In this document: positions 1 to 64,000 of the stretch, one piece after another
Layout: every line of letters begins with the position of its first letter
Numbering within the stretch: position 1 is the stretch's first letter
From: Escherichia coli
GTDB taxonomy: Bacteria; Pseudomonadota; Gammaproteobacteria; Enterobacterales; Enterobacteriaceae
NCBI RefSeq assembly: GCF_050920415.1
Contig: NZ_CP169309.1
Strand: one strand, 5' to 3'
Length of the DNA: 64,000 bases
Notes under the pieces: generated by a model
Database searches by the model: none
What the model saw: the letters and a program-made list of their open reading frames with translations, nothing else
Told to the model about the DNA's origin: nothing
Made by a program: the position numbers and the translations under genes

Positions 1-552
1 TTTTATACCTCCGCGATGGCGACCGCCGATTTCCTGCGTCGCCAGGAAGGCAAGAAAGCGTATGTGGTGGGCGAAGGCGCACTGATTCATGAACTGTACA
101 AAGCCGGTTTCACTATTACCGATGTGAACCCTGATTTTGTGATTGTTGGCGAAACGCGTTCCTACAACTGGGACATGATGCATAAAGCAGCCTATTTCGT
201 CGCTAACGGTGCACGCTTTATCGCCACCAATCCGGATACTCACGGACGCGGTTTTTATCCAGCCTGCGGCGCGTTGTGCGCGGGGATCGAGAAAATCTCC
301 GGACGTAAACCGTTCTATGTCGGTAAGCCCAGCCCATGGATCATCCGCGCGGCATTAAACAAAATGCAGGCGCATTCGGAAGAAACGGTGATTGTCGGTG
401 ATAATCTGCGTACCGACATTCTGGCGGGCTTCCAGGCCGGTCTGGAGACGATTCTTGTACTGTCCGGTGTTTCGTCGCTCGACGATATCGACAGTATGCC
501 GTTCCGCCCGAGCTGGATTTACCCATCGGTCGCTGAAATCGACGTTATCTGA
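1..552 (+). CDS. nagD: UMP phosphatase NagD/UmpH, C-terminal part (5' end lies outside the window)
   Basis: Frame open from base 1; C-terminal sequence recognised as HAD-family NagD; sits directly upstream of asnB as in E. coli. Confidence 0.85.
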   Translation, partial: FYTSAMATADFLRRQEGKKAYVVGEGALIHELYKAGFTITDVNPDFVIVGETRSYNWDMMHKAAYFVANGARFIATNPDTHGRGFYPACGALCAGIEKISGRKPFYVGKPSPWIIRAALNKMQAHSEETVIVGDNLRTDILAGFQAGLETILVLSGVSSLDDIDSMPFRPSWIYPSVAEIDVI

Positions 553-808
553 ATAGCAACCACGCCTCAGGGCGTGGTTTCTTATTTTTACCCATCATTA
601 AAATTCGCCCATTCAATAAAACCCGCCAAAAAATATCGATTCATCAATAAATACACCTCCAAACCCTCCTCTTTTTCATCAATCAGCAATCACCATTACG
701 TTTTTTATTTTCCCCCTGCCAAATCGCTTGCGCATAGTGCTGCTTTGCGGCATTTTTTTAAACAAGCAAACACAATAAGCAACAAACACCAGGTTAACGG
801 AGAAGGTT

Positions 809-2473
809 ATGTGTTCAATTTTTGGCGTATTCGATATCAAAACAGACGCAGTTGAGCTGCGTAAGAAAGCACTCGAGCTGTCACGCCTGATGCGTCATCG
901 TGGCCCGGACTGGTCCGGTATTTATGCCAGCGATAACGCCATTCTCACCCACGAACGTCTGTCCATTGTTGACGTTAACGCGGGGGCGCAACCTCTCTAC
1001 AACCAACAAAAAACTCATGTGCTGGCAGTAAACGGTGAAATCTACAACCACCAGGCATTGCGCGCTGAATATGGCGATCGTTACCAGTTCCAGACCGGGT
1101 CTGACTGTGAAGTGATCCTCGCGCTGTATCAGGAAAAAGGGCCGGAATTTCTCGACGATTTGCAGGGCATGTTCGCTTTTGCCCTGTACGACAGCGAAAA
1201 AGATGCGTATCTGATTGGTCGCGACCATCTGGGGATCATCCCACTGTATATGGGCTATGACGAACATGGTCAGCTGTATGTGGCCTCAGAAATGAAAGCC
1301 CTGGTGCCGGTATGCCGCACGATTAAAGAGTTCCCGGCGGGGAGCTATTTGTGGAGTCAGGACGGCGAAATCCGTTCTTATTATCACCGCGACTGGTTCG
1401 ACTACGATGCGGTGAAAGATAACGTGACCGACAAAAACGAGCTGCGTCAGGCACTGGAAGATTCCGTTAAAAGCCATCTGATGTCTGATGTGCCTTACGG
1501 TGTGCTGCTTTCTGGTGGTCTGGATTCCTCAATTATTTCCGCGATCACCAAGAAATACGCCGCCCGTCGCGTGGAAGATCAGGAACGCTCTGAAGCCTGG
1601 TGGCCGCAGCTGCACTCCTTTGCTGTAGGTCTGCCGGGTTCACCGGATCTGAAGGCAGCCCAGGAAGTGGCAAACCATCTGGGCACTGTGCATCATGAAA
1701 TTCACTTCACTGTACAGGAAGGTCTGGACGCCATCCGCGACGTGATTTACCACATTGAAACCTATGATGTGACCACTATTCGCGCTTCAACACCGATGTA
1801 TTTAATGTCGCGTAAGATCAAGGCGATGGGCATTAAAATGGTGCTGTCCGGTGAAGGTTCTGATGAAGTGTTCGGCGGTTATCTTTACTTCCACAAAGCA
1901 CCGAATGCCAAAGAACTGCATGAAGAGACGGTGCGTAAACTGCTGGCCCTGCATATGTATGACTGCGCGCGTGCCAACAAAGCGATGTCAGCCTGGGGCG
2001 TGGAAGCACGCGTTCCGTTCCTCGACAAAAAATTCCTTGATGTGGCGATGCGCATTAACCCACAGGATAAAATGTGCGGTAACGGCAAAATGGAAAAACA
2101 CATCCTGCGTGAATGTTTTGAAGCGTATCTGCCTGCAAGCGTGGCCTGGCGGCAGAAAGAGCAGTTCTCCGATGGCGTCGGTTACAGTTGGATCGATACC
2201 CTGAAAGAAGTGGCGGCGCAGCAGGTTTCTGATCAACAGCTGGAAACTGCCCGCTTCCGCTTCCCGTACAACACGCCGACGTCCAAAGAAGCGTATCTGT
2301 ACCGGGAGATCTTTGAAGAACTGTTCCCGCTTTCGAGCGCCGCAGAGTGCGTACCGGGCGGTCCTTCCGTCGCGTGTTCTTCCGCTAAAGCGATTGAGTG
2401 GGATGAGGCGTTCAAGAAAATGGACGATCCGTCTGGTCGTGCGGTTGGTGTTCACCAGTCGGCGTATAAGTAA
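809..2473 (+). CDS. asnB: Asparagine synthetase B (glutamine-hydrolysing)
   Basis: 554-aa ORF starting MCSIFGV (N-terminal Cys nucleophile), SGGLDSS PP-loop motif. Confidence 0.95.
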   Translation: MCSIFGVFDIKTDAVELRKKALELSRLMRHRGPDWSGIYASDNAILTHERLSIVDVNAGAQPLYNQQKTHVLAVNGEIYNHQALRAEYGDRYQFQTGSDCEVILALYQEKGPEFLDDLQGMFAFALYDSEKDAYLIGRDHLGIIPLYMGYDEHGQLYVASEMKALVPVCRTIKEFPAGSYLWSQDGEIRSYYHRDWFDYDAVKDNVTDKNELRQALEDSVKSHLMSDVPYGVLLSGGLDSSIISAITKKYAARRVEDQERSEAWWPQLHSFAVGLPGSPDLKAAQEVANHLGTVHHEIHFTVQEGLDAIRDVIYHIETYDVTTIRASTPMYLMSRKIKAMGIKMVLSGEGSDEVFGGYLYFHKAPNAKELHEETVRKLLALHMYDCARANKAMSAWGVEARVPFLDKKFLDVAMRINPQDKMCGNGKMEKHILRECFEAYLPASVAWRQKEQFSDGVGYSWIDTLKEVAAQQVSDQQLETARFRFPYNTPTSKEAYLYREIFEELFPLSSAAECVPGGPSVACSSAKAIEWDEAFKKMDDPSGRAVGVHQSAYK

Positions 2474-2486
2474 GAAATGCGGTACT

Positions 2487-2514
2487 GCCCCGGAGAAATC
2501 CGGGGCTGTTTCAG
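2487..2514. terminator. Putative bidirectional intrinsic terminator between convergent asnB and the 145-aa ORF
   Basis: GC hairpin gccccggagaaatccggggc 14 bp after the asnB stop, immediately before the minus-strand ORF stop. Confidence 0.5.
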
Positions 2515-2952
2515 TTATTGAGCTGCTTGTTGATTCTGATATGCAGTAAGGAAATGTTCCGGGTTTGCCACATCACTGTTTGACAACTCATCACTGTAGG
2601 CCACCGACCAGGTCGCCTGCTCATCCGGAATATGCAGGCTGCCATTCCCCTCTTTCAGGCGTAATAACTCAAAAGATTTGCCCTTAATTACGGCGGTATA
2701 GGATTTTTCACCTTCCTGTAATGCTTTCACTTTACAGCGAAAAATCTGGCCATCGATGTCATTATCAACATGCGATACCTGAATGAGGGCTTCATTAGAG
2801 GCTTTCGGCCCTATCCGCATCATCCACACCACAGCGCCTTCCTGCCCACGATAGCCAAAAACATATTTACCGATTTCCGGTTTGACCGTATCGGCAAACG
2901 CAGATTGCATAAGTAATAACGCACCCATCAGCGCCGTCATAAAACGCAGCAT
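2515..2952 (-). CDS. Hypothetical secreted protein, 145 aa, with N-terminal Sec signal peptide
   Basis: ORF with GAGGGA Shine-Dalgarno about 5 nt upstream of the ATG; N-terminus MLRFMTALMGALLLMQSAFA then DT (AXA cleavage motif); no family recognised. Confidence 0.6.
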   Translation of the reverse strand: MLRFMTALMGALLLMQSAFADTVKPEIGKYVFGYRGQEGAVVWMMRIGPKASNEALIQVSHVDNDIDGQIFRCKVKALQEGEKSYTAVIKGKSFELLRLKEGNGSLHIPDEQATWSVAYSDELSNSDVANPEHFLTAYQNQQAAQ

Positions 2953-3215
2953 AGTATTCCCTCAATAAATCGCCTGAAGTGGTAGCAGAGATGCAGGCGT
3001 AGCGATCCCTGCCCTGTCCTGTTGCAACGGGCCAGTATTTCATAGATTAATTTCCTACCACTATTGTTGAATTCCGAATTTCATCCTGTATGACAAAAGA
3101 ATGGCTGTAGGGTGGGAAAAAAACACAAAGTAAACAATAATTGACGAATATAGCGCCACGCTGTTCGCAACCTAACCAAACAGTCACTTTCGAGCAATTT
3201 TCCTTGAAAAAGAGG

Positions 3216-3244
3216 TTGACGCTGCAAGGCTCTATACGCATAAT
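3216..3244 (+). promoter_or_regulatory. Sigma70 stable-RNA promoter of the tRNA operon
   Basis: ttgacg, 17-bp spacer, cataat, then GC-rich discriminator gcgcccc, about 40 bp upstream of the first tRNA. Confidence 0.55.
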
Positions 3245-3283
3245 GCGCCCCGCAACGCCGATAAGGTATCGCGAAAAAAAGAT

Positions 3284-3360
3284 GGCTACGTAGCTCAGTT
3301 GGTTAGAGCACATCACTCATAATGATGGGGTCACAGGTTCGAATCCCGTCGTAGCCACCA
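3284..3360 (+). tRNA. metT: tRNA-Met (elongator, CAU)
   Basis: 77-nt sequence ggctacgtagctcag...tcgtagccacca with encoded CCA; anticodon loop ctCATaa. Confidence 0.93.
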
Positions 3361-3368
3361 TCTTTTTT

Positions 3369-3453
3369 GCGGGAGTGGCGAAATTGGTAGACGCACCAGA
3401 TTTAGGTTCTGGCGCCGCAAGGTGTGCGAGTTCAAGTCTCGCCTCCCGCACCA
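3369..3453 (+). tRNA. leuW: tRNA-Leu (long variable arm)
   Basis: 85-nt sequence gcgggagtggcgaaattggtaga...gcctcccgcacca. Confidence 0.9.
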
Positions 3454-3476
3454 TTCACCAGAAAGCGTTGTACGGA

Positions 3477-3551
3477 TGGGGTATCGCCAAGCGGTAAGGC
3501 ACCGGTTTTTGATACCGGCATTCCCTGGTTCGAATCCAGGTACCCCAGCCA
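3477..3551 (+). tRNA. glnU: tRNA-Gln (UUG)
   Basis: 75-nt tggggtatcgccaagcggtaaggcaccggtttTTGataccgg...ccagcca. Confidence 0.9.
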
Positions 3552-3585
3552 TCTTCTTCGAGTAAGCGGTTCACCGCCCGGTTAT

Positions 3586-3660
3586 TGGGGTATCGCCAAG
3601 CGGTAAGGCACCGGTTTTTGATACCGGCATTCCCTGGTTCGAATCCAGGTACCCCAGCCA
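3586..3660 (+). tRNA. glnW: tRNA-Gln (UUG)
   Basis: Identical 75-nt copy of the preceding tRNA-Gln(UUG). Confidence 0.9.
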
Positions 3661-3675
3661 TCGAAGAAACAATCT

Positions 3676-3752
3676 GGCTACGTAGCTCAGTTGGTTAGAG
3701 CACATCACTCATAATGATGGGGTCACAGGTTCGAATCCCGTCGTAGCCACCA
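3676..3752 (+). tRNA. metU: tRNA-Met (elongator, CAU)
   Basis: Identical 77-nt copy of the first tRNA-Met. Confidence 0.93.
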
Positions 3753-3800
3753 AATTCTGAATGTGTCGAATGCGTTCGGCAAATTCACAAACCAATTTGT

Positions 3801-3875
3801 TGGGGTATCGCCAAGCGGTAAGGCACCGGATTCTGATTCCGGCATTCCGAGGTTCGAATCCTCGTACCCCAGCCA
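3801..3875 (+). tRNA. glnV: tRNA-Gln (CUG)
   Basis: 75-nt tggggtatcgccaagcggtaaggcaccggattCTGattccgg...ccagcca. Confidence 0.9.
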
Positions 3876-3912
3876 ATTTATTCAAGACGCTTACCTTGTA
3901 AGTGCACCCAGT

Positions 3913-3987
3913 TGGGGTATCGCCAAGCGGTAAGGCACCGGATTCTGATTCCGGCATTCCGAGGTTCGAATCCTCGTACCCCAGCCA
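3913..3987 (+). tRNA. glnX: tRNA-Gln (CUG)
   Basis: Identical copy of the preceding tRNA-Gln(CUG). Confidence 0.9.
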
Positions 3988-3995
3988 CATTAAAA

Positions 3996-4019
3996 AAGCT
4001 CGCTTCGGCGAGCTTTTTG
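3996..4019 (+). terminator. Intrinsic terminator of the tRNA operon
   Basis: aaaaaagctcgcttcggcgagcttttt hairpin with flanking A and T runs. Confidence 0.75.
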
Positions 4020-4035
4020 CTTTTCTGCGTATATT

Positions 4036-4130
4036 CAATGTCGAATGCGATGTTGACACGTCTTATTCTTCAAAGTCGGATGCGACGCTGACGCGTCTTA
4101 TCCGACCTACGGTTGGCATGCATTCGGCAA
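4036..4130. repeat. REP/BIME-like palindromic element
   Basis: ggatgcgacgctgacgcgtcttatccgacctac resembles the E. coli REP consensus; flanked by the inverted pair tcgaatgcg / gcattcggcaa. Confidence 0.55.
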
Positions 4131-4140
4131 TGTTGTAAGG

Positions 4141-5316
4141 CTACAACCCTAACGCATATTTCAGCGCCTGCCGTTTCAATACGCCAGCACGCTCCGCCGC
4201 CATTAACCCGAGATTACGCATAAAACGCAGTGGCGGCAGATTATTGCTGAATCCGGCATAAAACAGATCCATACCGCTTTGCATAATGAAGTTATCCGCC
4301 ATACGCCGCATCTGGTAACGCTTGAGGACAGGATAACTGGCCCACGCTTCACCGTAGCTGCGGGCATTCACCAGAACGTCAATCAGCGCATCAACATCGC
4401 GATAACCAAGATTCACCCCCTGCCCCGCCAGCGGATGAATGGTGTGCGCCGCATCGCCCACCAGCGCCAGCCCTGGTTGCACATACTGCAACGCATGGCG
4501 GCGCGTCAGCGGAAACGCACCAGCGGCGAGTGGCATCACGTACCCAAGACGCGACGGGAAATGCTTCGCGATTTCCGCCTGTAGCTGCGCCATATTCATA
4601 TTCTGCAACTGGCGAATGCGTGCCGGAGAGTCATACCACACCAGCGATGCCCAGTTATCAAACAACGGCAGAAACGCACGAGGTCCATCCGGGGTAAATT
4701 GCTGCCAGGTGCTGTCGCCGGGATCGTTCTCACACTGTACGCTAATCAACATACACGACTGTGCATACTGCCAGGCATGAACGCCAATTCCCGCCATTTG
4801 CCGCACCTGCGAATTTGCACCGTCAGCGCCAATCACCAGCTTCGCCTGGATCACTTCGCCCCCCTTCAGTTCCAGTTCCTGAAGATCATTATGGCGATGC
4901 AGAGCAATCAGTGAGCCTGGCACACGTAACGTTACTTTCGGATGCGCCTCCAGCGCCTGCCACAGCGCCTGTTGCAGGACAGTGTTTTCCACCATATAGC
5001 CAAGCAACGGCAGCTTCAATTCGGCTGCATCAAACACCACATGCGCCGTTTCCCACTCCCACGTTTCCAGTCTGCGATAAGGATGGCAACGCATGGCCTG
5101 TACCGCGTCCCAGACGCCTAAACCTTTAAGCAATGATACCGAAGCCGCACTAATCGCCGAGATCCGCACATCCGGCTGGCTGTCAGCGACAAACGGCGCA
5201 GGTTCTGCGTGCTCGATTACCGTTACCGAAAATCCGTGCTGTGCCAGTCCCAGCGCCAGTGCGCCGCCGACCATTCCTCCGCCGACAATGGCAATTTCCG
5301 TTGGTTGATTTGTCAT
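4141..5316 (-). CDS. ubiF: 2-octaprenyl-3-methyl-6-methoxy-1,4-benzoquinol hydroxylase (flavin monooxygenase)
   Basis: GGGMVGG FAD-binding motif; 391 aa if started at MTNQPTEIAIVGGG (track ORF is 2 codons longer). Confidence 0.9.
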   Translation of the reverse strand: MTNQPTEIAIVGGGMVGGALALGLAQHGFSVTVIEHAEPAPFVADSQPDVRISAISAASVSLLKGLGVWDAVQAMRCHPYRRLETWEWETAHVVFDAAELKLPLLGYMVENTVLQQALWQALEAHPKVTLRVPGSLIALHRHNDLQELELKGGEVIQAKLVIGADGANSQVRQMAGIGVHAWQYAQSCMLISVQCENDPGDSTWQQFTPDGPRAFLPLFDNWASLVWYDSPARIRQLQNMNMAQLQAEIAKHFPSRLGYVMPLAAGAFPLTRRHALQYVQPGLALVGDAAHTIHPLAGQGVNLGYRDVDALIDVLVNARSYGEAWASYPVLKRYQMRRMADNFIMQSGMDLFYAGFSNNLPPLRFMRNLGLMAAERAGVLKRQALKYALGL

Positions 5317-5461
5317 GGTCAATCATCCTGTTAGCAATATGCTTTAAGTTTACAGGATTTTTACCCCCAAGGGCTGATAACGCTCATACTGGTCACAACG
5401 GCAGCAAAGCATTACACTATGCGCCCTGCATTCCTGGCTACTATTTCGCAAGAGCAAGTCG

Positions 5462-6886
5462 ATGACCAAAAAACTCCATATTAAAACCTGGGGCTGTCAG
5501 ATGAACGAGTACGATTCATCGAAGATGGCCGATCTGCTGGATGCCACCCACGGCTATCAACTGACCGACGTGGCGGAAGAAGCGGATGTGCTGCTGCTGA
5601 ACACCTGCTCAATCCGCGAGAAGGCTCAGGAAAAAGTCTTCCATCAGTTGGGTCGCTGGAAACTGTTAAAAGAGAAGAATCCAGACCTGATTATCGGCGT
5701 CGGCGGCTGCGTGGCATCGCAAGAAGGCGAGCACATTCGCCAGCGCGCCCACTATGTTGATATTATTTTTGGGCCGCAAACACTGCACCGTCTGCCGGAG
5801 ATGATCAACTCCGTACGCGGCGACCGCAGCCCGGTTGTAGATATCAGCTTCCCGGAAATCGAGAAGTTTGACCGTCTGCCGGAACCGCGTGCCGAAGGAC
5901 CAACCGCGTTTGTCTCCATCATGGAAGGCTGCAATAAATATTGCACCTACTGTGTGGTGCCTTACACCCGTGGTGAAGAGGTAAGCCGTCCTTCCGACGA
6001 TATTCTGTTTGAGATTGCCCAGCTTGCGGCTCAGGGCGTGCGTGAAGTCAACCTGCTCGGTCAGAACGTGAACGCCTGGCGTGGTGAGAACTACGACGGC
6101 ACCACCGGATCGTTTGCCGATCTGCTGCGTCTGGTTGCGGCGATCGACGGGATCGATCGTATTCGCTTTACCACCAGCCATCCGATCGAATTCACCGACG
6201 ATATCATCGAAGTGTACCGCGACACGCCGGAGCTGGTGAGCTTCCTGCATCTGCCGGTTCAGAGCGGTTCCGATCGCATTCTAAACCTGATGGGACGTAC
6301 CCACACGGCGCTGGAGTACAAAGCGATCATCCGTAAATTGCGTGCGGCGCGTCCTGATATTCAGATCAGTTCTGACTTCATTGTCGGCTTCCCGGGCGAA
6401 ACCACCGAAGACTTCGAAAAAACGATGAAGCTGATTGCCGACGTCAATTTCGACATGAGCTACAGCTTTATCTTCTCCGCTCGTCCGGGTACACCAGCCG
6501 CCGATATGGTTGATGATGTTCCGGAAGAAGAGAAGAAGCAGCGTCTGTATATTCTGCAAGAGCGCATTAATCAGCAAGCGATGGCATGGAGCCGCCGTAT
6601 GCTCGGCACCACCCAGCGTATTCTGGTAGAAGGTACATCGCGTAAGAGCATCATGGAGCTTTCCGGTCGTACTGAAAATAACCGCGTGGTTAACTTCGAA
6701 GGCACGCCGGATATGATCGGTAAATTCGTCGATGTAGAAATTACCGACGTCTATCCGAACTCTCTGCGCGGTAAAGTGGTGCGAACTGAAGATGAAATGG
6801 GTCTGCGCGTGGCAGAAACACCGGAATCGGTGATTGCCCGTACCCGCAAAGAAAATGACCTGGGCGTGGGTTATTATCAGCCGTAA
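5462..6886 (+). CDS. miaB: tRNA-i6A37 methylthiotransferase (radical SAM)
   Basis: 474 aa; CxxxCxxC radical-SAM cluster (CNKYCTYC) and C-terminal TRAM region. Confidence 0.95.
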
Positions 6887-6892
6887 TTCTCA

Positions 6893-6924
6893 GGCCCGCC
6901 GTTCCGGTGGGCCTTGTTTTTTCT
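6893..6924 (+). terminator. Intrinsic terminator after miaB
   Basis: ggcccgccgttccggtgggcc hairpin followed by ttgttttttct. Confidence 0.6.
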
Positions 6925-7038
6925 CTCTTTATCCCCATCTTTATCGCAATGCTTGCGCCTTTTTCCTGTGGCGTGAATAATTTCCTTATAGGCCGGTGAA
7001 TGTTCAGCTTCCGGCGGCATACAGATAAGAGGAACGGT

Positions 7039-8079
7039 TTGAACATAGACACTCGCGAAATCACTCTGGAGCCAGCAGACAACGCACGTCTGTTGAGCCT
7101 GTGCGGCCCGTTTGATGACAACATCAAACAACTCGAACGCCGTCTCGGCATCGAAATCAATCGCCGCGATAATCATTTTAAACTGACCGGCCGTCCGATT
7201 TGCGTCACCGCTGCGGCAGACATTCTGCGTAGCCTGTATGTCGATACTGCCCCGATGCGCGGTCAGATTCAGGATATCGAGCCGGAACAGATCCACCTTG
7301 CGATTAAAGAAGCGCGCGTGCTGGAACAAAGTGCGGAGAGCGTGCCGGAGTATGGCAAAGCGGTCAATATCAAGACCAAACGCGGTGTAATTAAACCGCG
7401 CACGCCAAACCAGGCGCAGTACATCGCCAATATTCTCGACCATGACATTACCTTCGGCGTTGGCCCGGCGGGTACGGGTAAAACCTACCTGGCAGTGGCT
7501 GCGGCAGTTGATGCCCTGGAGCGTCAGGAAATTCGCCGTATTCTGCTGACTCGTCCGGCGGTAGAAGCCGGTGAGAAACTGGGCTTCCTGCCTGGCGATT
7601 TAAGCCAGAAAGTGGACCCGTATCTGCGCCCGCTGTATGACGCGCTGTTTGAAATGTTGGGCTTTGAGAAAGTCGAGAAGCTGATTGAGCGCAACGTTAT
7701 TGAAGTCGCGCCACTGGCCTATATGCGTGGCCGTACGCTGAACGACGCGTTTATCATTCTTGATGAGAGCCAGAACACCACCATCGAACAGATGAAGATG
7801 TTCCTGACTCGTATCGGTTTTAACTCAAAAGCAGTTATTACCGGCGATGTCACGCAGATCGACTTACCGCGTAATACTAAATCAGGTTTACGTCACGCTA
7901 TCGAGGTGTTAGCCGATGTCGAAGAGATCAGCTTTAACTTCTTCCACAGCGAAGACGTGGTTCGTCACCCGGTGGTAGCGCGTATCGTTAACGCTTATGA
8001 AGCCTGGGAAGAAGCCGAACAAAAACGAAAAGCGGCGCTGGCAGCAGAACGCAAGCGCGAAGAACAGGAACAAAAATGA
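7039..8079 (+). CDS. ybeZ: PhoH-like ATPase
   Basis: Walker A GPAGTGKT; TTG start at 7039 preceded by aagagga gives 346 aa (an upstream in-frame start at 7000 is also possible). Confidence 0.85.
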
Positions 8080-8543
8080 GTCAGGTGATCCTCGATTTAC
8101 AACTGGCATGTGAAGATAATTCCGGGTTACCGGAAGAGAGCCAGTTTCAGACATGGCTGAATGCGGTGATCCCGCAGTTTCAGGAAGAATCGGAAGTGAC
8201 GATTCGCGTGGTCGATACCGCCGAAAGCCACAGTCTCAATCTGACCTATCGCGGTAAGGATAAGCCGACCAACGTGCTCTCCTTCCCGTTTGAAGTACCG
8301 CCTGGCATGGAGATGTCGCTGCTGGGCGATCTGGTTATCTGCCGTCAGGTGGTTGAAAAGGAAGCACAGGAGCAAGGCAAACCACTGGAAGCGCACTGGG
8401 CGCATATGGTGGTGCACGGCAGTCTGCATTTGTTAGGTTACGATCACATCGAAGATGACGAAGCAGAAGAAATGGAAGCCCTCGAAACAGAGATTATGCT
8501 TGCTCTGGGCTATGAGGATCCGTACATTGCCGAGAAAGAATAA
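8076..8543 (+). CDS. ybeY: Endoribonuclease YbeY (16S rRNA 3' end maturation)
   Basis: 155 aa; metal-binding HGxLHLxGYDH motif; 4-bp overlap with ybeZ. Confidence 0.95.
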
Positions 8544-8632
8544 TTTGCCAGGCATTTGACTGGCAGACGTCCCCGCCGTTGGTGATTAACGACGGCGTTT
8601 TGATTAACTAACATGAGAACCCATACGACGCC

Positions 8633-9511
8633 ATGAGCGACGACAATTCACACAGTAGTGACACGATAAGCAACAAGAAGGGATTTTTCTCCCTGTTACT
8701 CAGCCAACTTTTCCACGGTGAACCGAAAAACCGTGACGAACTGCTGGCGCTGATCCGTGATTCCGGGCAGAACGACCTTATCGACGAAGATACGCGCGAT
8801 ATGCTCGAAGGGGTGATGGACATCGCAGACCAACGCGTTCGCGACATCATGATCCCCCGCTCCCAGATGATTACCCTGAAACGCAACCAGACGCTGGACG
8901 AATGCCTTGATGTCATCATCGAGTCCGCCCACTCACGTTTCCCGGTGATTAGCGAAGACAAAGATCACATTGAAGGGATTCTGATGGCGAAAGACTTGCT
9001 GCCGTTTATGCGCAGCGATGCTGAAGCCTTCAGCATGGACAAAGTGTTACGTCAGGCGGTTGTCGTTCCTGAAAGTAAGCGCGTAGACCGGATGCTGAAA
9101 GAGTTTCGCTCTCAGCGTTACCACATGGCGATCGTCATTGACGAATTCGGTGGGGTTTCCGGTCTGGTGACCATTGAAGATATCCTGGAACTGATTGTTG
9201 GTGAGATTGAAGACGAGTATGACGAAGAAGATGATATCGACTTCCGTCAGCTGAGTCGTCATACCTGGACCGTGCGCGCACTGGCTTCCATCGAAGATTT
9301 CAACGAAGCCTTCGGCACCCACTTTAGCGATGAAGAAGTCGACACCATCGGAGGTCTGGTGATGCAGGCATTTGGGCATCTCCCGGCGCGTGGCGAAACC
9401 ATCGACATCGACGGTTACCAGTTCAAAGTGGCGATGGCCGACAGTCGGCGTATTATTCAGGTTCATGTCAAAATCCCGGATGACTCACCCCAGCCAAAGC
9501 TGGATGAATAA
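8633..9511 (+). CDS. corC: CBS-domain Mg/Co efflux-associated protein
   Basis: 292 aa recognised as CorC/YbeX; gene order ybeZ-ybeY-corC-lnt. Confidence 0.9.
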
Positions 9512-9535
9512 AACCGAAACTGGATAGATAACTAC

Positions 9536-11074
9536 ATGGCTTTTGCCTCATTAATTGAACGCCAGCGCATTCGCCTGCTGCTGGCGTTATTATTCGGTGC
9601 CTGCGGAACGCTGGCCTTCTCTCCTTACGATGTCTGGCCTGCGGCGATTATTTCGCTGATGGGGCTTCAGGCGCTGACCTTTAACCGCCGTCCACTCCAG
9701 TCTGCCACTATTGGCTTTTGCTGGGGATTTGGCCTGTTTGGCAGCGGTATTAACTGGGTCTATGTCAGCATCGCGACCTTTGGCGGAATGCCTGGCCCGG
9801 TTAACATCTTCTTGGTGGTGCTGCTGGCGGCGTATTTGTCGCTGTATACCGGACTGTTTGCTGGCGTACTGTCGCGTCTGTGGCCGAAAACCACCTGGCT
9901 GCGCGTGGCGATTGCCGCCCCTGCTCTCTGGCAAGTGACCGAGTTTCTGCGCGGTTGGGTGCTGACTGGCTTCCCGTGGTTGCAGTTCGGCTATAGCCAG
10001 ATTGACGGTCCGTTAAAAGGACTGGCACCGATAATGGGCGTGGAAGCCATTAACTTCCTGCTGATGATGGTAAGCGGCCTGCTGGCACTGGCGTTGGTCA
10101 AACGCAACTGGCGTCCGCTGGTGGTGGCCGTCGTGCTGTTCGCCCTTCCCTTCCCGCTGCGTTACATCCAGTGGTTCACCCCGCAACCGGAGAAAACCAT
10201 TCAGGTTTCGATGGTTCAGGGCGACATTCCGCAATCGCTGAAGTGGGATGAAGGCCAGCTTCTCAATACGCTGAAGATTTACTACAACGCAACGGCACCG
10301 CTGATGGGCAAATCATCGCTGATTATCTGGCCGGAGTCGGCGATAACCGACCTGGAAATTAATCAGCAGCCGTTCCTCAAAGCACTGGACGGTGAGTTGC
10401 GTGATAAAGGTAGCTCGCTGGTCACCGGGATTGTCGACGCGCGTCTCAATAAGCAGAATCGCTACGATACCTACAACACCATCATCACGCTGGGTAAAGG
10501 TGCACCGTATAGCTACGAATCAGCCGATCGCTATAACAAAAACCATCTGGTACCGTTTGGCGAGTTTGTCCCGCTGGAGTCGATTCTGCGTCCGTTAGCA
10601 CCGTTCTTTGATCTGCCGATGTCGTCATTCAGCCGTGGACCATATATCCAACCACCGCTGTCGGTAAATGGTATTGAGCTTACTGCGGCTATTTGCTACG
10701 AGATCATTCTCGGCGAGCAAGTGCGCGATAACTTCCGCCCGGATACCGACTATCTGCTGACTATCTCCAACGATGCGTGGTTTGGTAAGTCTATTGGCCC
10801 ATGGCAGCACTTTCAGATGGCGCGAATGCGTGCGCTGGAGCTGGCGCGCCCGCTGCTGCGTAGCACCAACAACGGCATTACGGCGGTGATTGGCCCGCAG
10901 GGTGAGATTCAGGCGATGATCCCGCAATTCACCCGCGAAGTGTTAACCACTAATGTGACGCCGACCACCGGACTCACACCGTACGCACGTACCGGCAACT
11001 GGCCGCTGTGGGTGCTGACGGCACTGTTTGGTTTTGCCGCTGTGTTGATGAGTCTGCGTCAACGACGTAAATAA
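9536..11074 (+). CDS. lnt: Apolipoprotein N-acyltransferase
   Basis: 512 aa; N-terminal multi-TM region plus C-N hydrolase domain. Confidence 0.95.
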
Positions 11075-11470
11075 TCCCTTCTTATCGTGCCGGAATACAT
11101 CCCGTATTTCGGCACGCTCGCCGGATGTGGTATCAGTGCGTTATCCGGATGACAAAATTCCCCTATCCAACTTTGGCACATCTATTGCTTTGTTATACAA
11201 GGCAAAGCTTGAACCCGCGTCAGTACAACCCGGTTGCACCATAGCAATCCACCGGTAGCACCAAAAGAGTGCATTTTAAGAGTTTTGCTTCGGAATGGTG
11301 CGGCGCATCTCGCAAAAACAAACAATAAAACATCAATATCTTTACATTTAGCCAAACTAAATGTTACCTAACAAACACAACACTGCACAATAAAGTTGCA
11401 GATGATAACAACACAAACACTCACAACGGGTATCCATGCGTTCTTAACGCAGAAGATAAAGGAGTTGGAT

Positions 11471-12379
11471 ATGCAATTACGTAAACCTGCCACAGCAATC
11501 CTGGCCCTGGCGCTTTCCGCAGGCCTGGCACAGGCAGATGACGCCGCCCCGGCAGCGGGCAGTACGCTGGACAAAATCGCCAAAAACGGTGTGATTGTCG
11601 TCGGTCACCGTGAATCTTCAGTACCTTTCTCTTATTACGACAATCAGCAAAAAGTGGTGGGTTACTCGCAGGATTACTCCAACGCCATTGTTGAAGCAGT
11701 GAAAAAGAAACTCAACAAACCGGACTTGCAGGTGAAATTGATTCCGATCACCTCACAAAACCGTATTCCGCTGCTGCAAAACGGCACTTTCGATTTTGAA
11801 TGTGGTTCTACCACCAACAATGTCGAACGCCAAAAACAGGCGGCTTTCTCTGACACTATTTTCGTGGTCGGTACGCGCCTGCTGACCAAAAAAGGCGGCG
11901 ATATCAAAGATTTTGCCGACCTGAAAGACAAAGCCGTAGTCGTTACTTCCGGCACTACCTCTGAAGTTTTGCTCAACAAACTGAATGAAGAGCAAAAAAT
12001 GAATATGCGCATCATCAGCGCCAAAGATCACGGTGACTCTTTCCGCACCCTGGAAAGCGGTCGTGCCGTTGCCTTTATGATGGATGACGCTCTGTTAGCC
12101 GGTGAGCGAGCGAAAGCGAAGAAACCAGACAACTGGGAAATCGTCGGCAAGCCGCAGTCTCAGGAAGCCTACGGTTGCATGTTGCGTAAAGACGATCCGC
12201 AGTTCAAAAAGCTGATGGATGACACTATCGCTCAGGTGCAGACCTCCGGTGAAGCGGAAAAATGGTTTGATAAGTGGTTCAAAAATCCAATTCCGCCGAA
12301 AAACCTGAACATGAATTTCGAACTGTCGGACGAAATGAAAGCACTGTTCAAAGAACCGAATGACAAGGCACTGAACTAA
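11471..12379 (+). CDS. gltI: Glutamate/aspartate ABC transporter periplasmic binding protein
   Basis: 302 aa from MQLRKPATAILALALSAGLAQA signal peptide (track ORF starts further upstream); heads gltIJKL. Confidence 0.9.
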   Translation: MQLRKPATAILALALSAGLAQADDAAPAAGSTLDKIAKNGVIVVGHRESSVPFSYYDNQQKVVGYSQDYSNAIVEAVKKKLNKPDLQVKLIPITSQNRIPLLQNGTFDFECGSTTNNVERQKQAAFSDTIFVVGTRLLTKKGGDIKDFADLKDKAVVVTSGTTSEVLLNKLNEEQKMNMRIISAKDHGDSFRTLESGRAVAFMMDDALLAGERAKAKKPDNWEIVGKPQSQEAYGCMLRKDDPQFKKLMDDTIAQVQTSGEAEKWFDKWFKNPIPPKNLNMNFELSDEMKALFKEPNDKALN

Positions 12380-12536
12380 TTACAAGAACCAGGGGCGGAA
12401 ATTCCAGCCCTCTCGATTGTTACGTAGCACGGACAGACTATACGCCTGATGGTCGTTCCCCATCGGGCCTGAAAACCGCAATACGCTGGGTAACAATCTT
12501 CGAGGGTAGCAGTTAACGCTGCTACCCTCTTTTTTC
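12375..12536 (+). ncRNA. sroC: SroC-type sRNA derived from the gltI 3' end / gltI-gltJ spacer
   Basis: Assigned by position: K-12 SroC is processed from the gltI-gltJ spacer and ends at this terminator; exact 5' end not determinable from sequence. Confidence 0.45.
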
Positions 12537-12538
12537 TG
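12502..12538 (+). terminator. Intrinsic terminator/attenuator between gltI and gltJ
   Basis: gagggtagcagttaacgctgctaccctc hairpin followed by ttttttct. Confidence 0.75.
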
Positions 12539-12548
12539 GAGTAGATTT

Positions 12549-13289
12549 ATGTCTATAGACTGGAACTGGGGTATTTTTTTACAACAAGCCCCGTTCGGCA
12601 ACACCACCTATCTTGGTTGGATCTGGAGTGGTTTTCAGGTGACGATTGCTTTGTCGATCTGCGCCTGGATTATCGCTTTCCTCGTCGGTTCATTTTTCGG
12701 CATTTTACGTACCGTTCCAAACCGTTTTCTCTCCGGTCTGGGTACGTTGTATGTCGAACTGTTCCGCAACGTGCCGTTGATTGTGCAATTCTTTACCTGG
12801 TATCTGGTTATCCCTGAACTGTTGCCGGAAAAAATCGGCATGTGGTTTAAGGCAGAACTAGACCCCAATATTCAGTTTTTCCTCTCCTCCATGCTCTGTC
12901 TGGGACTGTTTACTGCAGCTCGTGTTTGCGAACAAGTACGCGCCGCGATTCAGTCGTTGCCGCGTGGGCAAAAGAATGCCGCGCTGGCAATGGGTCTGAC
13001 GCTACCGCAGGCTTACCGCTACGTACTGTTGCCTAACGCTTATCGCGTTATCGTCCCGCCAATGACCTCTGAGATGATGAACCTGGTGAAAAACTCCGCC
13101 ATCGCCTCGACCATCGGTCTGGTGGATATGGCGGCGCAGGCCGGTAAATTGCTCGACTACTCGGCCCACGCCTGGGAGTCATTTACCGCCATTACGCTGG
13201 CGTATGTGTTGATTAACGCTTTTATCATGCTGGTGATGACGCTGGTTGAACGTAAAGTTCGCCTGCCCGGCAACATGGGGGGCAAATAA
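12549..13289 (+). CDS. gltJ: Glutamate/aspartate ABC transporter permease
   Basis: 246-aa polytopic membrane protein with ABC permease EAA-like loop. Confidence 0.93.
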
Positions 13290-13962
13290 TGTACGAGTTT
13301 GACTGGAGTTCCATTGTTCCTTCCCTGCCATATCTGCTCGACGGGCTGGTGATCACCCTGAAAATCACCATCACGGCGGTGGTCATTGGTATTTTGTGGG
13401 GTACGATGCTGGCAGTGATGCGCTTGTCCAGCTTTGCGCCGATTGCCTGGTTTGCCAAAGCCTACGTTAACGTGTTCCGTTCGATCCCGTTAGTCATGGT
13501 TTTGCTATGGTTTTACCTGATTGTGCCGGGATTTCTGCAAAACGTGCTGGGATTATCGCCAAAAAATGATATCCGTTTAATTTCGGCGATGGTGGCGTTT
13601 TCGATGTTTGAAGCGGCCTACTATTCAGAGATTATCCGTGCCGGTATTCAAAGTATTTCCCGTGGGCAGTCGAGCGCCGCGCTGGCGTTGGGGATGACTC
13701 ACTGGCAGTCGATGAAACTGATTATTCTGCCGCAGGCGTTCCGCGCGATGGTGCCGCTGCTGCTCACTCAGGGCATCGTACTTTTCCAGGATACCTCGCT
13801 GGTGTATGTGTTATCTCTGGCCGATTTCTTCCGTACCGCCTCAACCATTGGTGAGCGTGATGGTACACAGGTCGAAATGATTCTGTTTGCCGGGTTTGTT
13901 TATTTCGTTATTAGCCTTAGCGCATCGTTGTTGGTCAGCTACTTGAAAAGAAGGACAGCATA

Positions 13963-13963
<1 letters not shown>
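13289..13963 (+). CDS. gltK: Glutamate/aspartate ABC transporter permease
   Basis: 224 aa, paralogous to gltJ; start overlaps the gltJ stop. Confidence 0.93.
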
Positions 13964-14688
<725 letters not shown>

Positions 14689-14805
14689 TCACTCTGGCGC
14701 GCATACCCAAGTGCGCGCCATCTCACGCTTTATCGTTTCGCTCCTCGTATCTGTTACATCCTGGCGGTACCCTTGTCGCAAAGAAGCACACAACAAGGAG
14801 CAACA

Positions 14806-15741
14806 ATGGCACTGCCAATTCTGTTAGATTGCGACCCAGGTCATGACGACGCTATCGCAATAGTTCTTGCCCTCGCCTCACCAGAGCTTGATGTCAAAGC
14901 AATTACGTCTTCCTCCGGAAACCAGACTCCAGAAAAAACCTTACGCAATGTTCTGCGTATGCTGACCTTGCTCAATCGCACCGATATTCCGGTAGCAGGC
15001 GGCGCGGTAAAACCGTTAATGCGTGAGTTGATTATCGCGGACAATGTGCACGGCGAAAGCGGTCTCGACGGCCCGGCATTACCGGAACCGACGTTCGCAC
15101 CGCAAAACTGTACGGCGGTGGAGCTGATGGCGAAAACGCTGCGTGAAAGTGCGGAACCTGTCACGATTGTTTCTACCGGGCCGCAAACTAACGTTGCCTT
15201 GCTGCTCAATAGCCATCCGGAACTGCATAGCAAAATCGCCCGTATCGTGATTATGGGCGGCGCAATGGGGCTTGGTAACTGGACGCCAGCCGCCGAGTTT
15301 AATATTTATGTTGACCCGGAAGCGGCAGAAATTGTTTTCCAGTCAGGGATCCCGGTGGTGATGGCCGGTCTGGATGTTACTCATAAAGCGCAAATCCACG
15401 TTGAAGACACCGAGTGTTTCCGCGCGATTGGCAACCCTGTTTCAACCATTGTTGCCGAACTGCTGGATTTCTTCCTCGAATATCATAAAGACGAAAAATG
15501 GGGCTTTGTTGGCGCACCGCTGCATGACCCATGCACCATCGCCTGGCTGTTAAAACCGGAGTTGTTTACCACTGTTGAGCGCTGGGTTGGCGTGGAAACA
15601 CAGGGGAAATATACTCAGGGCATGACGGTTGTTGATTATTATTATCTGACCGGCAATAAACCGAATGCTACTGTAATGGTCGATGTTGATCGTCAGGGCT
15701 TTGTTGATTTACTGGCTGATCGTCTGAAATTTTACGCTTAA
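14806..15741 (+). CDS. rihA: Pyrimidine-specific ribonucleoside hydrolase
   Basis: 311 aa from [15 protein letters not shown] (nucleoside hydrolase DxDxxxDD motif). Confidence 0.93.
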
Positions 15742-15824
15742 CACACCACATTGATTAAGATCACCACGCGTTCACAAGGTGGTCTTAATCTGTTTATCTC
15801 TTTTTCTTTCAAGATATAAATGCA

Positions 15825-17495
15825 ATGGATAATGCAGAACTCGCCATTGGTATCGATCTCGGCACTACCAATAGTTTAATTGCCGTCTGGAAAGACGGTG
15901 CCGCGCAATTAATTCCAAATAAGTTCGGTGAATATTTAACACCATCCATAATTAGCATGGATGAAAATAATCATATTTTAGTCGGAAAACCCGCTGTATC
16001 ACGGCGCACTTCGCATCCGGATAAAACGGCAGCGTTATTTAAACGTGCAATGGGCAGTAATACCAACTGGCGGTTAGGCAGCGACACATTTAACGCACCA
16101 GAACTGTCCTCTTTAGTATTACGCTCATTAAAAGAAGATGCCGAAGAATTTCTGCAACGTCCGATTAAAGATGTGGTGATCTCCGTTCCGGCTTATTTCA
16201 GCGATGAACAACGCAAGCATACCCGTTTAGCAGCGGAGTTAGCCGGGTTAAATGCGGTACGCTTAATTAATGAACCCACAGCAGCTGCGATGGCATATGG
16301 CCTGCATACGCAACAAAATACCCGCTCGCTGGTTTTTGATCTCGGTGGTGGCACGTTTGACGTCACGGTGCTCGAATACGCCACGCCGGTGATTGAAGTT
16401 CACGCCTCCGCGGGAGATAACTTTCTTGGCGGCGAAGATTTTACTCATATGCTGGTGGATGAAGTTTTAAAACGCTCCGCAGTGGCTAAAAACATGCTCA
16501 ACGAAAGTGAGCTGGCAGCCCTGTACACCAGCGTGGAAGCGGCAAAATGCAGCAATCAATTACCGCTGCAAATTAGCTGGCAGTATCAGGAAGAAACGCG
16601 TGAGTGCGAATTTTACGAGAACGAACTGGAAGATTTGTGGTTGCCGCTGCTCAATCGCTTGCGAGTGCCGATTGAACAGGCGTTGCGCGATGCACGTCTG
16701 AAGCCAAGTCAAATCGACAGTCTGGTGCTGGTTGGCGGCGCATCACAAATGCCGCTGGTGCAGCGAATCGCCGTGCGTCTGTTTGGCAAATTACCGTATC
16801 AAAGTTACGACCCGAGTACTATTGTCGCGCTGGGAGCAGCAATCCAGGCCGCCTGCCGCTTACGCAGCGAAGACATTGAAGAAGTGATCCTCACCGATAT
16901 TTGCCCCTACTCCTTAGGTGTTGAAGTTAACCGCCAGGGCGTTTCCGGCATTTTCTCACCGATTATTGAACGAAACACCACTGTACCGGTGTCGCGTGTA
17001 GAAACTTACTCGACCATGCACCCGGAACAGGATTCAATTACGGTTAACGTCTATCAGGGAGAAAACCACAAAGTTAAAAATAACATTCTGGTAGAATCCT
17101 TCGATGTGCCGTTGAAGAAAACCGGGGCTTATCAGTCGATTGATATTCGCTTTAGTTATGATATCAACGGGTTGCTTGAAGTTGACGTGCTTCTGGAAGA
17201 CGGCAGCGTTAAGTCCAGAGTCATTAACCACAGTCCTGTAACATTGAGCGCACAGCAGATTGAAGAGAGTCGGACGCGGTTATCCGCATTGAAAATTTAT
17301 CCGCGCGATATGCTCATCAACCGCACCTTTAAGGCCAAACTGGAAGAGTTGTGGGCGCGGGCGCTGGGTGACGAGCGAGAAGAGATCGGCCGGGTGATCA
17401 CCGATTTTGATGCGGCGTTGCAGTCAAACGATATGGCCCGCGTCGATGAAGTTCGGCGACGGGCGAGCGATTATTTAGCCATTGAGATCCCATAA
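15825..17495 (+). CDS. hscC: Hsp70-family chaperone HscC (Hsc62)
   Basis: 556 aa; Hsp70 signatures IGIDLGTTNS and DLGGGTFD. Confidence 0.95.
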   Translation: MDNAELAIGIDLGTTNSLIAVWKDGAAQLIPNKFGEYLTPSIISMDENNHILVGKPAVSRRTSHPDKTAALFKRAMGSNTNWRLGSDTFNAPELSSLVLRSLKEDAEEFLQRPIKDVVISVPAYFSDEQRKHTRLAAELAGLNAVRLINEPTAAAMAYGLHTQQNTRSLVFDLGGGTFDVTVLEYATPVIEVHASAGDNFLGGEDFTHMLVDEVLKRSAVAKNMLNESELAALYTSVEAAKCSNQLPLQISWQYQEETRECEFYENELEDLWLPLLNRLRVPIEQALRDARLKPSQIDSLVLVGGASQMPLVQRIAVRLFGKLPYQSYDPSTIVALGAAIQAACRLRSEDIEEVILTDICPYSLGVEVNRQGVSGIFSPIIERNTTVPVSRVETYSTMHPEQDSITVNVYQGENHKVKNNILVESFDVPLKKTGAYQSIDIRFSYDINGLLEVDVLLEDGSVKSRVINHSPVTLSAQQIEESRTRLSALKIYPRDMLINRTFKAKLEELWARALGDEREEIGRVITDFDAALQSNDMARVDEVRRRASDYLAIEIP

Positions 17496-17503
17496 ACACG
17501 GCT

Positions 17504-17533
17504 GCCGGATGCGGCGTAAACGCTGCATCCGGC
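17504..17533. repeat. REP-like palindrome / bidirectional terminator between convergent hscC and djlC
   Basis: gccggatgcggcgtaaacgctgcatccggc, 13-bp arms with one mismatch. Confidence 0.6.
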
Positions 17534-17554
17534 ATCGGCGCAAAAAACACATCC

Positions 17555-19006
17555 TCAGCTAAACAACATCGCGATTTTTCCGAGAGCATAGCCTATCACC
17601 AGCACCGTTAAGCTGATTTTGATAATGCTGGTAATGCTCTGTGGTTTTTCATCCTCATCATTTTTTTCTTCGTGGTTTTCAGGTGTTGGCTCATCGACAT
17701 CTTCATCCTCCGGCTCGAGTTTCACTTTCGTCAACAGCATCCGCGTGATAATGGCCTCTAATGGATGAGCATCTCCACCTTCCAGCCTTGTATTAAGACG
17801 GGCCAGCATCTCTTGTTTCGGGAACGCTTCCAGCACAACCTGTTCCGCTACCCGATACAAATCCAGTAACGGTGAATCTTGTTCTGTCTCGCTACCGACT
17901 CTCGATTTCCACCATGCCCATGCTTTGCGTTTGAAGAATAACGACTCAATAAACGATTGACCTAACGGCGATAATTTTCCGCTATGTAAAATTTCCGCCC
18001 ATAACAGCCTCGTCCGGGCGCTCTCACCAGGAACATATTTTAGCGGCTTACCTTGCGCATCAACCATACTTCGCGCTTCGATAACCATCACTAACAGCGC
18101 GAAGTAATCCGGGCAATGTTGCGCACTCCACTGCAGTAATAAATTATCGGCTTGTGTAGATGGATAACTTTCCCAGTAACCACAGAGATCGGCAAGCATG
18201 CTTTCACCCTCGCCGCAGTACAACTGTTGCGCACACTGGTAATATCGGGCATCTTCACTTTCTGGTTCTTCCGTTTGCCACTGTTGCGCTACAGAAATGA
18301 GTTCCGCCATACCTGTTTGCACCGAGCTATACCAGCGCAACAATTTGCGATGCAACTTCGCATCATCAGGAATGAACCACGGACCTTCCATTGCCATAAA
18401 CGCAGTGACATAGTCAGGATGGTAACGGCAGCAGCGTTCCAGCGCGAAGTAATACTCAACAGTCTGGTTCTGCAACGCGACGGGATATTCCAGAAGGCTA
18501 AGGAAATCGAAACAATCACCAGCCTGAATGGCCTCAAGAAAAGCCTCCCTTTCTTCCTCATCCATTCCTTCGCTGTCATTAAACGAATGCCAGTTCAAAC
18601 GCTCTGCCAGCAAAGAAGCACAATTTAATGAAAGATATCGCGCTTCTATAGCGACTGCACACAGCGGCCAGCGTAATTGATCGACATCCTCCATGTTCCA
18701 GGTATTTAATTGCTGAATAAATTTCTGCCAGGCGGAGGGCTGAAAACGATCACTTTCAGAATCCAGTAATGCCCTGAATGCACGTAGTATTTCATGTTCA
18801 GCGGCGGCATCTTTTTCTTCATCATCTGCTTCCTCGACAGGATTTACCGCCAGTCGCAGCGCCTCTTCATAGGCCTGGCGTAATGCTTTAAACCCCTGCG
18901 GATCGGTTTCGGGATGACACAACGGTAAGCGAGCAAGATAAGCCTGGCGGATAATTTCTATTTGCGTCGTGCTTTCAATTTCGAGGATTTGCCAACATGT
19001 TTTCAT
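17555..19006 (-). CDS. djlC: Tail-anchored J-domain co-chaperone of HscC
   Basis: 483 aa; N-terminal J-like domain, C-terminal hydrophobic anchor; paralog of djlB. Confidence 0.9.
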
Positions 19007-19710
19007 AGGTCGCTTACATCCTTAAGCGTTACCGGGCATTCAGGCTGGACAGTTAATGGCTGCCAGGGAAGCGTGGCATAGAAACGGTCGCTTCCCGCTG
19101 CCAGCTCTTCGAACATCCGACTCCCGGCGCTATCGTATTTGTACAGGGTTAGCGCCTCGCGTAGCGAAGCGTTGTCTTCGCACTGAGAAGATTGCCAGTA
19201 GAGACGCCCTAACGAATAGGCGGAAAAATAGTGCATCCAGCTGTGATAGTAATGGTGTGCTCGTATATAGACACGCGATTGCAGCCATAAACTCTCGTCT
19301 TCCGTCAGCCACTTGTTGAGCACACCAACCCGTGATAAAAAACTCATCCGCACATAATCCCAGGCTTTGATTCCCCCTTCCCCACAACACATAGCGGTTT
19401 GGGTAACGAATTGGGTATAAATCAACCCTCTCTCCGAGCCGCCAGCAATTAATGCTTTCCACTCTTCAGGGGAAGAGCGATGCCATGTCAGATATAAGCC
19501 AGCTAAATCATTGGCATGACCATCATCGGTCATCTGATAAATAGTCTGAATTAAATCATCACGATTATTTATTCCCCAGGATGATGAGAGATCGAATTCT
19601 TTTATCCCGGTATACATTTTTGGCGAGTCATGCGCTGGCTTGCAACCCTGATTAAGTATTTCCATGGGTGCAGAAAGCGCAAAAAGAAGATATTGTTCTT
19701 CCTTATTCAT
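19003..19710 (-). CDS. ybeU: DUF1266-family protein
   Basis: 235 aa; paralog of ybeR; stop overlaps the djlC start (ATGA). Confidence 0.88.
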
Positions 19711-19810
19711 TTGTTAATAATCCCTTAAGTGCATTAACTGACTACTTTTTTATTATCGATGAGTATAAACTTGACGTTTTCAAAATAAAAGAAAATAGAA
19801 GTATTCAAGC

Positions 19811-20365
19811 ATGAATAAAAAATTAATGTATATATTCGCAATATTTATAGTTGCGGCAATTACCTGTATTAGCCAACCCAAGAAAACGACCCTGCGCGAT
19901 AAAGCTATGGCGAATTATGTCTTTGATTATTTAAGCTCACCGGGCAGTCTTCCGTTTACCACGGCAGCAACAGAGCTTTCCGCCATTCATGGTCACTCAA
20001 CGTCGCAATATAGACTTGGCGAATTTTATCTTCATGGTAGCGATGGTAAGCCTCTGGATTATACAAAGGCGAGATACTGGTATGAGCAATCAGCGGAACA
20101 GGAAAATCCACGCGCGCAAAGTCAACTGGGATGGATCTACCTGAAAGGTTTGGGAGTCAATCCCGATACCCGTAAAGCAATTCTCTGGTATAAGGAAGCA
20201 GCTGAACAAGGGCATGTTCATGCACAATACACGTTGGGTTTGATCTACAGAAACGGCACGGGCATTAGCACCAACAATTATGAAGCTCGCAAATGGTTAG
20301 AACTGGCGGCAGAGCAACATTATAAAAATGCGGAAAGATTACTTGCAGAGCTTCCCGCACATTAA
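19811..20365 (+). CDS. ybeT: Sel1-repeat (TPR-like) protein with N-terminal signal/anchor
   Basis: 184 aa; repeated GxGV...A..WY..AAEQG Sel1 motifs. Confidence 0.88.
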
Positions 20366-20374
20366 CGTCGACTG

Positions 20375-21802
20375 TCACCCGAACAGATGGAGTATTTTCC
20401 CTATCAAACCGGCAAAGATAAAAATGTAGAAAATAATTTTGATGACGCCCAGGCAGCCCGGCCCACCATCGTCAACGAGCATCGACTGCGGTTGCGGCTC
20501 CGGTTCGACGGTTTGCTTCTCGGTAAAATTTGCCGCCTGAATTAATAATCGACGAATCATTAATGCTTCCAGTGGACAACGATCTTCTGCATCAAGGCGG
20601 CTGACGATCGGCATTAATGATTCTTCTGTCGGTTGGCTGGCCTGAACTAATTGTTTAGCAACTAAATATAATGGCCATAAGGGATGTTCTGTATCACGCG
20701 TGAGTGAGATCCGCGGCTTACGTCCTTTGTGCAAAACCATCTCGACCAGAGAACGCCCCAGCGCAGAGAGTTTTTCATCACTGAGTATTTCGTATAAATG
20801 AAAACGCGTACGAGCGCTGTCACCAGGGACATAAAGTAGCGGTTTTCCCTGATCGTTAACCAGATCACGCGCTTCAATCATCATCACCACTAACGGGTAA
20901 TAATCGACCCGATGCTGACGGCACCATTGCAACATTAAAGCATCCGCCTGGGTGGAGGGATACTCGCGCCAGAAGTCACAAAGTTCTGCCAGCAGGCTTT
21001 CGCCTTCTCCACAATAGACGCGTTGCGCGTATTCATAATAACGCGCATCTTCATTATCAGGTTCAGCTACCCGCCACGACCGGGCGTAATCCAGAAGTTC
21101 GGGGATATCCAGACGGCTTGTGCTATACCAGCGGAGTAAATTTCTGTGCAAATTTGCATCATCGGGGATAATCACTGCGCGATGTTGCGCTAAATACAAT
21201 GTCAGCCATTCTGGATGCGATGACCAAATCCGCGCGAACATTTGGTAAAAATCAATGGTGTCATTTTGTACGGCAACGGGCAGATGCAGAATGGTCTGGA
21301 AGTTAAAAACATTCCCCTTCGCAATGGCATATAAAAAGGATTCCAGTTCTTCTTCGTCTATTTCCCCGACGTTTTCCTCCTGCAACCACCGCAATCTTTC
21401 TGCTAATAACACCACGCACTCGAAGGATAAATGGGCAGTGTTCATGGCTATTGTGCACAGCGACCAGCGTAATTCATCAATATCTTCCATCGAGCAATAA
21501 TTTAATTGCTGAATGAATCGCTGCCAGGCAGAGGGCAGAAAACGTTCGCTATCAGAGGCGAGTAACGCACGAAAGGCGAGCAGAATTTCATGTTCTGCAA
21601 CTTCATGTTCTTCTGGTTGCCAAACAGATTTAGCAGGCGACTGCGCAATCCGTAGCGCGTCCTCATACGCCTGACGAAGTTGTTTAAAACCCTGCGGATC
21701 GGTTTCTGGATGAAAGGACGGTAACAGCGCCAGATAAGCGCGGCGGATAATATCGACGTCAGTCGTTTCCTCTATTTCGAGAATATTCCAGCAATTTTTC
21801 AT
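20375..21802 (-). CDS. djlB: Tail-anchored J-domain protein, HscC co-chaperone paralog
   Basis: 475 aa; about half the residues match djlC by eye; C-terminal hydrophobic anchor. Confidence 0.9.
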
Positions 21803-22506
21803 AGGTCGCTCATATCATTAAGCGTTTCCGGACATGTGGGGTAGTCAGCCAGTGGTTGCCAGGGTAAGGTCGCGTAATATGCATCGTCACTGGCAATTAA
21901 TTGATAAAACATATCATTGCCGGAATCGTCGTATTCTTTACGTGCCAATGTTTCCCGCAATAACGGTAAATTGTCATCATCAGGAGACTGCCAGTATTGC
22001 CGGCCAAAGGTATAACCGGCAAAATACTGCCGCCAGCTGGTATAATAACGTAGCACCCGCAGGTGAAGACGCGATTGGATCCACAGGCTTTCTTCTTCGC
22101 TGAGCCAGTTATTAAGTACGCCCATCCGGCTTAAAAAACCCATACGGACATAATCCCAGGCTTTTATACCGCCTTCGCCACAACATTCGGCAGTGCTGGC
22201 GACAAACTGCGCATAAGCCTGACCTTGCTCATTTAGTTCAGCAAGATAGTCACGCCATTCACATGGAGAATAACGAAACCAGCGGTGATAAAAACCAGCC
22301 AACCGCGCAGCATGACCGTTATCCATCATTCGATGAATTGTCCGCAACAGGTCTTCACGGTCATCAATTCCCCATGAGGAAGAAAGGTCAAAAAAGCGTG
22401 TACCTAAATACATTTTGGGGGATGAATGCGAAGGTAAACAGCATTCATTGCGTATTTCCATCGGAGTGGAAAGTGCAAACAATATTTTTTGCGACTCCAT
22501 GTCCAT
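21799..22506 (-). CDS. ybeR: DUF1266-family protein
   Basis: 235 aa; paralog of ybeU; stop overlaps the djlB start (ATGA). Confidence 0.88.
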
Positions 22507-22663
22507 ATAATTTATCCTTAAACATTTATTTAATGAATGTAAACTACATTGCGAGACTCAGTTATTTATACTTTTCTGACGCAACATAATACGCATAAAA
22601 TAAGGCTTACGCAAAAATGGAATACATAAAAATATAATATGTTTTATCTACAACCATAAGGAA

Positions 22664-23647
22664 ATGATAATGATTTTTACGTCAAGTTGCTGCGATAATT
22701 TATCAATAGATGAGATTATCGAACGTGCTGAAAAAGGCGATTGCGAGGCTCAATATATTGTTGGGTTTTATTATAATCGCGATAGCGCAATTGACTCTCC
22801 GGACGACGAAAAGGCCTTTTACTGGCTGAAGCTGGCCGCTGAGCAAGGTCATTGTGAAGCACAATATTCCTTAGGGCAAAAGTATACCGAGGATAAAAGC
22901 CGTCATAAAGATAATGAGCAAGCCATCTTTTGGCTGAAAAAAGCAGCCCTACAAGGACATACTTTCGCTTCCAACGCCCTTGGCTGGATACTGGATCGTG
23001 GAGAAGACCCCAACTATAAAGAAGCGGTTGTCTGGTATCAGATAGCCGCGGAGAGCGGAATGTCTTATGCGCAAAATAATCTTGGGTGGATGTACAGAAA
23101 TGGCAACGGAGTCACACAAGATTATGCGCTGGCATTTTTCTGGTACAAACAAGCTGCATTGCAAGGCCATAGTTACGCACAAGACAATCTGGCCGATCTT
23201 TATGAAGACGGTAAAGGTGTTGCTCAAAACAAGACACTCGCCGCATTCTGGTATTTGAAAAGCGCACAGCAGGGTAATCGGCATGCCCAGTTTCAAATTG
23301 CATGGGATTATAACGCTGGCGAAGGGGTGGACCAGGACTATAAGCAAGCGATGTACTGGTATCTGAAGGCTGCCGCTCAGGAAAGCGTCGGCGCTTACGT
23401 TAACATCGGCTATATGTATAAACACGGTCAAAGCGTTGAGAAGGATTATCAGGCCGCCTTTGAATGGTTTACGAAAGCCGCTGAATGCGATAATGCCACT
23501 GCCTGGTATAACCTTGCCATTATGTATCATTACGGAGAAGGAAGACCTGTCGATCTCCGACAGGCTCTCGATCTGTATCGTAAAGCTCAGTCATCCGGTA
23601 CCAGGGATGTCAGTCAAAAAATCCGTGAGATTGAAGATTTACTGTAG
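22664..23647 (+). CDS. ybeQ: Sel1-repeat protein
   Basis: About 325 aa with at least six Sel1-type repeats; exact start (22664 or 22670) uncertain. Confidence 0.85.
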   Translation: MIMIFTSSCCDNLSIDEIIERAEKGDCEAQYIVGFYYNRDSAIDSPDDEKAFYWLKLAAEQGHCEAQYSLGQKYTEDKSRHKDNEQAIFWLKKAALQGHTFASNALGWILDRGEDPNYKEAVVWYQIAAESGMSYAQNNLGWMYRNGNGVTQDYALAFFWYKQAALQGHSYAQDNLADLYEDGKGVAQNKTLAAFWYLKSAQQGNRHAQFQIAWDYNAGEGVDQDYKQAMYWYLKAAAQESVGAYVNIGYMYKHGQSVEKDYQAAFEWFTKAAECDNATAWYNLAIMYHYGEGRPVDLRQALDLYRKAQSSGTRDVSQKIREIEDLL

Positions 23648-23716
23648 AGATAAAAACAAGGGCCGGGGAATTTTATTCGGCCCATATTCTCTTTATTGCT
23701 GTTTGAAATCGGACCA

Positions 23717-24199
23717 TTAAGGCTCGAACGGGCGTCTCTGGAACTGATCATGACCACATTTCGGGCATAGCGTCAGCACTTCCGGTGTGTAGATTGGGAG
23801 ATGGAAGTGACATTTCTCGCAGACCAGATTCCCCAGACCTACGACTTCCCCGCTGTGATAAACCCCGTGATGATTGAGATCCTGGAAAACTTCGCGCCAC
23901 TCAAGTTGCGTTTTATCGGTAATGTCCGCCAGTTCCTGCCAGAGGCTTTCTTTAATCACCCGCATAAAGACGCTGTCAGACTCTTCTTTCAGGCTCTCTT
24001 CATAGCTCATGGCGAACTCTTCCAGGTCACGTCTGACAGCTCGCGTCAGCTCATCGACCTCGGTTCGCGTTAACTCCCCTGTTTTTATTACGCGCTCGCG
24101 CGCCTGTTCCACCAGTGCGTCGATATCACGTTCGCCATTACGCAGGCGTTCGCTCAGTGACGCGACCAGTTCACGGTAATATTGAGCAACCTTGTTCAT
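23717..24199 (-). CDS. ybeL: DUF1451 zinc-ribbon protein
   Basis: 160 aa; C-terminal CEKCHFH...CPKCGH zinc-ribbon motif. Confidence 0.88.
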   Translation of the reverse strand: MNKVAQYYRELVASLSERLRNGERDIDALVEQARERVIKTGELTRTEVDELTRAVRRDLEEFAMSYEESLKEESDSVFMRVIKESLWQELADITDKTQLEWREVFQDLNHHGVYHSGEVVGLGNLVCEKCHFHLPIYTPEVLTLCPKCGHDQFQRRPFEP

Positions 24200-24434
24200 C
24201 GTTTCATCTCCCGGGTCGTTAACTGACTATAATAATAGACGTTCTTTGTTCCTTGCTTTGCTATTACGCCCACAAACTCTGTAAATTAATGTATGAATAA
24301 TCCGGGCATCATTTCAACGTCGAGTGCGCGAAAGGCTGTTTTGACGCGGACGTTTGGGCTATGCTATGCGGATCTGAAAAACCACCTCTAACGCTACTTT
24401 TGTAGCCGTATTGAAAACAGGACCACTGGCTGCC

Positions 24435-27017
24435 ATGCAAGAGCAATACCGCCCGGAAGAGATAGAATCCAAAGTACAGCTTCATTGGGATGAGAAGCGC
24501 ACATTTGAAGTAACAGAAGACGAGAGCAAAGAGAAGTATTACTGCCTGTCTATGCTTCCCTATCCTTCTGGTCGACTACACATGGGCCACGTACGTAACT
24601 ACACCATCGGTGACGTGATCGCCCGTTACCAGCGCATGCTGGGCAAAAACGTTCTGCAGCCAATCGGCTGGGACGCGTTTGGTCTGCCTGCGGAAGGCGC
24701 AGCGGTGAAAAATAACACCGCGCCAGCACCGTGGACGTACGACAACATCGCGTACATGAAAAACCAGCTCAAAATGCTGGGCTTTGGTTATGACTGGAGC
24801 CGCGAGCTGGCAACCTGTACGCCGGAATATTACCGTTGGGAACAGAAATTCTTCACCGAGCTGTATAAAAAAGGCCTGGTATATAAGAAGACTTCTGCGG
24901 TCAACTGGTGCCCGAACGACCAGACCGTACTGGCGAACGAACAGGTTATCGACGGCTGCTGCTGGCGCTGCGATACCAAAGTTGAGCGTAAAGAGATCCC
25001 GCAGTGGTTTATCAAAATCACCGCTTACGCTGACGAGCTGCTCAACGATCTGGATAAACTGGATCACTGGCCAGACACCGTTAAAACCATGCAGCGTAAC
25101 TGGATCGGTCGTTCCGAAGGAGTGGAAATCACCTTCAACGTTAACGACTATGACAACACGCTGACCGTTTACACTACCCGCCCGGACACCTTTATGGGTT
25201 GTACCTACCTGGCGGTAGCGGCAGGTCATCCGCTGGCACAGAAAGCGGCGGAAAATAATCCTGAACTGGCCGCCTTTATTGACGAATGCCGTAACACCAA
25301 AGTTGCCGAAGCTGAAATGGCGACGATGGAGAAAAAAGGCGTCGATACTGGCTTTAAAGCGGTTCACCCATTAACGGGCGAAGAAATTCCCGTTTGGGCA
25401 GCAAACTTCGTATTGATGGAATACGGCACGGGCGCAGTTATGGCGGTTCCGGGTCACGACCAGCGCGACTACGAGTTTGCCTCTAAATACGGCCTGAATA
25501 TCAAACCGGTTATCCTGGCAGCTGACGGTTCTGAGCCAGATCTTTCTCAGCAAGCCCTGACTGAAAAAGGCGTGCTGTTCAACTCTGGCGAGTTCAACGG
25601 TCTTGACCATGAAGCGGCCTTCAACGCCATCGCCGATAAACTGACTGCGATGGGCGTTGGCGAGCGTAAAGTGAACTACCGCCTGCGCGACTGGGGTGTT
25701 TCCCGTCAACGTTACTGGGGCGCGCCGATTCCGATGGTGACGCTGGAAGACGGTACTGTAATGCCGACCCCGGACGACCAACTGCCGGTGATCCTGCCGG
25801 AAGATGTGGTGATGGACGGCATTACCAGCCCAATCAAAGCTGATCCTGAGTGGGCGAAAACCACCGTTAACGGTATGCCTGCGCTGCGTGAAACCGATAC
25901 TTTCGACACCTTTATGGAGTCCTCCTGGTACTATGCGCGCTACACTTGCCCTGAGTACAAAGAAGGTATGCTGGATTCCGAAGCGGCCAACTACTGGCTG
26001 CCGGTGGATATCTACATTGGTGGTATCGAACACGCCATTATGCACCTGCTCTACTTCCGCTTCTTCCATAAACTGATGCGTGATGCAGGCATGGTGAACT
26101 CTGACGAACCAGCAAAACAGTTGCTGTGTCAGGGTATGGTGCTGGCGGATGCCTTCTACTATGTTGGCGAAAACGGCGAGCGTAACTGGGTTTCCCCAGT
26201 TGATGCTATCGTTGAACGTGACGAGAAAGGCCGTATCGTGAAAGCGAAAGACTCGGCAGGCCATGAACTGGTTTATACCGGCATGAGCAAAATGTCCAAG
26301 TCGAAGAACAACGGTATCGACCCTCAGGTGATGGTTGAACGTTACGGCGCGGACACCGTTCGTCTGTTTATGATGTTTGCTTCTCCGGCGGATATGACTC
26401 TCGAATGGCAGGAGTCTGGCGTGGAAGGGGCTAACCGCTTCCTGAAACGTGTCTGGAAACTGGTTTACGAGCACACTGCAAAAGGTGATGTTGCAGCACT
26501 GAATGTCGACGCGTTGACTGAAGATCAGAAAGCACTGCGTCGCGATGTTCATAAAACTATCGCTAAAGTGACCGATGATATCGGCCGTCGTCAGACCTTC
26601 AACACCGCGATTGCGGCAATTATGGAGCTGATGAACAAACTGGCGAAAGCACCGACCGATGGCGAGCAGGATCGCGCCCTGATGCAGGAAGCGCTGCTGG
26701 CGGTAGTCCGTATGCTTAACCCGTTCACCCCGCACATCTGCTTCACGCTGTGGCAGGAACTGAAAGGCGAAGGCGATATCGACAACGCGCCGTGGCCGGT
26801 TGCTGACGAAAAAGCGATGGTGGAAGACTCCACCCTGGTGGTGGTGCAGGTTAACGGTAAAGTCCGTGCCAAAATCACTGTTCCGGTGGACGCAACGGAA
26901 GAACAGGTTCGCGAACGTGCTGGCCAGGAACATCTGGTAGCAAAATATCTTGATGGCGTTACCGTGCGTAAAGTGATTTACGTACCGGGTAAACTCCTCA
27001 ATCTGGTCGTTGGCTAA
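24435..27017 (+). CDS. leuS: Leucyl-tRNA synthetase
   Basis: 860 aa from MQEQYRPEE; class I HMGH and KMSKS motifs. Confidence 0.95.
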
Positions 27018-27031
27018 GCGCGGGAGGAAGC

Positions 27032-27613
27032 GTGCGATATCTGGCAACATTGTTGTTATCTCTGGCGGTGTTAATCACCGCCGGGTGTGGCTGGCATCTG
27101 CGTGATACTACGCAGGTTCCTTCCACTATGAAGGTCATGATCCTGGACTCTGGCGACCCGAACGGGCCGTTAAGTCGTGCGGTGCGTAACCAGTTACGTC
27201 TGAACGGTGTCGAGTTGCTTGATAAAGAAACCACCCGTAAGGACGTTCCATCCCTGCGTTTGGGTAAAGTGAGCATCGCGAAAGATACCGCATCGGTATT
27301 CCGTAACGGTCAAACAGCAGAGTATCAGATGATCATGACGGTCAATGCGACCGTGTTGATCCCCGGCCGTGACATCTACCCGATTAGCGCCAAAGTCTTC
27401 CGTTCGTTCTTCGATAACCCGCAAATGGCGTTAGCGAAAGATAACGAACAAGACATGATCGTAAAAGAGATGTACGACCGTGCTGCCGAACAGCTGATTC
27501 GTAAGCTGCCAAGCATCCGTGCTGCGGATATTCGTTCCGATGAAGAACAGACGTCGACCACAACGGATACTCCGGCAACGCCTGCACGCGTCTCAACCAC
27601 GCTGGGTAACTGA
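27032..27613 (+). CDS. lptE: LPS assembly lipoprotein LptE
   Basis: 193 aa; lipobox LITAGC; conserved position after leuS. Confidence 0.93.
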
Positions 27614-28644
27614 TGATTCGGTTGTACCCAGAACAACTCCGCGCGCAGCTCAATGAAGGGCTGCGCGCGGCGTATCTTTTACTTGGTAACGATCCTCTGT
27701 TACTGCAGGAAAGCCAGGACGCTATTCGTCAGGTCGCTGCGGCACACGGATTCGAAGAACACCACACTTTTTCCATTGATCCCAACACTGACTGGAATGC
27801 GGTCTTTTCGTTATGCCAGGCCATGAGTCTGTTTGCCAGTAGACAAACGCTATTGCTGTTATTACCAGAAAACGGACCGAATGCGGCGATCAATGAACAA
27901 CTTCTCACGCTCACTGGACTTCTGCATGACGACCTGCTGTTGGTCGTCCGCGGTAATAAATTAAGCAAAGCGCAAGAAAATGCTGCCTGGTTTACTGCTC
28001 TTGCGAATCGCAGCGTGCAGGTGACCTGTCAGACGCCGGAGCAGGCTCAGCTTCCCCGCTGGGTTGCTGCGCGTGCAAAACAGCTCAACTTAGAACTGGA
28101 TGACGCGGCAAACCAAGTGCTCTGCTACTGTTATGAAGGTAACCTGCTGGCGCTGGCCCAGGCACTGGAGCGTTTATCGCTACTCTGGCCAGACGGCAAA
28201 CTGACATTACCGCGCGTTGAACAGGCGGTGAATGATGCCGCGCATTTCACCCCTTTTCATTGGGTTGATGCTTTGTTGATGGGCAAAAGTAAGCGCGCGT
28301 TGCATATTCTTCAGCAACTGCGTCTGGAAGGCAGCGAGCCGGTTATTTTGTTGCGCACATTACAACGAGAACTGTTGTTACTGGTTAACCTGAAACGCCA
28401 GTCTGCCCATACGCCACTGCGTGCGTTGTTTGATAAACATCGCGTTTGGCAGAACCGCCGGGGCATGATGAGTGAGGCGTTAAATCGCTTAAGCCAGCCG
28501 CAGTTACGTCAGGCCGTGCAACTCCTGACACGAACGGAACTCACCCTCAAACAAGATTACGGTCAGTCAGTGTGGGCAGAGCTGGAAGGGTTATCTCTTC
28601 TGTTGTGCCATAAACCCCTGGCGGACGTATTTATCGACGGTTGA
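27613..28644 (+). CDS. holA: DNA polymerase III delta subunit
   Basis: 343 aa; start overlaps the lptE stop. Confidence 0.93.
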
Positions 28645-28645
28645 T

Positions 28646-29287
28646 ATGAAATCTTTACAGGCTCTGTTTGGTGGCACCTTTGATCCGGTGCACTATGGTC
28701 ATCTTAAGCCCGTGGAAACGCTGGCGAACTTGATTGGTCTGACGCGAGTCACCATCATCCCTAATAATGTTCCTCCGCATCGTCCCCAGCCGGAAGCAAC
28801 CAGCGTGCAGCGTAAACACATGCTTGAACTGGCGATTGCCGACAAGCCACTGTTTACTCTTGATGAACGCGAGCTAAAGCGCAATTCTCCCTCTTACACT
28901 GCACAAACACTGAAAGAATGGCGGCAGGAACAAGGGCCAGATGTGCCGCTGGCATTTATTATTGGCCAGGATTCACTGCTCACCTTTCCAACCTGGTACG
29001 AATACGAAACGATACTCGACAATGCACATTTGATCGTCTGTCGGCGTCCCGGTTACCCACTTGAAATGGCGCAACCGCAATACCAGCAATGGCTGGAAGA
29101 TCATTTGACACATAACCCGGAAGATCTTCACCTTCAGCCTGCCGGTAAAATTTATCTGGCTGAAACGCCGTGGTTTAACATCTCGGCGACCATCATCCGC
29201 GAACGTTTGCAAAACGGTGAATCGTGTGAGGATTTATTGCCGGAACCGGTACTGACTTACATTAACCAACAAGGCTTGTATCGCTGA
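28646..29287 (+). CDS. nadD: Nicotinate-mononucleotide adenylyltransferase
   Basis: 213 aa; [11 protein letters not shown] nucleotidyltransferase motif. Confidence 0.95.
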
Positions 29288-29310
29288 TACCTGTCGTTAC
29301 GGAGGGCATG

Positions 29311-29922
29311 ATGCGACTGTGGTTAATTCGTCATGGCGAAACGCAAGCGAATATCGATGGTCTGTACAGCGGTCATGCTCCCACACCCCTGACTGCGCGC
29401 GGTATTGAGCAAGTGCAAAATCTGCATACGCTGCTACATGGTGTTTCCTTTGACCTGGTTTTATGCAGTGAACTGGAACGGGCACAGCATACCGCGCGAC
29501 GGGTTCTCAGTGATCGCCAGCTCCCCGTGCAAATCATCCCTGAACTCAACGAAATGTTTTTTGGCGACTGGGAGATGCGACATCATCGCGACCTCATGCA
29601 AGAAGATGCCGAAAACTATAGCGCGTGGTGCAATGACTGGCAGCATGCTATCCCCACGAACGGTGAAGGATTTCAGGCATTTTCACAACGTGTGGAACGG
29701 TTTATCGCAAGGCTTAGTGAATTTCAGCACTATCAGAATATTTTAGTCGTCAGCCATCAGGGTGTACTGAGTCTGTTAATCGCTCGTTTAATTGGCATGC
29801 CTGCCGAGGCTATGTGGCATTTTCGCGTTGACCAGGGGTGTTGGAGCGCCATTGATATCAACCAAAAATTCGCGACGTTACGCGTCCTCAATAGCCGTGC
29901 CATCGGGGTCGAGAATACATGA
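29311..29922 (+). CDS. cobC: Histidine-phosphatase family protein (alpha-ribazole phosphatase-like)
   Basis: 203 aa from MRLWLIRHGETQAN (RHG phosphohistidine motif). Confidence 0.9.
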   Translation: MRLWLIRHGETQANIDGLYSGHAPTPLTARGIEQVQNLHTLLHGVSFDLVLCSELERAQHTARRVLSDRQLPVQIIPELNEMFFGDWEMRHHRDLMQEDAENYSAWCNDWQHAIPTNGEGFQAFSQRVERFIARLSEFQHYQNILVVSHQGVLSLLIARLIGMPAEAMWHFRVDQGCWSAIDINQKFATLRVLNSRAIGVENT

Positions 29923-30163
29923 CTTTTCTGTTTTTTTACGGGTAAGCCGCAACGACCATTGACAGCCCCGGGCAGGCTGATATTCTCCGCAGCCAGACTT
30001 TTTTCGCCAGACACGACTTTGTAGAAATTGTTTTACAAAAATGGCGATGCAATCTGCGGCGCGGGGTGGGATGATAGCCCACTTTCGAAAGCCGATTCGG
30101 CGACAATTGTCCCGAAATCGCCTCTGGTTCAGGTATACTGACAGACCATTTTTATCTATTTGA

Positions 30164-30499
<336 letters not shown>

Positions 30500-30502
30500 T
30501 GC

Positions 30503-30970
30503 GTGAAGCTGCAACTTGTCGCCGTGGGAACGAAAATGCCGGACTGGGTACAAACCGGTTTTACCGAGTACCTGCGTCGTTTTCCGAAAGATATGCCCTT
30601 CGAGCTGATTGAAATTCCGGCCGGAAAACGCGGCAAGAATGCGGACATCAAGCGCATACTCGACAAAGAGGGTGAGCAGATGTTGGCGGCCGCAGGCAAA
30701 AACCGCATTGTCACCCTCGATATTCCAGGCAAGCCCTGGGATACACCGCAGTTAGCCGCTGAGCTGGAACGCTGGAAACTGGATGGTCGCGACGTCAGTC
30801 TACTGATTGGCGGGCCTGAAGGGTTGTCGCCTGCCTGTAAAGCGGCGGCGGAGCAGAGCTGGTCGCTGTCGGCGCTTACCCTTCCCCATCCGCTGGTTCG
30901 CGTGCTGGTCGCAGAGAGTCTGTACCGGGCGTGGAGCATCACCACCAACCATCCTTATCACCGTGAGTGA
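30503..30970 (+). CDS. rlmH: 23S rRNA m3-pseudouridine1915 methyltransferase
   Basis: 155 aa, GTG start; SPOUT-class RlmH. Confidence 0.93.
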
Positions 30971-31000
30971 TAAGGGAGCTTTGAGTAGAAAACGCAGCGG

Positions 31001-32902
31001 ATGAAACTACAGAACTCTTTTCGCGACTATACGGCAGAGTCCGCGCTGTTTGTGCGCCGGGCGCTGGTCGCCTTTTTGGGGATTTTGCTGCTGACCGGCG
31101 TGCTTATCGCCAACCTGTATAATCTGCAAATTGTTCGCTTTACCGATTACCAGACCCGATCTAATGAAAACCGCATTAAGCTGGTGCCTATCGCGCCCAG
31201 CCGCGGCATTATCTACGACCGTAACGGTATCCCTCTGGCACTTAACCGCACTATCTACCAGATAGAGATGATGCCGGAGAAAGTCGATAACGTGCAGCAA
31301 ACGCTGGACGCTTTGCGCAGCGTGGTTGATCTGACCGATGACGATATTGCTGCATTCCGAAAAGAGCGCGCACGTTCACACCGTTTCACCTCCATTCCGG
31401 TGAAAACTAACCTGACTGAAGTACAAGTGGCACGCTTTGCCGTCAATCAGTACCGTTTTCCGGGTGTCGAAGTTAAAGGCTATAAGCGTCGTTACTATCC
31501 TTACGGTTCGGCGTTGACCCACGTTATCGGCTATGTGTCGAAAATCAACGATAAAGACGTCGAACGCCTGAATAATGACGGCAAACTGGCCAACTATGCG
31601 GCAACGCATGATATCGGTAAGCTGGGCATTGAGCGTTACTATGAAGACGTGCTGCACGGTCAGACCGGTTATGAAGAGGTTGAAGTTAACAACCGTGGGC
31701 GTGTTATCCGCCAGTTAAAAGAAGTGCCACCGCAAGCCGGACACGATATTTACCTGACGCTGGATCTCAAACTGCAGCAATATATTGAAACGCTGCTGGC
31801 GGGTAGCCGCGCAGCGGTGGTAGTCACCGATCCGCGTACAGGTGGGGTGCTGGCGCTGGTTTCCACGCCTAGTTATGACCCAAACCTGTTTGTTGACGGT
31901 ATCTCCAGCAAAGATTATTCCGCCTTGCTGAACGACCCAAATACACCGCTGGTGAACCGCGCCACACAGGGGGTTTATCCTCCCGCGTCTACAGTTAAAC
32001 CCTATGTGGCGGTTTCGGCATTGAGCGCAGGAGTGATCACGCGTAATACGACGCTGTTTGACCCAGGCTGGTGGCAACTGCCAGGTTCGGAAAAACGTTA
32101 CCGTGACTGGAAAAAATGGGGCCACGGGCGTCTGAATGTCACAAGATCGCTGGAAGAATCTGCGGATACCTTCTTCTATCAGGTGGCCTACGATATGGGA
32201 ATCGATCGCCTCTCCGAATGGATGGGTAAATTCGGTTATGGTCATTACACCGGTATCGACCTGGCGGAAGAACGTTCCGGCAACATGCCTACCCGTGAAT
32301 GGAAACAGAAACGCTTTAAAAAACCGTGGTATCAGGGTGACACCATTCCGGTTGGTATCGGTCAGGGTTACTGGACAGCGACCCCAATCCAGATGAGTAA
32401 GGCACTGATGATCCTGATTAATGACGGTATCGTGAAAGTTCCACATTTGCTGATGAGCACCGCCGAAGACGGCAAACAGGTGCCATGGGTACAACCGCAT
32501 GAACCGCCCGTCGGCGATATTCATTCCGGTTACTGGGAGCTGGCGAAAGACGGTATGTACGGTGTTGCTAACCGCCCTAACGGTACGGCGCATAAATACT
32601 TTGCCAGCGCACCGTACAAAATTGCGGCGAAATCTGGTACCGCTCAGGTCTTCGGTCTGAAAGCGAACGAAACCTATAATGCGCACAAAATTGCCGAGCG
32701 TTTACGTGACCACAAACTGATGACAGCCTTTGCGCCATACAACAATCCGCAAGTGGCTGTCGCCATGATTCTGGAGAACGGTGGCGCGGGTCCGGCGGTT
32801 GGTACGCTGATGCGCCAGATCCTCGACCACATTATGCTGGGTGATAACAACACCGATCTGCCTGCGGAAAATCCAGCGGTTGCCGCAGCGGAGGACCATT
32901 AA
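31001..32902 (+). CDS. mrdA: Penicillin-binding protein 2 (elongasome transpeptidase)
   Basis: 633 aa; STVK active-site motif. Confidence 0.95.
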
Positions 32903-32904
32903 TC

Positions 32905-34017
32905 ATGACGGATAATCCGAATAAAAAAACATTCTGGGATAAAGTCCATCTCGATCCCACAATGCTGCTGATCTTACTGGCATTGCTGGTTTACAGCGCC
33001 CTGGTTATCTGGAGCGCCAGCGGTCAGGATATTGGCATGATGGAGCGTAAAATCGGCCAAATCGCGATGGGTCTGGTCATCATGGTGGTGATGGCGCAAA
33101 TTCCTCCACGCGTTTATGAAGGCTGGGCCCCCTATCTCTATATCATCTGTATTATTTTGCTGGTGGCGGTAGATGCTTTCGGTGCCATCTCTAAAGGTGC
33201 TCAACGCTGGCTGGACCTCGGTATTGTTCGTTTTCAGCCGTCGGAAATTGCCAAAATAGCCGTACCACTGATGGTTGCGCGCTTTATCAACCGCGACGTT
33301 TGCCCGCCATCGTTGAAGAACACTGGCATCGCGCTGGTGCTGATATTTATGCCCACGCTGCTGGTGGCTGCACAGCCTGACCTGGGAACATCAATCCTCG
33401 TTGCGCTTTCTGGTCTGTTTGTACTGTTCCTCTCTGGCCTTAGCTGGCGTCTGATTGGCGTCGCAGTAGTGCTGGTAGCGGCGTTCATTCCGATTCTGTG
33501 GTTCTTCCTGATGCATGATTACCAGCGCCAGCGCGTAATGATGCTCCTGGACCCGGAATCAGACCCACTCGGCGCGGGCTATCACATTATTCAGTCTAAA
33601 ATTGCTATTGGCTCCGGCGGATTACGCGGCAAAGGCTGGCTGCATGGCACTCAGTCACAACTTGAATTTCTACCCGAACGCCATACCGACTTTATCTTCG
33701 CGGTACTGGCGGAAGAGCTGGGATTAGTGGGCATTTTGATTCTGCTCGCTCTCTACATTCTGCTGATCATGCGCGGGCTGTGGATAGCCGCCAGAGCGCA
33801 AACCACCTTTGGTCGCGTCATGGCTGGCGGCTTAATGCTGATATTATTCGTTTATGTCTTCGTAAATATTGGTATGGTAAGCGGTATTCTGCCGGTTGTA
33901 GGGGTTCCGCTCCCACTGGTCAGTTATGGAGGATCGGCGCTAATTGTGCTGATGGCTGGGTTCGGGATTGTAATGTCAATCCACACCCACAGGAAAATGT
34001 TGTCGAAAAGCGTGTAA
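32905..34017 (+). CDS. mrdB: Peptidoglycan glycosyltransferase RodA (SEDS family)
   Basis: 370-aa polytopic membrane protein directly downstream of mrdA. Confidence 0.95.
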
Positions 34018-34027
34018 GAGGTGCGCA

Positions 34028-35116
34028 ATGCGTAAGCAGTGGCTCGGGATCTGCATCGCGGCAGGAATGCTCGCGGCATGTACAAGCGATGATGGTCAGC
34101 AACAGACGGTAAGTGTACCGCAGCCTGCGGTATGTAACGGCCCCATAGTTGAAATTAGCGGGGCGGACCCGCGTTTCGAACCACTGAACGCGACGGCAAA
34201 TCAGGATTACCAGCGCGATGGTAAAAGCTACAAAATCGTGCAGGATCCGTCTCGATTTAGCCAGGCGGGACTGGCGGCAATCTATGATGCCGAACCAGGC
34301 AGTAACCTGACGGCCTCTGGCGAAGCTTTCGATCCGACACAGCTGACGGCGGCCCATCCAACGCTTCCGATCCCCAGCTACGCCAGAATCACTAACCTGG
34401 CTAACGGGCGAATGATCGTGGTGCGCATTAATGATCGCGGTCCTTATGGCAACGACCGCGTTATTTCGCTTTCTCGCGCAGCAGCTGACCGTCTTAACAC
34501 GTCAAACAACACCAAAGTTCGTATCGATCCGATTATTGTCGCCCAGGATGGTTCGCTTTCTGGTCCTGGTATGGCTTGTACCACAGTCGCCAAACAGACT
34601 TACGCCCTGCCTGCACCTCCCGATTTAAGCGGCGGCGCAGGAACAAGTTCAGTGTCTGGCCCGCAGGGTGACATTCTTCCGGTCAGTAATTCGACGCTAA
34701 AAAGCGAAGATCCGACTGGCGCGCCGGTAACCAGCAGCGGTTTCCTCGGCGCACCAACGACCTTAGCGCCTGGTGTTCTGGAAGGCAGCGAACCAACGCC
34801 TGCACCACAGCCCGTTGTTACAGCTCCCTCGACAACGCCTGCAACCTCGCCTGCAATGGTGACACCGCAAGCCGCCTCGCAAAGCGCTAGCGGCAACTTT
34901 ATGGTGCAAGTTGGGGCAGTAAGCGATCAGGCGCGTGCGCAACAGTACCAACAGCAACTGGGACAGAAGTTCGGCGTCCCCGGTCGCGTAACTCAAAATG
35001 GCGCGGTCTGGCGGATCCAGCTTGGCCCATTCGCCAGCAAAGCCGAAGCCAGTACCTTGCAGCAACGTTTGCAAACCGAAGCCCAATTGCAGTCATTTAT
35101 TACCACCGCGCAGTAG
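34028..35116 (+). CDS. rlpA: Septal ring lytic transglycosylase lipoprotein RlpA
   Basis: 362 aa; lipobox LAAC; Pro/Ala/Thr-rich linker; C-terminal SPOR-like region. Confidence 0.93.
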   Translation: MRKQWLGICIAAGMLAACTSDDGQQQTVSVPQPAVCNGPIVEISGADPRFEPLNATANQDYQRDGKSYKIVQDPSRFSQAGLAAIYDAEPGSNLTASGEAFDPTQLTAAHPTLPIPSYARITNLANGRMIVVRINDRGPYGNDRVISLSRAAADRLNTSNNTKVRIDPIIVAQDGSLSGPGMACTTVAKQTYALPAPPDLSGGAGTSSVSGPQGDILPVSNSTLKSEDPTGAPVTSSGFLGAPTTLAPGVLEGSEPTPAPQPVVTAPSTTPATSPAMVTPQAASQSASGNFMVQVGAVSDQARAQQYQQQLGQKFGVPGRVTQNGAVWRIQLGPFASKAEASTLQQRLQTEAQLQSFITTAQ

Positions 35117-35255
35117 CGTAAAGCAGGCATCTGATGTGTCAATTTCTGTAAATGACGTTAACAAAGTCACGCGGAAAGTCAGATGCCTGCCGGTAGTGCA
35201 TTTGCTATAGTAGGGCACTTTTTTTAATTCCATCACGGATGTCGTAGTTCAGACC

Positions 35256-36467
35256 ATGAATACCATTTTTTCCGCTCGTATCATGAAGCGCCTGGCGCTC
35301 ACCACGGCTCTTTGCACAGCCTTTATCTCTGCTGCACATGCCGATGACCTGAATATCAAAACTATGATCCCGGGTGTACCGCAGATCGATGCGGAGTCCT
35401 ACATCCTGATTGACTATAACTCGGGCAAAGTGCTCGCCGAACAGAACGCAGATGTCCGCCGCGATCCTGCCAGTCTGACCAAAATGATGACCAGTTACGT
35501 TATCGGCCAGGCAATGAAAGCCGGTAAATTTAAAGAAACTGATTTAGTCACCATCGGCAACGACGCATGGGCCACCGGTAACCCGGTATTTAAAGGTTCT
35601 TCGCTGATGTTCCTCAAACCGGGCATGCAGGTTCCGGTTTCTCAGCTGATCCGCGGTATTAACCTGCAATCGGGTAACGATGCTTGCGTCGCCATGGCCG
35701 ATTTTGCCGCTGGTAGCCAGGACGCTTTTGTTGGCTTGATGAACAGCTACGTTAACGCACTGGGCCTGAAAAACACTCACTTCCAGACCGTGCACGGTCT
35801 CGACGCTGACGGTCAGTACAGCTCCGCGCGAGATATGGCGCTGATCGGCCAGGCGTTGATCCGTGACGTACCGAATGAATACTCGATCTATAAAGAAAAA
35901 GAATTTACGTTTAACGGTATTCGCCAGCTGAACCGTAACGGCCTGTTATGGGATAACAGCCTGAATGTCGACGGCATCAAAACCGGACACACTGACAAAG
36001 CAGGTTACAACCTTGTTGCTTCTGCGACTGAAGGCCAGATGCGCTTGATCTCTGCGGTGATGGGCGGACGTACTTTTAAAGGCCGTGAAGCCGAAAGTAA
36101 AAAACTGCTAACCTGGGGCTTCCGTTTCTTCGAAACCGTTAACCCACTGAAAGTAGGTAAAGAGTTCGCCTCTGAACCGGTTTGGTTTGGTGATTCTGAT
36201 CGCGCTTCGTTAGGTGTTGATAAAGACGTGTACCTGACCATTCCGCGTGGCCGCATGAAAGATCTGAAAGCCAGCTATGTGCTGAACAGCAGTGAATTGC
36301 ATGCGCCGCTGCAAAAGAATCAGGTCGTCGGTACTATCAACTTCCAGCTTGATGGCAAAACGATCGAACAACGCCCGCTGGTTGTGCTGCAAGAAATCCC
36401 GGAAGGCAACTTCTTCGGCAAAATCATTGATTACATTAAGTTAATGTTCCATCACTGGTTTGGTTAA
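35256..36467 (+). CDS. dacA: D-alanyl-D-alanine carboxypeptidase PBP5
   Basis: 403 aa; signal peptide; SLTK active site; C-terminal amphipathic anchor. Confidence 0.95.
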
Positions 36468-36524
36468 AAATCGAACACTTGAAAGTGTGATTTCCGCCCC
36501 CATATACTAAGCATCAGTAAAAAA

Positions 36525-36553
36525 CTCCCGCCTTCTGGCGGGAGTTGCTATTT
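36525..36553 (+). terminator. Intrinsic terminator after dacA
   Basis: ctcccgccttctggcgggag hairpin followed by a T-rich tail. Confidence 0.7.
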
Positions 36554-36576
36554 AATTACGTTACGCCGGAGCTGAC

Positions 36577-36840
36577 ATGAAAACCAAACTTAACGAACTG
36601 CTTGAATTCCCTACTCCTTTTACTTACAAAGTTATGGGGCAGGCGTTACCTGAGCTGGTTGATCAGGTGGTTGAAGTGGTACAGCGCCATGCGCCAGGTG
36701 ACTACACCCCAACGGTAAAACCAAGCAGCAAAGGCAACTACCACTCGGTATCTATCACTATCAACGCCACTCATATTGAGCAGGTTGAAACACTGTATGA
36801 AGAACTGGGCAAAATCGATATTGTCCGCATGGTTCTGTAA
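36577..36840 (+). CDS. ybeD: UPF0250 protein YbeD
   Basis: 87 aa; conserved position between dacA and lipB. Confidence 0.9.
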
Positions 36841-36940
36841 CTCGCGTATTCTTTACCCGGCCCCTGGTCGGGTAACTCCCCTCTCCTCGCTGTGATATAC
36901 TTTTCCCCCACTTTTACTCATTCTCCACGGAGATGCCGTT

Positions 36941-37582
36941 TTGTATCAGGATAAAATTCTTGTCCGCCAGCTCGGTCTTCAGCCTTACGAGCCAATCTCC
37001 CAGGCTATGCATGAATTCACCGATACCCGCGATGAAAGTACCCTTGATGAAATCTGGCTGGTCGAGCACTATCCGGTATTCACCCAAGGGCAGGCAGGAA
37101 AAGCGGAGCACATTTTAATGCCGGGCGATATTCCGGTGATCCAAAGCGATCGCGGTGGGCAGGTGACTTATCACGGGCCGGGGCAACAGGTGATGTATGT
37201 GTTGCTTAACCTGAAACGCCGTAAACTCGGTGTGCGTGAACTGGTGACCTTGCTCGAGCAAACAGTGGTGAATACCCTGGCTGAACTGGGTATAGAAGCA
37301 CATCCTCGGGCTGACGCGCCTGGTGTCTATGTCGGGGAAAAGAAAATTTGCTCACTGGGTTTACGTATTCGACGCGGTTGTTCATTCCACGGTCTGGCAT
37401 TAAACGTCAATATGGATCTTTCACCATTTTTACGTATTAATCCTTGTGGGTATGCCGGAATGGAAATGGCTAAAATATCACAATGGAGACCCGAAGCGAC
37501 GACTAATAATATTGCACCACGTTTACTGGAAAATATTTTAGCGCTACTAAACAATCCTGACTTCGAATATATTACCGCTTAA
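36941..37582 (+). CDS. lipB: Octanoyltransferase LipB
   Basis: 213 aa, TTG start; recognised LipB sequence. Confidence 0.9.
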
Positions 37583-37841
37583 TTGCATACATCAATGGCC
37601 CAATTTACACTGGGTCATTACTCATAATACCTGCTAATGCTTTACATCTCCTTCGCGTTTGTATATTTTCTTTATCACTTGCAGAAATGCGATGCTACGC
37701 CTTGCTCCGTAACTCACCCCATTGATTAACTTATTGAAATAGTTGATTATGGTGAGCAAAAGCGTTCCGTTCCAATTAGACATAAGATTATTGTAATTTT
37801 TTTAAATATTATTTTTCCATGAATAAAATTGGAGTAAGTGC

Positions 37842-38795
37842 GTGGATAGTAATAATCAAATTGAAACCTGTTTAAGCAGAAAGTCGTCAGAAGGTAAACC
37901 ACAAATATTTACAACCTTACGAAATATTGATCTTAACCTTCTGACTATTTTTGAAGCTGTGTATGTGCATAAAGGGATCGTTAATGCAGCGAAAGTGCTT
38001 AATCTGACACCCTCAGCAATCAGTCAGTCTATTCAGAAACTGCGCGTTATATTCCCTGACCCATTGTTTATTCGCAAAGGCCAGGGCGTCACTCCTACTG
38101 CATTTGCAATGCATTTGCATGAGTATATCAGTCAGGGCCTTGAATCCATTCTCGGCGCGCTGGATATCGAAGGAACCTATGATAAGCAACGAACGATAAC
38201 TATCGCGACCACCCCCTCGGTCGGAGCCCTGGTCCTTCCAGTCATCTATCGGGCGATTAAAACTCATTATCCGCAGCTTTTACTGCGCAACCCCCCTATC
38301 AGCGACGCGGAAAGCCAACTCAGTCAGTTTCAAACCGATCTCATCATTGATAACATGTTCTGCACCAATCGTACGGTACAACATCATGTTCTGTTCACCG
38401 ACAATATGGTGTTAATTTGCCGCGAGGGAAATTCGCTACTCTCCTTAGAAGATGACAGAGAGACTATCGAAAACGCTGCACATGTACTCCTGTTACCGGA
38501 AGGGCAAAATTTCAGCGGTTTGCGGCAGAGAGTTCAAGAGATGTTTCCGGACCGACAAATCAGTTTTACCAGCTACAACATTCTCACAATCGCTGCACTG
38601 GTTGCCAACAGTGACATGTTAGCGATTATTCCCAGCCGTTTTTATAATCTGTTTAGCCGTTGCTGGCCGCTGGAAAAGCTGCCTTTTCCGTCCTTAAATG
38701 AGGAGCAAATTGATTTCTCTATCCACTACAACAAATTCAGCCTGCGCGATCCTATCCTGCATGGGGTTATAGATGTTATCCGTAATGCATTTTGA
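37842..38795 (+). CDS. ybeF: LysR-family transcriptional regulator
   Basis: 317 aa; N-terminal LysR HTH; AT-rich gene; HTH region closely matches ybdO in this window. Confidence 0.88.
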   Translation: MDSNNQIETCLSRKSSEGKPQIFTTLRNIDLNLLTIFEAVYVHKGIVNAAKVLNLTPSAISQSIQKLRVIFPDPLFIRKGQGVTPTAFAMHLHEYISQGLESILGALDIEGTYDKQRTITIATTPSVGALVLPVIYRAIKTHYPQLLLRNPPISDAESQLSQFQTDLIIDNMFCTNRTVQHHVLFTDNMVLICREGNSLLSLEDDRETIENAAHVLLLPEGQNFSGLRQRVQEMFPDRQISFTSYNILTIAALVANSDMLAIIPSRFYNLFSRCWPLEKLPFPSLNEEQIDFSIHYNKFSLRDPILHGVIDVIRNAF

Positions 38796-39003
38796 GAAAG
38801 CGTTGTTACAGCCAGTTCACAGCGCAGCACGATAAAATGGCACAATCCAACAACAATTTTACATTTTCGCGACCGCTTTGGCTGCTTTCAAGCGCGTTTC
38901 AATGATATACTGCCAGTCGTTAATTCAAAAATAGTTGATAATTACAACAATCTATTGAATTGAAACGCTTTCCTTCGTAATTCGCAACTGGAACACGCAC
39001 GCT

Positions 39004-39969
39004 ATGAGTAAACCCATTGTGATGGAACGCGGTGTTAAATACCGCGATGCCGATAAGATGGCCCTTATCCCGGTTAAAAACGTGGCAACAGAGCGCGAAG
39101 CCCTGCTGCGCAAGCCGGAATGGATGAAAATCAAGCTTCCAGCGGACTCTACACGTATCCAGGGCATCAAAGCCGCAATGCGCAAAAATGGCCTGCATTC
39201 TGTCTGCGAGGAAGCCTCCTGCCCTAACCTGGCGGAATGCTTCAACCATGGCACAGCAACGTTTATGATCCTCGGCGCTATTTGTACCCGCCGTTGTCCG
39301 TTCTGTGACGTTGCCCACGGTCGCCCGGTAGCTCCAGATGCCAATGAACCAGTGAAACTGGCGCAGACCATTGCCGATATGGCGCTGCGTTATGTGGTTA
39401 TCACCTCCGTTGACCGTGATGACCTGCGCGATGGCGGTGCCCAGCACTTTGCGGATTGCATTACTGCCATTCGGGAAAAAAGCCCGCAAATCAAAATTGA
39501 AACTCTGGTGCCGGATTTCCGCGGTCGTATGGATCGTGCTCTGGATATTCTGACCGCCACACCACCAGATGTGTTCAACCATAACCTGGAAAACGTACCG
39601 CGTATTTACCGTCAGGTACGGCCTGGTGCAGATTACAACTGGTCGCTGAAGCTGCTGGAACGCTTTAAAGAAGCGCATCCGGAAATCCCGACCAAGTCTG
39701 GTCTGATGGTGGGTCTGGGTGAAACCAATGAAGAAATTATTGAGGTAATGCGCGACCTGCGCCGTCATGGTGTGACGATGCTAACGCTGGGGCAATATTT
39801 GCAGCCAAGCCGCCATCACCTGCCGGTTCAACGTTACGTTAGCCCGGATGAGTTCGACGAAATGAAAGCCGAAGCGCTGGCGATGGGCTTTACCCATGCT
39901 GCATGCGGTCCGTTTGTCCGCTCGTCTTACCACGCCGATTTGCAGGCGAAAGGGATGGAAGTTAAGTAA
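39004..39969 (+). CDS. lipA: Lipoyl synthase (radical SAM)
   Basis: 321 aa; CxxxCxxC radical-SAM motif plus second Cys cluster. Confidence 0.95.
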
Positions 39970-39998
39970 TCCTGTAATAATTACTTACATCTGTCTGA

Positions 39999-40030
39999 TA
40001 AAAAACCCGCTGTTTGAAGCGGGTTTTTTG
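39999..40030. terminator. Bidirectional intrinsic terminator between convergent lipA and tatE
   Basis: aaaaaacccgctgtttgaagcgggttttttg, hairpin flanked by A-run and T-run. Confidence 0.75.
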
Positions 40031-40069
40031 TATCGAACAAGATATTGAGGGAGCGTCCTGCTCGCCACG

Positions 40070-40273
40070 TCACTCTTTATGAGAGAGCTTTTCAGCCTGA
40101 AGATCAACGTCTGCGCCTTTTTTCGCCGCAGCATCGTCATCATTCATCGCCTTCTTGAACCCTTTAATGGCCGCTCCAAGGTCTCCGCCCAGCGTACGTA
40201 ACTTCTTAGTGCCAAACAGCAGAACGACCAGCGCCGCAACTACCAGCAGTTTGGTAATACTAATCTCACCCAT
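40070..40273 (-). CDS. tatE: Twin-arginine translocase subunit TatE
   Basis: 67 aa; [26 protein letters not shown] TatA/E-type N-terminus. Confidence 0.93.
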
Positions 40274-40401
40274 AGATACCTTCTTGACATATAACCGGCA
40301 ACAGAACGCGCCTTAAAAACCAGAGAATATTAACGGTCATTCGACGCGCGCACACAATAGCAATCTGTAACAAGGTGAATCAAGCACCGAGTAAAAAAAC
40401 A

Positions 40402-41196
40402 TCATAATAATTGTGGCGGCGCAAAACGACGGTTGTTTAATACTGGAAGTTGCGCGCGCACCTGACGCACTCGTTCAGGCGTCACTTCCGCCATAATAAG
40501 GGCAGGCATTTCTGCCGCCGCCGCAATGGTGACACCAAAGGGATCTATAATCCGACTTTGCCCGATATTTTTGTTCCCGCACTCCCCCGCCGCCACCATA
40601 TAACTGGTAGTATCCAGCGCACGAGCGGCAAGCAACGTTGACCAGTGATGCTCTTTGAGCGGTCCGCGAACCCAGGCCGCGGGAAGTACCAGGATTTCAG
40701 CTCCCTGTAATGCCTGTGCCAGCGCCAGCTCTGGAAAGCGTAAGTCATAACAGGTCATCAGACCAACCTTCATCCCTTCGACCTCCAGTAACGAAGCGAT
40801 TTCGTTACCTGCATCAACATGGCGTGACTCCTGAATGGCAAATGCATCATAGAGATGCAGTTTGGCATAACGGGCGACAATGTTTCCCGCTTGTATGGCC
40901 ACCAGCATATTCCATGCGCGCCCCGGCGTTGAAGGAACATGAATCGTCAGTATTGTCGTCATCATGTTACGTTTACTTTCTCGCCGTAAACGTCCGAGGA
41001 ATTCGCCTTCCAGCAGCTGTGCTGATTTAACCGATAGATCTGCATCATGATCATCACGCGCCAACAATGCTTCCGGCAGGACAAACAGCGAAACGTCGTT
41101 TTCCGCCGCCTGCGCCATCAACGAGGCACAAATCTCAGCGTTCTTTTCCCACACAGATGTAACAGCAAACTGTCCTGCGGCAACCAGCATTGCCAC
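40402..41196 (-). CDS. ybeM: Carbon-nitrogen hydrolase (nitrilase-superfamily amidase), apparently intact
   Basis: Uninterrupted 264-aa ORF with SD aggagg; from memory the K-12 copy is an annotated frameshifted pseudogene. Confidence 0.8.
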
Positions 41197-41285
41197 CTCC
41201 TACTGTCAGAGTCGTAAAATTCGCCAACGGCGATTATTCGGCGTTACACTTATCACTCATACAAATCAAATAGCAGGATTTTGCA

Positions 41286-41669
41286 GTGTTACAACTTCTT
41301 TTAGCAGTTTTTATTGGCGGTGGTACGGGAAGCGTGGCGAGATGGCTGTTAAGTATGCGATTTAACCCGCTGCATCAGGCGATTCCGTTGGGGACGCTGG
41401 CTGCAAACCTGATTGGGGCATTCATCATAGGAATGGGATTCGCCTGGTTTAGCAGGATGACGAACATTGATCCAGTGTGGAAAGTATTAATCACCACCGG
41501 ATTTTGTGGCGGTCTAACAACCTTCTCAACATTTTCGGCAGAAGTGGTGTTTTTGTTACAAGAGGGCCGCTTTGGCTGGGCATTACTGAACGTTTTCGTC
41601 AACCTTCTGGGGTCTTTTGCCATGACCGCACTGGCTTTCTGGCTGTTTTCGGCCTCAACCGCAAACTAA
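41286..41669 (+). CDS. crcB: Fluoride ion channel CrcB/Fluc
   Basis: 127-aa four-TM protein with GxxGG-type motifs. Confidence 0.93.
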
Positions 41670-41673
41670 AGAC

Positions 41674-41706
41674 CAAAAAAAACCCGCTGATTAAGCGGGT
41701 TTTGAA
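41674..41706. terminator. Bidirectional intrinsic terminator between convergent crcB and cspE
   Basis: aaaaaaaacccgctgattaagcgggttttg. Confidence 0.75.
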
Positions 41707-41722
41707 TTCTTGCTGACGTATC

Positions 41723-41932
41723 TTACAGAGCGATTACGTTTGCAGCAGAAGGGCCTTTGGCACCGTTAGTGATTTCGAACTCTACGCGCTGACCTTCAGC
41801 AAGAGTTTTAAAACCATTAGTCTGGATTGCAGAGAAGTGTACGAACACGTCTTTGCTGCCGTCTTCCGGAGTAATGAAACCGAATCCTTTGGACTCATTA
41901 AACCACTTAACGTTACCTTTAATCTTAGACAT
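41723..41932 (-). CDS. cspE: Cold-shock-domain protein CspE
   Basis: 69 aa from [20 protein letters not shown] (RNP1 motif); the track ORF is an upstream in-frame extension. Confidence 0.93.
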
Positions 41933-42106
41933 CAAAATTACCTTTACATGAAAAATAGACACAAATGCTGTGTCGGTTACCAGTACACCAATTGTGGTAC
42001 GCTTTGTCCAGTGCAACTTTACTAAAAAGTGATAAAAGTCGCGTTATTTTTGATGTTAATTATTTTACTCATTGATTTTAAAGAAGTTACTAAAATTTCA
42101 TTTGTC

Positions 42107-42667
42107 TCAAAACTGAAAGCGCATCCAGGCAAAGTACACATTGCCATTGTTATAGGTACCCGGAATGTAGGTCATCTGAAAAGTCACTGGACCATAACCC
42201 ACAGAGGCCAATGGCAGTAGAACCGGGAGAGGGATGTAATTCCAGTTATCGCGTGCCGTTACGCCAGCGGTGAATCCCAGTCCTAAATGAAAATTTTCAT
42301 CCGCCAGCGGTCGCCAGGTACTTTCCCATCCGTATCCGGCAATCGGTTCCCATTTGTTCCACGAGTCCTTAAATGCCATGGCATACAGGCCATGCCAGTT
42401 TCCTTTTTCATCCCAACGCGACTGACCAAAACCGCCACCCCACGGTCGCTCGTTATAGCGATCGGTTTTTTCTTTGTCGTAAGCGAAACGAGCATGCCAG
42501 GTGATGGCAGGAATATATAAATCATAATGTTCAGGCTGTTGCCAGGTTTGTGTAATATTTTCTCCAAACGTTGTCATCCACTCATCTGCGTTAGCTAAAA
42601 CTTTACCAACGCTGATTAACTGAATAAAAACAAAGGAAAATATAGAGACATATTTACTCACGTTCAT
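42107..42667 (-). CDS. pagP: Lipid A palmitoyltransferase PagP (outer-membrane beta-barrel)
   Basis: 186 aa from [25 protein letters not shown] signal peptide. Confidence 0.92.
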
Positions 42668-43152
42668 TTGTGACCATAAAACATTTATCAAAAATCTACT
42701 ATTAGCATAGCAAAACTACAATTAACATAACCTTAATAGACCCAACATGAAGAATAATCTGAATAGCTGTTCTATTTATTTCCGCTTGTTCAAGATAAAT
42801 ATTTCCGCGCATCTATTAAAGATGATGCGTCGTTTTCTGCGATGGGAATAGTCATAAAAGAAAAACCAAGTCTTTTTTGATGACAAAATACAATCAAGAA
42901 AAAATTACTTTATTTTTTAATAAGATACAAAAAACTTCTTAACGAAGAATATATTATATATCGTCAACCTATGCTCATGGTAGATTATTTTTTGAGCGCA
43001 CGCCCGCGGCTAACACCATTGCAATTAACAAATTTGCATCAATCCACCATCAATTTACACACATTATTATGTGATAATTGCCAACCGCTAAATATGCGTT
43101 TTGTTATCTATGTATAAAAACAGCAACTTCAATGTCTTAATGGCAGTTTTTC

Positions 43153-43166
43153 TTGATTTTAATCAG
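43153..43166 (+). promoter_or_regulatory. FNR/CRP-family half-site pair (TTGAT-N4-ATCAg) upstream of dcuC
   Basis: ttgatTTTAatcag about 90 bp upstream of the dcuC ATG, inside a 560-bp AT-rich spacer; dcuC is anaerobically induced. Confidence 0.4.
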
Positions 43167-43255
43167 CATTCACCGCCAATTTATTGGGCATATTTTTTCC
43201 TTAAGTTTTAGGAATTTTTTATTATTTACTTTGGGGCCTGGAGACAGGAAAAATT

Positions 43256-44641
43256 ATGCTGACATTCATTGAACTCCTTATTGGGGTTGTGGTTATTGTG
43301 GGTGTAGCTCGCTACATCATTAAAGGGTATTCCGCCACTGGCGTGTTATTTGTCGGTGGCCTGTTATTGCTGATTATTAGTGCCATTATGGGGCACAAAG
43401 TGTTACCGTCCAGCCAGGCTTCAACAGGCTACAGCGCCACGGATATCGTTGAATACGTTAAAATATTGCTAATGAGCCGCGGCGGCGACCTCGGCATGAT
43501 GATTATGATGCTGTGTGGCTTTGCCGCTTACATGACCCATATCGGCGCGAATGATATGGTGGTCAAGCTGGCGTCAAAACCATTGCAGTATATTAACTCC
43601 CCTTACCTGTTGATGATTGCCGCCTATTTTGTCGCCTGTCTGATGTCTCTGGCCGTCTCTTCCGCAACCGGTCTGGGTGTTTTGCTGATGGCAACCCTGT
43701 TTCCGGTGATGGTGAACGTTGGTATCAGCCGTGGTGCAGCTGCTGCTATTTGTGCCTCCCCGGCGGCGATTATTCTCGCACCGACTTCAGGGGATGTGGT
43801 GCTGGCGGCGCAGGCTTCCGAAATGTCGCTGATTGATTTCGCCTTCAAAACGACGCTGCCTATCTCAATTGCTGCAATTATCGGCATGGCGATCGCCCAC
43901 TTCTTCTGGCAACGTTATCTGGATAAAAAAGAGCACATCTCTCATGAAATGTTAGATGTCAGCGAAATCACCACCACTGCTCCTGCGTTTTATGCCATTT
44001 TGCCGTTCACGCCGATCATCGGAGTGCTGATTTTTGACGGCAAATGGGGGCCGCAATTACACATCATCACTATTCTGGTGATTTGTATGCTGATTGCCTC
44101 CATTCTGGAGTTCATCCGCAGCTTTAATACCCAGAAAGTGTTCTCGGGCCTGGAAGTGGCTTATCGCGGGATGGCAGATGCGTTTGCTAACGTGGTGATG
44201 CTGCTGGTTGCCGCTGGGGTATTCGCTCAGGGGCTTAGCACCATCGGCTTTATTCAAAGTCTGATTTCTATCGCCACTTCGTTTGGTTCGGCGAGTATCA
44301 TCCTGATGCTGGTATTGGTGATCCTGACAATGCTGGCGGCAGTCACGACCGGTTCAGGCAATGCGCCGTTTTATGCGTTTGTTGAGATGATCCCGAAACT
44401 GGCGCACTCTTCCGGCATTAACCCGGCGTATTTGACTATCCCAATGCTGCAGGCGTCAAACCTCGGTCGTACCCTGTCACCCGTTTCTGGCGTAGTCGTT
44501 GCGGTTGCCGGGATGGCGAAAATCTCACCATTTGAAGTCGTAAAACGCACCTCGGTGCCGGTGCTTGTTGGGCTGGTGATTGTTATCGTTGCTACAGAGC
44601 TGATGGTGCCAGGAACGGCAGCCGCGGTCACAGGCAAGTAA
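43256..44641 (+). CDS. dcuC: Anaerobic C4-dicarboxylate transporter DcuC
   Basis: 461-aa polytopic membrane protein. Confidence 0.93.
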   Translation: MLTFIELLIGVVVIVGVARYIIKGYSATGVLFVGGLLLLIISAIMGHKVLPSSQASTGYSATDIVEYVKILLMSRGGDLGMMIMMLCGFAAYMTHIGANDMVVKLASKPLQYINSPYLLMIAAYFVACLMSLAVSSATGLGVLLMATLFPVMVNVGISRGAAAAICASPAAIILAPTSGDVVLAAQASEMSLIDFAFKTTLPISIAAIIGMAIAHFFWQRYLDKKEHISHEMLDVSEITTTAPAFYAILPFTPIIGVLIFDGKWGPQLHIITILVICMLIASILEFIRSFNTQKVFSGLEVAYRGMADAFANVVMLLVAAGVFAQGLSTIGFIQSLISIATSFGSASIILMLVLVILTMLAAVTTGSGNAPFYAFVEMIPKLAHSSGINPAYLTIPMLQASNLGRTLSPVSGVVVAVAGMAKISPFEVVKRTSVPVLVGLVIVIVATELMVPGTAAAVTGK

Positions 44642-44681
44642 ATAGTCATGCCGGAGGCAAGCTTCCTCCGGCTTTATCATG

Positions 44682-45362
44682 TCACCCACTGTGGTATATG
44701 CGTTGCGGTCTGCCAACTTTGCCGTGAACAATTTCAGCAATAATCAGATGGCGGCTGGCGCAATATTCAAGATAACGTCTGGCAGTGGTGCGGCTGATAG
44801 TCAGTGCCTGCGCCACCGTTTCTGCCGTATGTTGCACACCAGGCTCTTTAAACAGTTTTCGCACCGCGTTTAGCGTCAAGGGGTCAATGCCGGTCGGCAG
44901 TTCGTCTTTGGGTTCACCGCGAGCATAGGCATTAAACATCTCATCGATTTGCTTCTGGCTGGCGCTATCAATACTTTCCAGCATATGTTTACGCTGGCGG
45001 AAACGGGTTAGCGTTTGCCCCAGCCGTTCATAGGCAATTGGCTTAATGAGATAATCAAATACACCACAACGTACGGCTTCAGACACCGTTTCCATATCAC
45101 TGGCTGCAGTGGTAAACACCACGTCGCCGGGATAATGCGCCTGCACCAGTTCATGCAGTAAATTAATCCCTCTACCGTCAGGAAGATAGTTATCGAGCAA
45201 GATTAGCCCCGGCTTAAAACGCTCGATCATCATTCGGGCCTGCGCCAGGTTTCCCGCCAGTAATATCTGACTGAATCCGGGAATGTGACGAATATATTCC
45301 GCATGCATCTCTGCCAGCGGCGTTTCGTCCTCAACGATCAATAGGGTTAATGGAGCTGTCAT
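44682..45362 (-). CDS. dpiA: Two-component response regulator DpiA/CitB
   Basis: 226 aa; receiver domain (LIVEDE...D) plus C-terminal HTH. Confidence 0.93.
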   Translation of the reverse strand: MTAPLTLLIVEDETPLAEMHAEYIRHIPGFSQILLAGNLAQARMMIERFKPGLILLDNYLPDGRGINLLHELVQAHYPGDVVFTTAASDMETVSEAVRCGVFDYLIKPIAYERLGQTLTRFRQRKHMLESIDSASQKQIDEMFNAYARGEPKDELPTGIDPLTLNAVRKLFKEPGVQHTAETVAQALTISRTTARRYLEYCASRHLIIAEIVHGKVGRPQRIYHSG

Positions 45363-46989
45363 TAGGTTTCACTTTCGGAATATAGATTGAAAATAAGGTA
45401 CCGCAGGGATCATTATCTTCGAGAGTGATAACACCACCGCAGCGCGTTACGTAGCTGGCAATCAAGTACAACCCAATGCCATGTTCGCCGGGCTCGTCAG
45501 CACGCGTACTGACACCCTGCTCAAATATTTTGTCTCGTAGAGACTCTGGAACGCCGCAGCCCTGATCGGCGACTTCAATCACCACATCATCGCCTTCATC
45601 GCTGAGGAATAATTCAACGATCTTGTTTCCTTCATCGCTACGCAGGCTGGCTTCGAAGGCGTTATCAAGTAAATTGCCAACAATGGCTGCAAACTCGGTG
45701 CTGTCCAGTCCTGGCGGCAGTTGCGAAAGCTGACTTCCGGGGACGATGACCATTTTTAGCCCCAGTTCGCGGGCGCGCTGCACTTTACCAAAAAGCAGCC
45801 CCGCCACCTGGCGATCGGCAAACGCCTCGCGCAGGCTATCAATGAGCTGTTGCTGGGCCTGAGACTCCCCCTGCACCATCGCCAACACGCGATCATACTC
45901 TTTCATCTGCAACAGACCATTGAGCGTCGACATCCAATTGAGATGCTCGTGTCGCAATGTGCGCAGGCTCTCGACGTATTGTTTAATTTGCGTCAGTTGT
46001 GCATTGAGGGTGGATATTTCGTCTTTACTACGAAAGCTGATAATGGCCCCCAGCAAATCATCACCAGAACGAATAGCTTCCCGGTTGGCAATAACGCTCA
46101 GACCGTTAAAGTTCGCCACCACATCCTGACGTTTTTCATCAATCTGTTCGGTAAAGAAATCGGCGGGCCTGACCACTTCAGCAATGGGTTTACCCAACCA
46201 TTGCCGTCCGGGGGAACTCAGCCCCAGCATCTTTCTTGCGTTACGATTGATGGCGGTAATGTAACCGTGCGGATCCACCGCAATCAGCCCTTCATAAACC
46301 GAACTAAACAGCGCCTCTTGCTGACGGACCACGCGTGCGATTTGCTTTGGCTCCATGCCCATCATTTGCCGACGGATATGCGCGGCCAGGAACCACGACA
46401 GCAACATCAGAATCCCTAACAGCACGACAAACACGCCAGCCATCGGTAATAAAAACTCAGCCCGCCAGCTATCGATTTTACTCACCAGGTAGCCAATCGA
46501 CACCACGCCGATGACTTTTCCATCGTCATCAAAGATTGGCGTTTTGGCACGCATCGCCATGCCAATTGACCCTTTCCCGGTGATAAAGTAGCTCTCCCCT
46601 TTCTCCAGCGCGCCCGGTTTGGTGAATTGCATAGGATAACCAATTTTCTCCGGATTAGGATGGTAAAGACGAATCGAGTGCCGGTCACCAATCACGACAT
46701 AATCGAAATCAGTATCTCTTTGTAATTTGTTAGCGATGGTCGCCAGCCTCTTGTAGTCACGCGTTTTCACTGCGCTGATGATACTGTCATTAGAAGCAAT
46801 AATTTTTGCCTGATTCATTGCCATGTCGCGCACATGAAGCGTTAAATAGTCCTCAAAACTGGCCGTAAAATATTGCGCCAGGGCTGCAATGACAAATATT
46901 GAGAACACCAGAATCAGCAAAAAGATACGCAGCGGAAATGCCAGTCTTTGGAAAAATGCAAACTGTTTATTCTCGTTAAGCTGCAACAT
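45331..46989 (-). CDS. dpiB: Citrate-sensing histidine kinase DpiB/CitA
   Basis: 552 aa from MLQLNENKQ; two TM segments flanking a periplasmic sensor domain, then HATPase; overlaps dpiA by 32 bp. Confidence 0.9.
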   Translation of the reverse strand: MLQLNENKQFAFFQRLAFPLRIFLLILVFSIFVIAALAQYFTASFEDYLTLHVRDMAMNQAKIIASNDSIISAVKTRDYKRLATIANKLQRDTDFDYVVIGDRHSIRLYHPNPEKIGYPMQFTKPGALEKGESYFITGKGSIGMAMRAKTPIFDDDGKVIGVVSIGYLVSKIDSWRAEFLLPMAGVFVVLLGILMLLSWFLAAHIRRQMMGMEPKQIARVVRQQEALFSSVYEGLIAVDPHGYITAINRNARKMLGLSSPGRQWLGKPIAEVVRPADFFTEQIDEKRQDVVANFNGLSVIANREAIRSGDDLLGAIISFRSKDEISTLNAQLTQIKQYVESLRTLRHEHLNWMSTLNGLLQMKEYDRVLAMVQGESQAQQQLIDSLREAFADRQVAGLLFGKVQRARELGLKMVIVPGSQLSQLPPGLDSTEFAAIVGNLLDNAFEASLRSDEGNKIVELFLSDEGDDVVIEVADQGCGVPESLRDKIFEQGVSTRADEPGEHGIGLYLIASYVTRCGGVITLEDNDPCGTLFSIYIPKVKPNDSSINPIDR

Positions 46990-47368
46990 TGTTTTCCTTG
47001 CGGGTTGTCCCGAGCCTTTTTGACGGATGTAATTAAAATGTTGAATCAAAATACATAGATATTAAATATAATCGTGGCAAATTTTATTCATTAAATCAAT
47101 TAAATCACTTAAACCTGCGGGTCATTTCGTAATTACATTAATTAAAAAACTTAAAACCATTAAATAAATAAAAAACCACTAACTCTATGTGAAATAAATC
47201 AAAATTTCACGCTGCAATACTCCTTAGGATGTATAGCGAAAGGAGAAAAAGATATACCTCGATCGCCCCCCTTTCTCCCAAGTGAAAATAAAAGGTTATC
47301 AGTTTGCAACATCGAACAACATTCGTTGCAAATCGATAACAACATGCACCTTCAGGATACTATTTATT

Positions 47369-48427
47369 ATGTTCGGCAATGATATTTTCACCCGTGTAAA
47401 ACGTTCAGAAAATAAAAAAATGGCGGAAATCGTCCAATTCCTGCATGAAAATGATTTGAGCGTTGACACCACAGTCGAAGTATTTATTACCGTAACCCGC
47501 GATGAAAAGCTTATCGCGTGCGGTGGAATTGCCGGAAATATTATTAAATGCGTTGCTATCAGTGAATCCGTTCGCGGTGAAGGACTGGCGCTGACATTAG
47601 CCACTGAATTGATAAACCTCGCCTATGAGCGGCACAGCACGCATCTGTTTATTTATACCAAAACCGAATACGAGGCGCTGTTCCGCCAGTGCGGTTTTTC
47701 CACGCTGACCAGTGTACCCGGCGTGATGGTGCTGATGGAAAACAGCGCCACGCGACTGAAACGCTATGCCGAATCGCTGAAAAAATTTCGTCATCCAGGG
47801 AACAAGATTGGCTGCATTGTGATGAACGCCAATCCCTTTACGAATGGTCACCGTTATCTGATTCAACAGGCTGCAGCACAGTGCGACTGGTTGCATCTGT
47901 TTTTAGTTAAAGAAGATTCTTCACGCTTTCCCTATGAAGACCGGCTGGATCTGGTGTTAAAAGGCACCGCCGATATTCCACGCCTGACTGTGCATCGCGG
48001 CTCCGAATACATCATCTCCCGCGCTACGTTCCCTTGCTACTTCATTAAAGAACAGAGCGTCATTAACCATTGTTACACCGAAATTGATCTGAAGATTTTC
48101 CGTCAGTACCTCGCTCCCGCGCTGGGTGTAACTCACCGCTTTGTCGGTACTGAACCCTTTTGTCGCGTTACCGCCCAGTACAACCAGGATATGCGCTACT
48201 GGCTGGAAACGCCGACTATCTCCGCACCGCCCATCGAACTGGTTGAAATTGAGCGGCTGCGTTACCAGGAGATGCCGATATCCGCTTCCCGGGTACGTCA
48301 ACTGCTGGCGAAAAACGATCTCACGGCTATCGCGCCGCTGGTCCCTGCAGTCACGCTGCATTATTTGCAGAACCTGCTTGAGCACTCCCGCCAGGACGCG
48401 GCAGCTCGTCAAAAGACCCCCGCATGA
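47369..48427 (+). CDS. citC: [Citrate (pro-3S)-lyase] ligase
   Basis: 352 aa from MFGNDIFTRV; heads the citCDEFXG operon. Confidence 0.9.
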   Translation: MFGNDIFTRVKRSENKKMAEIVQFLHENDLSVDTTVEVFITVTRDEKLIACGGIAGNIIKCVAISESVRGEGLALTLATELINLAYERHSTHLFIYTKTEYEALFRQCGFSTLTSVPGVMVLMENSATRLKRYAESLKKFRHPGNKIGCIVMNANPFTNGHRYLIQQAAAQCDWLHLFLVKEDSSRFPYEDRLDLVLKGTADIPRLTVHRGSEYIISRATFPCYFIKEQSVINHCYTEIDLKIFRQYLAPALGVTHRFVGTEPFCRVTAQYNQDMRYWLETPTISAPPIELVEIERLRYQEMPISASRVRQLLAKNDLTAIAPLVPAVTLHYLQNLLEHSRQDAAARQKTPA

Positions 48428-48441
48428 GAAACAGGTGAAAA

Positions 48442-48738
48442 ATGAAAATAAACCAGCCCGCCGTTGCAGGCACCCTTGAGTCTGGGGATGTGATGATACG
48501 CATCGCCCCACTCGATACGCAGGATATCGACCTGCAAATCAACAGCAGCGTTGAAAAACAGTTTGGTGATGCCATTCGCACCACCATTCTGGACGTTCTC
48601 GCCCGCTACAACGTGCGCGGCGTACAGCTGAATGTCGATGACAAAGGCGCACTGGACTGCATTTTACGTGCACGACTGGAAGCCCTGCTGGCACGCGCCA
48701 GCGGTATCCCGGCTCTGCCATGGGAGGATTGCCAATGA
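48442..48738 (+). CDS. citD: Citrate lyase acyl carrier protein (gamma subunit)
   Basis: 98 aa; recognised CitD sequence. Confidence 0.93.
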
Positions 48739-49643
48739 TTTCCGCTTCGCTGCAACAACGTAAAACTCGCACCCGCCGCAGCATGTTGTTTGTGCCTGGT
48801 GCCAATGCCGCGATGGTCAGCAACTCATTCATCTACCCGGCTGATGCCCTGATGTTTGACCTCGAAGACTCCGTAGCATTGCGTGAAAAAGACACCGCCC
48901 GCCGCATGGTTTACCACGCGCTGCAACATCCGCTGTATCGCGATATTGAAACCATTGTGCGTGTAAACGCGCTGGATTCCGAATGGGGTGTCAACGACCT
49001 GGAAGCCGTCGTTCGCGGTGGTGCGGACGTTGTGCGTCTGCCGAAAACCGATACCGCTCAGGATGTTCTGGATATCGAAAAAGAGATCCTGCGTATCGAA
49101 AAAGCCTGTGGTCGTGAACCCGGCAGTACCGGCTTGCTGGCGGCGATTGAATCTCCGCTGGGCATTACCCGCGCAGTGGAAATCGCTCACGCTTCCGAGC
49201 GTTTGATCGGTATCGCCCTCGGTGCAGAAGACTATGTGCGCAACCTGCGTACAGAACGCTCCCCGGAAGGAACTGAACTGCTGTTCGCTCGCTGCTCCAT
49301 TTTGCAGGCCGCGCGATCTGCGGGTATTCAGGCGTTCGATACCGTCTATTCTGACGCAAACAACGAAGCCGGATTCCTGCAAGAAGCCGCCCACATCAAA
49401 CAGCTGGGCTTTGACGGCAAATCGCTGATCAACCCGCGTCAGATTGATCTGCTGCACAACCTCTACGCACCGACCCAGAAAGAAGTGGATCACGCCCGCC
49501 GCGTCGTAGAAGCCGCTGAAGCCGCCGCTCGCGAAGGCCTCGGCGTGGTTTCCCTGAACGGCAAGATGGTGGACGGTCCGGTTATCGATCGCGCCCGTCT
49601 GGTGCTCTCCCGCGCAGAACTTTCCGGCATCCGCGAAGAATAA
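48735..49643 (+). CDS. citE: Citrate lyase beta subunit (citryl-CoA lyase)
   Basis: 302 aa from [10 protein letters not shown]; overlaps the citD stop. Confidence 0.93.
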
Positions 49644-49653
49644 GGCAATCAAA

Positions 49654-51186
49654 ATGACGCAGAAAATTGAACAATCTCAACGACAAGAACGGGTAGCGGC
49701 CTGGAATCGTCGCGCTGAATGCGATCTTGCCGCTTTCCAGAACTCGCCAAAGCAAACCTACCAGGCTGAAAAAGCGCGCGATCGCAAACTGTGCGCCAAC
49801 CTGGAAGAAGCGATTCGTCGCTCTGGTTTACAGGACGGCATGACGGTTTCCTTCCATCACGCTTTCCGTGGCGGTGACCTGACCGTCAATATGGTGATGG
49901 ACGTCATCGCGAAGATGGGCTTTAAAAACCTGACTCTGGCCTCCAGCTCCCTGAGTGATTGCCATGCGCCGCTGGTAGAACACATTCGCCAGGGCGTGGT
50001 TACCCGCATTTATACCTCTGGCCTGCGCGGTCCACTGGCGGAAGAAATCTCCCGTGGTCTGCTGGCGGAACCGGTGCAAATCCACTCTCACGGCGGACGT
50101 GTGCATCTGGTACAGAGCGGCGAACTGAATATCGATGTGGCTTTCCTCGGCGTCCCGTCCTGTGATGAATTCGGTAATGCCAACGGCTACACCGGTAAAG
50201 CCTGCTGCGGCTCCCTCGGCTATGCAATGGTTGATGCCGACAACGCAAAACAGGTCGTGATGCTTACCGAAGAACTGCTGCCTTATCCGCATAATCCGGC
50301 AAGCATTGAGCAAGATCAGGTTGATCTGATCGTCAAAGTCGATCGCGTTGGCGATGCTGCAAAAATCGGCGCTGGTGCTACCCGTATGACCACTAACCCG
50401 CGCGAACTGCTTATTGCCCGTAGCGCTGCGGATGTGATTGTCAACTCAGGCTACTTTAAAGAAGGTTTCTCCATGCAGACCGGCACCGGCGGCGCATCGC
50501 TGGCGGTAACCCGTTTCCTGGAAGACAAAATGCGTAGCCGCGATATTCGCGCCGACTTCGCCCTTGGCGGTATTACCGCAACGATGGTTGATCTGCACGA
50601 AAAAGGTCTGATCCGCAAACTGCTGGATGTACAGAGCTTTGACAGCCACGCTGCACAATCGCTGGCCCGTAACCCCAATCACATCGAAATCAGCGCCAAC
50701 CAGTACGCTAACTGGGGTTCAAAAGGTGCATCGGTTGATCGTCTCGACGTGGTGGTACTGAGCGCGCTGGAAATTGACACCCAGTTCAACGTTAACGTGC
50801 TGACCGGCTCTGACGGCGTACTGCGTGGCGCTTCCGGTGGTCACTGCGATACCGCGATTGCCTCTGCACTTTCCATCATCGTCGCACCGCTGGTACGCGG
50901 TCGTATTCCGACTCTGGTGGATAACGTGCTGACCTGCATCACCCCGGGCTCCAGTGTCGATATTCTGGTCACAGACCACGGTATCGCAGTTAACCCGGCA
51001 CGTCCGGAACTGGCAGAACGTCTGCAGGAAGCGGGGATCAAAGTGGTTTCTATTGAGTGGCTGCGTGAACGTGCGCGTCTGCTGACCGGTGAACCACAGC
51101 CGATTGAATTCACCGACCGCGTCGTTGCCGTTGTGCGTTACCGCGATGGCTCGGTGATCGATGTTGTGCATCAGGTGAAGGAATAA
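49654..51186 (+). CDS. citF: Citrate lyase alpha subunit (citrate CoA-transferase)
   Basis: 510 aa. Confidence 0.95.
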   Translation: MTQKIEQSQRQERVAAWNRRAECDLAAFQNSPKQTYQAEKARDRKLCANLEEAIRRSGLQDGMTVSFHHAFRGGDLTVNMVMDVIAKMGFKNLTLASSSLSDCHAPLVEHIRQGVVTRIYTSGLRGPLAEEISRGLLAEPVQIHSHGGRVHLVQSGELNIDVAFLGVPSCDEFGNANGYTGKACCGSLGYAMVDADNAKQVVMLTEELLPYPHNPASIEQDQVDLIVKVDRVGDAAKIGAGATRMTTNPRELLIARSAADVIVNSGYFKEGFSMQTGTGGASLAVTRFLEDKMRSRDIRADFALGGITATMVDLHEKGLIRKLLDVQSFDSHAAQSLARNPNHIEISANQYANWGSKGASVDRLDVVVLSALEIDTQFNVNVLTGSDGVLRGASGGHCDTAIASALSIIVAPLVRGRIPTLVDNVLTCITPGSSVDILVTDHGIAVNPARPELAERLQEAGIKVVSIEWLRERARLLTGEPQPIEFTDRVVAVVRYRDGSVIDVVHQVKE

Positions 51187-51189
51187 GCC

Positions 51190-52594
<1,405 letters not shown>

Positions 52595-52644
52595 TTATTT
52601 AAGCACTTGATAAATTTGGAAATATTAATTTTCGGAGAACCCGT

Positions 52645-54108
52645 ATGTCTTTAGCAAAAGATAATATATGGAAACTATTGGCCCCACTGGTGGTGATGGG
52701 CGTCATGTTTCTTATCCCTGTCCCCGACGGTATGCCACCGCAGGCATGGCATTACTTCGCTGTGTTTGTGGCAATGATTGTCGGCATGATCCTCGAGCCA
52801 ATTCCGGCAACAGCGATCAGTTTTATTGCGGTTACTATTTGCGTTATTGGCAGTAATTACCTTCTCTTTGATGCCAAAGAATTAGCTGACCCAGCGTTTA
52901 ATGCGCAAAAACAGGCGCTGAAATGGGGTCTGGCTGGTTTTTCCAGCACCACGGTATGGCTGGTATTTGGCGCATTTATTTTTGCATTAGGGTATGAAGT
53001 TTCCGGGTTAGGTCGTCGCATTGCCCTTTTCCTGGTGAAATTCATGGGCAAACGCACGCTGACGTTAGGTTATGCGATAGTCATTATCGACATTCTGCTG
53101 GCACCGTTTACACCGTCCAACACCGCGCGTACCGGGGGTACGGTTTTTCCGGTCATTAAAAACCTGCCGCCGCTGTTTAAATCATTCCCGAACGATCCGT
53201 CCGCGCGTCGTATTGGCGGCTATTTGATGTGGATGATGGTCATTAGTACCAGTCTGAGTTCGTCCATGTTTGTCACCGGTGCGGCACCAAACGTGCTGGG
53301 TCTGGAGTTCGTCAGCAAAATTGCCGGCATCCAGATTAGCTGGTTGCAGTGGTTCCTCTGCTTCCTGCCGGTTGGCGTTATCTTACTTATCATTGCGCCG
53401 TGGCTTTCCTACGTGCTTTACAAACCGGAAATCACACACAGTGAAGAAGTAGCAACCTGGGCGGGTGATGAACTAAAAACCATGGGTGCGCTGACACGCA
53501 GAGAGTGGACGCTGATTGGCCTTGTATTGCTCAGCTTAGGTTTGTGGGTATTTGGCAGTGAAGTCATTAATGCTACTGCGGTAGGTCTGCTGGCAGTTTC
53601 GCTAATGCTGGCCCTGCACGTTGTGCCGTGGAAAGACATTACCCGCTATAACAGCGCATGGAACACGCTGGTCAACCTGGCAACTTTGGTTGTGATGGCT
53701 AATGGCCTGACTCGTTCTGGCTTTATTGACTGGTTCGCCGGTACCATGAGTACGCACCTGGAAGGATTCTCACCAAACGCAACGGTGATTGTACTGGTTC
53801 TGGTGTTCTACTTTGCGCACTACCTGTTTGCCAGCCTGTCTGCGCACACCGCAACCATGCTGCCGGTTATTCTGGCCGTCGGTAAAGGTATTCCGGGCGT
53901 ACCAATGGAACAACTGTGTATCCTGCTGGTGCTGTCTATCGGTATCATGGGCTGTCTGACGCCGTATGCAACCGGTCCTGGGGTGATTATTTACGGCTGC
54001 GGCTATGTGAAATCAAAAGATTACTGGCGACTTGGTGCAATCTTCGGGGTGATTTACATCTCTATGTTGCTGTTGGTTGGCTGGCCGATTCTCGCCATGT
54101 GGAACTAA
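52645..54108 (+). CDS. citT: Citrate:succinate antiporter
   Basis: 487-aa polytopic membrane protein, DASS family. Confidence 0.93.
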   Translation: MSLAKDNIWKLLAPLVVMGVMFLIPVPDGMPPQAWHYFAVFVAMIVGMILEPIPATAISFIAVTICVIGSNYLLFDAKELADPAFNAQKQALKWGLAGFSSTTVWLVFGAFIFALGYEVSGLGRRIALFLVKFMGKRTLTLGYAIVIIDILLAPFTPSNTARTGGTVFPVIKNLPPLFKSFPNDPSARRIGGYLMWMMVISTSLSSSMFVTGAAPNVLGLEFVSKIAGIQISWLQWFLCFLPVGVILLIIAPWLSYVLYKPEITHSEEVATWAGDELKTMGALTRREWTLIGLVLLSLGLWVFGSEVINATAVGLLAVSLMLALHVVPWKDITRYNSAWNTLVNLATLVVMANGLTRSGFIDWFAGTMSTHLEGFSPNATVIVLVLVFYFAHYLFASLSAHTATMLPVILAVGKGIPGVPMEQLCILLVLSIGIMGCLTPYATGPGVIIYGCGYVKSKDYWRLGAIFGVIYISMLLLVGWPILAMWN

Positions 54109-54139
54109 TACGTTCGCCAAACGCTGAATAAATCATCAC

Positions 54140-54176
54140 GCCCGCCAGGTAAGCCCACCTGGCGGGCTTTTTTATG
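54140..54176 (+). terminator. Intrinsic terminator after citT
   Basis: gcccgccaggtaagcccacctggcgggc hairpin followed by ttttttat. Confidence 0.75.
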
Positions 54177-54221
54177 ATTTAATAGATAGTATTCAGTGTA
54201 TGTATGAGTTCCACACCCATT

Positions 54222-55028
54222 ATGAAAGCATTCTGGCGTAACGCCGCGTTGCTCGCGGTTTCTCTGCTTCCCTTCTCTTCTGCCAACGCCGTGGCGTTGC
54301 AGGCAAAACAGTATGGCGATTTTGATCGCTATGTCCTGGCCCTCTCCTGGCAAACCGGATTTTGCCAGAGTCAACACGATCGAAATCGTAACGAACGAGA
54401 TGAATGTCGCCTGCAAACCGAAACGACCAACAAAGCTGATTTTCTGACCGTACATGGTCTATGGCCAGGATTGCCTAAATCGGTTGCTGCCCGTGGTGTT
54501 GATGAACGCCGCTGGATGCGCTTCGGTTGCGCTACTCGCCCAATCCCGAATCTGCCAGAAGCACGCGCCAGCCGGATGTGTTCATCGCCGGAAACTGGGT
54601 TATCGCTGGAAACGGCAGCTAAACTAAATGAAGTCATGCCGGGAGCTGGCGGTCGTTCCTGCCTGGAACGTTACGAATATGCCAAACACGGCGTCTGCTT
54701 TGGTTTTGATCCGGACGCTTACTTCGGCACGATGGTACGTCTGAATCAAGAAATTAAAGAGAGCGAAACCGGAAAATTTCTTGCGGATAACTATGGTAAA
54801 ACAGTGAACCGCCGTGATTTTGATGCCGCCTTTGCCAAAAGCTGGGGAAAAGAGAACGTGAAAGCCGTTAAGCTAACGTGCCAGGGTAACCCTGCGTATT
54901 TGACTGAAATTCAGATCTCGATCAAAGCTGACGCCATCAACGCTCCGCTTTCTGCAAACTCATTCTTGCCACAACCACACCCAGGCAACTGTGGCAAAAC
55001 CTTTGTGATTGATAAAGCAGGTTATTAA
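54222..55028 (+). CDS. rna: Periplasmic ribonuclease I (RNase T2 family)
   Basis: 268 aa from MKAFWRNAALLAVSLLPFSSANA signal peptide; HGLWP active-site motif. Confidence 0.93.
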   Translation: MKAFWRNAALLAVSLLPFSSANAVALQAKQYGDFDRYVLALSWQTGFCQSQHDRNRNERDECRLQTETTNKADFLTVHGLWPGLPKSVAARGVDERRWMRFGCATRPIPNLPEARASRMCSSPETGLSLETAAKLNEVMPGAGGRSCLERYEYAKHGVCFGFDPDAYFGTMVRLNQEIKESETGKFLADNYGKTVNRRDFDAAFAKSWGKENVKAVKLTCQGNPAYLTEIQISIKADAINAPLSANSFLPQPHPGNCGKTFVIDKAGY

Positions 55029-55257
55029 TCCTCTGATTTACAAAAGACGCTAATTCGTCTTCCATAAACTATGACGATTAAGATTTATACATAATGCGCT
55101 GCATTGAGGAATTCCCTGAATGTGACGCAAATCACTTCAAAGAGTGAGCAACAGTCAGTATCATCATGTGAGTTAAACCCTCGCCGCCTGACGGTGAGGG
55201 TTTTCTTTTGGGTATGTTTATCTGCGACACTCGCAGTACCGACGACATGGAGTAAAA

Positions 55258-55668
55258 ATGTCCAGACCAACTATCATCATTAACGACCTGGATGCCGAAC
55301 GCATCGATATTCTGCTGGAGCAACCTGCCTATTCTGGTTTGCCAATCGCCGACGCGTTAAACGCAGAGTTGGATCGCGCCCAAATGTGTTCGCCAGAAGA
55401 GATGCCACACGACGTGGTGACAATGAACAGCCGGGTTAAATTCCGCAATCTTAGCGATGGCGAAGTGCGTGTGCGCACGCTGGTGTATCCGGCAAAAATG
55501 ACCGATAGCAATACTCAGCTTTCCGTTATGGCTCCGGTAGGTGCCGCACTGCTGGGGCTGCGCGTTGGCGATTCCATTCACTGGGAACTTCCGGGCGGCG
55601 TTGCAACCCACCTTGAAGTGCTGGAACTCGAATACCAGCCAGAAGCTGCTGGCGACTACCTGCTTTAA
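55258..55668 (+). CDS. rnk: Regulator of nucleoside diphosphate kinase (GreA/GreB-like fold)
   Basis: 136 aa. Confidence 0.93.
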
Positions 55669-55810
55669 TCCCATCTGCACAAGCGACAACTCGCTTTGCC
55701 CAGAGGATGCACTCGCATCCTCTTTCCGCTCAAATATCAACCAGATTTATCATTTTGCTCTTAAGCACAGCATTCTAATCTGAACTGGTTATTCATCTGC
55801 GGAACCCCAT

Positions 55811-55900
55811 ATGAGCGAAGCTCTCAGTATCACTGCGTTTTATATATTCATAGCAGCTATTATTGTTGCTGCAGTGCTATACCTTGAACAACGCTGGTAG
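55811..55900 (+). CDS. Possible 29-aa hydrophobic mini-protein (speculative)
   Basis: ATG...TAG ORF encoding MSEALSITAFYIFIAAIIVAAVLYLEQRW, one predicted TM helix; no convincing Shine-Dalgarno. Confidence 0.2.
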   Translation: MSEALSITAFYIFIAAIIVAAVLYLEQRW

Positions 55901-56023
55901 TACCTGGTTTTATTTATTTTCCAGATCAATCGCAAATTCAGATCGAATCAGCCTCGCAAATCATAGATTCATAATCAATAATGTGCTGTTATGTATACAT
56001 GCAAAAACAAGGAGAGAATGCTT

Positions 56024-56452
56024 ATGTACAAAACAATCATTATGCCAGTGGATGTATTTGAAATGGAATTGAGCGACAAAGCTGTTCGCCACGCTGAATT
56101 CCTCGCCCAGGATGATGGAGTTATTCATCTACTTCACGTACTACCGGGGTCAGCCAGCCTGAGCCTGCACCGTTTTGCCGCTGATGTACGTCGTTTTGAA
56201 GAGCATCTGCAACATGAAGCAGAAGAACGTTTGCAAACGATGGTCAGCCACTTCACCATCGATCCTTCCCGCATTAAACAACATGTCCGTTTTGGTAGCG
56301 TGCGGGATGAAGTCAATGAGTTGGCAGAAGAACTGGGGGCTGATGTTGTCGTTATCGGTTCGCGCAACCCATCGATTTCGACCCATCTGTTAGGTTCTAA
56401 CGCCTCAAGCGTTATCCGCCACGCTAATCTGCCTGTACTGGTCGTTCGCTAA
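56024..56452 (+). CDS. uspG: Universal stress protein G
   Basis: 142 aa from [11 protein letters not shown]; the track ORF starts 11 codons upstream. Confidence 0.92.
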
Positions 56453-56573
56453 CAGACAAAAATATTTATACCGCCCTGCCCGGAGCCATCCCGGCGGGGC
56501 TTTTTATTGCAATAAAAAAGCCGCCAGGTTTGACCCCGGCGGCTAAGCAATTGCAGGTGAATCTTACTTCTTC

Positions 56574-58139
56574 TTATGCTGTTTTGGTGCGAATCAGGTA
56601 GTCAAAAGCACTCAGAGAGGCTTTGGCACCTTCGCCAGTGGCGATGATGATCTGCTTGTACGGAACCGTCGTACAGTCACCCGCTGCGAACACGCCTTTG
56701 ACGTTGGTTTCGCATTTCGCATCAATGATAATCTCGCCCATGCGGTTACGTTCGACTGCGCCTTCGAGCCAGTTGGTGTTCGGCAGCAGACCAATCTGGA
56801 CAAAAATACCGGCCAGTTTGATGTTGTGAATATCGCCGCTGACACGATCGCGATATTCCAGACCAACAACTTTGCTGCCGTCGCCTTTCACTTCCGTGGT
56901 TTGCGCATTCAGAATAATGTCGACGTTTTTCAGGCTGCGCAGTTTGTCCTGCAGAACCTGGTCGGCTTTCATTTCTGGCGCAAATTCCAGCAGAGTTACG
57001 TGTTCAACGATACCCGCCAGGTCGATTGCCGCTTCCACGCCGGAGTTACCACCGCCGATAACCGCTACGCGTTTGCCTTTAAACAGCGGGCCGTCGCAGT
57101 GCGGGCAGTAGGTCACGCCTTTGGTACGATACTGATCTTCTCCCGGAACATTCATGTTGCGCCATTTTGCACCGGTCGCCACTATAATGCTGCGTGCTTT
57201 CAGTACCGCGCCAGAAGCTGTTTCAATCTGATGCAGGCCACCTTCAACCGCTGCCGGAATCAGTTTGCTGGCGCTCTGGCTGTCGATCACATCAACGTCG
57301 TATTCATCAACATGAACTTTCAGTGCACCTGCCAGTTTTTGGCCTTCGGTCTTCGGTACAGAAATGTAGTTTTCGATATCAACGGTATCGAGGATCTGAC
57401 CACCAAAACGTTCACCCATCAAACCGGTACGGATGCCTTTACGTGCGGAGTAAATTGCTGCCGCTGCACCCGCCGGGCCGGAACCAACGATTAATACGTC
57501 ATAAGCATCACGCTTGTTCAGCTCTTCTGCCGCACGTTTTTCCGCGCCAGTATCAATTTTGGCGACGATTTCGGAAATAGTCATGCGGCCCTGACCAAAC
57601 TCTTTCCCGTTTACGAACACTGCCGGAACGCCCATCACGTTGCGATCGGTGATTTCGTTCTGGAAGGTGCCGCCGTCAATTGCCGTATGCTTGATGCGCG
57701 GGTTCAGTACGCTCATCAGGTTCAGCGCCTGCACCACGTCCGGGCAGTTATGGCAAGAGAGCGAGTAATAGGTTTCGAATTCAAAATCACCGTCAATATG
57801 GCGAATCTGCTCCAGCAAAGACTGCGCTTCTTTTGACGGATGACCACCGGTCCACAACAACGCCAGTACCAGCGAGGTGAACTCGTGGCCCATCGGGGAA
57901 CCTGCAAAACGTGGCCCCTGGTTGGAACCTGGGTTAGTGATCAGGAAAGACGGCTTACGCACCGGCAAGCTGTTATCTTCTTTAAAGGTGACTTTGTCTG
58001 ACAGTTCTGCGATTTCAGCCAACAGTTCCTTGATTTCTGCCGATTTAGCGCTGTCATCCAGCGTGGCAATTAACTCAACAGGCTTGGTCAATTTCTCAAG
58101 GTAAGCCTTGAGTTGAGTTTTCATATTTGTGTCGAGCAT
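56574..58139 (-). CDS. ahpF: Alkyl hydroperoxide reductase subunit F
   Basis: 521 aa from [13 protein letters not shown]; CxxC redox centres (CHNC, CPHC); FAD/NAD GxGxxG motifs. Confidence 0.95.
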
Positions 58140-58309
58140 GTTTATCTCCTGGGCTTTAAACATCATCATGCAAGCGGCCTCTGCGGCTACCTGGATGCAG
58201 CTTGCATCATGGTGCGGGGAAGAAAATCGGGTGCCGCAGCACCCGATTAATTAGGTGAATTTCCGAACTATTTCGCGCCGGAGTTGGTAGCGCGAAAGAC
58301 AAAGGAAAT

Positions 58310-58873
58310 TTAGATTTTACCAACCAGGTCCAGAGACGGAGCCAGAGTTGCTTCACCTTCTTTCCATTTAGCCGGGCAAACTTCACCTGGGTGAGAAGCT
58401 ACGTACTGTGCTGCTTTGATTTTACGCAGCAGGTCAGACGCGTCACGGCCAATGCCTTCAGCGGTAACTTCGATTGCCTGGATGATACCCTGCGGGTCAA
58501 CAACGAAGGTTGCACGGTCAGCCAGACCTTCATCTTCACGCATGTTGTCGAAGTTACGGGTCAGGGCGCCAGTCGGGTCGCCGATCATCGCATATTTGAT
58601 TTTAGCGATAGTTTCAGAGCTGCTGTGCCATGCTTTGTGGGTGAAGTGAGTATCGGTAGATACTGCGTATACATCTACGCCCAGTTTCTGCAGTTCTTCG
58701 TAGTGGTCAGCAACGTCACCCAGTTCGGTCGGGCATACGAAAGTAAAGTCAGCCGGGTAGAAGAAGAAGACGCTCCAGCGGCCTTCGGTATCTTTTTCGG
58801 TGATTTCGATGAATTCGCCGTTTTTGAATGCCTGGTTTTTAAAAGGTTTAATTTTGGTGTTAATCAAGGACAT
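58310..58873 (-). CDS. ahpC: Alkyl hydroperoxide reductase subunit C (peroxiredoxin)
   Basis: 187 aa; peroxidatic FTFVCPTE motif and resolving C-terminal Cys. Confidence 0.96.
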
Positions 58874-59245
58874 CTATACTTCCTCCGTGTTTTCGATGAG
58901 ATGTAAGGTAACCAATTTTTGCCGATTCGGCTAATGCGTTTCCATTATCAAATCGATAAGTTTTACCTTACAACCGTCGTAAGACAACTTTGTGAACTTT
59001 GCACCGCCAGTGGCGATAAAAAGTAAAATGGGCCCCCTTTCCAGGTGACCGTGTAATCTGAACTACCCTTTGGTATCTTCAGCGCCTGCCTGCAGGCTGT
59101 GGTGTTGCCCTTACAAATGCAACAACGACATGGATTACAACACCCTCATAAACAAAGGGCAATCACCTGATCTAAGCTCTTACCTATGACAGTGATAGGT
59201 TATGCCTTTTACTCCATTTTTGCACTGACTGAAAAGGACAAATTA

Positions 59246-59992
59246 ATGTTAAAAAAGATACTTTTACTGGCTCTGCTTCCTACAATCGCCTTTGCAGAGG
59301 AACTTCCTGCTCCGGTAAAAGCGATTGAAAAACAGGGCATTAAGATCATCAAAACGTTCGATGCCCCCGGCGGAATGAAAGGTTATCTCGGCAAGTATCA
59401 GGATATGGGCGTCACCATCTACCTGACTCCAGATGGTAAGCACGCTATCTCTGGTTACATGTACAACGAGAAAGGTGAAAACCTGAGTAACATGCTTATC
59501 GAAAAAGAAATTTATGCGCCAGCCGGACGCGAAATGTGGCAACGGATGGAACAATCGCACTGGCTCCTCGACGGTAAAAAAGACGCGCCAGTCATAGTCT
59601 ACGTTTTCGCCGATCCGTTCTGCCCATATTGTAAACAGTTCTGGCAGCAGGCGCGCCCGTGGGTTGATTCTGGCAAAGTACAGTTGAGAACATTGTTGGT
59701 TGGGGTTATCAAACCAGAAAGTCCGGCGACAGCCGCGGCAATTCTGGCCTCTAAAGATCCCGCAAAAACCTGGCAAGAATATGAAGCCTCTGGCGGCAAA
59801 CTTAAGCTAAATGTGCCTACAAACGTAAGTGCAGAGCAAATGAAAGTGTTAAGCGACAACGAGAAACTCATGGACGATCTGGGGGCAAATGTCACACCGG
59901 CTATCTATTACATGAGTAAGGAAAATACGCTGCAACAGGCCGTGGGGTTGCCCGATCAGAAAACGCTTAATATCATCATGAGAAATAAATAG
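59246..59992 (+). CDS. dsbG: Periplasmic thiol:disulfide interchange protein DsbG
   Basis: 248 aa from [17 protein letters not shown]; CPYC active site; divergent from ahpC. Confidence 0.93.
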
Positions 59993-60199
59993 AAGGTAAT
60001 TCATGGGTGGTTGAAATACATTCTTGCTTTTCAACCATTCTAAAAACGCATGAATTGCTTCTTCCCCTCCTGACAACTGTGTTACTTTAGAAAAACTTAA
60101 TCCAGAGTTAAGTAATAAAACATAACAAATATAAATAAAACAGTAGAATCATTGATTGCAAGAATGATTTATGGAAAAGATAATATAACGGAGTATGTT

Positions 60200-61102
60200 A
60201 TGGCTAATCTTTATGATTTAAAAAAATTCGACCTCAATTTACTGGTCATATTTGAGTGCATTTATCAACACCTCAGCATTAGCAAAGCAGCAGAATCATT
60301 ATATATAACGCCATCTGCCGTTAGTCAGTCGTTACAACGTTTACGCGTGCAATTTAATGACCCGTTATTCATCCGCTCAGGGAAAGGTATCGCGCCGACT
60401 ACAACAGGGTTAAATCTGCATCACCATCTTGAGAAAAATCTCCGAGGCCTTGAACAAACGATCAATATCGTTAATAAGTCTGAGCTGAAGAAAAATTTTA
60501 TTATCTACGGTCCTCAGCTTATTTCTTGTAGTAATAACAACATGCTAATCCGCTGTCTAAGACAAGATACTTCAATCGATATAGAATGCCATGACATACT
60601 GCTTTCAGCTGAAAACGCTGAAGAATTGTTAGTTCAACGCAAAGCTGACCTGGCAATTACACTGCAACCAGTAATTAGCCGCTCTGTCATCTGCATGCCG
60701 GTACATACTATTCGCAATTCTCTTATATGTAGCAACAAACATCCTCGTATTACCGATACCAGTAACTATGAACAAATTATCGCCGAAGAATTCACCTTGT
60801 TGATATCTAAATCAGCAGGGATTGACGAAATTCAAATGGACATAGATGAACGTTTTATGAACCGTAAAGTTTCATTTCGCAGTTCTTCTTTGTTGACGAT
60901 AATTAATAGTATTTCTGTTACTGACTTATTGGGCATTGTGCCCACCGAACTGTACGATTTACATCGTGATTTTTTGAAGTTACAAGAGATAAAACTGGAA
61001 CGACCACTTCCTACGGTTAAACTTTATATTTCCTATAACAAGGCTTCGTTGAACAACCTTGTCTTCTCACGATTCATAGATCGTTTAAATGATAGCTTCT
61101 GA
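60200..61102 (+). CDS. ybdO: LysR-family transcriptional regulator (AT-rich)
   Basis: 300 aa from MANLYDLKKFDLNLL; LysR HTH closely matching ybeF. Confidence 0.88.
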   Translation: MANLYDLKKFDLNLLVIFECIYQHLSISKAAESLYITPSAVSQSLQRLRVQFNDPLFIRSGKGIAPTTTGLNLHHHLEKNLRGLEQTINIVNKSELKKNFIIYGPQLISCSNNNMLIRCLRQDTSIDIECHDILLSAENAEELLVQRKADLAITLQPVISRSVICMPVHTIRNSLICSNKHPRITDTSNYEQIIAEEFTLLISKSAGIDEIQMDIDERFMNRKVSFRSSSLLTIINSISVTDLLGIVPTELYDLHRDFLKLQEIKLERPLPTVKLYISYNKASLNNLVFSRFIDRLNDSF

Positions 61103-61248
61103 TTTATTACCACGGATAAATGTTATATTACGCATCAATTGATTCATTGTGTGAATATAAAATAATGTGCTCTATCTTGCTTCGTTTACCCTATAATTAG
61201 CGGATTCATCTCACAAGTCACCCAGTAACGTTCAGAGAGCGTTTTCAG

Positions 61249-62469
61249 ATGTCTATTTATAAAATCCCTCTTCCGCTGAATATTTTAGAAGCTGCACAGG
61301 AACGTATTACCTGGACACTTAACACCTTGCCCCGTGTTTGCGTTTCTTTTTCGGGGGGTAAAGATTCCGGATTAATGCTGCATCTTACCGCCGAACTTGC
61401 CAGAAAATTGGGAAAAAAAATCTGCGTTTTGTTTATCGACTGGGAAGCACAGTTCTCTTGTACCATCGACTATGTACAGTCGTTACGCGAGTTGTATACC
61501 GACGTTATTGAAGAGTTTTACTGGGTAGCACTCCCACTCAAGACGCAAAATTCCCTTTCACAATACCAACCAGAATGGCAGTGCTGGGAATCTGATGTCG
61601 AATGGGTGCGTCAGCCCCCGCAAGAAGCGATAACCGATCCTGACTTTTTCTCCTTTTACCAGCCAGGCATGACCTTCGAACAATTTGTACGTGAGTTTGC
61701 CGAATGGTTTTCACAAAAACGTCCGGCGGCGATGATGATCGGCATCCGTGCGGATGAGTCCTACAACCGTTTTGTCGCCATCGCCAGTTTAAATAAACAA
61801 CGTTTTGCCGATGATAAGCCCTGGACCACAGCCGCACCAGGCGGTCACTGCTGGTACATTTACCCCATCTACGACTGGAAAGTAGCTGATATCTGGACCT
61901 GGTATGCTAATCATAAATCCCTATGTAACCCATTGTATAATATCATGTATCAGGCAGGCGTTCCCCTGCGTCATATGCGAATTTGCGAACCTTTTGGCCC
62001 GGAGCAACGGCAAGGATTATGGCTCTATCACGTTATCGAACCGGATCGCTGGGCTGCTATGTGCGCACGAGTTAGCGGGGTAAAAAGTGGCGGCATTTAC
62101 GCCGGACATGACAATCATTTTTATGGTCATCGGAAAATCCTCAAACCAGAGCATTTAGACTGGCAAGAGTATGCATTATTGCTGCTTGATAGCATGCCGG
62201 AGAAAACGGCTGAGCATTACCGCAACAAAATTGCCATTTACTTGCATTGGTATCAGAAAAAAGGTATCGAGGTGCCACAGACCCAGGACGGGGACATTGG
62301 CGCGAAAGATATCCCCTCCTGGCGGCGAATTTGCAAGGTGTTACTGAATAACGATTACTGGTGTCGGGCATTATCATTTAGCCCAACCAAAGCGAAGAAT
62401 TATCAGCGTTATAACGAACGGATAAAAGTAAAACGTCAGGAGTGGGGAATACTATGCAACAACAATTAA
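61249..62469 (+). CDS. ybdN: PAPS-reductase-like (PP-loop ATP pyrophosphatase fold) protein, IbrA-like
   Basis: 406 aa; SFSGGKDS PP-loop motif. Confidence 0.88.
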   Translation: MSIYKIPLPLNILEAAQERITWTLNTLPRVCVSFSGGKDSGLMLHLTAELARKLGKKICVLFIDWEAQFSCTIDYVQSLRELYTDVIEEFYWVALPLKTQNSLSQYQPEWQCWESDVEWVRQPPQEAITDPDFFSFYQPGMTFEQFVREFAEWFSQKRPAAMMIGIRADESYNRFVAIASLNKQRFADDKPWTTAAPGGHCWYIYPIYDWKVADIWTWYANHKSLCNPLYNIMYQAGVPLRHMRICEPFGPEQRQGLWLYHVIEPDRWAAMCARVSGVKSGGIYAGHDNHFYGHRKILKPEHLDWQEYALLLLDSMPEKTAEHYRNKIAIYLHWYQKKGIEVPQTQDGDIGAKDIPSWRRICKVLLNNDYWCRALSFSPTKAKNYQRYNERIKVKRQEWGILCNNN

Positions 62470-63071
62470 CGCAGGATTTAACCCAATTTCTCGCCAGCTT
62501 GCCGGAAGACGATCGCATCAAAGCGATTAACGAAATCCGCCTGGCGATCCATCAGGTTAGCCCCTTTCGTGAAGAGCCAGTAGATTGTGTTCTGTGGGTT
62601 AAAAACAGCCAACTTATGCCAAATGATTACAACCCAAACAATGTGGCACCGCCCGAGAAAAAACTGTTACAAAAATCCATTGAGATAGATGGTTTTACCC
62701 AACCTATTGTGGTCACGCACACAGATAAAAATGCTCTGGAAATCGTGGATGGCTTTCACCGTCATGAAATTGGTAAAGGCTCTAACACGTTAAAAATGCG
62801 ATTAAAAGGATATTTACCGGTCACCTGTCTGGAAGGAACACGTAACGAACGCATCGCCGCGACTATTCGTCATAACCGCGCTCGTGGACGCCACCAAATC
62901 ACAGCCATGTCAGAAATCGTTCGTGAACTCAGCCAGTTAGGATGGGACGACAATAAAATCGGCAAAGAGCTGGGTATGGACAGCGACGAAGTGTTGCGCC
63001 TGAAACAAATTAACGGCCTGCAAGAGTTATTTGCTGACCGTCAATATTCCCGCGCCTGGACAGTAAAATAA
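62442..63071 (+). CDS. ybdM: ParB/sulfiredoxin-like nuclease-domain protein, IbrB-like
   Basis: 209 aa; overlaps the ybdN 3' end (GTG at 62442, alternative ATG at 62454). Confidence 0.85.
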   Translation: MGNTMQQQLTQDLTQFLASLPEDDRIKAINEIRLAIHQVSPFREEPVDCVLWVKNSQLMPNDYNPNNVAPPEKKLLQKSIEIDGFTQPIVVTHTDKNALEIVDGFHRHEIGKGSNTLKMRLKGYLPVTCLEGTRNERIAATIRHNRARGRHQITAMSEIVRELSQLGWDDNKIGKELGMDSDEVLRLKQINGLQELFADRQYSRAWTVK

Positions 63072-64000
63072 TTACAGCTGGCGCAGGCGTTCAGCTGCCG
63101 CCAGCAACGTCGATTCCTTCTTGGCAAAACAGAGACGAATGAGCTTATGGGGGAAGGGATCGGCGCAAAATACCGACAGCGGGATCGCCGCCACGCCATG
63201 CTCCCGCGTCAGCCTCTGGCAAAACTCAACGTCATCCAGCGAAGAAACCGCGCTGTAATCCACCAGCAAAAAGTAAGTGCCTTCGCACGGTAAAATCTCC
63301 AGCCGACTCTCACTTAAGGCATTCACCAGAATATCGCGCTTCTGGCGATAAAAGTCCGGTAACGCAAGGTAGTGTTCAGGTTCTGCTCGCAGCATATCGG
63401 CAAGGGCCAGCTGCGCCGGGGTATTCACCGAAAAAGTCAGATACTGATGCACTTTGCGGATCTCGGCGCTGATGGGCGCAGGCGCAACGCAATAGCCCAC
63501 TTTCCAGCCGGTCATATGATAGGTCTTGCCAAACGATGACACCGCCACCGCCCGCTCACGCAGTTGCGGATGCGCCAGCACACTGGCATGGTCCTGCTGT
63601 GAAAAGTTGATATGCTCGTAAACTTCATCGCTAATGACAAAAATCTCGTGCCCGGCAATTGCCTGCCACAAAGCGGAAAAATCAGTCTGCTGCCAGACAG
63701 TAGCACTGGGGTTATGCGGGGTGTTAAGGATCACCAGTCGGGTGCGCTCGCTTAACAATGCGGCAAATTCCTGCCAGTCCACGCGAAAATGCGGTGGTTG
63801 CAGTGCAATACGTTTCACTATTCCACCCGCAAGCGTGATGGCGGGGGCGTAACTGTCATAGCTGGGATCAAAGCAAATCACTTCATCGCCATTGCGCACC
63901 AATGCAGTAATCGCTGCGTACAGCGCTTCCGTCGCCCCTGCTGTTACGGTGATATCGCTGTCGGCATCTGGTTGATAGCCATACAGCCGTTCCGTTTTCT
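63072..64000 (-). CDS. ybdL: PLP-dependent aminotransferase (methionine aminotransferase), C-terminal part; 5' end lies beyond the window
   Basis: Frame stays open to the window edge on the minus strand; class I aminotransferase-like sequence. Confidence 0.88.
   Translation of the reverse strand, partial: KTERLYGYQPDADSDITVTAGATEALYAAITALVRNGDEVICFDPSYDSYAPAITLAGGIVKRIALQPPHFRVDWQEFAALLSERTRLVILNTPHNPSATVWQQTDFSALWQAIAGHEIFVISDEVYEHINFSQQDHASVLAHPQLRERAVAVSSFGKTYHMTGWKVGYCVAPAPISAEIRKVHQYLTFSVNTPAQLALADMLRAEPEHYLALPDFYRQKRDILVNALSESRLEILPCEGTYFLLVDYSAVSSLDDVEFCQRLTREHGVAAIPLSVFCADPFPHKLIRLCFAKKESTLLAAAERLRQL

Follow-up and report, generated by a model that had tools for sequence, protein, structure and literature searches.

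Organization of the gltI-gltJ region

Throughout this study, the window refers to the whole stretch of 64,000 nucleotides of Escherichia coli DNA that was analysed. The genes gltI, gltJ, gltK and gltL lie in this order between lnt and rihA, and their positions, together with those of all features described below, are listed in Table 1. According to the ORF coordinates, the spacer between gltI and gltJ spans 12380-12548 and is 169 bp in length, 1 bp shorter than the 170 bp given in the initial annotation. The Shine-Dalgarno sequence of gltJ (GGAG, 12539-12542) is located directly 3' of a T-run, the end of which lies 13 nt before the gltJ ATG.

The lnt-gltI intergenic region (11075-11470) is 396 bp in length, whereas E. 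coli MG1655 carries IS5D (insH3) approximately 100 bp upstream of gltI. The window thus derives from an E. coli without that insertion, even though its sroC sequence is identical (see below). Elsewhere in the window, seven tRNA genes were found at 3284-3987 on the plus strand [Met(CAT), Leu(TAG), two Gln(TTG), Met(CAT) and two Gln(CTG)], and the enterobacterial rnk leader (RF01771) gave a full-length match of 124.9 bits at 55104-55212 and has a terminator-like hairpin of its own. A match to the cspA thermoregulator family (RF01766) was located at 41675-42088 on the minus strand (123.8 bits against a gathering score of 78). Based on the poor alignment of its 5' half to RF01766, this region probably comprises leader and coding sequence of a paralogue of cspA, not cspA itself.

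Table 1. Positions of genes and RNA elements around the gltI-gltJ spacer (nt, position in SroC unless GcvB is named; MFE, minimum free energy fold)
Feature	Position	Strand	Description and basis
lnt	9536-11074	+	Gene before gltI; rihA comes after gltL
GcvB target in gltI 5' UTR	11397-11428	+	C/A-rich; pairs with the GU-rich R1 seed of GcvB (GcvB nt 63-90)
gltI	11471-12379	+	Periplasmic glutamate/aspartate-binding protein; NCBIfam NF008063, 667 bits (cut-off 375); RefSeq annotation
SroC sRNA, 163 nt	12375-12537	+	Rfam RF00369 match; identity with MG1655 sroC b4763; fold
SL1, 5' stem-loop	12392-12411	+	nt 18-37; MFE; 84.9% of cells paired in 54 orthologues; both-side changes at 2/8 pairs
Long closing helix	12415-12498	+	nt 41-49 with 116-124, plus inner helices; encloses BS1 and SL2; MFE
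BS1	12431-12438	+	nt 57-64, GGACAGAC; pairs with GcvB nt 156-163, GUCUGUCC, R3/SL4 region
SL2 hairpin	12444-12468	+	nt 70-78 with 86-94; 7-nt loop shows BS2; MFE
BS2	12453-12459	+	nt 79-85, UCGUUCC; pairs with GcvB nt 13-19, GGAACGA, SL1
Rho-independent terminator	12502-12535	+	Shared 3' end of short gltI mRNA and SroC
gltJ	12549-13289	+	Amino-acid ABC permease family; RefSeq name
gltK	13289-13963	+	Permease; NCBIfam GltK equivalog, 479 bits; RefSeq name
gltL	13963-14688	+	ATPase family; RefSeq name

Identification of sroC in the spacer

The initial annotation had read the spacer as the locus of the small RNA SroC and had proposed an Rfam/Infernal scan as a check. When the whole window was searched against Rfam 15, the sroC family (RF00369) was matched over its full length (model positions 1-163 of 163) with 174.8 bits (gathering score, 45; E = 7.4e-37). 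The MG1655 annotation places the ncRNA gene sroC (b4763) at 686681-686843(-), where it lies between gltJ and gltI and shares 5 nt with gltI, and alignment across this gene and its flanks showed identity at 221/221 bases. This identity indicates that the locus is the reference SroC gene itself rather than a mere relative, and the reading of the spacer as SroC was borne out. As to its extent, the locus was correctly placed, but a start at 12380 clips 5 nt from the RNA, which begins at 12375 and takes in the final 5 nt of gltI with its TAA stop codon. This 5' end was taken from the annotation and from Rfam, and the surrounding sequence (CUGA followed by ACUAAUU) is no textbook RNase E site.

Of 5426 complete E. 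coli genomes, 5421 carry the segment 12300-12620 as a single copy, with at least 99% identity in 5367.

Properties of the terminator and the RNA 3' end

As described in the initial annotation, the spacer ends in a hairpin followed by a T-run. The hairpin GAGGGUAGCAGU-UAAC-GCUGCUACCCUC consists of a perfect stem of 12 pairs (12502-12513 with 12518-12529; 11 Watson-Crick pairs including seven G-C, and one closing U-G) and the loop UAAC, and is followed by U6 at 12530-12535. A U6 tail of this kind, located behind a terminator hairpin, typically serves as the module for Hfq binding. The folding energy of the hairpin was -22.7 kcal/mol, compared with -8.0 +/- 2.4 for 200 dinucleotide shuffles, none of which was as good (z = -6.1), and the pair probabilities of the stem were 0.89-1.0. 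Among the terminator-like sites in 10900-15000, this site ranked best.

A transcript 3' end had been predicted at approximately 12536. Term-seq of MG1655, the sequence of which is identical here, located two 3' ends, 686683(-) and 686689(-), and assigned both to the class internal to sroC (Adams et al. 2021; PMC7815308, supplementary files 1 and 3). After conversion, these ends fall on the final U of the tract (window position 12535) and on the final base of the stem (12529), in agreement with the prediction. The 686683(-) end, which precedes the gltJ start codon by 14 nt, was represented by approximately 42,900 reads in LB at OD 0.4; its Rho score was 1.10, which denotes no Rho region, and its intrinsic-terminator score was 3.71 against a threshold of 3.0 (PMC7815308). 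The steady-state DirectRNA-seq coverage at the site was 102 upstream and 82 downstream (PMC7815308). Together, the scores and the coverage fit an intrinsic terminator that is passed by a good share of transcripts.

If gltJKL is to be made from the single promoter, the terminator must be leaky, and it was named 'a leaky Rho-independent terminator' by Miyakoshi et al. (PMC4474525). The term 'strong', used for this terminator in the initial annotation, therefore holds for the energy of the hairpin, but not for its function. The accompanying proposal that the terminator allows gltI to be expressed apart from the permease genes was stated likewise by Miyakoshi et al. 2015 (PMC4474525). A scan of the plus strand in 10900-15000, including the gap between the terminator and gltJ, gave no sigma-70-like site, but the same scan also missed the known gltI promoter and is hence uninformative as to a promoter of sroC itself.

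Conservation of SroC among Enterobacteriaceae

Orthologous loci were collected by scanning one genome per species for the pattern TGGTCGTTCCCCA-N8-GAA. Since the pattern specifies only 16 bases, chance matches were expected; approximately half of the 120 loci detected were such matches in unrelated phyla, and these were removed by blastn against the whole of SroC. A total of 54 loci from approximately 15 genera were kept, while a Cedecea locus (L070) that passed the filter was too short to align. The 54 loci carried the labels Escherichia, Salmonella, Citrobacter, Klebsiella, Raoultella, Enterobacter, Kluyvera, Kosakonia, Phytobacter, Silvania, Pluralibacter, Mangrovibacter, Buttiauxella, Yokenella and other Enterobacteriaceae, in addition to one Chryseobacterium. 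The Rfam sroC threshold was passed by 15/15 orthologous loci, with scores from 188 bits (Salmonella arizonae) down to 48 bits (Buttiauxella).

In the alignment, BS1 together with the next U (GGACAGACU) was invariant in 54/54 orthologues, and BS1 was not demanded by the search pattern. In contrast, the BS2 loop is part of the pattern, and its invariance in the alignment is therefore imposed. The core of the terminator and the U-tract were nearly invariant.

Several loci departed from the common arrangement (locus identifiers are given in brackets). In Yokenella (L108), Enterobacteriaceae bacterium RIT691 (L033) and the contig labelled Chryseobacterium sp. 18061 (L102), the 5' part of SroC, BS1 and SL2 were kept, but the terminator CUUCGAGGGUAGC...U8 was replaced by unrelated sequence (Rfam scores of 64-68 bits). 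These loci may represent truncated or re-terminated variants, akin to the non-functional form of Yersinia, for which loss of BS2 has been reported (PMC4474525). The contig labelled Chryseobacterium carries an enterobacterial-type sroC at 1139-1433 (65.1 bits) with flanks like those of RIT691, and is probably a contamination or a mislabelled assembly. An extra insertion of approximately 30 nt, partly self-complementary, was observed between SL2 and the 3' strand of the closing helix (A2 alignment columns 121-155) in Pluralibacter UBA7423, Buttiauxella, Enterobacteriaceae RIT693 and two Enterobacter spp. (L042, L122, L077, L111 and L028). In four further loci, from some Citrobacter and Phytobacter (L091, L059, L104 and L109; A2 columns 1-30), the 3' end of gltI differs (...GAAGTGTAA/TAG) and the SroC 5' leader ACUAAUUAAAA is absent, so that the processing site must differ there.

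Secondary structure of SroC

The predicted fold of the 163-nt SroC had a minimum free energy of -66.3 kcal/mol, compared with -40.5 +/- 4.0 for shuffled sequences (z = -6.5), and consists of SL1, a long closing helix, SL2 and the terminator. When the E. coli fold was placed on the alignment of 54 orthologues, 88.8% of the cells were paired, compared with 39-51% when the pairing partners were slid by 1-3 columns. The fraction of paired cells was 96.9% for SL2 and 97.5% for the terminator. In SL2, compensatory changes were detected across genera at five of nine pairs, and in the closing helix (helices 2 and 3 of the alignment, 84-95% paired) at 9 of 13 pairs. Altogether, changes on both sides of a pair were found in 169 cells, against 59 +/- 6 in shuffles, and none of the 500 shuffles reached as high a count; the structure was derived from the window sequence, itself one of those aligned, which gives a somewhat favourable bias, but the margin is large.

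Pairing of SroC with GcvB and of GcvB with the gltI leader

The GcvB sequence of MG1655 was compared with SroC by searches for exact complements and by the calculation of local duplexes. Full-length RNAduplex of SroC against GcvB was dropped, as its all-against-all duplexes (-70 to -78 kcal/mol) carried no meaning. BS1 is a perfect 8-nt complement of GcvB (duplex of -15.3 kcal/mol) and BS2 a perfect 7-nt complement. BS2 coincides exactly with the apical loop of SL2 and had an unpaired probability of 0.98-1.00, while BS1 lies in a partly open internal-loop region, in agreement with published probing (PMC4474525). The gap of 14 nt between the two sites also matches the published description, in which the two sites, each of 7-8 nt, are separated by 14 nt in SroC but by a long distance in GcvB (PMC4474525). 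By shuffling, six 7-mers of SroC-GcvB complementarity were observed against 1.9 expected (p ~0.04), and two 8-mers against 0.49 (p ~0.11). As complementarity by itself was only weakly above chance, it is no independent proof of function, the weight of which lies on published genetics, E. coli data and conservation. A third 8-nt complement was present at 12475-12482 (SroC nt 101-108, ACCGCAAU, with GcvB 189-196 in the GcvB terminator stem); this match is probably fortuitous, being located in paired regions of both RNAs, with approximately 0.5 such matches expected by chance.

The genetic evidence comes from Salmonella, in which the compensatory mutants SroC C63G/GcvB G160C and C87G/G14C were constructed, and the double compensatory mutations restored regulation (PMC4474525). 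Since the Salmonella numbering equals that of E. coli plus three, the mutated SroC residues correspond to E. coli C60 and C84. Deletion of sroC extended GcvB's half-life from 1.7 to >15 min, an effect that needs Hfq and RNase E, and the E. coli homologues were functional (PMC4474525). In E. coli, SroC shortens the GcvB half-life from >16 to 3.8 min, while SroC itself is stable for >16 min (PMC10250213). In addition, RIL-seq with Hfq in stationary-phase E. coli yielded 67,138 GcvB-SroC chimeras, approximately 70% of the GcvB reads (PMC9299463).

The parental mRNA of SroC is also a GcvB target. The duplex between the gltI leader site and GcvB had an energy of -31.2 kcal/mol, beating 400/400 random 171-nt windows of the same sequence, and this 'CA' site in the leader is the known GcvB target on the gltI mRNA (PMC4474525).

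Proposed mechanism of SroC production and action

These observations indicate that the spacer almost certainly encodes SroC, an sRNA from the 3' UTR of gltI that triggers the decay of GcvB, and no point in the analysis contradicts this explanation. The identity, the coordinates, the terminator, the fold with its covariation, both pairing sites with their accessibility and the leader site were computed here, while the literature supplies RNase E processing, Hfq dependence, the destabilization of GcvB, the positions of the 3' ends and the leaky behaviour of the terminator.

In the proposed mechanism, transcription would start from a single gltIJKL promoter, and a fraction of the polymerases would halt at the intrinsic terminator to give a monocistronic gltI mRNA. 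The remaining polymerases would pass the terminator, and gltJKL would be made solely by this read-through; partial termination before gltJKL would thus let the binding protein outnumber the membrane components. The short mRNA would undergo decay that is driven by RNase E, depends on the 5' end and stops at approximately 12375, leaving SroC as a tightly folded, very stable and Hfq-dependent product with a 5' monophosphate. In Salmonella, the cutting of SroC from gltI mRNA by RNase E has been shown in vivo and in vitro to depend on the 5' monophosphate and on Hfq (PMC4474525), and the same processing has been assumed for E. coli (PMC10250213).

SroC would then pair with GcvB, through BS1 with nt 156-163 and through BS2 with nt 13-19, and this pairing would lead to the cleavage of GcvB by RNase E without consumption of SroC. 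The loss of GcvB is expected to de-repress a large regulon of amino-acid transport and metabolism, including gltI itself via the leader site at 11397-11428. De-repression of gltI through SroC would constitute a feed-forward loop.

Alternative interpretations of the spacer

The conserved fold could also act in cis as an attenuator or riboswitch, in which an antiterminator or a bound factor tunes the read-through into gltJKL, and hence the release of SroC. Regulated termination has been raised as an open possibility (PMC4474525), and both the CUUCGAGGGUAGC sequence and the CCCUCUCGAUUG block are nearly invariant. Furthermore, the pairing CUCGA:UCGAG prolongs the closing helix of the nascent RNA into the base of the terminator 5' arm, as in the Rfam consensus. 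This pairing, however, gains only approximately 2.5 kcal/mol (-46.1 against -43.6), while formation of the terminator adds approximately 20 (to -66.3). Antiterminators were sought by blocking the 3' arm of the terminator, by folding nascent transcripts of 126-142 nt, by masking nt 1-25, and by forcing the pairings 34-38:127-131 or the Rfam-like 38-42:125-129. No alternative fold tried competed with the terminator: it formed with nt 1-25 (the SL1 region) masked, and the forced antiterminator-like fold was worse by 15 kcal/mol, in line with the high pair probabilities of the terminator stem. In the Rfam scan, no riboswitch or leader family other than sroC matched the spacer. Based on these results, we consider cis-acting control improbable as an explanation of the spacer. 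A simple RNA-only antiterminator is excluded as far as the folding tests can predict, and a mechanism that depends on a protein or on Hfq may be possible.

One lineage-specific feature bears on the terminator. Within the alignment of Enterobacteriaceae, E. coli, E. albertii and E. whittamii share a 7-nt insertion (window 12509-12517, with ambiguous exact boundaries), which turns an ancestral GCU loop into stem and gives the 12-bp, -22.7 kcal/mol hairpin with U6. In contrast, Salmonella, Citrobacter, Klebsiella, Enterobacter and most other genera have a 9-bp stem of -13.7 kcal/mol with U8 (L079, L015, L098 and L023 compared). Kluyvera carries independent insertions of 6-10 nt at the same point, by which the stem is likewise lengthened (-20 to -24 kcal/mol). 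We note as a speculation, itself unlikely, that the near-invariant positions that make no contact with GcvB (CCCUCUCGAUUG, together with AAUCUUCGAGGGUAGC at the terminator base) might be a platform for a factor that tunes termination and thereby sets the ratio of SroC to gltJKL, and that reinforcement of the stem in Escherichia might have reset this ratio relative to Salmonella, Klebsiella and Enterobacter.

A second interpretation takes the spacer as a mere intra-operon terminator or 3' stabilizer that sets the ratio of GltI to GltJKL, with the leftover RNA being functionless. A real terminator does lie between the gene for the binding protein and those for the permease, with coverage going on downstream, and its role in differential expression is accepted (PMC4474525). 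The terminator, however, needs only approximately 35 nt, whereas conservation, structure and covariation across genera extend over the other 125 nt, with BS1 invariant. In addition, GcvB is destabilized by base pairing with SroC (PMC4474525, PMC10250213), and the duplex has been captured in E. coli by RIL-seq (PMC9299463). Termination thus holds true alongside the function of SroC and does not compete with it; as the complete explanation it is very improbable, being refuted by the compensatory mutations (PMC4474525).

It is still less credible that the spacer is protein-coding, through a 75-codon antisense ORF (12380-12607, minus strand) or a short sense ORF. The ORF list does contain a GTG-started minus-strand ORF of 75 aa that spans the whole spacer, but its product matched no Pfam family even at E = 1, and no CDS is annotated in the spacer in RefSeq. 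Moreover, the indels among orthologues are not multiples of three (7 nt in Escherichia and 6-10 nt in Kluyvera, among others), and the substitutions follow RNA pairing rather than codons. Finally, intercistronic hairpins that follow binding-protein genes frequently belong to REP elements, and REP/BIME-type repetitive extragenic elements separate genes in other ABC-transporter operons. Such an element has practically no likelihood here, since the sequence occupies a median of one place per genome rather than hundreds, which excludes a REP element, and a 3' end has been mapped to the U-tract behind the hairpin, within a full-length match to the sroC model.

Comparison of SroC with known systems

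The interpretation as SroC involves nothing new: the RNA was found in 2003, its mechanism was described in 2015, and both the reference genome annotation and Rfam include it. The value that is left is that of a validated positive control, in which a 3'-UTR-derived sRNA was recognized from raw sequence with its 3' end within 1 nt of that mapped by Term-seq, in addition to the minor lineage-specific variation of the terminator.

Compared with SroC of E. coli K-12 (b4763, RF00369), no difference was detected in the sequence, the position between gltI and gltJ, the length of 163 nt, the terminator, BS1, BS2 or the 14-nt spacing. Compared with Salmonella SroC (Miyakoshi, Chao and Vogel 2015), the Escherichia copy differs in the 7-nt insertion, the stem of 12 instead of 9 bp and the U-tract of U6 instead of U8. 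SroC resembles CpxQ (from cpxP), SdhX (from sdhCDAB-sucABCD), NarS, MalH and OppZ in being an RNase E-processed mRNA 3' end that shares the intrinsic terminator of the mRNA, carries a 5' monophosphate and is bound by Hfq. Unlike these five sRNAs, SroC ends at a leaky terminator internal to an operon rather than at the end of a transcription unit, and its main target is another sRNA, for which it serves as a decay-triggering sponge, whereas the targets of the others are mRNAs. In this respect, the SroC-GcvB pair is similar to that of the chbBC spacer and ChiX, in which an RNA derived from an mRNA likewise binds an Hfq-dependent sRNA by pairing and reduces its abundance, both being cases of mRNA cross-talk within one regulon. 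The two systems differ in their mode of decay: SroC leads to cleavage of GcvB by RNase E at two distant sites and is not consumed, while the decay of ChiX on chbBC has been described to involve its terminator region and PNPase (PMC4474525).

Follow-up and report, generated by a model that had tools for sequence, protein, structure and literature searches.

LysR-type regulators consist of an N-terminal winged helix-turn-helix (HTH) and a C-terminal effector domain resembling periplasmic binding proteins. One of these regulators, YbdO, is currently named CitR. The renaming is due to Rodionova et al. 2022 (PMC9068703), who reported a CitR ChIP-exo peak at its own locus, derepression of ybdNM in a citR deletion, and up-regulation of citC, citE, and citF in that deletion (their Table 1). 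Fan et al. 2022 (PMC9141747) found that YbdO directly activates the K1 capsule promoter, kpsM, and that H-NS represses ybdO, the repression being relieved by acid pH. H-NS repression and high substitution have both been reported for ybdO (PMC4720273, PMC9141747), and its transcription start was placed 106-107 nt upstream of the ATG (PMC4720273). A ChIP-exo study listed four YbdO sites: inside ybdO and at ybgD, ygiL, and yjjP (PMC8464067 supplement). This list contains no CitR binding site at citCDEFXGT. Overall, the literature assigns ybdNM, the cit genes, and kpsM to YbdO as targets, as well as genes of the oxidative-stress response. Thus, an earlier reading of the present DNA made from the letters alone (the sequence-only reading), which held that neither regulator has a known target, was wrong for CitR.

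For YbeF, the ChIP-exo study listed three very weak sites, at moeB, yfiD, and yihQ (signal/noise 1.1-4.3; PMC8464067 supplement). The yihQ site occurs at essentially the same coordinates in the preceding table, apparently that of YjhI, and the YbdO and YbeF lists do not overlap (PMC8464067). Deletion of either ybeF or citR lowers lrhA and raises the FlhDC regulon (PMC9068703, 2022). The paralogy of the two proteins, with 30% identity, was also published in 2022.

We analyzed a window of 64,000 nucleotides of an Escherichia coli chromosome, spanning nagD/asnB to ybdL; the term refers to this whole stretch. Annotation was taken from the RefSeq record of E. coli MFDS1022581 (NZ_CP169399.1, 3518661-3582660), which has 5 mismatches with respect to the window. 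Both ybeF and citR are real, intact genes (Table 1). The coordinates given by the sequence-only reading, 37842-38795 for ybeF and 60200-61102 for ybdO, were exact, as were the peptide strings that it quoted. A possible alternative TTG start of citR lies upstream at 60152, from which the ORF would encode 316 aa. Both products matched the two Pfam models of the family: PF00126 (HTH_1; cut-off 26.6 bits) with 54.1 bits for YbeF and 65.5 bits for YbdO, and PF03466 (LysR_substrate; cut-off 28 bits) with 54.6 and 40 bits, respectively. YbeF matched the NCBIfam equivalog model NF008554 over positions 1-317 of 317 with 606.7 bits (cut-off 277), and CitR matched the equivalog model NF047710 with 454.5 bits (cut-off 400). 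On the latter model YbeF scored 177, under the cut-off of 400, and is therefore not a CitR. From what is known of the family, YbeF and CitR are ordinary LysR-type regulators, probably acting as tetramers that bend promoter DNA.

Table 1. Features of the ybeF and citR loci, with positions in the window.
Feature	Position	Strand	Basis and remarks
ybeF, LysR-type transcriptional regulator	37842..38795	+	ORF, 317 aa, GTG start; RefSeq "YbeF family transcriptional regulator"
citR (ybdO), LysR-type transcriptional repressor	60200..61102	+	ORF, 300 aa; RefSeq annotation
YbeF winged helix-turn-helix (residues 31-89)	37932..38108	+	Pfam PF00126; 59% identical to CitR HTH
YbeF effector-binding domain (residues 116-316)	38187..38789	+	Pfam PF03466
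CitR winged helix-turn-helix	60233..60409	+	Pfam PF00126; residues 28-86 of the 316-aa ORF from 60152
lipB-ybeF intergenic region, presumed ybeF promoter	37583..37841	.	34.4% GC, seventh lowest of 32 intergenic regions; function inferred
dsbG-citR intergenic region	59993..60199	.	30% GC; citR promoter and upstream H-NS element per literature
ybdN-ybdM operon, CitR-repressed published direct target	61249..63071	+	Annotation; PMC9068703
citCDEFXGT citrate lyase/transport operon, between both regulators	47369..54108	+	Annotation; up on citR deletion (PMC9068703)
392-bp ybeF segment deleted in some E. coli (pseudogene allele)	38366..38757	+	Alignment with strain Esc21
Equivalent of strongest YbdO ChIP-exo peak (K-12 636934-636965)	60853..60884	.	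PMC8464067 coordinates moved via ungapped citR alignment

Each gene is oriented in the same direction as both of its neighbours (lipB>ybeF>lipA and dsbG>citR>ybdN). The divergent arrangement with a regulated neighbour that is typical of LysR-type regulators is absent at both genes, a common exception that does not disqualify them. By coordinate transfer, the published citR start site would fall near 60093. Promoter and terminator scans of both loci yielded consensus-level matches alone, for citR near chance frequency, and defined no transcription units; an Rfam scan of the whole window found no RNA element at ybeF or citR.

We compared the two proteins with each other and with a baseline of 136 pairs drawn from 17 E. 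coli LysR proteins. In addition to YbeF and CitR, these were LeuO, NhaR, CynR, LrhA, OxyR, CysB, Cbl, Nac, YidZ, DsdC, HdfR, IlvY, GcvA, LysR, and TdcA from K-12, that is, 15 of the ~45 other LysR proteins of E. coli. Pairs were ranked using BLAST bit scores and a multiple alignment rather than free-end-gap global alignment, the artefacts of which (LeuO-CysB at "50%" over 4 columns, HdfR-YbeF at "47%" over 30 columns) were ignored. YbeF and CitR aligned in BLASTP with 30% identity over 302 aa (128 bits, E = 2e-39). By bit score, this placed them third of the 136 pairs, behind CysB-Cbl and DsdC-GcvA, where the median was 49 bits. In the multiple alignment, their overall identity of 31% lay approximately 1.4 sd above the mean of 25% (sd 4%). 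Identity within the HTH was 59%, the highest of all 136 pairs and 3.4 sd over the mean of 33% (sd 8%); outside the HTH it was 22%, ranking eleventh (mean 15%, sd 4%). YbeF and CitR were also reciprocal second-best matches among the NCBIfam models, at 177 and 163 bits, followed by the LeuO/BsrA models at 87-117 bits and all others at <65 bits. Judged from these comparisons, YbeF and CitR are paralogues beyond generic LysR similarity, distant ones whose likeness is concentrated in the DNA-binding domain. We considered a recent duplication in E. coli and rejected it, since the two share only 30% identity and separate orthologues of each occur in other genera.

The wider subfamily was collected by searching 1.84 billion cluster representatives with YbeF and then comparing CitR to the hits by BLAST. 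A bootstrapped neighbour-joining tree was calculated from capped distances. The YbeF clade of this tree comprised proteins of Klebsiella (52-53% identity), Mangrovibacter (48-49%), and Rahnella (43%), and the CitR clade those of Salmonella (54%) and Franconibacter (45%) together with one further cluster. Some 28 more clusters were roughly 25-39% identical to YbeF or CitR. The resulting group of ~37 clusters had a bootstrap value of 0.68, and LeuO and 14 other E. coli LysR proteins fell outside it. Its N-terminal signature was DLNLL..FE..Y ... TPSA[IV]SQS.Q.LR..F.DPLF[IV]R.G.G..PT, of which the portion DLNLL..FE..Y ... TPSA[IV]SQS.Q.LR..F.DPLF[IV]R was present through the whole 37-cluster group. 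All named members of the 20 clusters that were looked up belonged to the Enterobacterales, and included Hafnia, Edwardsiella, Budvicia, Enterobacillus, Dryocola, and extra Rahnella paralogues; on the evidence of these named members, the subfamily would be a radiation confined to this order. The distant members in Hafnia and Enterobacillus occupied unrelated gene contexts. Against CitR, approximately 10 clusters outscored E. coli YbeF, such as one from Hafnia with 39% identity and 199 bits. Since these relatives are closer to CitR than YbeF is, the E. coli proteins are cousins and not a duplicate pair. The tree itself was built from near-saturated distances and had weak inner nodes (bootstrap 0.23-0.28) below the group node at 68%; it thus suggests, rather than proves, that the two are not sisters.

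The genomic contexts of the two genes were then compared among genera, with seven representative proteins of the subfamily looked up for their neighbours. As the sequence-only reading had stated, both lie between housekeeping genes: ybeF in dacA-ybeD-lipB/lipA-tatE and citR in ahpCF-dsbG/ybdNM-ybdL. The order mrdB-rlpA-dacA-ybeD-lipB-[ybeF]-lipA-tatE recurred in Klebsiella, Mangrovibacter, and Rahnella. In published gene orders, Enterobacter and Salmonella likewise carry ybeF in the lipB-lipA interval, and the more distant Yersinia and Shewanella have lipB-lipA without ybeF (PMC4398509). For citR, the order ahpF-ahpC-dsbG-[citR] was found in Salmonella and Franconibacter; in Salmonella it continues into ybdNM-ybdL, and in Franconibacter, which lacks ybdNM there, ybdL comes next. 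The slots of ybeF and citR are 21.4 kb apart in the window, and their conservation in other genera means that each gene has long occupied a position of its own. YbeF was 52, 49, and 43% identical to its counterparts in Klebsiella, Mangrovibacter, and Rahnella, respectively; for LipA in the same genera the values were 96, 94, and 89%, and for LipB 81, 78, and 67%. The YbeF gradient thus runs parallel to those of LipA and LipB, as expected under vertical descent. We observed that ybeF and citR are the fastest-evolving genes of their syntenic blocks. Neither gene in the window has an annotated integrase, IS element, or tRNA gene beside it. Almost every one of 5426 complete E. coli genomes contained ybeF, and the same was true of citR.

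The adjacency of lipB and lipA in Shewanella and Yersinia implies that ybeF was inserted at some point. This insertion happened within the Enterobacterales, and nothing ties the event to citR. On our preferred reading, ybeF has probably occupied the lipB-lipA interval from the common ancestor of the Enterobacteriaceae and Rahnella onward, or longer, and citR has probably followed dsbG from a time that preceded the separation of Escherichia, Salmonella, and Franconibacter. Given that Yersinia has lipB-lipA without ybeF (PMC4398509), an independent transfer of ybeF into Rahnella, in place of loss in Yersinia, could conceivably account for the distribution.

Base composition was evaluated for the 60 annotated genes, which averaged 50.6% GC (sd 3.9) in a window of 50.0% GC. 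The description of both regulators as markedly AT-rich in the sequence-only reading held for citR and was overstated for ybeF. Thus, citR had the lowest GC content of all 60 genes (37.9%, z = -3.3; GC3 37.2%) and the second-lowest value of a window-referenced index resembling codon adaptation, whereas ybeF was fourth lowest in GC (44.8%, z = -1.5; GC3 46.9%), close to ybeD, cspE, and pagP, and seventh lowest in the index. The 15 other E. coli LysR genes ranged from 42.2 to 57.6% GC, which puts ybeF within the family range and citR under it. Relative to its neighbours, ybeF differed by +2 GC points in Klebsiella, -2 in Mangrovibacter, -6 in Rahnella, and about -6 in the window. The gene is accordingly not GC-neutral everywhere, its Rahnella copy being 6 points under the neighbours. 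The corresponding differences for citR were -14 points in Salmonella, -8 in Franconibacter, and about -13 in the window, and both E. coli citR alleles described below were AT-rich (37.9% and 38.6% GC). The AT-richness of citR may be a maintained property tied to H-NS silencing, and the GC dip of ybeF would be a slight departure specific to the lineage, of the kind usual in a fast-evolving gene with weak expression. If so, AT-richness in common is not a common foreign signature.

Variation within E. coli also differed between the two genes. The window and K-12 copies of citR were 79.4% identical in nucleotides and 88.7% in amino acids, with a dS of ~2.2 and a dN/dS of 0.03. For ybeF, the identities were 95.1% and 97.8%, respectively, and dS was 0.21, as compared to 0.02-0.04 for ahpC, lipA, and ybeD. 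The divergent core, 60018-61216, corresponds to citR plus its two intergenic regions, of which the dsbG-citR region was 77% identical to that of K-12. Among 5346 genomes, citR identity was bimodal: 1744 genomes were at at least 95%, 3543 at 60-80%, and 59 between. E. coli has two citR allele classes, ~21% apart in DNA and 11% in protein. The window gene belongs to the minority class and is SE15-like at the gene start. This bimodality extends, without going beyond, the diversification described by Higashi et al. In strain Esc21, ybeF is shortened by a 392-bp deletion (38366-38757) and is annotated as frameshifted and incomplete. Coverage of ybeF was <80% in 1056 of 5423 E. coli genomes (up to about 19%), which appears consistent with widespread truncation of the gene. 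Since it seems to be incomplete in as many as roughly one in five E. coli genomes, ybeF appears dispensable.

Based on these comparisons, we consider it likely that YbeF and CitR are anciently separated members of one LysR subfamily, resident in their own slots and without a joint arrival. A reader sceptical of any special relationship could hold that the likeness is merely generic conservation of the LysR HTH and that the pair is no closer than random family members: the overall identity of 31% is just ~1.4 sd over the 136-pair mean (25%, sd 4%), the identity outside the HTH is only 22%, and the HTH motif quoted by the sequence-only reading is common to many other proteins. We give this hardly any credence against a bit-score rank of 3 among 136 pairs, a first-ranked HTH identity at +3.4 sd, reciprocal second-best NCBIfam models with a 60-bit margin, and a subfamily that leaves out all 15 other E. 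coli LysR proteins tested. The same results bear out the claim of a paralogous LysR pair with alike HTHs, including its full-length alignment, which exceeds those of random LysR pairs. The further claim, that both genes share a horizontal origin, takes them as remnants of one AT-rich import, or of two from the same donor, with overlapping regulons. Several observations agree with such an import. Both genes are under the window mean in GC, their HTHs are the most alike of any E. coli LysR pair tested, and lrhA is down and the FlhDC regulon up in both deletion mutants; ybdO has been treated as a horizontally transferred, H-NS-bound gene (PMC4720273), and the lipB-lipA adjacency in Shewanella and Yersinia means that ybeF was inserted at some point. 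Nevertheless, the genes occupy different conserved slots 21.4 kb apart, each syntenic in other genera, and their identity gradients run parallel to those of the flanking genes. In addition, ybeF is at or near neighbour level in GC in Klebsiella (+2) and Mangrovibacter (-2), mobile-element genes are annotated at neither site, approximately 10 relatives are closer to CitR than YbeF is, and the ChIP-exo site lists are without overlap. A shared import is very unlikely on this evidence and is already largely refuted by synteny; the claim of a shared horizontal origin is accordingly not supported. Among the cluster representatives searched, neither regulator was the nearest relative of the other.

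An origin outside the lineage is easier to entertain for citR on its own. It would have come from a foreign source long ago, its AT-richness and hypervariability being maintained by H-NS silencing or by import of alleles on repeated occasions, and ybeF would have arisen separately by duplication and transposition within the Enterobacterales. This reading is a sharper version of the best explanation. It accords with the 8-14 GC points by which citR lies under its neighbours in three genera, with the published repression by H-NS, with two allele classes ~21% apart (dS ~2.2, dN/dS 0.03), with a divergent core, 60018-61216, that takes in citR and the flanking intergenic regions, and with the presence of citR without ybdNM in Franconibacter. 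Set against these points, every named relative is enterobacterial, no donor lineage emerged, and AT-richness may also develop in situ. We therefore hold the separate import of citR only tentatively, as somewhat improbable though a serious contender. A more ambitious proposal has two separate parts. The citR dimorphism, two AT-rich classes at a single site with a dN/dS of 0.03 and very few intermediates, would be long-lived and selected, with the alleles having partly different regulons; and YbeF, to judge from the persistence of its gene in the lipB-lipA interval across enterobacterial genera, would sense a lipoate- or octanoate-related signal and control lipA. We regard this as improbable. 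If true, the dimorphism would explain why ybdO deletion lowers virulence in a K1 strain and raises it in an avian pathogenic strain. The reading that we prefer remains that of two anciently separated relatives in their own slots.

With respect to function, the two regulators stand apart. The citR gene is H-NS-silenced and persistently AT-rich, its product binding within or near its own gene and repressing the downstream ybdNM; effects of CitR on cit, capsule, and oxidative-stress genes are as published. The strongest YbdO ChIP-exo peak, transferred to the window, falls inside citR, in its 3' portion, and ybdN begins some 365-396 bp further downstream. Comparison of two E. coli alleles and Salmonella revealed no conservation at this site. 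The other ChIP-exo sites, at ybgD, ygiL, and yjjP, lie at loci that we take to be H-NS-silenced. For ybeF, a literature search found no report of H-NS binding. YbeF has no convincing direct target: its ChIP-exo sites are weak and the flagellar phenotype is indirect. The protein may be poorly expressed or inactive under laboratory conditions. The conserved position of ybeF hints at a possible link with lipA.

The overlapping regulons proposed by the sequence-only reading agree with the transcriptomes, in which lrhA falls and the FlhDC regulon rises in either deletion mutant, but not with the ChIP-exo lists. As the binding lists do not overlap, regulon overlap rests only on the flagellar/lrhA transcriptome change common to both deletions, and the published YbdO and YbeF ChIP-exo lists contain no binding support for that change. 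Secondary motility mutations in deletion collections can yield such flagellar phenotypes. The phenotype of both Keio-type deletions could also represent real cross-talk.

Overall, the two genes are a familiar and unremarkable part of the E. coli chromosome and carry little weight as a finding: earlier publications cover their paralogy at 30% identity, the silencing of ybdO by H-NS, its high rate of substitution, and the targets of CitR. The loci caution against reading recent or shared horizontal transfer from AT-richness beside core genes alone. Here, ybeF is a long-established syntenic gene whose GC is close to that of its surroundings in Klebsiella and Mangrovibacter, two of the three other genera compared, and citR has stayed AT-rich in an unchanged position in three or more genera. 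Small leads for work on H-NS-silenced regulators or on the control of lipoate synthesis come from the bimodality of the citR alleles and from how often ybeF seems to be truncated.

Among described systems, the nearest are the K-12 proteins themselves. The window citR is the same gene as that of K-12 CitR (YbdO, b0603) at the same locus, dsbG-citR-ybdNM, and differs in being of the minority allele class; the published ChIP-exo and EMSA binding data all come from other alleles or strains. The window ybeF is the same gene as K-12 YbeF (b0629), between lipB and lipA, with no material difference. The closest solved structures for both proteins were LysR regulators of the DntR/NahR type (PDB 1utb, 2uye, 5ae4) and PA0477 (2esn). 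The same set was matched in nearly the same order by YbeF and CitR (E = 5e-18 and 4e-15), the matches spanning the HTH and most of the effector domain at a distant relationship. Next in sequence is the branch of LeuO (E. coli) and BsrA (Pseudomonas), whose models are the next-best for YbeF and CitR and which has the N-terminal motifs DLNLL and F.D.LF[IV]R in common with them. LeuO nevertheless lies outside the 37-cluster YbeF/CitR group at just ~22-26% identity, and YbeF and CitR score under the cut-off of the LeuO model. Like citR, leuO is GC-poor (45.7%), and it is H-NS-silenced. LeuO binding sites presumably fall at H-NS-silenced, AT-rich loci and in this resemble those of CitR. By this likeness, CitR may act at H-NS-covered promoters, and a role as an H-NS antagonist would be a lead to follow for CitR.

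The identity of citR, the LysR-type repressor gene currently so named in place of ybdO, and of its flanking intergenic regions to the corresponding region of E. coli K-12 was 67-81% (60018-61216). Left of about 59100, the identity was mostly 95-100%. Between the window and K-12, the dS of citR was ~2.2 and the dN/dS was 0.03. Across 5346 E. coli genomes, citR identity was bimodal: it was at least 95% in 1744 genomes and 60-80% in 3543, with only 59 in between. The allele of the window is similar to that of strain SE15 and belongs to the minority class. Within citR, the two otherwise highly divergent alleles share an island of 93-100% identity (60351-60455). Counted from the start codon, the island spans approximately +152 to +256, and it codes for the LRVQFNDPLFIRSGKG wing region. 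Negative regulatory elements were mapped by Higashi et al., and these lie near the island.

The divergence was not confined to citR. From dsbG to ybdL at the end of the window (59268-64000), the citR core excepted, the identity to K-12 was about 85-95%, and the dS of ybdN and ybdM was ~0.45. The genes to the left of this stretch were mostly 95-100% identical to those of K-12. The comparison points to a more extensive block, divergent or recombined, which would continue past the end of the window.

The best database match of the window, NZ_CP169399.1, differed from it only by single bases at 14914, 15540, 23432, 47102, and 49721; no annotated gene gained a stop codon through these differences. 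A second GC-poor block, containing djlC, ybeU, ybeT, djlB, ybeR, and ybeQ, was observed at 17555-23647: the GC content was 44-48% in the genes and 25-26% in the intergenic regions. The codon-adaptation-like values of ybeU, ybeR, and ybeT were among the lowest in the window. RNA features are listed below.

RNA features located in the window
Feature	Position	Basis
sroC sRNA, after gltI	12375-12537	Rfam match
cspA-type thermoregulator, on the cspE leader	41675-42088	Rfam match
rnk leader	55104-55212	Rfam match
tRNA cluster, seven tRNAs	3284-3987	

In ybeF, the LysR-type regulator gene between lipB and lipA, a 392-bp deletion in strain Esc21 (equivalent to window positions 38366-38757) removes most of the effector domain, and the gene is annotated in that strain as a frameshifted partial gene. 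Coverage of ybeF was below 80% in 1056 of 5423 complete E. coli genomes; truncation of this gene therefore looks common in the species. The strongest ChIP-exo site reported for YbeF is in yihQ, at K-12 positions 4066579-4066621 (PMC8464067 supplement). It nearly coincides with another site, 4066582-4066627, which is listed one table earlier in that supplement; the earlier table seems to belong to YjhI, an unrelated regulator. The yihQ locus may be non-specific and easily immunoprecipitated.

For YbdO, the window position equivalent to the strongest published ChIP-exo peak falls within the citR coding region (60853-60884). Adjoining this position is a promoter-like hexamer pair, TTCGCA-16-GATAAT (60876-60903), which matches at the consensus level only; this predicted element could be the promoter of ybdNM, the published target operon of CitR. 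In Franconibacter helveticus (locus L019, 6001-8106), citR is followed directly by ybdL, without ybdNM. The regulator is therefore not in every case coupled to its published target operon.

Follow-up and report, generated by a model that had tools for sequence, protein, structure and literature searches.

Enzymes of the nitrilase superfamily work through a thioester intermediate on a cysteine, with one glutamate acting as the base and a lysine and a second glutamate in support. Within this superfamily we take yeast Nit2 to be the orthologue of Nit1. Bacterial homologues, among them YbeM of Escherichia coli, were reportedly assayed by Peracchi and colleagues in 2017, who are said to have identified YafV as an omega-amidase. 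Enzymes of the Nit1 type convert deaminated glutathione to 2-oxoglutarate and Cys-Gly, are found in many bacteria and are conserved from bacteria to animals (PMC7041631), and the loss of Nit1 leads to accumulation of the metabolite with no evident harm (PMC7041631; PMC9913352). In a table of a paper that cites Peracchi 2017, YafV is labelled as a 2-oxoglutaramate amidase. The ybeM gene, its family and the K-12 pseudogene are all already known; the K-12 gene has been used as a neutral pseudogene insertion site (PMC4788846), and in UTI89 the over-expression of out-of-frame sub-fragments of ybeM results in filamentation while that of the full ORF does not (PMC6206680).

Herein we analyze the ybeM locus within a stretch of 64,000 nucleotides of E. 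coli DNA (the window). We propose that it is very probably the intact chromosomal ybeM of a non-K-12 E. coli, encoding a 262-aa cytoplasmic thiol amidase of the nitrilase superfamily that would be the bacterial counterpart of eukaryotic Nit1.

The ybeM Locus and Its Start Codon

An uninterrupted open reading frame extends over 40402-41196 on the minus strand and has 264 codons when counted from a GTG, as in the ORF listing. The main features of the locus are as follows.

40402-41190, minus strand: ybeM coding sequence, 262 codons plus the TGA stop (40402-40404), predicted to encode a deaminated glutathione amidase (carbon-nitrogen hydrolase superfamily)
41194-41196, minus strand: in-frame GTG, two codons 5' of the ATG, which gives the maximal ORF of 264 aa and is probably not the start used
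41196-41201, minus strand: Shine-Dalgarno AGGAGG, read from the sequence, 5 nt (TGGCA) before the ATG at 41190

An earlier note on this DNA, which did not give the strand, had described an intact ORF of 264 aa with a strong Shine-Dalgarno. The frame is indeed open throughout and the AGGAGG motif is present, but its final G is also the first base of the GTG, and hence it cannot serve that codon. Its position 5 nt before the ATG at 41190 means that it serves the ATG instead, which gives a product of 262 rather than 264 aa. The ATG is also the start of an identical 789-nt coding sequence called by PGAP in the near-identical genome NZ_CP169399.1 (WP_001354846.1), which carries the same product name in RefSeq. 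In addition, every complete orthologue retrieved, spanning more than 20 further enterobacterial species, is 262 aa in length with the N-terminus M[LFI]VAAGQF or a close variant, and the NCBIfam profile NF033621 starts at the position of the ATG-encoded residue. On these grounds the ATG at 41190 is the likely start.

The gene order around ybeM, pagP-cspE-crcB-ybeM-tatE-lipA, is conserved. The gene lies at its expected position in crcB-ybeM-tatE-lipA, is colinear with its orthologues over 262 aa, and has the same neighbors in K-12, O157, N96, WL297, and MFDS1022581. The last of these, an E. coli from animal-source food in Korea, is the closest relative of the window. A 24-kb query is 100% identical to it, with the next genomes at 99.3-98.6%, and the whole 64 kb differs from its chromosome (NZ_CP169399.1, 3518661-3582660) by only five SNPs.

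14914, 15540, 23432, 47102, and 49721: window positions of the five differences from MFDS1022581

The window is therefore from the MFDS1022581 lineage, though it is not byte-identical to NZ_CP169399.1, and the non-K-12 origin that had been proposed from the intact gene is borne out. In the NZ_CP169399.1 annotation corresponding to 17555-43301 and 52222-59102, the consecutive accessions WP_001354842 to WP_001354847 are those of citR, ahpF, rna, pagP, ybeM, and djlC, which suggests that a single earlier genome of this lineage was the source from which the rare alleles first entered RefSeq as a group.

Active Site and Fold

Alignment of the predicted protein with the NitFhit protein of Caenorhabditis elegans (1EMS) pairs E40, K110, E121, and C147 (262-aa numbering) with E54, K127, E143, and C169, respectively, and the count along the NitFhit sequence agrees with what we take to be the numbering of the 1EMS triad. 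The four codons are located as follows.

41071-41073, minus strand: codon 40, GAA, catalytic Glu (general base), aligned with NitFhit E54
40861-40863, minus strand: codon 110, AAA, catalytic Lys, aligned with NitFhit K127
40828-40830, minus strand: codon 121, GAG, second active-site Glu of the E-K-E-C tetrad, aligned with NitFhit E143
40750-40752, minus strand: codon 147, TGT, catalytic Cys nucleophile, aligned with NitFhit C169

None of the four varies among 27 species orthologues or among 100 cluster representatives. The Glu-Lys-Cys triad, whose presence the earlier note had proposed as a check on its reading, is therefore complete in this copy, including the catalytic Cys, and it is accompanied by the second Glu.

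The nearest solved relatives by sequence are NitFhit 1EMS (1.1e-26), Nit2 from Kluyveromyces lactis (7ELF), and yeast Nit2 (4H5U and 4HGD), with E-values of 1e-26 to 1e-25. An AlphaFold2 model built from 43 orthologues has a pLDDT of 83 and a pTM of 0.85. The best matches to this model in the PDB using Foldseek are again the yeast and K. lactis Nit2 structures (TM 0.81-0.84, E ∼2e-21), including 4HGD with its peptide-like ligand, and the top matches are all nitrilase-superfamily structures (TM 0.76-0.84), such that the model has the alpha-beta-beta-alpha sandwich fold of these enzymes.

The K-12 Deletion and Its Distribution

In MG1655 (NC_000913.3) ybeM (b4581) is annotated as a pseudogene of 788 nt (658031-658818), and PGAP marks the K-12 copy as "frameshifted." Alignment shows that a single G is missing, with GGACGTTTAC in the window, O157, and MFDS1022581 and GGAC-TTTAC in K-12. 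The statement in the earlier note that the K-12 copy is a frameshifted pseudogene is thus correct, and the alignment that it had called for places the frameshift at the following codon.

40990-40992, minus strand: codon 67, CGT (Arg), site of the K-12 deletion; its middle base, the G at 40991 (C on the plus strand), is present in the window

The window accordingly does not have the K-12-type pseudogene allele, in which loss of the codon 67 G turns GGACGTTTAC into GGACTTTAC. The K-12 reading frame is open for only 75 aa and ends before Lys110 and Cys147. Restoring the one G in K-12 gives a clean ORF of 262 aa with no other damage to the frame, and hence the lesion is single and probably recent.

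To what extent this deletion is found beyond K-12 can be seen from exact matches to short sequences. Of 5,423 complete E. coli genomes, at least 860 (at least 16%) contain the K-12 60-mer that spans the deletion, and the corresponding intact 61-mer is present in at least 3,625 of 5,424. The remaining ∼940 have SNPs in the test stretch and belong to neither count. Among the 860 deletion carriers are many isolates of human, dog, chicken, cattle, and water origin, with genome sizes of 4.7-5.0 Mb. One of them, the chicken isolate ECCHD184, has a ybeM annotated as "frameshifted" together with a lipA allele that differs from that of K-12. As the deletion occurs in many natural isolates, it is a natural polymorphism that is neither confined to K-12 nor a laboratory lesion. 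Moreover, with both states so common, an intact ybeM barely discriminates between lineages.

Two further observations concern the distribution of the gene. Clusters of E. coli proteins of 205-215 aa, with 537, 945, and 343 members, correspond to the C-terminal 78-81% of YbeM with 97-98% identity, and they probably represent genes called 3' of the frameshift in K-12-type alleles. In a search with the ybeM region, two of the 5,436 matches were on records labelled as plasmids, and some genomes had two copies.

A Mosaic Allele

The neighborhood of ybeM in the window is nearly identical to that of N96 and WL297, and codons 1-79 of the gene are identical to theirs. The remainder is not. Over a 995-bp region covering ybeM no other complete E. 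coli genome exceeds 96.5% identity, and over 681 bp in the 3' part of the gene none of the others among 5,423 complete genomes exceeds 95.7%. A second region of this kind is located nearby.

40386-40951, minus strand: divergent recombinant tract of 566 bp, which takes in ybeM codons 80-262 and 16 nt beyond the stop and has 32 differences from the nearest relatives
37357-38894: second divergent tract, comprising the 3' end of lipB, the lipB-ybeF spacer, ybeF, and the ybeF-lipA spacer, 59 differences from N96 and WL297

Over codons 80-262 the window is 5.6-6.5% diverged from K-12, O157, N96, and WL297, whereas these four are at most 1.4% apart from each other. The corresponding divergence is 7.4% from Escherichia sp. 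MOD1-EC7003 and 13-15% from E. whittamii and Escherichia sp. E1V33. The second tract, in which ybeF encodes a LysR-type regulator, reaches no more than 97.1% identity with any other of the 5,423 complete E. coli genomes. The DNA on either side of it is nearly identical. The exact YbeM protein of the window is indexed in at least 193 blocks of public assemblies, and GCA_015290205.1 is identical to the window at the DNA level across all of the segments tested, and hence the mosaic allele is not an assembly artefact. This bears on the proposal in the earlier note that the window retains the ancestral functional allele. The intact state is ancestral, as seen from the 262-aa orthologues, but the sequence is not, as the 3' two-thirds of the gene are a divergent recombinant tract.

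The donor was sought using a degenerate-codon pattern over a 14-residue motif in GTDB species genomes. This gave 27 loci, of which only three were from Escherichia other than E. coli (sp. MOD1-EC7003, E. whittamii, and sp. E1V33). These were rejected as the donor since, with 93.5, 88.7, and 87.1% identity to the tract, respectively, they are farther from it than is E. coli, and no donor of the 40386-40951 tract was found among the retrieved genomes. None of the loci came from E. albertii, E. fergusonii, E. marmotae, or E. ruysiae; at the protein level, E. fergusonii shares only 82% identity with YbeM. A single contiguous import over 37.3-41.0 kb was also rejected because the lipA-tatE region in between has four differences in ∼1.5 kb.

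The simplest reading of these sequence comparisons would be that recombination brought in one or two short segments from a donor whose distance from E. coli is roughly that of MOD1-EC7003, with the 37357-38894 tract probably being part of the same recombination history as that in ybeM. A more far-reaching version, which we regard as unlikely, is that both tracts may have been imported from an Escherichia lineage that is undescribed or not completely sequenced, about as distant from E. coli as the nearest cryptic-clade-like genome among those retrieved, and that the imported amidase segment with Ser133 and Ser196 might have an altered activity or specificity. N96 has a divergent patch of its own upstream of pagP, aligned to 42750-43000, with 27 differences in 250 bp from the window and WL297, and this is another short recombination tract in the neighborhood.

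Substitutions in the Imported Segment

Two of the residues brought in by the divergent tract are at otherwise highly conserved positions.

40792-40794, minus strand: codon 133, TCG (Ser; P133S); Pro in all 27 species orthologues and, among the 100 cluster representatives, Pro in 94 and Ser in 2
40603-40605, minus strand: codon 196, AGT (Ser; C196S); Cys in all 27 species orthologues and, among the 100 cluster representatives, Cys in 91 and Ser in 1

The most probable of the alternatives is that the ORF is intact while the enzyme is impaired or altered in specificity, the imported 3' tract having placed Ser at the near-invariant Pro133 and Cys196. Apart from the conservation of both positions, the Pro at 133 extends to NitFhit, yeast Nit2, and K. 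lactis Nit2, and the gene is dispensable, as shown by the frameshifted copies described above. However, neither residue belongs to the catalytic tetrad. In the AlphaFold2 model residue 133 is in or adjoining a low-confidence loop (118-124, pLDDT <50) just before strand 135-137, and residue 196 is at a strand edge, at the start of core strand 197-202. Ser is also found at each position in a few other orthologues, residues besides Ser are occasionally seen at both among the 100 representatives, and in K. lactis Nit2 the residue aligned with 196 is Ser. Moreover, the tract differs from that of N96 by 28 synonymous and four non-synonymous changes (dS 0.24, dN 0.010), and the resulting dN/dS of 0.04 indicates that strong purifying selection acted over most of the divergence of the tract, while the allele persists unchanged in the public assemblies that contain it. 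On balance we consider an impaired or altered enzyme to be decidedly unlikely.

Assignment to the Deaminated Glutathione Amidase Family

The earlier note had called YbeM a carbon-nitrogen hydrolase, and both profile searches agree. The protein matches the Pfam family CN_hydrolase (PF00795) with 132 bits against a cutoff of 23.2 over profile positions 2-255 of 256 (E = 3.2e-38), and it matches NCBIfam NF033621, "deaminated glutathione amidase," with 446.8 bits against a cutoff of 355 over positions 2-260 of 260. Every other NCBIfam model is far under its own cutoff, including that for the Yersinia-type deaminated glutathione amidase (NF043013, 79.6 bits against a cutoff of 500).

Members of this superfamily are hard to assign from sequence, and YbeM also matches the omega-amidases mouse Nit2 and yeast Nit3 well in both sequence and fold. 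It is very improbable, however, that YbeM is an omega-amidase of the Nit2/YafV type with 2-oxoglutaramate as its substrate, or some other carbon-nitrogen hydrolase, since it scores only 63.3 bits against a cutoff of 249 with the YafV-type omega-amidase model (NF007757) while it exceeds the cutoff of NF033621, and since the top sequence and fold matches, NitFhit and yeast Nit2, are of the Nit1 branch. That there is no gene here, the frame being a chance ORF or a sequencing artefact, has practically no probability: several spurious overlapping ORFs in other frames are all that speaks for it, and it is refuted by the homology, which settles that the ORF is a real gene (PF00795 and NF033621), by the conservation of the orthologue across the Enterobacteriaceae, by the identical sequence in independent assemblies, and by the odds of ∼3e-6 for 264 consecutive sense codons by chance.

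Proposed Reaction of YbeM

We propose that YbeM, including the allele in the window, would act on deaminated glutathione, N-(4-oxoglutaryl)-Cys-Gly, which transaminases form as a by-product when glutathione is their substrate. For the bacterial enzymes this activity is suggested by the name of the family and by a review. By analogy with the chemistry of the superfamily, Cys147, activated by Glu40 and assisted by Lys110 and Glu121, would attack the amide carbon of deaminated glutathione. Cys-Gly would leave with the formation of a thioester acyl-enzyme, and water would then hydrolyze this to release 2-oxoglutarate. YbeM may therefore have a dispensable metabolite-salvage function, and such dispensability would be the reason that a one-base deletion is tolerated in K-12 and in a sizeable part of the species.

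The Upstream Spacer

41202-41285, no strand assigned: spacer between crcB and ybeM, which are divergently oriented, presumably containing the ybeM promoter; position taken from the gene order

A simple sigma-70 and terminator scan gave no promoter in the crcB-ybeM spacer, with overall counts that were not above those in shuffled sequence, and neither a fluoride riboswitch nor any other Rfam element was found there at E ≤ 0.01. The only Rfam match in 39900-42300 is that of the cspA thermoregulator model over cspE. This match (RF01766, 123.8 bits compared to a gathering score of 78) covers cspE and its leader on the minus strand (41675-42088), and thus represents a paralogous cold-shock gene and not cspA itself. 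Directly upstream of the ybeM Shine-Dalgarno, the window has a 3-bp insertion (AGT on the minus strand, 41202-41204) relative to K-12 and O157; the three extra bases are also present in N96 and WL297, with a mismatch at 41202. Binding peaks of NsrR between crcB and ybeM have been reported by ChIP in both CFT073 and K-12, and ybeM was at 0.30-fold in a CFT073 mutant background exposed to NO (PMC5320621).

Implications

The analysis confirms K-12 as a natural knockout of a predicted metabolite-salvage enzyme, one still present in most E. coli. The point has a bearing where K-12 serves as a model for glutathione damage metabolism, and also where ybeM serves as a "neutral" insertion site in non-K-12 strains, whose gene is intact. 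The mosaic ybeM also illustrates, on a small scale, how a short tract from a divergent donor can recombine into a core gene. The importance is otherwise slight and is mainly one of annotation hygiene, the rare and partly imported allele being the only unusual point.

Comparison With Known Systems

The closest enzymes with solved structures are those of the eukaryotic Nit1 branch, NitFhit (1EMS) and the Nit2 proteins of Saccharomyces cerevisiae (4H5U and 4HGD) and K. lactis (7ELF), which have the same fold and the same E-K-E-C site as YbeM at 27-32% sequence identity. The bacterial enzyme differs from them in that it is shorter, lacks several loop insertions, is not fused to Fhit and has no solved structure of its own, and the window allele has Ser where they conserve the Pro at 133. 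The omega-amidases, represented by E. coli YafV, mammalian Nit2, and yeast Nit3, share the superfamily branch and fold with YbeM but they belong to another NCBIfam family, and their substrate is 2-oxoglutaramate and not deaminated glutathione.

Within E. coli, ybeM of K-12 MG1655 (b4581) is at the orthologous locus with the same flanks, and its codons 1-79 differ by ∼2% from those of the window, but without the G of codon 67 its product is truncated to 75 aa and has neither Lys110 nor Cys147. The proteins of O157:H7 (WP_000959109.1) and N96 (WP_001305561.1), by comparison, agree with that of the window in locus, in length (262 aa), in catalytic residues, and in NCBIfam family, with a protein identity of 98.1-98.5%. 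The window protein is distinguished from them by only four to five residues, I99, S133, S196, and A226, together with H124 in the case of O157.

Follow-up and report, generated by a model that had tools for sequence, protein, structure and literature searches.

The stretch of Escherichia coli DNA analysed here (64,000 nucleotides; hereafter the window) carries cspE (−), pagP (−), dcuC (+), dpiA (−), and dpiB (−) in this order. Although the longest ORF begins further upstream with a TTG, the K-12 annotation starts pagP at the minus-strand ATG at 42667. This start was adopted here, and the pagP–dcuC spacer therefore covers 588 bp. The first-pass annotation of this DNA had recognised the spacer and given it about 560 bp, which is too short when counted from the annotated pagP ATG. 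Since pagP and dcuC are transcribed divergently, the spacer is a shared bidirectional control region and not merely the DNA upstream of dcuC. The features of the region are listed in Table 1.

Table 1. Coordinates of genes and of known, predicted, and candidate elements in the pagP–dcuC region (window positions).
Feature	Position	Strand	Remarks
pagP coding sequence, lipid A palmitoyltransferase	42107–42667	−	186 aa
Divergent pagP–dcuC control region	42668–43255		588 bp, 30.8% G+C; H-NS-covered in published K-12 data
pagP extended −10 element, TGcTATGCT	42704–42712	−	Conserved across genera; predicted start at about 42697, leader of about 30 nt
Three half-sites with 11-bp phasing, TATTAA-ggtta-TGTTAA-ttgta-GTTTTG	42711–42738	−	Candidate sites for OmpR-family response regulators (PhoP-like/ArcA-like)
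Second inverted repeat ttgatgacaaaatacaatcaa, TTGAT-N11-ATCAA	42877–42897		Not an FNR site
FNR binding site TTGATTTTAATCAG	43153–43166 (centre 43159.5)	+	9/10 consensus positions; identical to the ChIP-bound K-12 motif
Predicted −10 hexamer of the FNR-dependent dcuC promoter, CATATT	43189–43194	+	22 bp after the FNR box; conserved block GGCA(C/T)ATT
Palindrome TTCCT-N8-AGGAA at the predicted dcuC start	43197–43214	+	Possible operator
Predicted dcuC 5′ UTR, about 55 nt	43201–43255	+	Start predicted at about 43201 ± 3 from class II geometry (43159.5 + 41.5)
dcuC Shine-Dalgarno sequence, AGGA	43246–43249	+	
dcuC coding sequence, anaerobic C4-dicarboxylate carrier (succinate/C4-dicarboxylate)	43256–44641	+	461 aa

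The AT-rich spacer and its pagP end

The strong AT-richness noticed in the first-pass annotation was confirmed by the base composition (30.8% G+C in the spacer, 50.0% in the whole window). The spacer is the deepest G+C trough of the 64-kb window, and only 0.14% of the 588-bp segments are equally AT-rich. A 701-bp query over the spacer matched 5409 of 5426 complete E. coli genomes, at one place per genome (median 1), and the annotation in all the matched genomes listed shows pagP and dcuC with nothing in between. The single match per genome and the trivial internal repeats led us to reject a mobile-element or repeat origin of the long spacer. The haplotype of the window is uncommon, with at least 99% identity in only 8 genomes. 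The spacer is about 96% identical to that of K-12 (about 4% of the positions differ) and has no indels. The differences lie mostly at 42855–43010, and the FNR box and the −10 block of dcuC are identical. The length of the spacer varies between genera, from about 280–300 bp in Klebsiella through about 400 bp in Salmonella and about 460 bp in Citrobacter to 588 bp in E. coli.

All the ChIP and expression data at dcuC and pagP cited here come from K-12, not from the strain of the window. The H-NS ChIP-chip intervals 654590–655558 and 655584–656283 (U00096.2), once transferred to the window, cover the spacer. In an hns mutant, pagP is derepressed 18-fold, and the silencing is countered by SlyA (Chalabaev et al. 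2014). The G+C trough, the published occupancy, and the published repression together identify the spacer as an H-NS-silenced AT-rich control region. Given the H-NS coverage and the repression of pagP, the AT-richness is best read as H-NS substrate plus relaxed constraint. The earlier view of the whole AT-rich spacer as a regulatory region of dcuC thus holds for the FNR site, while most of the length and AT-richness belongs to pagP, with its promoter and H-NS.

In the alignment across genera, the predicted pagP extended −10 element corresponds to TATTAT, the −10 that Zwir et al. 2012 mapped in Salmonella. Two anaerobic sigma-70 ChIP-seq peaks, 655235 and 655742, have been reported in the spacer (Myers et al. 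2013, PMC3688515). The stronger one, 655742, converts to window position 42705, on this −10 element, and it rises from 37 to 366 (about 10-fold) under anaerobiosis (Myers et al. 2013). The level of pagP mRNA rises 3.4-fold without oxygen.

Upstream of the pagP −10, a GTTAAG block and an ATTAA block are conserved across genera. The position and the 11-bp phasing of the half-sites are also conserved and are homologous to the footprinted PhoP box of Salmonella. The half-sites have 3 mismatches to the PhoP consensus and 5 to the ArcA consensus, which is not above shuffle expectation. For the PhoP box (T/G)GTTTA-N5-(T/G)GTTTA, the best candidates on the minus strand (42722–42738 and 42711–42727) have 3 mismatches, and there were 7 hits against 4.1 in shuffles. 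Because the consensus matches are at chance level, a regulator can be assigned to these half-sites only by inference. Judged by their sequence, the phased TGTTAA-type repeats would fit ArcA as well as PhoP, and both are candidates.

Two genomes differ at the pagP gene itself. In Escherichia sp. MOD1-EC7003 (locus L003, 1515–1916), the pagP homologue was matched in part, over 402 nt for a protein of 186 aa. In the strain SCPM-O-B-8794, labelled E. coli (locus L004, 1521–1700), the match covers residues 127–186 only. From these partial matches, pagP appears disrupted in both lineages, with the FNR promoter of dcuC left intact.

The FNR box and the dcuC promoter

The motif TTGAT-N4-ATCAG, reported in the first-pass annotation about 90 bp upstream of the dcuC start, is present as TTGATTTTAATCAG, 90–103 bp upstream of the dcuC ATG at 43256, with its centre at 96.5 bp. 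It matches 9 of the 10 specified positions of TTGAT-N4-ATCAA, and 8 matches with one mismatch were observed in the window against 2.9 expected. An FNR matrix was trained on 62 further sites from Table S6 of Myers et al. 2013, all bound by FNR in ChIP. With this matrix, TTGATTTTAATCAG scored 11.3 bits and ranked third among about 64,000 window positions. All 62 training sites score higher, and as good a score arises in 7% of shuffled spacers. By sequence alone, TTGATTTTAATCAG is a weak but valid match, marginally above chance, and its significance comes from its position, its conservation, and its published occupancy, not from the match itself.

The top FNR matrix match of the whole window is TTGATTAAGATCAC, at 15751–15764, with 16.3 bits. 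This is the hscC site at 682677, which showed no FNR binding in vivo and overlaps H-NS enrichment (Myers et al. 2013); thus, a motif better than that of dcuC stays unoccupied.

The first-pass annotation had proposed anaerobic FNR control of dcuC, to be checked against published FNR ChIP data and to be given up if neither occupancy nor anaerobic induction could be attributed to the site. The published data for K-12 show both, at an identical motif. Table S6 of Myers et al. 2013 gives the 14-mer CTGATTAAAATCAA at 655281 (U00096.2) as a predicted FNR site of 12.38 bits with an FNR ChIP-seq peak over it. Its reverse complement is the 14-mer of the window, at exactly 43153–43166. The peak has its summit at 655298 (655340 in the ChIP table), is positive by both ChIP-chip and ChIP-seq, and persists in the hns stpA mutant (Myers et al. 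2013). The same study placed dcuC in Category 1, direct FNR activation, with sigma-70 occupancy and expression both rising anaerobically. In its RNA-seq comparison of the wild type with an fnr mutant, dcuC was classed as "Activated", with lower expression in the mutant, and the aerobic/anaerobic ratio was 0.0498, that is, expression was about 20-fold higher without oxygen. Myers et al. 2013 attribute the finding that dcuC depends on FNR to Zientz et al. 1999. The FNR site and the FNR activation of dcuC are thus already known, the dependence since 1999 and the occupancy of the site since 2013.

In an arcA mutant, dcuC is down 4.1-fold and pagP 2.8-fold (Park et al. 2013), so FNR is not the sole anaerobic input. 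That study reported an ArcA matrix site of more than 15 bits within the spacer, without an ArcA ChIP peak. The ArcA dependence of dcuC and the H-NS coverage of the region would suit an explanation in which the FNR-like motif is a chance match in AT-rich DNA and the anaerobic induction of dcuC is indirect, through ArcA or relief from H-NS. The weak matrix score, within reach of shuffled spacers, points the same way. We consider this explanation extremely improbable. It is contradicted by the FNR ChIP-seq and ChIP-chip peak over the motif, which is kept in the hns stpA mutant, and by the presence of the box in every lineage compared (see below) at a fixed spacing to the −10; an indirect route through ArcA is further opposed by the lack of a reported ArcA ChIP peak.

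The dcuC loci were taken from 80 enterobacterial genomes, and the 180 bp 5′ of the ATG were aligned for 37 lineages from about 20 genera. Two blocks were the most conserved upstream of dcuC, (T/G)TGAT-N4-(A/G)TCA(G/T) followed by TT.GGCA(C/T)ATT, and the remainder was unalignable. The first block, the FNR box, is present in all 37 lineages. The gap between this box and the CAnATT hexamer is 22 bp in 35 of the 37 lineages and 21 bp in the other 2, while 26 to 121 nt separate the −10 hexamer from the dcuC ATG. A G at −14 is conserved in the promoter. The position of a −35 element with a 17-bp spacer is occupied by GCATTC, which has 0/6 matches to TTGACA, and a generic promoter scan of 42500–43400 found no sigma-70 consensus pair. 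Within E. coli, the promoter core (43140–43210) has at least 95% identity in 5362 of 5376 genomes.

With 14 bp of box, 22 bp of spacing, and then the −10 hexamer, the centre of the box would fall at −41.5. Because the module of FNR box, 22 bp, and −10 is rigid across genera, dcuC is predicted to belong to the class II (−41.5) group. Among the directly FNR-activated promoters with a known start, 19 of 23 have the FNR site at −41.5 ± 4 (Myers et al. 2013). The sigma-70 peak 655235 converts to window position 43212, about 11 bp from the predicted start at 43201.

Position 14 of the FNR box carries the consensus A in none of the 37 lineages; ATCAG or GTCAG stands in place of ATCAA across about 20 genera. 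The conserved imperfection of this promoter-proximal half-site may point to selection that favours a submaximal FNR site, or to a constraint that overlaps it.

No mapped dcuC start and no mutagenesis of the dcuC FNR box came up in the literature surveyed. The entry for the dcuC FNR site in Myers et al. 2013 reads "TSS not in peak region". The dcuC start annotated at that time therefore lies elsewhere, and an extra upstream promoter may exist. A "constitutive" dcuC promoter, ATGACA-17-AATTAT, was proposed from SELEX and is purely predicted (Shimada 2014); the assignment is a best-hexamer guess. The entry of Myers et al. and the sigma-70 holoenzyme SELEX peak in the spacer, with its proposed hexamer pair, would both agree with FNR bound at its site while acting on a distal promoter such as ATGACA-17-AATTA(C/T) at 42880–42908, about 340 nt before the ATG. 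In that case the start would precede the FNR site, and CATATT would be no promoter element. An FNR site downstream of the start would repress, but dcuC is FNR-activated. The two anaerobic sigma-70 ChIP-seq peaks of the spacer lie at 43212 and 42705, and none is reported near 42880–42915. The hexamers fall in the least conserved segment, and the −10 in the window, AATTAC, lacks the invariant final T. A distal promoter would also leave the rigid 22-bp spacing between box and hexamer unexplained. We therefore regard action on a distal promoter as very improbable and favour the predicted proximal class II promoter.

Other candidate elements in the spacer and the dcuC leader

The second inverted repeat of the first-pass annotation, ttgatgacaaaatacaatcaa, does exist, one base away from the position 42876–42896 given there, and has 5-bp arms and an 11-nt gap. 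It adds nothing to the FNR case, having a gap of N11 and not N4 and no matrix score above 4 bits. Perfect inverted repeats with 5-bp arms are abundant in the spacer (34, against 17.5 ± 5.6 in dinucleotide shuffles), so ttgatgacaaaatacaatcaa is not remarkable individually. The surrounding segment 42860–42930, size-matched to the promoter core and placed where the spacer varies most within E. coli, has at least 95% identity in 207 of 3895 matched genomes, and a further 1531 genomes gave no megablast match. Escherichia sp. MOD1-EC7003 no longer has the left arm of ttgatgacaaaatacaatcaa, and this region can hardly be aligned with that of other Escherichia species. The repeat was rejected as an FNR or CRP site for its spacing, its matrix score, and its poor conservation. 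It overlaps the −35 hexamer of the SELEX-predicted dcuC promoter of Shimada 2014, whose −10 reads AATTAC in the window.

Generic consensus sequences were used to scan the spacer for CRP, ArcA, PhoP, NarL 7-2-7, SlyA, RcsB, EvgA, IHF, Fis, Fur, and GadE sites. No match to the CRP, ArcA, PhoP, NarL, SlyA, RcsB, EvgA, IHF, Fur, or GadE consensus was convincingly above shuffle expectation, and these matches were not taken as evidence. The sequence GATTATTTTTTGAGC at 42983–42997 is a perfect match to the Fis consensus used, for which 0.38 one-mismatch matches are expected by chance. It adjoins the sole G+C-rich patch of the spacer, GAGCGCACGCCCGCGGC (42993–43009), which is variable between strains.

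The first-pass annotation had also seen room for a small RNA in the spacer, a suggestion that gained no support from Rfam, the terminator scan, annotation, or conservation. About 400 bp of the spacer remain between the two promoters, short inverted repeats are in excess there as counted above, and small ORFs of 34–48 codons occur; all this would leave space for a small RNA, a small protein, or a regulator bound to the second inverted repeat. There was no Rfam match inside 42668–43255 even at E ≤ 1, and the scans of the spacer found no terminator-like site and no promoter-like hexamer pair. No feature is annotated in the spacer in K-12 or in the other genomes listed. In other Escherichia, indels of non-triplet length interrupt the small ORFs. 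The middle of the spacer diverges fastest within E. coli and is hardly alignable across Escherichia species, and the whole spacer of Klebsiella measures only about 280–300 bp. The small RNA and the small ORF were rejected on the Rfam search, the terminator and promoter scans, and the broken ORFs, and we give any such extra element hardly any chance.

The only strong Rfam hit nearby is a cspA thermoregulator match over the cspE leader and gene at 41675–42088 on the minus strand (123.8 bits, E = 9e-33). It is expected, because cspE is a paralogue of cspA.

The top inverted repeat of the region pairs 43188–43201 (GCATATTTTTTCCT, at the −10 and the start) with 43246–43259 (AGGAAAAATTATGC, at the Shine-Dalgarno sequence and the AUG) in 13 of 14 positions. 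In an RNA with both arms, the ribosome binding site is folded into a long stem (−28 kcal/mol, z = −2.3). The predicted FNR-dependent dcuC leader alone has no unusual structure (z = 0.60). The complementarity of the arms is strong in 5 of 6 Escherichia lineages (z from −3.3 to −4.3) and absent in other genera (median z 0.13). The promoter/RBS hairpin was rejected as a conserved element because it is limited to Escherichia. An Escherichia-only hairpin of about −16 kcal/mol might still block the ribosome binding site in read-through from upstream promoters and leave the transcripts from the FNR-dependent start, which lack the left arm, translatable, though we think this very unlikely. If true, the hairpin would insulate DcuC synthesis from spurious aerobic transcription. 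Coincidence is an equally good account, the reverse complement of the −10 CATATT being AATATG.

YeiE has been found by ChIP-exo to bind "downstream of RNAP" at dcuC with repression, published without coordinates. We speculate that the palindrome at the predicted dcuC start could be an operator for a YeiE-type repressor downstream of RNA polymerase.

Proposed mechanism and comparison with known systems

The spacer is partitioned into two short constrained promoter modules at its ends and an H-NS-covered, fast-drifting middle. We consider it, with a probability of roughly 0.88, to be a shared control region with a class II FNR-dependent sigma-70 promoter for dcuC and an H-NS-silenced extended −10 promoter for pagP. 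The FNR occupancy, the dependence of dcuC expression on FNR and anaerobiosis, the sigma-70 peaks, and the H-NS occupancy and repression have been published on the identical K-12 sequence. The present analysis contributes the identity to K-12 and the spacing of box and −10, which is invariant across genera.

Under anaerobiosis, dimers of [4Fe-4S]-FNR would bind TTGATTTTAATCAG at 43153–43166. The box would stand in for a −35 element, 22 bp upstream of CATATT and centred at −41.5 from a start at about 43201. Bound there, FNR would touch region 4 of sigma-70 and the alpha subunits directly and so recruit and activate RNA polymerase. Such contacts belong to the established knowledge of class II promoters. 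The dcuC transcript would then carry a leader of about 55 nt, and the DcuC carrier would be induced roughly 20-fold under anaerobiosis. On the pagP side, an extended −10 promoter behind phased GTTAA-type repeats would be silenced by H-NS spreading over the AT-rich DNA. The exact dcuC start, the activation contacts, and the regulator acting on the pagP repeats are the parts of this scheme that we infer.

Compared with the 2013 study, the increment is that the FNR site is now placed relative to the predicted −10 and the predicted start, which that study could not do. The importance is otherwise slight, and the locus is a tidy example of how a long AT-rich gap is partitioned.

The dcuC promoter resembles the class II FNR promoters of dmsA, narG, nirB, narK, and nrfA (−41.5), in which a TTGAT-N4-ATCAA-type box likewise replaces the −35, 22 bp from a weak −10. 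It shares with them anaerobic FNR occupancy, an anaerobic rise of sigma-70, and activation. Unlike this group, dcuC has an imperfect promoter-proximal half-site (ATCAG), the imperfection is conserved, and the start is a predicted one. No NarL or DcuR co-regulation is reported for dcuC, unlike nirB, narG, or dcuB. The paralogous anaerobic carrier operon dcuB-fumB is, like dcuC, FNR-dependent and anaerobically induced and has an FNR ChIP peak. However, the FNR site of dcuB is at −132.5 and the promoter depends on DcuS/DcuR, whereas dcuC has a predicted simple class II geometry and is not a DcuSR target.

At the other end of the spacer, the pagP promoter of Salmonella enterica (Zwir et al. 2012, PhoP architecture IV) has the same divergent pagP–dcuC arrangement. 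Its −10 TGtTATTAT is homologous to the E. coli TGcTATGCT, and the phased GTTAA/GTTTA repeats are homologous as well, whereas TGTTTA, the best of the Salmonella half-sites, has a degenerate counterpart in E. coli. In E. coli, pagP is induced in biofilms and in late stationary phase independently of PhoP, under the control of H-NS and SlyA (Chalabaev et al. 2014).

Follow-up and report, generated by a model that had tools for sequence, protein, structure and literature searches.

Two alternative haplotypes coexist between rnk and uspG in Escherichia coli, and the stretch of DNA analysed in this study, a 64-kb window, carries the one that lacks ybdR. This short allele is common and is already annotated by RefSeq, its small gene yldA being known and ybdR being variable. 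The short allele was probably inherited, and the longer allele known from K-12 was probably imported into E. coli, a view that is held here with moderate confidence. The features of the locus are as follows.

52645-54108, + strand: citT, from the ORF list of the 64-kb window.
54204-55028, + strand: rna, from the same list.
55258-55668, + strand: rnk (nucleoside diphosphate kinase regulator), the left flank, from the ORF list and the RefSeq annotation of strain MFDS1022581; 99.5% nucleotide identity to K-12.
55702-55723, + strand: rnk 3' stem-loop, with a folding energy of -15.5 kcal/mol and a stem conserved across loci.
55730-56005, + strand: core of the short (class-1, ybdR-less) haplotype, with no blastn similarity to K-12; carried by 1,818 of 5,426 E. 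coli genomes.
55799-55804, + strand: GCGGAA, a putative weak Shine-Dalgarno-like element; G-rich motif conserved at equal distance.
55811-55900, + strand: yldA (class-1 allele, Ser6 variant), encoding a predicted small membrane protein of 29 aa with a single helix (NF041476; WP_349813939.1), with coding-type conservation.
55970-55975, + strand: CATAAT, candidate -10 element of the uspG promoter, in a block conserved with Citrobacter and compared by eye with K-12.
56024-56452, + strand: uspG (universal stress protein G), the right flank, from the RefSeq annotation; protein 99.3% identical to that of K-12.
56574-58169, - strand: ahpF, from the ORF list of the 64-kb window.
58310-58873, - strand: ahpC, from the same list.

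The spacer between rnk and uspG extends from 55669 to 56023 and is exactly 355 bp long, as an initial annotation of this DNA had estimated. In this allele rnk, yldA and uspG are co-directional, and RefSeq annotates the same three genes in MFDS1022581, a complete genome identical to the window at this locus. The initial annotation had also stated that ybdR is missing here and had placed it between rnk and uspG in K-12. Both statements were borne out. A tblastn search of the whole 64-kb window with the K-12 YbdR protein gave a best E value of 0.63, which is at chance level, and the annotated MG1655 record shows the order rnk, yldA (+ strand), ybdR (- strand, 1,239 bp), uspG; ybdR encodes a zinc-dependent alcohol dehydrogenase. 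It had been asked whether K-12 might have the same short spacer after all; it does not, since it carries ybdR.

Alignment to K-12 had been suggested as a means of locating the boundaries of an indel. In blastn comparisons the window is 99.2% identical to K-12 across rnk and its hairpin, and similarity then fades within a few bases, the alignment ending at 55729. It resumes at 56006, 18 nt 5' of the uspG ATG, and the 276 bp between these points (55730-56005) have no BLAST-detectable DNA similarity to K-12. It is apparent, therefore, that the difference is no simple indel, as 276 bp are unalignable between the flanks. A simple deletion would be recognizable by collinear flanks and/or residual ybdR at the junction, and in the window the flanking spacer sequences cannot be aligned and no remnant was found. 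Of the two origins that the initial annotation had offered, a strain-specific deletion or an insertion in K-12, the second is better supported, but what K-12 carries is not a plain insertion. It is better described as a whole replacement haplotype, consisting of a different yldA allele, ybdR and a different region upstream of uspG.

The frequencies of the two haplotypes were determined in 5,426 complete E. coli genomes, in 5,422 of which the locus was present. The K-12-type segment with ybdR was found in 3,605 genomes and the window-type short core in 1,818, or about a third. As these two counts, less one genome scored twice, add up to 5,422, the classes are disjoint, and the genomes with the short allele do not carry ybdR elsewhere. 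The short core is 90-100% identical to the window within E. coli: the exact variant of the window (at least 99% identity) occurs in 18 genomes from varied hosts, and most other short alleles, including that of the phylogroup B2 strain 536, are 95-97% identical to it. Of the 3,605 genomes with the long allele, 3,579, O157:H7 included, have yldA regions with at least 99% identity. A literature search on ybdR found no report of a present/absent polymorphism at rnk-uspG.

The sole genome counted in both classes is that of E. coli HH97 (NZ_CP116409.1, locus 2825-3492). Here a K-12-type yldA is fused to a 536-like spacer with scattered one-base insertions, giving a 46-aa 'YldA', and behind the spacer lies a fragment of ybdR (codons 1-66), enriched in G and approximately 80% identical. 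HH97 was considered as an evolutionary intermediate and was left out of the evidence, because the sequence resembles what a mixed sample would give in a noisy or chimeric assembly, and not a true third haplotype. It had suggested that a decayed 5' fragment of ybdR might be present at 55960-55985 in the window. The best match there, 17 of 21 bases, is insignificant, being equalled by 17 and 12 of 200 shuffles in the comparisons with the K-12 and Salmonella ybdR genes, respectively, and the conserved uspG promoter block provides a better alignment for these bases than ybdR does. On both grounds the fragment was rejected.

The rnk neighbourhoods of 80 enterobacterial species were fetched, and an HMM was built from the first YldA matches and then used for searching. 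A YldA homologue was found immediately 3' of rnk in 36 of the 80 species and nowhere else in those loci, the genera concerned being Escherichia, Citrobacter, Enterobacter, Lelliottia, Leclercia, Kosakonia, Phytobacter and Pseudenterobacter. The ybdR gene lies between rnk and uspG in 22 of the 80 species loci and may be present or absent within Citrobacter, Enterobacter, Lelliottia and Leclercia, often with yldA retained. When the species were sorted by both genes, 12 of 80 had yldA and ybdR, 22 had yldA only, 10 had ybdR only and 36 had neither. These mixed combinations indicate that each gene has been gained or lost independently. Among the individual cases, Salmonella enterica subsp. diarizonae and arizonae keep ybdR with no detectable yldA, approximately 90 nt separating rnk from the end of ybdR, and the loci of the Citrobacter freundii group, of Kluyvera and, for the most part, of Kosakonia have neither gene.

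A recent loss of ybdR could be recognized in another genus. The 169-bp spacer of Enterobacter asburiae TN152 (locus 1057-1225) consists of the two ends of the interval that carries ybdR in E. vonholyi (5166-6592), its first ~65 nt (95% identity) and its last 101 nt (92%), and is the product of a clean 1.26-kb deletion that left approximately 58 nt of the ybdR 3' end beside yldA. Such losses thus do happen at rnk-uspG. This is in clear contrast to the window, which has no remnant and in which the entire interval is part of a distinct, old haplotype lineage.

The short arrangement, with a YldA of the window type, was also found in E. albertii and in two further non-coli Escherichia genomes, which together make up the Escherichia sampled beyond E. 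coli (neither E. fergusonii nor any of the named cryptic species could be recognized among them). Sequences alignable with the core at 55730-56005 occur in E. albertii, in cryptic Escherichia and in some Citrobacter. Identity to the window over the 276 bp is 95.3% for E. coli 536, 92-93% for the cryptic Escherichia lineages, 85.3% for E. albertii and 70.9% for Citrobacter sp. R56. It drops with phylogenetic distance, so that the divergence of the short allele follows the species tree. A neighbour-joining tree built on the segment from the hairpin to the yldA stop codon placed the window, 536, the cryptic Escherichia, E. albertii and four Citrobacter, all of them ybdR-less, in a clade with 100% bootstrap support, the sister group of which was Kosakonia and Phytobacter (99%). 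K-12 fell outside that clade, among C. koseri and Enterobacter-type sequences. The K-12-type allele is phylogenetically foreign to Escherichia and discordant with the species tree, and it is apparently a young arrival. From these sequence comparisons, the short allele is most likely the vertically inherited state in Escherichia.

The carriage of the short form by outgroups, its phylogeny-matched divergence, the discordance of K-12 and the low diversity of the long allele argue, in combination, that the short form was inherited and that the K-12 form was imported. Homologous replacement, with the conserved rnk hairpin at one end and the uspG ribosome-binding site at the other, most likely brought the K-12-type allele into E. 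coli, where it would then have spread. The anatomy of the locus, the allele frequencies, the family membership and the phylogenetic discordance were observed directly, whereas the direction of the event, import as opposed to loss, is what we infer. No donor of the K-12-type haplotype was identified among the loci compared, and the near-uniformity of the long allele might stem from a sweep or from constraint instead of a recent arrival.

The main alternative is an ancient deletion of ybdR, which would have created the short haplotype, with both forms kept or repeatedly exchanged since before the split of Escherichia and Citrobacter and with the K-12 form ancestral. The K-12 ybdR gene is approximately 80-81% identical at the nucleotide level to the genes of Salmonella and C. 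sedlakii, the same level as for rnk, uspG and ahpF. A ybdR gene that had descended vertically would likewise be expected to have diverged as far as its neighbours, and to this extent the value speaks against import. The occurrence of ybdR in Salmonella, C. sedlakii, Enterobacter, Leclercia, Lelliottia, Silvania and Pseudenterobacter and the demonstrable scar in E. asburiae TN152 point the same way, and the uniform lack of ybdR in the class-1 clade would fit a single old loss. Such a history, however, would have the polymorphism outlast several speciations, with the long form found only in E. coli among the Escherichia sampled and nearly devoid of diversity there, and with no trace of ybdR in the window beyond a 17-of-21-base match of the kind that 17 of 200 shuffles reproduce. 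It is therefore regarded as a possible but rather unlikely account. As for a recent loss of ybdR, confined to one strain or lineage, from an ancestor like K-12, an origin that the initial annotation had entertained, the losses of ybdR in TN152 and in the K-12-like locus of HH97, with its ybdR fragment, make the event itself conceivable, but its probability is negligible for an allele carried by 1,818 of 5,426 E. coli genomes, by E. albertii and by two other Escherichia lineages, with 276 bp that cannot be aligned to K-12 around a yldA only 53% (nucleotide) and 52% (amino acid) identical, when a recent loss would leave identical flanks.

The ORF at 55811-55900 comprises 29 codons and encodes MSEALSITAFYIFIAAIIVAAVLYLEQRW. 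The initial annotation had allowed that it might be coincidental, a suggestion that did not hold: the ORF is yldA, and on the sequence evidence that follows it is a real gene. Its product matches the NCBIfam equivalog NF041476 over residues 1-29 of 29 with a score of 57.9 bits (cut-off 45; E=6.8e-16), the K-12 allele likewise scores 57.9 bits, and RefSeq names the product yldA (WP_349813939.1) in the identical strain MFDS1022581. Thirty-seven yldA genes, those of the 36 loci and of the window, were compared. The length is exactly 29 codons in 37 of 37 homologues across genera, and the column entropies of 0.66, 0.48 and 1.19 at codon positions 1, 2 and 3 (n=37) give yldA the signature of a translated gene. 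In an alignment of 34 sequences M1, E3, A21, V22, L25 and E26 are invariant, and the window has all six. The protein is a single hydrophobic helix with a conserved C-terminal AVLYLE-x-x-W/S motif, which the window sequence fits.

The initial annotation had noted no clear ribosome-binding site for this ORF. It is correct that no canonical Shine-Dalgarno sequence precedes the yldA ATG, but a single weak candidate is present, the GCGGAA listed above, with its GGA 7 nt upstream. In most of the 37 genes the corresponding position is occupied by a conserved G-rich motif (GCGGAA, GTGGGAA or CGYGGGGA), which may serve as a weak Shine-Dalgarno-like element.

The YldA protein of K-12 has been detected by chromosomal epitope tagging and immunoblotting (VanOrsdel et al. 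2018, PMC6001520), as given in Table 1 of that study, which concerns the K-12 allele only. The gene of the window and that of K-12 share family, strand, a length of 29 aa, the six invariant residues and a position approximately 140 nt past rnk; in the window yldA starts 142 nt past the rnk stop codon, on the same strand, and the arrangement in K-12 matches. The two proteins are nevertheless identical at only 15 of 29 residues, and the DNA upstream of yldA in the window is unlike that of K-12. Downstream, K-12 has the convergent ybdR, whereas in the window uspG follows 123 nt on, on the same strand.

The second-best NCBIfam match of YldA was to YoaI (NF041475; E=3.6e-7, 30.2 bits, below the 45-bit cut-off). 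YoaI is a small membrane protein of 34 aa; it binds the sensor kinase EnvZ and activates it, and for both Glu31, in its cytoplasmic tail, is essential (PMC11429745). When a profile of 34 YldA sequences was compared with K-12 YoaI (sequence taken from the genome) using hhalign, a probability of 91.5% was obtained, with E3, V22 and E26 of YldA paired with E8, V27 and E31 of YoaI; this likeness rests on a 27-column alignment of hydrophobic peptides. BLASTP of YldA against YoaI gave no alignment, the likeness being seen by profile methods only. Among the YoaI invariants Ser26, Val27 and Glu31, YldA keeps the valine (V22) and the glutamate (E26), and the serine is replaced by the invariant Ala21. 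Both proteins have a single transmembrane helix, predicted in the case of YldA, and a short charged C-terminal tail, but YldA has an N-terminus five residues shorter, a different locus and different regulation. From these comparisons YldA appears to be a relative of the YoaI family and not a member of it. By homology with YoaI, YldA is predicted to be a single-pass inner-membrane protein, and by analogy it probably binds and modulates a larger membrane protein, for example a sensor kinase, in which case its invariant Glu26 would take the role of YoaI Glu31.

Toxin peptides of the TisB type are close to 29 aa in size. A reading of yldA as a chance ORF, or as a type I toxin-like hydrophobic peptide in place of a regulatory small membrane protein, could draw on this similarity, on the shortness and hydrophobicity of the product and on the missing canonical Shine-Dalgarno sequence. 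The K-12 gene also overlaps the transcription of the convergent ybdR, the ybdR-yldA pair being listed as an excludon (PMC12288877). A chance ORF is excluded by the fixed length, the codon-position pattern and the residues invariant across genera. Against a toxin, the K-12 protein builds up in rich medium when expressed from its native locus, no harm being reported (PMC6001520), a convergent gene from which an antisense RNA could arise is missing from the short allele, and the closest relative, YoaI, is a kinase modulator. This reading is accordingly judged very unlikely.

The hairpin that had been noted near rnk was confirmed. It begins 34 nt past the rnk stop codon and consists of a 9-bp stem (AGAGGATGC/GCATCCTCT) and a 4-nt loop (actc), followed by TTTCC; its fold of -15.5 kcal/mol corresponds to z=-3.9, only 1 of 200 shuffles being as stable. 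The exact stem is present in 50 of 84 loci and a near-exact one in most others, with variable loops and, at the top pair, a few compensatory changes from G-C to A-U. The stem GAGGATGC/GCATCCTC and the trailing TTTCCG are nearly invariant in approximately 80 enterobacterial species, at 18-35 nt past the rnk stop codon. This conservation is unusually strong for an intergenic element with a tail of just three T residues. The element is probably an rnk terminator or a 3'-end stabilizer, although it does not have the U-tract demanded by the intrinsic-terminator scan. A promoter and terminator scan of 55600-56100 returned no sites and no full -35/-10 match, and an Rfam search returned no known RNA family, its two matches being eukaryotic snoRNA models, both below their gathering scores.

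The start codon of uspG was placed at 56024 because the AAGGAG at 56009-56014 is conserved and all homologues agree; the longest uspG ORF opens at an in-frame ATG at 55991, and a start there would lengthen the protein by 11 residues. Compared by eye, the ~60 nt immediately 5' of uspG resemble K-12, with [T/C]ATAAT, TCATG and AACAGGGAGA in common and with TATAAT in K-12 at the distance equivalent to that of CATAAT in the window. This resemblance suggests that the uspG promoter is probably homologous but diverged. The synonymous divergence (dS) of uspG is 0.20 between the window and K-12, 0.44 between the window and 536 and 0.37 between K-12 and 536, and the corresponding values are 0.01-0.02 for rnk and approximately 0.10-0.15 for rna and ahpF. 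The high dS of uspG indicates that the hot spot of diversity reaches from the spacer into this gene. UspG protein identity is 96-99% within Escherichia and 97-99% in E. coli pairs.

Folding revealed no terminator-like structure between yldA and uspG (z=+0.5), so that read-through into uspG is possible, and transcription of the window allele might continue from rnk through yldA into uspG. In K-12, the convergent ybdR, which forms the listed excludon with yldA (PMC12288877), is met 3 nt past the yldA stop codon. Given the co-directional arrangement in one allele and the convergent arrangement in the other, the regulation of yldA and uspG may differ between them.

A more far-reaching proposal, which is offered tentatively and which we consider doubtful, would see here two ancient haplotype lineages, each represented in Escherichia and Citrobacter and differing in the YldA helix, the region upstream of yldA, the uspG promoter and, often, ybdR. 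These lineages might owe their persistence to balancing selection, or genera might have exchanged them repeatedly; where ybdR is lacking, yldA and uspG might constitute one stress-responsive transcription unit with rnk, and the two YldA classes might be functionally distinct modulators of a membrane sensor.

The gene order of K-12 is not the E. coli default at rnk-uspG. The polymorphism is real but ordinary, and what is mildly new is how deeply the two yldA alleles of E. coli have diverged, together with their phylogenetic discordance. The locus also illustrates that a validated small-protein gene can pass for noise when it is read from sequence alone, without tools. Two YldA alleles that are 52% identical, accompanied by differing regions upstream of uspG, provide a natural contrast for the study of YldA, of YoaI-type proteins and of uspG regulation.

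Follow-up and report, generated by a model that had tools for sequence, protein, structure and literature searches.

The citR-ybdN-ybdM locus of Escherichia coli and the conserved pairing of a PP-loop enzyme with a ParB-like protein

Gene content and spread of the locus

Three same-strand open reading frames, citR (ybdO), ybdN and ybdM, lie at positions 60152–63071 of the window, which here denotes the whole analysed stretch of 64,000 nucleotides (Table 1). The locus is already annotated as citR(ybdO)-ybdN-ybdM and in this respect the window restates known annotation. A gene for a LysR-type regulator followed by an overlapping gene pair was also what the original prediction had placed here, and this arrangement stands except for the beginning of ybdO. 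The longest open reading frame of this gene runs from TTG 60152 to 61102, but since the RefSeq gene is 903 nt long and the match to the NCBIfam model of CitR begins only at residue 17, translation probably starts at ATG 60200. The product of ybdO matches the Pfam domains HTH_1 (8e-18) and LysR_substrate (5e-10) and belongs to the CitR family, scoring 454.5 bits with equivalog model NF047710 against a cut-off of 400. The locus is flanked by dsbG, ahpCF and ybdL, and a search of Rfam gave no RNA family within 58800–64000.

Table 1. Features of the citR-ybdN-ybdM locus, in coordinates of the window
Feature	Position	Strand	Basis or remark
dsbG-citR intergenic region, AT-rich citR promoter and leader	59993..60199	+	GC 0.31-0.37; published mapping
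citR (ybdO), LysR-type repressor, 300 aa	60200..61102	+	Pfam, NCBIfam, RefSeq 903 nt
citR-ybdN intergenic region, candidate ybdNM promoter/operator	61103..61248	+	inverted repeat, TATAAT
ybdN, PP-loop enzyme with helical DUF3440, 406 aa	61249..62469	+	Pfam
ybdN PAPS_reduct domain	61336-61950	+	residues 30-234, 9e-14 (Pfam)
ybdN PP-loop SFSGGKDS	61345-61368	+	residues 33-40
ybdN DUF3440 domain, helical	61957-62397	+	residues 237-383, 4e-23 (Pfam)
ybdN/ybdM overlap	62454..62469	+	ybdN stop TAA 62467-62469
ybdM, ParB/sulfiredoxin fold with C-terminal HTH	62454..63071	+	annotated start GTG 62442
ybdM DGFHR motif	62748-62762	+	
ybdM RHNRARG motif	62868-62888	+	
ybdM HTH	about 62898-63029	+	

The locus was found in 5422 of 5426 complete E. 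coli genomes. The allele of the window, identical (100%) over 60152–63071 to the chromosome of E. coli MFDS1022581, is nevertheless rare, and identity of at least 99% across the locus was registered in only 14 genomes. Compared with the allele of O157 it shows 79% identity in DNA and 88% in protein. Since dN/dS remains as low as 0.04–0.06 despite a dS of 0.36–0.46, the genes are functional rather than decaying, and citR itself is under comparable purifying selection (0.035–0.084 between alleles). One and the same chromosomal site is occupied in E. coli, Citrobacter, Enterobacter and Kluyvera, so that any acquisition of the locus must have been ancient. Its AT-richness, taken as a trace of horizontal transfer, is real but confined to citR and the two intergenic regions flanking it (GC 0.31–0.40 over 59850–61350), while ybdN and ybdM, with a GC content of 0.42–0.50, do not share it; in the neighbouring genes this value is about 0.50–0.57.

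Regulatory DNA of citR and ybdNM

Silencing of ybdO by H-NS, which had been expected from base composition, agrees with published work: the gene is repressed by this protein, its transcription starts 107 nt upstream of the start codon, and H-NS-dependent elements both upstream and downstream have been mapped in strains K-12, SE11 and SE15 (PMC4720273). The original prediction lacked another published result, namely that CitR is a repressor of ybdNM (PMC9068703). A ChIP-exo peak of CitR was registered upstream of citR-ybdNM, and deletion of citR up-regulated ybdN and ybdM (table values 5.5 and 2.5) together with flagellar genes and genes of the cys regulon (PMC9068703).

The spacer between citR and ybdN contains a perfect inverted repeat ATTCA-N5-TGAAT (61142–61156), which agrees with the T-N11-A pattern of LysR-type regulators and may be the operator of CitR. 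This repeat was read directly from the sequence; an inverted-repeat search with seed 6 returned only an AT-rich pair. Downstream of it there is a perfect TATAAT hexamer (61192–61197), and both the ATTC..GAAT half-sites and TATAAT are retained in the divergent alleles of O157 and ST648. Scans for promoter-like consensus matches and terminators gave counts not above those of shuffled sequence, and footprinting of the spacer across genera produced no alignment outside Escherichia.

Domain composition of YbdN and YbdM

The SFSGGKDS motif noticed in YbdN as a PP-loop lies within the Pfam match to PAPS_reduct, and its SGGKDS core is invariant in the YbdN family. Together with the adenine-nucleotide alpha-hydrolase fold this places YbdN in the superfamily of PP-loop ATP pyrophosphatases and PAPS-reductase-like enzymes. 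Sequence searches for solved relatives gave none for YbdN or YbdM taken singly, and profiles reached superfamily relatives only. By profile and fold, the nearest solved relatives of YbdN are two adenylyltransferases, CysD (the small subunit of ATP sulfurylase) and the PAPS domain of eukaryotic FAD synthase, which share with it the canonical PP-loop, though identity is only 18–21% over about 165 residues. Unlike both of them, YbdN has an extra helical domain of ~170 aa and an obligate ParB-like partner. CysD and FAD synthase (FMN adenylyltransferase) move AMP from ATP to an oxyanion, and YbdN may carry out a transfer of the same type.

No cysteine is conserved in either the YbdN or the YbdM family: the best column contains 83% Cys and has Ala in E. 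coli, and cysteine patterns differ from sequence to sequence in both alignments, on which the idea of a conserved cysteine or metal site was rejected. CysH requires a C-terminal catalytic Cys, and this residue therefore has no counterpart in YbdN. CysH models also matched YbdN far below their cut-offs (NF002537, 35 bits versus 154; TIGR02057, 34.7 versus 254), and the name “PAPS reductase” given to it in RefSeq is almost certainly wrong.

The beginning of ybdM had been reported to overlap the end of ybdN, and it does, by 28 nt if translation starts at the annotated GTG and by 16 nt if it starts at ATG 62454. The latter is the likelier start, since it is preceded by AGGAG at 62439–62443 and the orthologues of Citrobacter are 205 aa long. 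With either of them the overlap implies translational coupling. YbdM has the N-terminal fold and the G-x-x-R motif of the ParB/sulfiredoxin superfamily, to which it had been assigned from the sequence, and its predicted structure, which includes an HTH, matches KorB, Spo0J and PadC. The same order of an N-terminal ParB/Srx nucleotide-binding fold and an HTH is found in KorB, VirB, Noc and Spo0J/ParB. However, the CTPases among these proteins (ParB, Noc, KorB, VirB) have the box II motif GERRxR, whereas YbdM has DGFHR, and GFHR takes the place of GERR in alignments with Noc and ParB, a difference that concerns the motif only. An RHNRARG.H motif is invariant and specific for the family. No ParA gene adjoins the YbdM-like gene in the loci examined. 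Similarity of YbdM-like ParB domains extends to phage families designated as DNA methyltransferase (phrog_498, 8.8e-10). A precedent for a ParB-like NTPase assisting a DNA-modifying enzyme is DpdB, a ParB-like ATPase from the Dpd system of 7-deazaguanine DNA modification (PMC12839542). Our search of the literature gave neither a mechanistic paper nor any biochemical or genetic experiments on YbdN or YbdM, the only match being a Keio-screen hit for ybdM.

Pairing across genomes and phages

The conserved synteny expected for ybdN-like and ybdM-like genes was clearly seen in a survey of 80 loci from Proteobacteria, Bacteroidota, Firmicutes, Verrucomicrobiota, Actinobacteria, Campylobacterota and one Heimdallarchaeote genome. 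A YbdM-like gene is present on the same strand in 79 of them and directly downstream in 77, where the two genes typically overlap by 4–28 nt or are separated by no more than 15 nt; in the sole locus without it the contig ends 40 nt after the ybdN-like gene. The distance matrix of one protein correlates with that of the other (r 0.71, Mantel p ≤ 0.001), and the pairing is as obligate as in a two-subunit enzyme. Among 150 family representatives there was no convincing fusion of ParB with PAPS reductase, and the 281-aa chimera P0363, considered as a natural fusion, looks like an artefact of assembly or a frameshift. The LysR repressor accompanies the pair in no more than 9 of the 80 loci, and the sequence of all nine is enterobacterial. 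In 15 of the 80 loci and in a Streptococcus phage, the gene that directly precedes the pair on the same strand encodes a protein with SNF2/Helicase_C domains.

All four phages inspected carry the pair. Both lytic and temperate phages of Firmicutes, Bacteroidota and Actinobacteria are represented, and replication and packaging genes adjoin; the neighbours include helicases, a methyltransferase, a terminase and a ParB-like gene paired with that of a queuine tRNA-ribosyltransferase. Distant loci gave a mixed picture, with clear prophage context in one (L034), probable in another (L064) and chromosomal or unclear surroundings in the others, so the idea that the pair always resides on phages was rejected.

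The suggested homology with IbrA/IbrB was confirmed with proteins so annotated. YbdN is 35% identical to IbrA of Streptococcus phage CHPC1148 over 94% of its length (E 3e-74), and a second E. coli pair, found in islands and plasmids, shows 58% identity in both proteins. The comparison covered architecture and similarity to proteins carrying the names IbrA/IbrB in databases, and phage proteins so named match both YbdN and YbdM. Published work names IbrAB as founding homologues, and the IbrAB island of ECOR-9 reportedly has the same composition, i.e. a ParB-like gene that overlaps the end of a gene for a PAPS-reductase-like protein with DUF3440; ybdNM differs in that it belongs to the core genome, occupies a fixed site and has a LysR repressor of its own. 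Extra copies of E. coli and Klebsiella in islands and virulence plasmids are adjoined by fimbrial operons, genes of PapI/PapB and PerC regulators, an autotransporter and siderophore loci. All this is best explained if ybdN-ybdM represents a widespread IbrA/IbrB-family module of phage-like origin, which resides mainly on phages, plasmids and genomic islands and has become fixed in the chromosome of enterobacteria.

Possible function and alternative explanations

As a working model, held tentatively and with confidence somewhat short of even, we propose that ybdNM works on DNA in an ATP-dependent way, independently of sulfur, and influences how acquired genes are expressed. YbdM, with its ParB/KorB-type fold, DGFHR motif and HTH, would find DNA or load onto it and form a complex with YbdN. 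The latter, as a member of the CysD/FAD-synthase branch, may split ATP to AMP and PPi and transfer the adenylyl group to an oxygen or phosphate, either of the nucleic acid or of a nucleotide bound to YbdM, so that a covalent mark or an activated intermediate would be produced with no participation of sulfur. In some lineages the SNF2-type helicase presumably joins the two proteins. The expected outcome would be altered expression of horizontally acquired DNA or relief of its silencing, in line with the activation of prophage eib adhesin genes reported for IbrAB and with the fimbrial and regulatory genes beside the extra copies. Phages could employ this activity for protecting or licensing their own DNA. 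The ybdNM operon of E. coli is kept off by the adjacent repressor CitR, whose AT-rich gene is itself silenced by H-NS. We know of no DNA modification attributable to ybdNM in E. coli, where the operon is normally silent.

A bolder version of the same model is unlikely. It would make YbdN and YbdM an undescribed sulfur-independent DNA modification machine, composed of a ParB-like loader, a PP-loop adenylyltransferase and sometimes an SNF2 motor, which leaves a covalent mark via an adenylylated intermediate, is used by phages to protect or license their DNA, and was domesticated by enterobacteria as an epigenetic switch by which genes for adhesins, capsule and flagella, and those of prophages, are released from silencing. 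Both genes belong to the uncharacterised set of E. coli, and their module is widespread among phyla, being found also in phages and in virulence plasmids of Klebsiella, Shigella and E. coli. If a new DNA mark or anti-silencing activity is real, it would bear on phage-host conflict and on regulation of virulence genes.

Alternatively, YbdM/IbrB may be an anti-silencing regulator similar to VirB and KorB, which spreads in a nucleotide-dependent manner on acquired genes silenced by H-NS, with YbdN as an accessory that supplies or regenerates the ligand or remodels YbdM, and with no covalent change in DNA. IbrAB of the E. coli ECOR-9 island (Sandt, Hopper and Hill 2002, J Bacteriol 184:3640) reportedly activates prophage eib adhesin genes, and together with the RAST/SEED class “co-activators of prophage gene expression” IbrA/IbrB is among the closest known systems. 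Published reports contain no activation phenotype for ybdNM. The PapI/PapB and PerC regulators and adhesin operons that adjoin paralogous pairs, as well as the rise of flagellar genes upon the citR deletion that de-represses ybdNM, also fit this scheme. However, a PP-loop enzyme of 400 aa with an invariant catalytic loop is an equally conserved partner (79 of 80 loci), the pair occurs in phages of three phyla beside replication and packaging genes, and an SNF2 helicase recurs as the third gene. All this exceeds the needs of a simple regulator, and such an explanation seems, on the whole, rather unlikely.

Modification of RNA rather than DNA appears improbable. YbdN would then adenylylate a base of tRNA or rRNA, as TilS, TtuA, MnmA and ThiI do, and YbdM would serve as a specificity or regulatory subunit. 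However, the closest relatives of YbdN are CysD, FAD synthase and CysH rather than tRNA enzymes, a conserved Cys suitable for thiolation is missing, the partner is a DNA-binding protein with ParB and HTH domains, and the third gene encodes an SNF2 helicase.

To the same low degree one can expect that ybdNM is a stand-alone anti-phage defence, turned into counter-defence in phages, which depletes nucleotides or nicks DNA by a ParB-like “nuclease”. DNA nicking by ParB/Srx proteins is on record (cited in PMC12839542), PAPS-reductase and ParBc proteins figure in a 2026 preprint as candidate effectors tied to nucleoid-protein sensors, and the module does reside on mobile elements. Membership in a defence system was nevertheless rejected, since the PADLOC matches, to DndC and BrxP for YbdN and to the ParB-like region of a type II methyltransferase for YbdM (0.0024), are all partial and none is at family level. 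The fixed position of the pair in the core genome is also unlike a variable defence island, no toxin, sensor or restriction partner recurs beside it, and purifying selection on it is steady.

Dnd systems pair the same two superfamilies. The Dnd-type resemblance that had been pointed out for ybdNM holds only at the superfamily level: DndB/DndC, SspD and BrxP likewise combine a PP-loop enzyme of the PAPS-reductase superfamily with a partner of the ParB superfamily or another DNA-binding protein. It did not hold in any test of membership in Dnd, Ssp or BREX. Phosphorothioation of the Dnd, Ssp or BREX type 4 kind, with YbdN as a sulfur inserter like DndC, SspD or BrxP and YbdM as a regulator like DndB, could rely on weak matches of YbdN to DndC (2.4e-5 in PADLOC; 1.1e-4 with TIGR03183) and BrxP (4.6e-5 in PADLOC). 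However, TIGR03183 gave 21.3 bits versus a cut-off of 290.4 and covered residues 145–223 only, and BrxP gave 19.8 bits over residues 29–102 only. YbdM has no match in the DndB/DGQHR family, and its sole NCBIfam match at E ≤ 0.01 was nucleoid_noc (20.8 bits versus 315). DndC carries a characteristic cysteine dyad (PMC12839542), to which nothing corresponds in families devoid of conserved cysteines. Neither a cysteine desulfurase nor DndD/E, SspB/C or a restriction partner is recurrent in the 80 loci or present in the window. Sulfur chemistry of the Dnd type is therefore unlikely for ybdNM, and this particular scheme is very much so.

Least of all can YbdN be a genuine sulfate-assimilation enzyme, as its RefSeq product name “phosphoadenosine phosphosulfate reductase”, the PAPS_reduct match and the rise of the cys regulon in the citR mutant might suggest, given the low CysH scores, the lack of a catalytic cysteine, the intact ATP-type PP-loop, DUF3440 and obligate ParB partner so unlike CysH, and the cysH gene that E. 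coli already encodes.

Layout of the citR-ybdN-ybdM locus

Three open reading frames were found where the original prediction had placed them, within the ahpF-ahpC-dsbG-citR(ybdO)-ybdN-ybdM-ybdL neighbourhood (56.5–64 kb of the window), and the predicted overlap of ybdM with the ybdN stop codon holds whichever ybdM start is used. The left edge proposed for the locus coincides with the TTG at 60152 that opens the longest citR frame; since the RefSeq gene has 903 nt and the NCBIfam CitR model matches from residue 17, the true start is probably ATG 60200. For ybdM the alternative ATG looks more likely than the annotated GTG, because of the AGGAG motif upstream of it and the length of the Citrobacter orthologues. 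No Rfam family was matched in the locus region on either strand.

The locus is present in 5422 of 5426 complete E. coli genomes, with a median of one copy per genome, and E. coli MFDS1022581 is 100% identical over the 3.3 kb surrounding it. It is already known, and the original prediction, correct in its observation and sound in its interpretation, restated existing annotation and literature. The additions made here are a count of how consistently the two genes stay together, which is nearly always, the lack of any conserved cysteine, the resemblance of YbdN to adenylyltransferases, the recognition of an HTH in YbdM, an SNF2 gene as partner and the paralogues in virulence islands.

Features of the locus and of its homologues (L-numbers denote homologous loci)
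Feature	Position	Strand	Remarks
ybdM, annotated start	GTG 62442	+	without ribosome-binding site
ybdM, alternative start	ATG 62454	+	preceded by AGGAG at 62439–62443; yields 205 aa, as in Citrobacter orthologues
ATTCA-N5-TGAAT, perfect palindrome	61142–61156		citR-ybdN spacer; LysR T-N11-A type, read from sequence
TATAAT, perfect	61192–61197		citR-ybdN spacer, downstream of the palindrome
SNF2-related/Helicase_C gene, Streptococcus phage CHPC1148	L001 3758–4996		upstream of ibrA; same family as in the 15 surveyed loci
SNF2-related/Helicase_C gene, 15 surveyed loci			L028, L029, L034, L035, L038, L039, L042, L049, L053, L055, L058, L064, L065, L082, L086
Upstream protein of ~137 aa, 17 surveyed loci			L037, L040, L041, L044, L045, L047, L051, L052, L057, L059, L060, L063, L067, L069–L071, L082

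Pairing of the two genes and their neighbours

The family comprises about 1690 clusters at 50% identity, and scanning one genome per species gave 80 loci from Enterobacteriaceae, Verrucomicrobiota, Bacteroidota, Firmicutes, Alphaproteobacteria, Helicobacter, one actinobacterium and one Heimdallarchaeote. A same-strand YbdM-like frame accompanies the YbdN-like gene in 79 of them, which bears out the proposed conservation of the pair: it lies directly downstream in 77, usually with an overlap of 4–28 nt or a gap of at most 15 nt, and upstream in two, and in the sole locus without it the contig ends 40 nt past the YbdN-like gene. All four phages inspected carry the pair, two with the PAPS-like gene first and two in the opposite order. 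Distance matrices of YbdN and YbdM are correlated (r 0.71, Mantel p ≤ 0.001), which shows co-inheritance and not interaction, because shared ancestry would yield the same correlation. The setting of distant loci is mixed, with one clear and one probable prophage, the others being chromosomal or unclear. One 2.5-kb contig from an ‘uncultured Bacteroides sp.’ bin (L007, CAUHML010000335.1) encodes a YbdN 96% identical to that of E. coli together with citR; this is almost certainly E. coli sequence that was binned by mistake into a metagenome-assembled genome.

Outside Enterobacteriaceae two neighbours recur. In 15 loci, belonging to four phyla, the gene immediately before the YbdN-like one is co-oriented with it and encodes a SNF2-related/Helicase_C protein of ~415 aa that matches phrog_62; together the three genes constitute a three-gene form of the module. 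The other, a conserved protein of ~137 aa encoded directly upstream of the pair (~400 nt before the YbdN-like gene) in 17 mostly Bacteroidota loci, gave no significant match in Pfam or PHROG, a faint GNAT hint (E 0.17) being all that turned up. A LysR gene adjoins the pair in only 9 of the 80 loci, every one of enterobacterial sequence; ahpF-like and ybdL-like flanking genes recur in these nine, and therefore the chromosomal ybdNM copy is old and vertically inherited. In Fusobacterium phage phiFN37 (L002), ~3 kb downstream of the IbrAB-like pair, a second ParB-like gene and, directly after it, a queuine tRNA-ribosyltransferase gene occupy 9748–11033, resembling the DpdB/DpdA pair of 7-deazaguanine DNA modification.

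Across 5420 E. coli genomes the pair occupies 8088 places, with at most five in any one genome and 118 on plasmids; the diverged additional copies have 58% identity to YbdN and to YbdM alike. Extra E. coli and Klebsiella copies (L087–L091, L093) reside in islands and plasmids, and those of E. coli adjoin fimbrial operons with PapI/PapB regulators, PerC-family regulators, an S6 autotransporter protease and yaiO/yaiP-type surface or surface-polysaccharide genes. A YbdM-like gene is carried by 767 plasmids, and in the one Klebsiella virulence plasmid inspected the pair is flanked by the fec and iro loci. On the large Shigella flexneri plasmid p2013C-3749-2 (L092) the ParB-like gene (5932–6570) is annotated as intact and insertion sequences occupy the expected position of the PP-loop partner; this would be a rare unpaired case, though the gene table of the plasmid is incomplete and the partner may be unlisted.

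Regulation and allele divergence

The AT-richness noticed originally is confined to citR and its flanks (GC 0.31–0.40 versus 0.42–0.50 in ybdNM), and the suggested silencing is found in published work: H-NS binds and represses ybdO, which is among the H-NS-bound genes diverging fastest (PMC4720273). ChIP-exo places a CitR peak upstream of citR-ybdNM, and citR deletion strongly raises expression of ybdN and ybdM as well as cit, cys and flagellar genes (PMC9068703). Base composition and divergence in the window agree with this picture.

The citR allele of the window (60200–61400) is rare and deeply diverged. It has 75–77% identity to O157 over 60500–61400, against 99% for ahpC and 96–99% for flanking genes, and only 14 of 5422 genomes are at least 99% identical across the locus, which fits the published hyper-diversification of ybdO. 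The alleles differ by a dS of about 2 in citR, 0.36–0.46 in ybdNM and 0.02–0.14 in ahpCF; dN/dS stays at 0.035–0.084 for citR, ybdN and ybdM (0.035 for citR). These alleles are ancient lineages of functional genes and not decaying DNA.

The published prediction puts the CitR site upstream of citR. The palindrome in the citR-ybdN spacer is proposed as a candidate CitR operator for ybdNM; its half-sites and the TATAAT are retained in two divergent E. coli alleles. In some E. coli strains (records H6 and H11) IS1 is inserted into the LysR gene of this locus, annotated in RefSeq as split LysR fragments, and such strains are natural candidates for de-repressed ybdNM.

Possible function of the YbdN-YbdM pair

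YbdO combines HTH_1 and LysR_substrate domains and scores above the curated CitR equivalog cut-off. Both folds expected for its neighbours, PP-loop and ParB, are present. YbdM matches Pfam ParB_N weakly (3.4e-4) and the phage family phrog_2159 (‘ParB-like’) at 2e-69, and a profile of its family retrieves Noc and ParB. It is better conserved than YbdN (44–52% versus about 30–35% identity between E. coli and phage or Firmicute members), with invariant motifs NPN, DG.HR and RHNRARG.H.

Based on these data one can tentatively suggest that YbdM attaches to DNA as an HTH-bearing protein of the ParB/KorB type, and that YbdN, supplied in fixed proportion by translational coupling, splits ATP at its intact PP-loop and adenylylates a target on or near the bound DNA. 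The product would be a sulfur-independent modification or an activated intermediate, the SNF2 motor might assist in lineages possessing it, and acquired DNA would change in expression or silencing. Folds, motifs, pairing, selection and regulation are established; such a complex, its substrate, chemistry and outcome are inferred from the affinity of YbdN to CysD/FAD-synthase, the precedents of DpdB and ParB-methyltransferase, the gene contexts and the report on IbrAB.

The main rival, a VirB/KorB-like anti-silencing regulator that leaves DNA unmodified, appears unlikely. Modification of tRNA by the pair is improbable, and a role in defence equally so. No desulfurase, Dnd/Ssp/BREX component or nuclease recurred among clustered neighbouring ORFs of the surveyed loci. 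Phosphorothioation is still less probable: DndB-type models did not match YbdM, and neither the YbdN nor the YbdM family has a conserved cysteine, the most Cys-rich column (83% Cys) holding an alanine in the E. coli protein and cysteine combinations differing between sequences, which argues against a DndC-like cysteine/iron-sulfur site or a CysH-like catalytic cysteine. CysH, DndC, CysD and BrxP models gave YbdN only partial matches far under cut-off. Sulfate assimilation is close to excluded, and the RefSeq name ‘phosphoadenosine phosphosulfate reductase’ is a label taken from the domain, not from function, because CysH-type scores, cysteines and neighbours do not fit it.

Elsewhere in the window, at ~55725–56006 between yldA and uspG, ~1.6 kb holding ybdR are missing relative to O157:H7, as they are from strain ST648. 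The ahpC-ahpF intergenic region (58101–58400) has ~85% identity to both comparison genomes, versus 97–99% in the flanking coding sequence.
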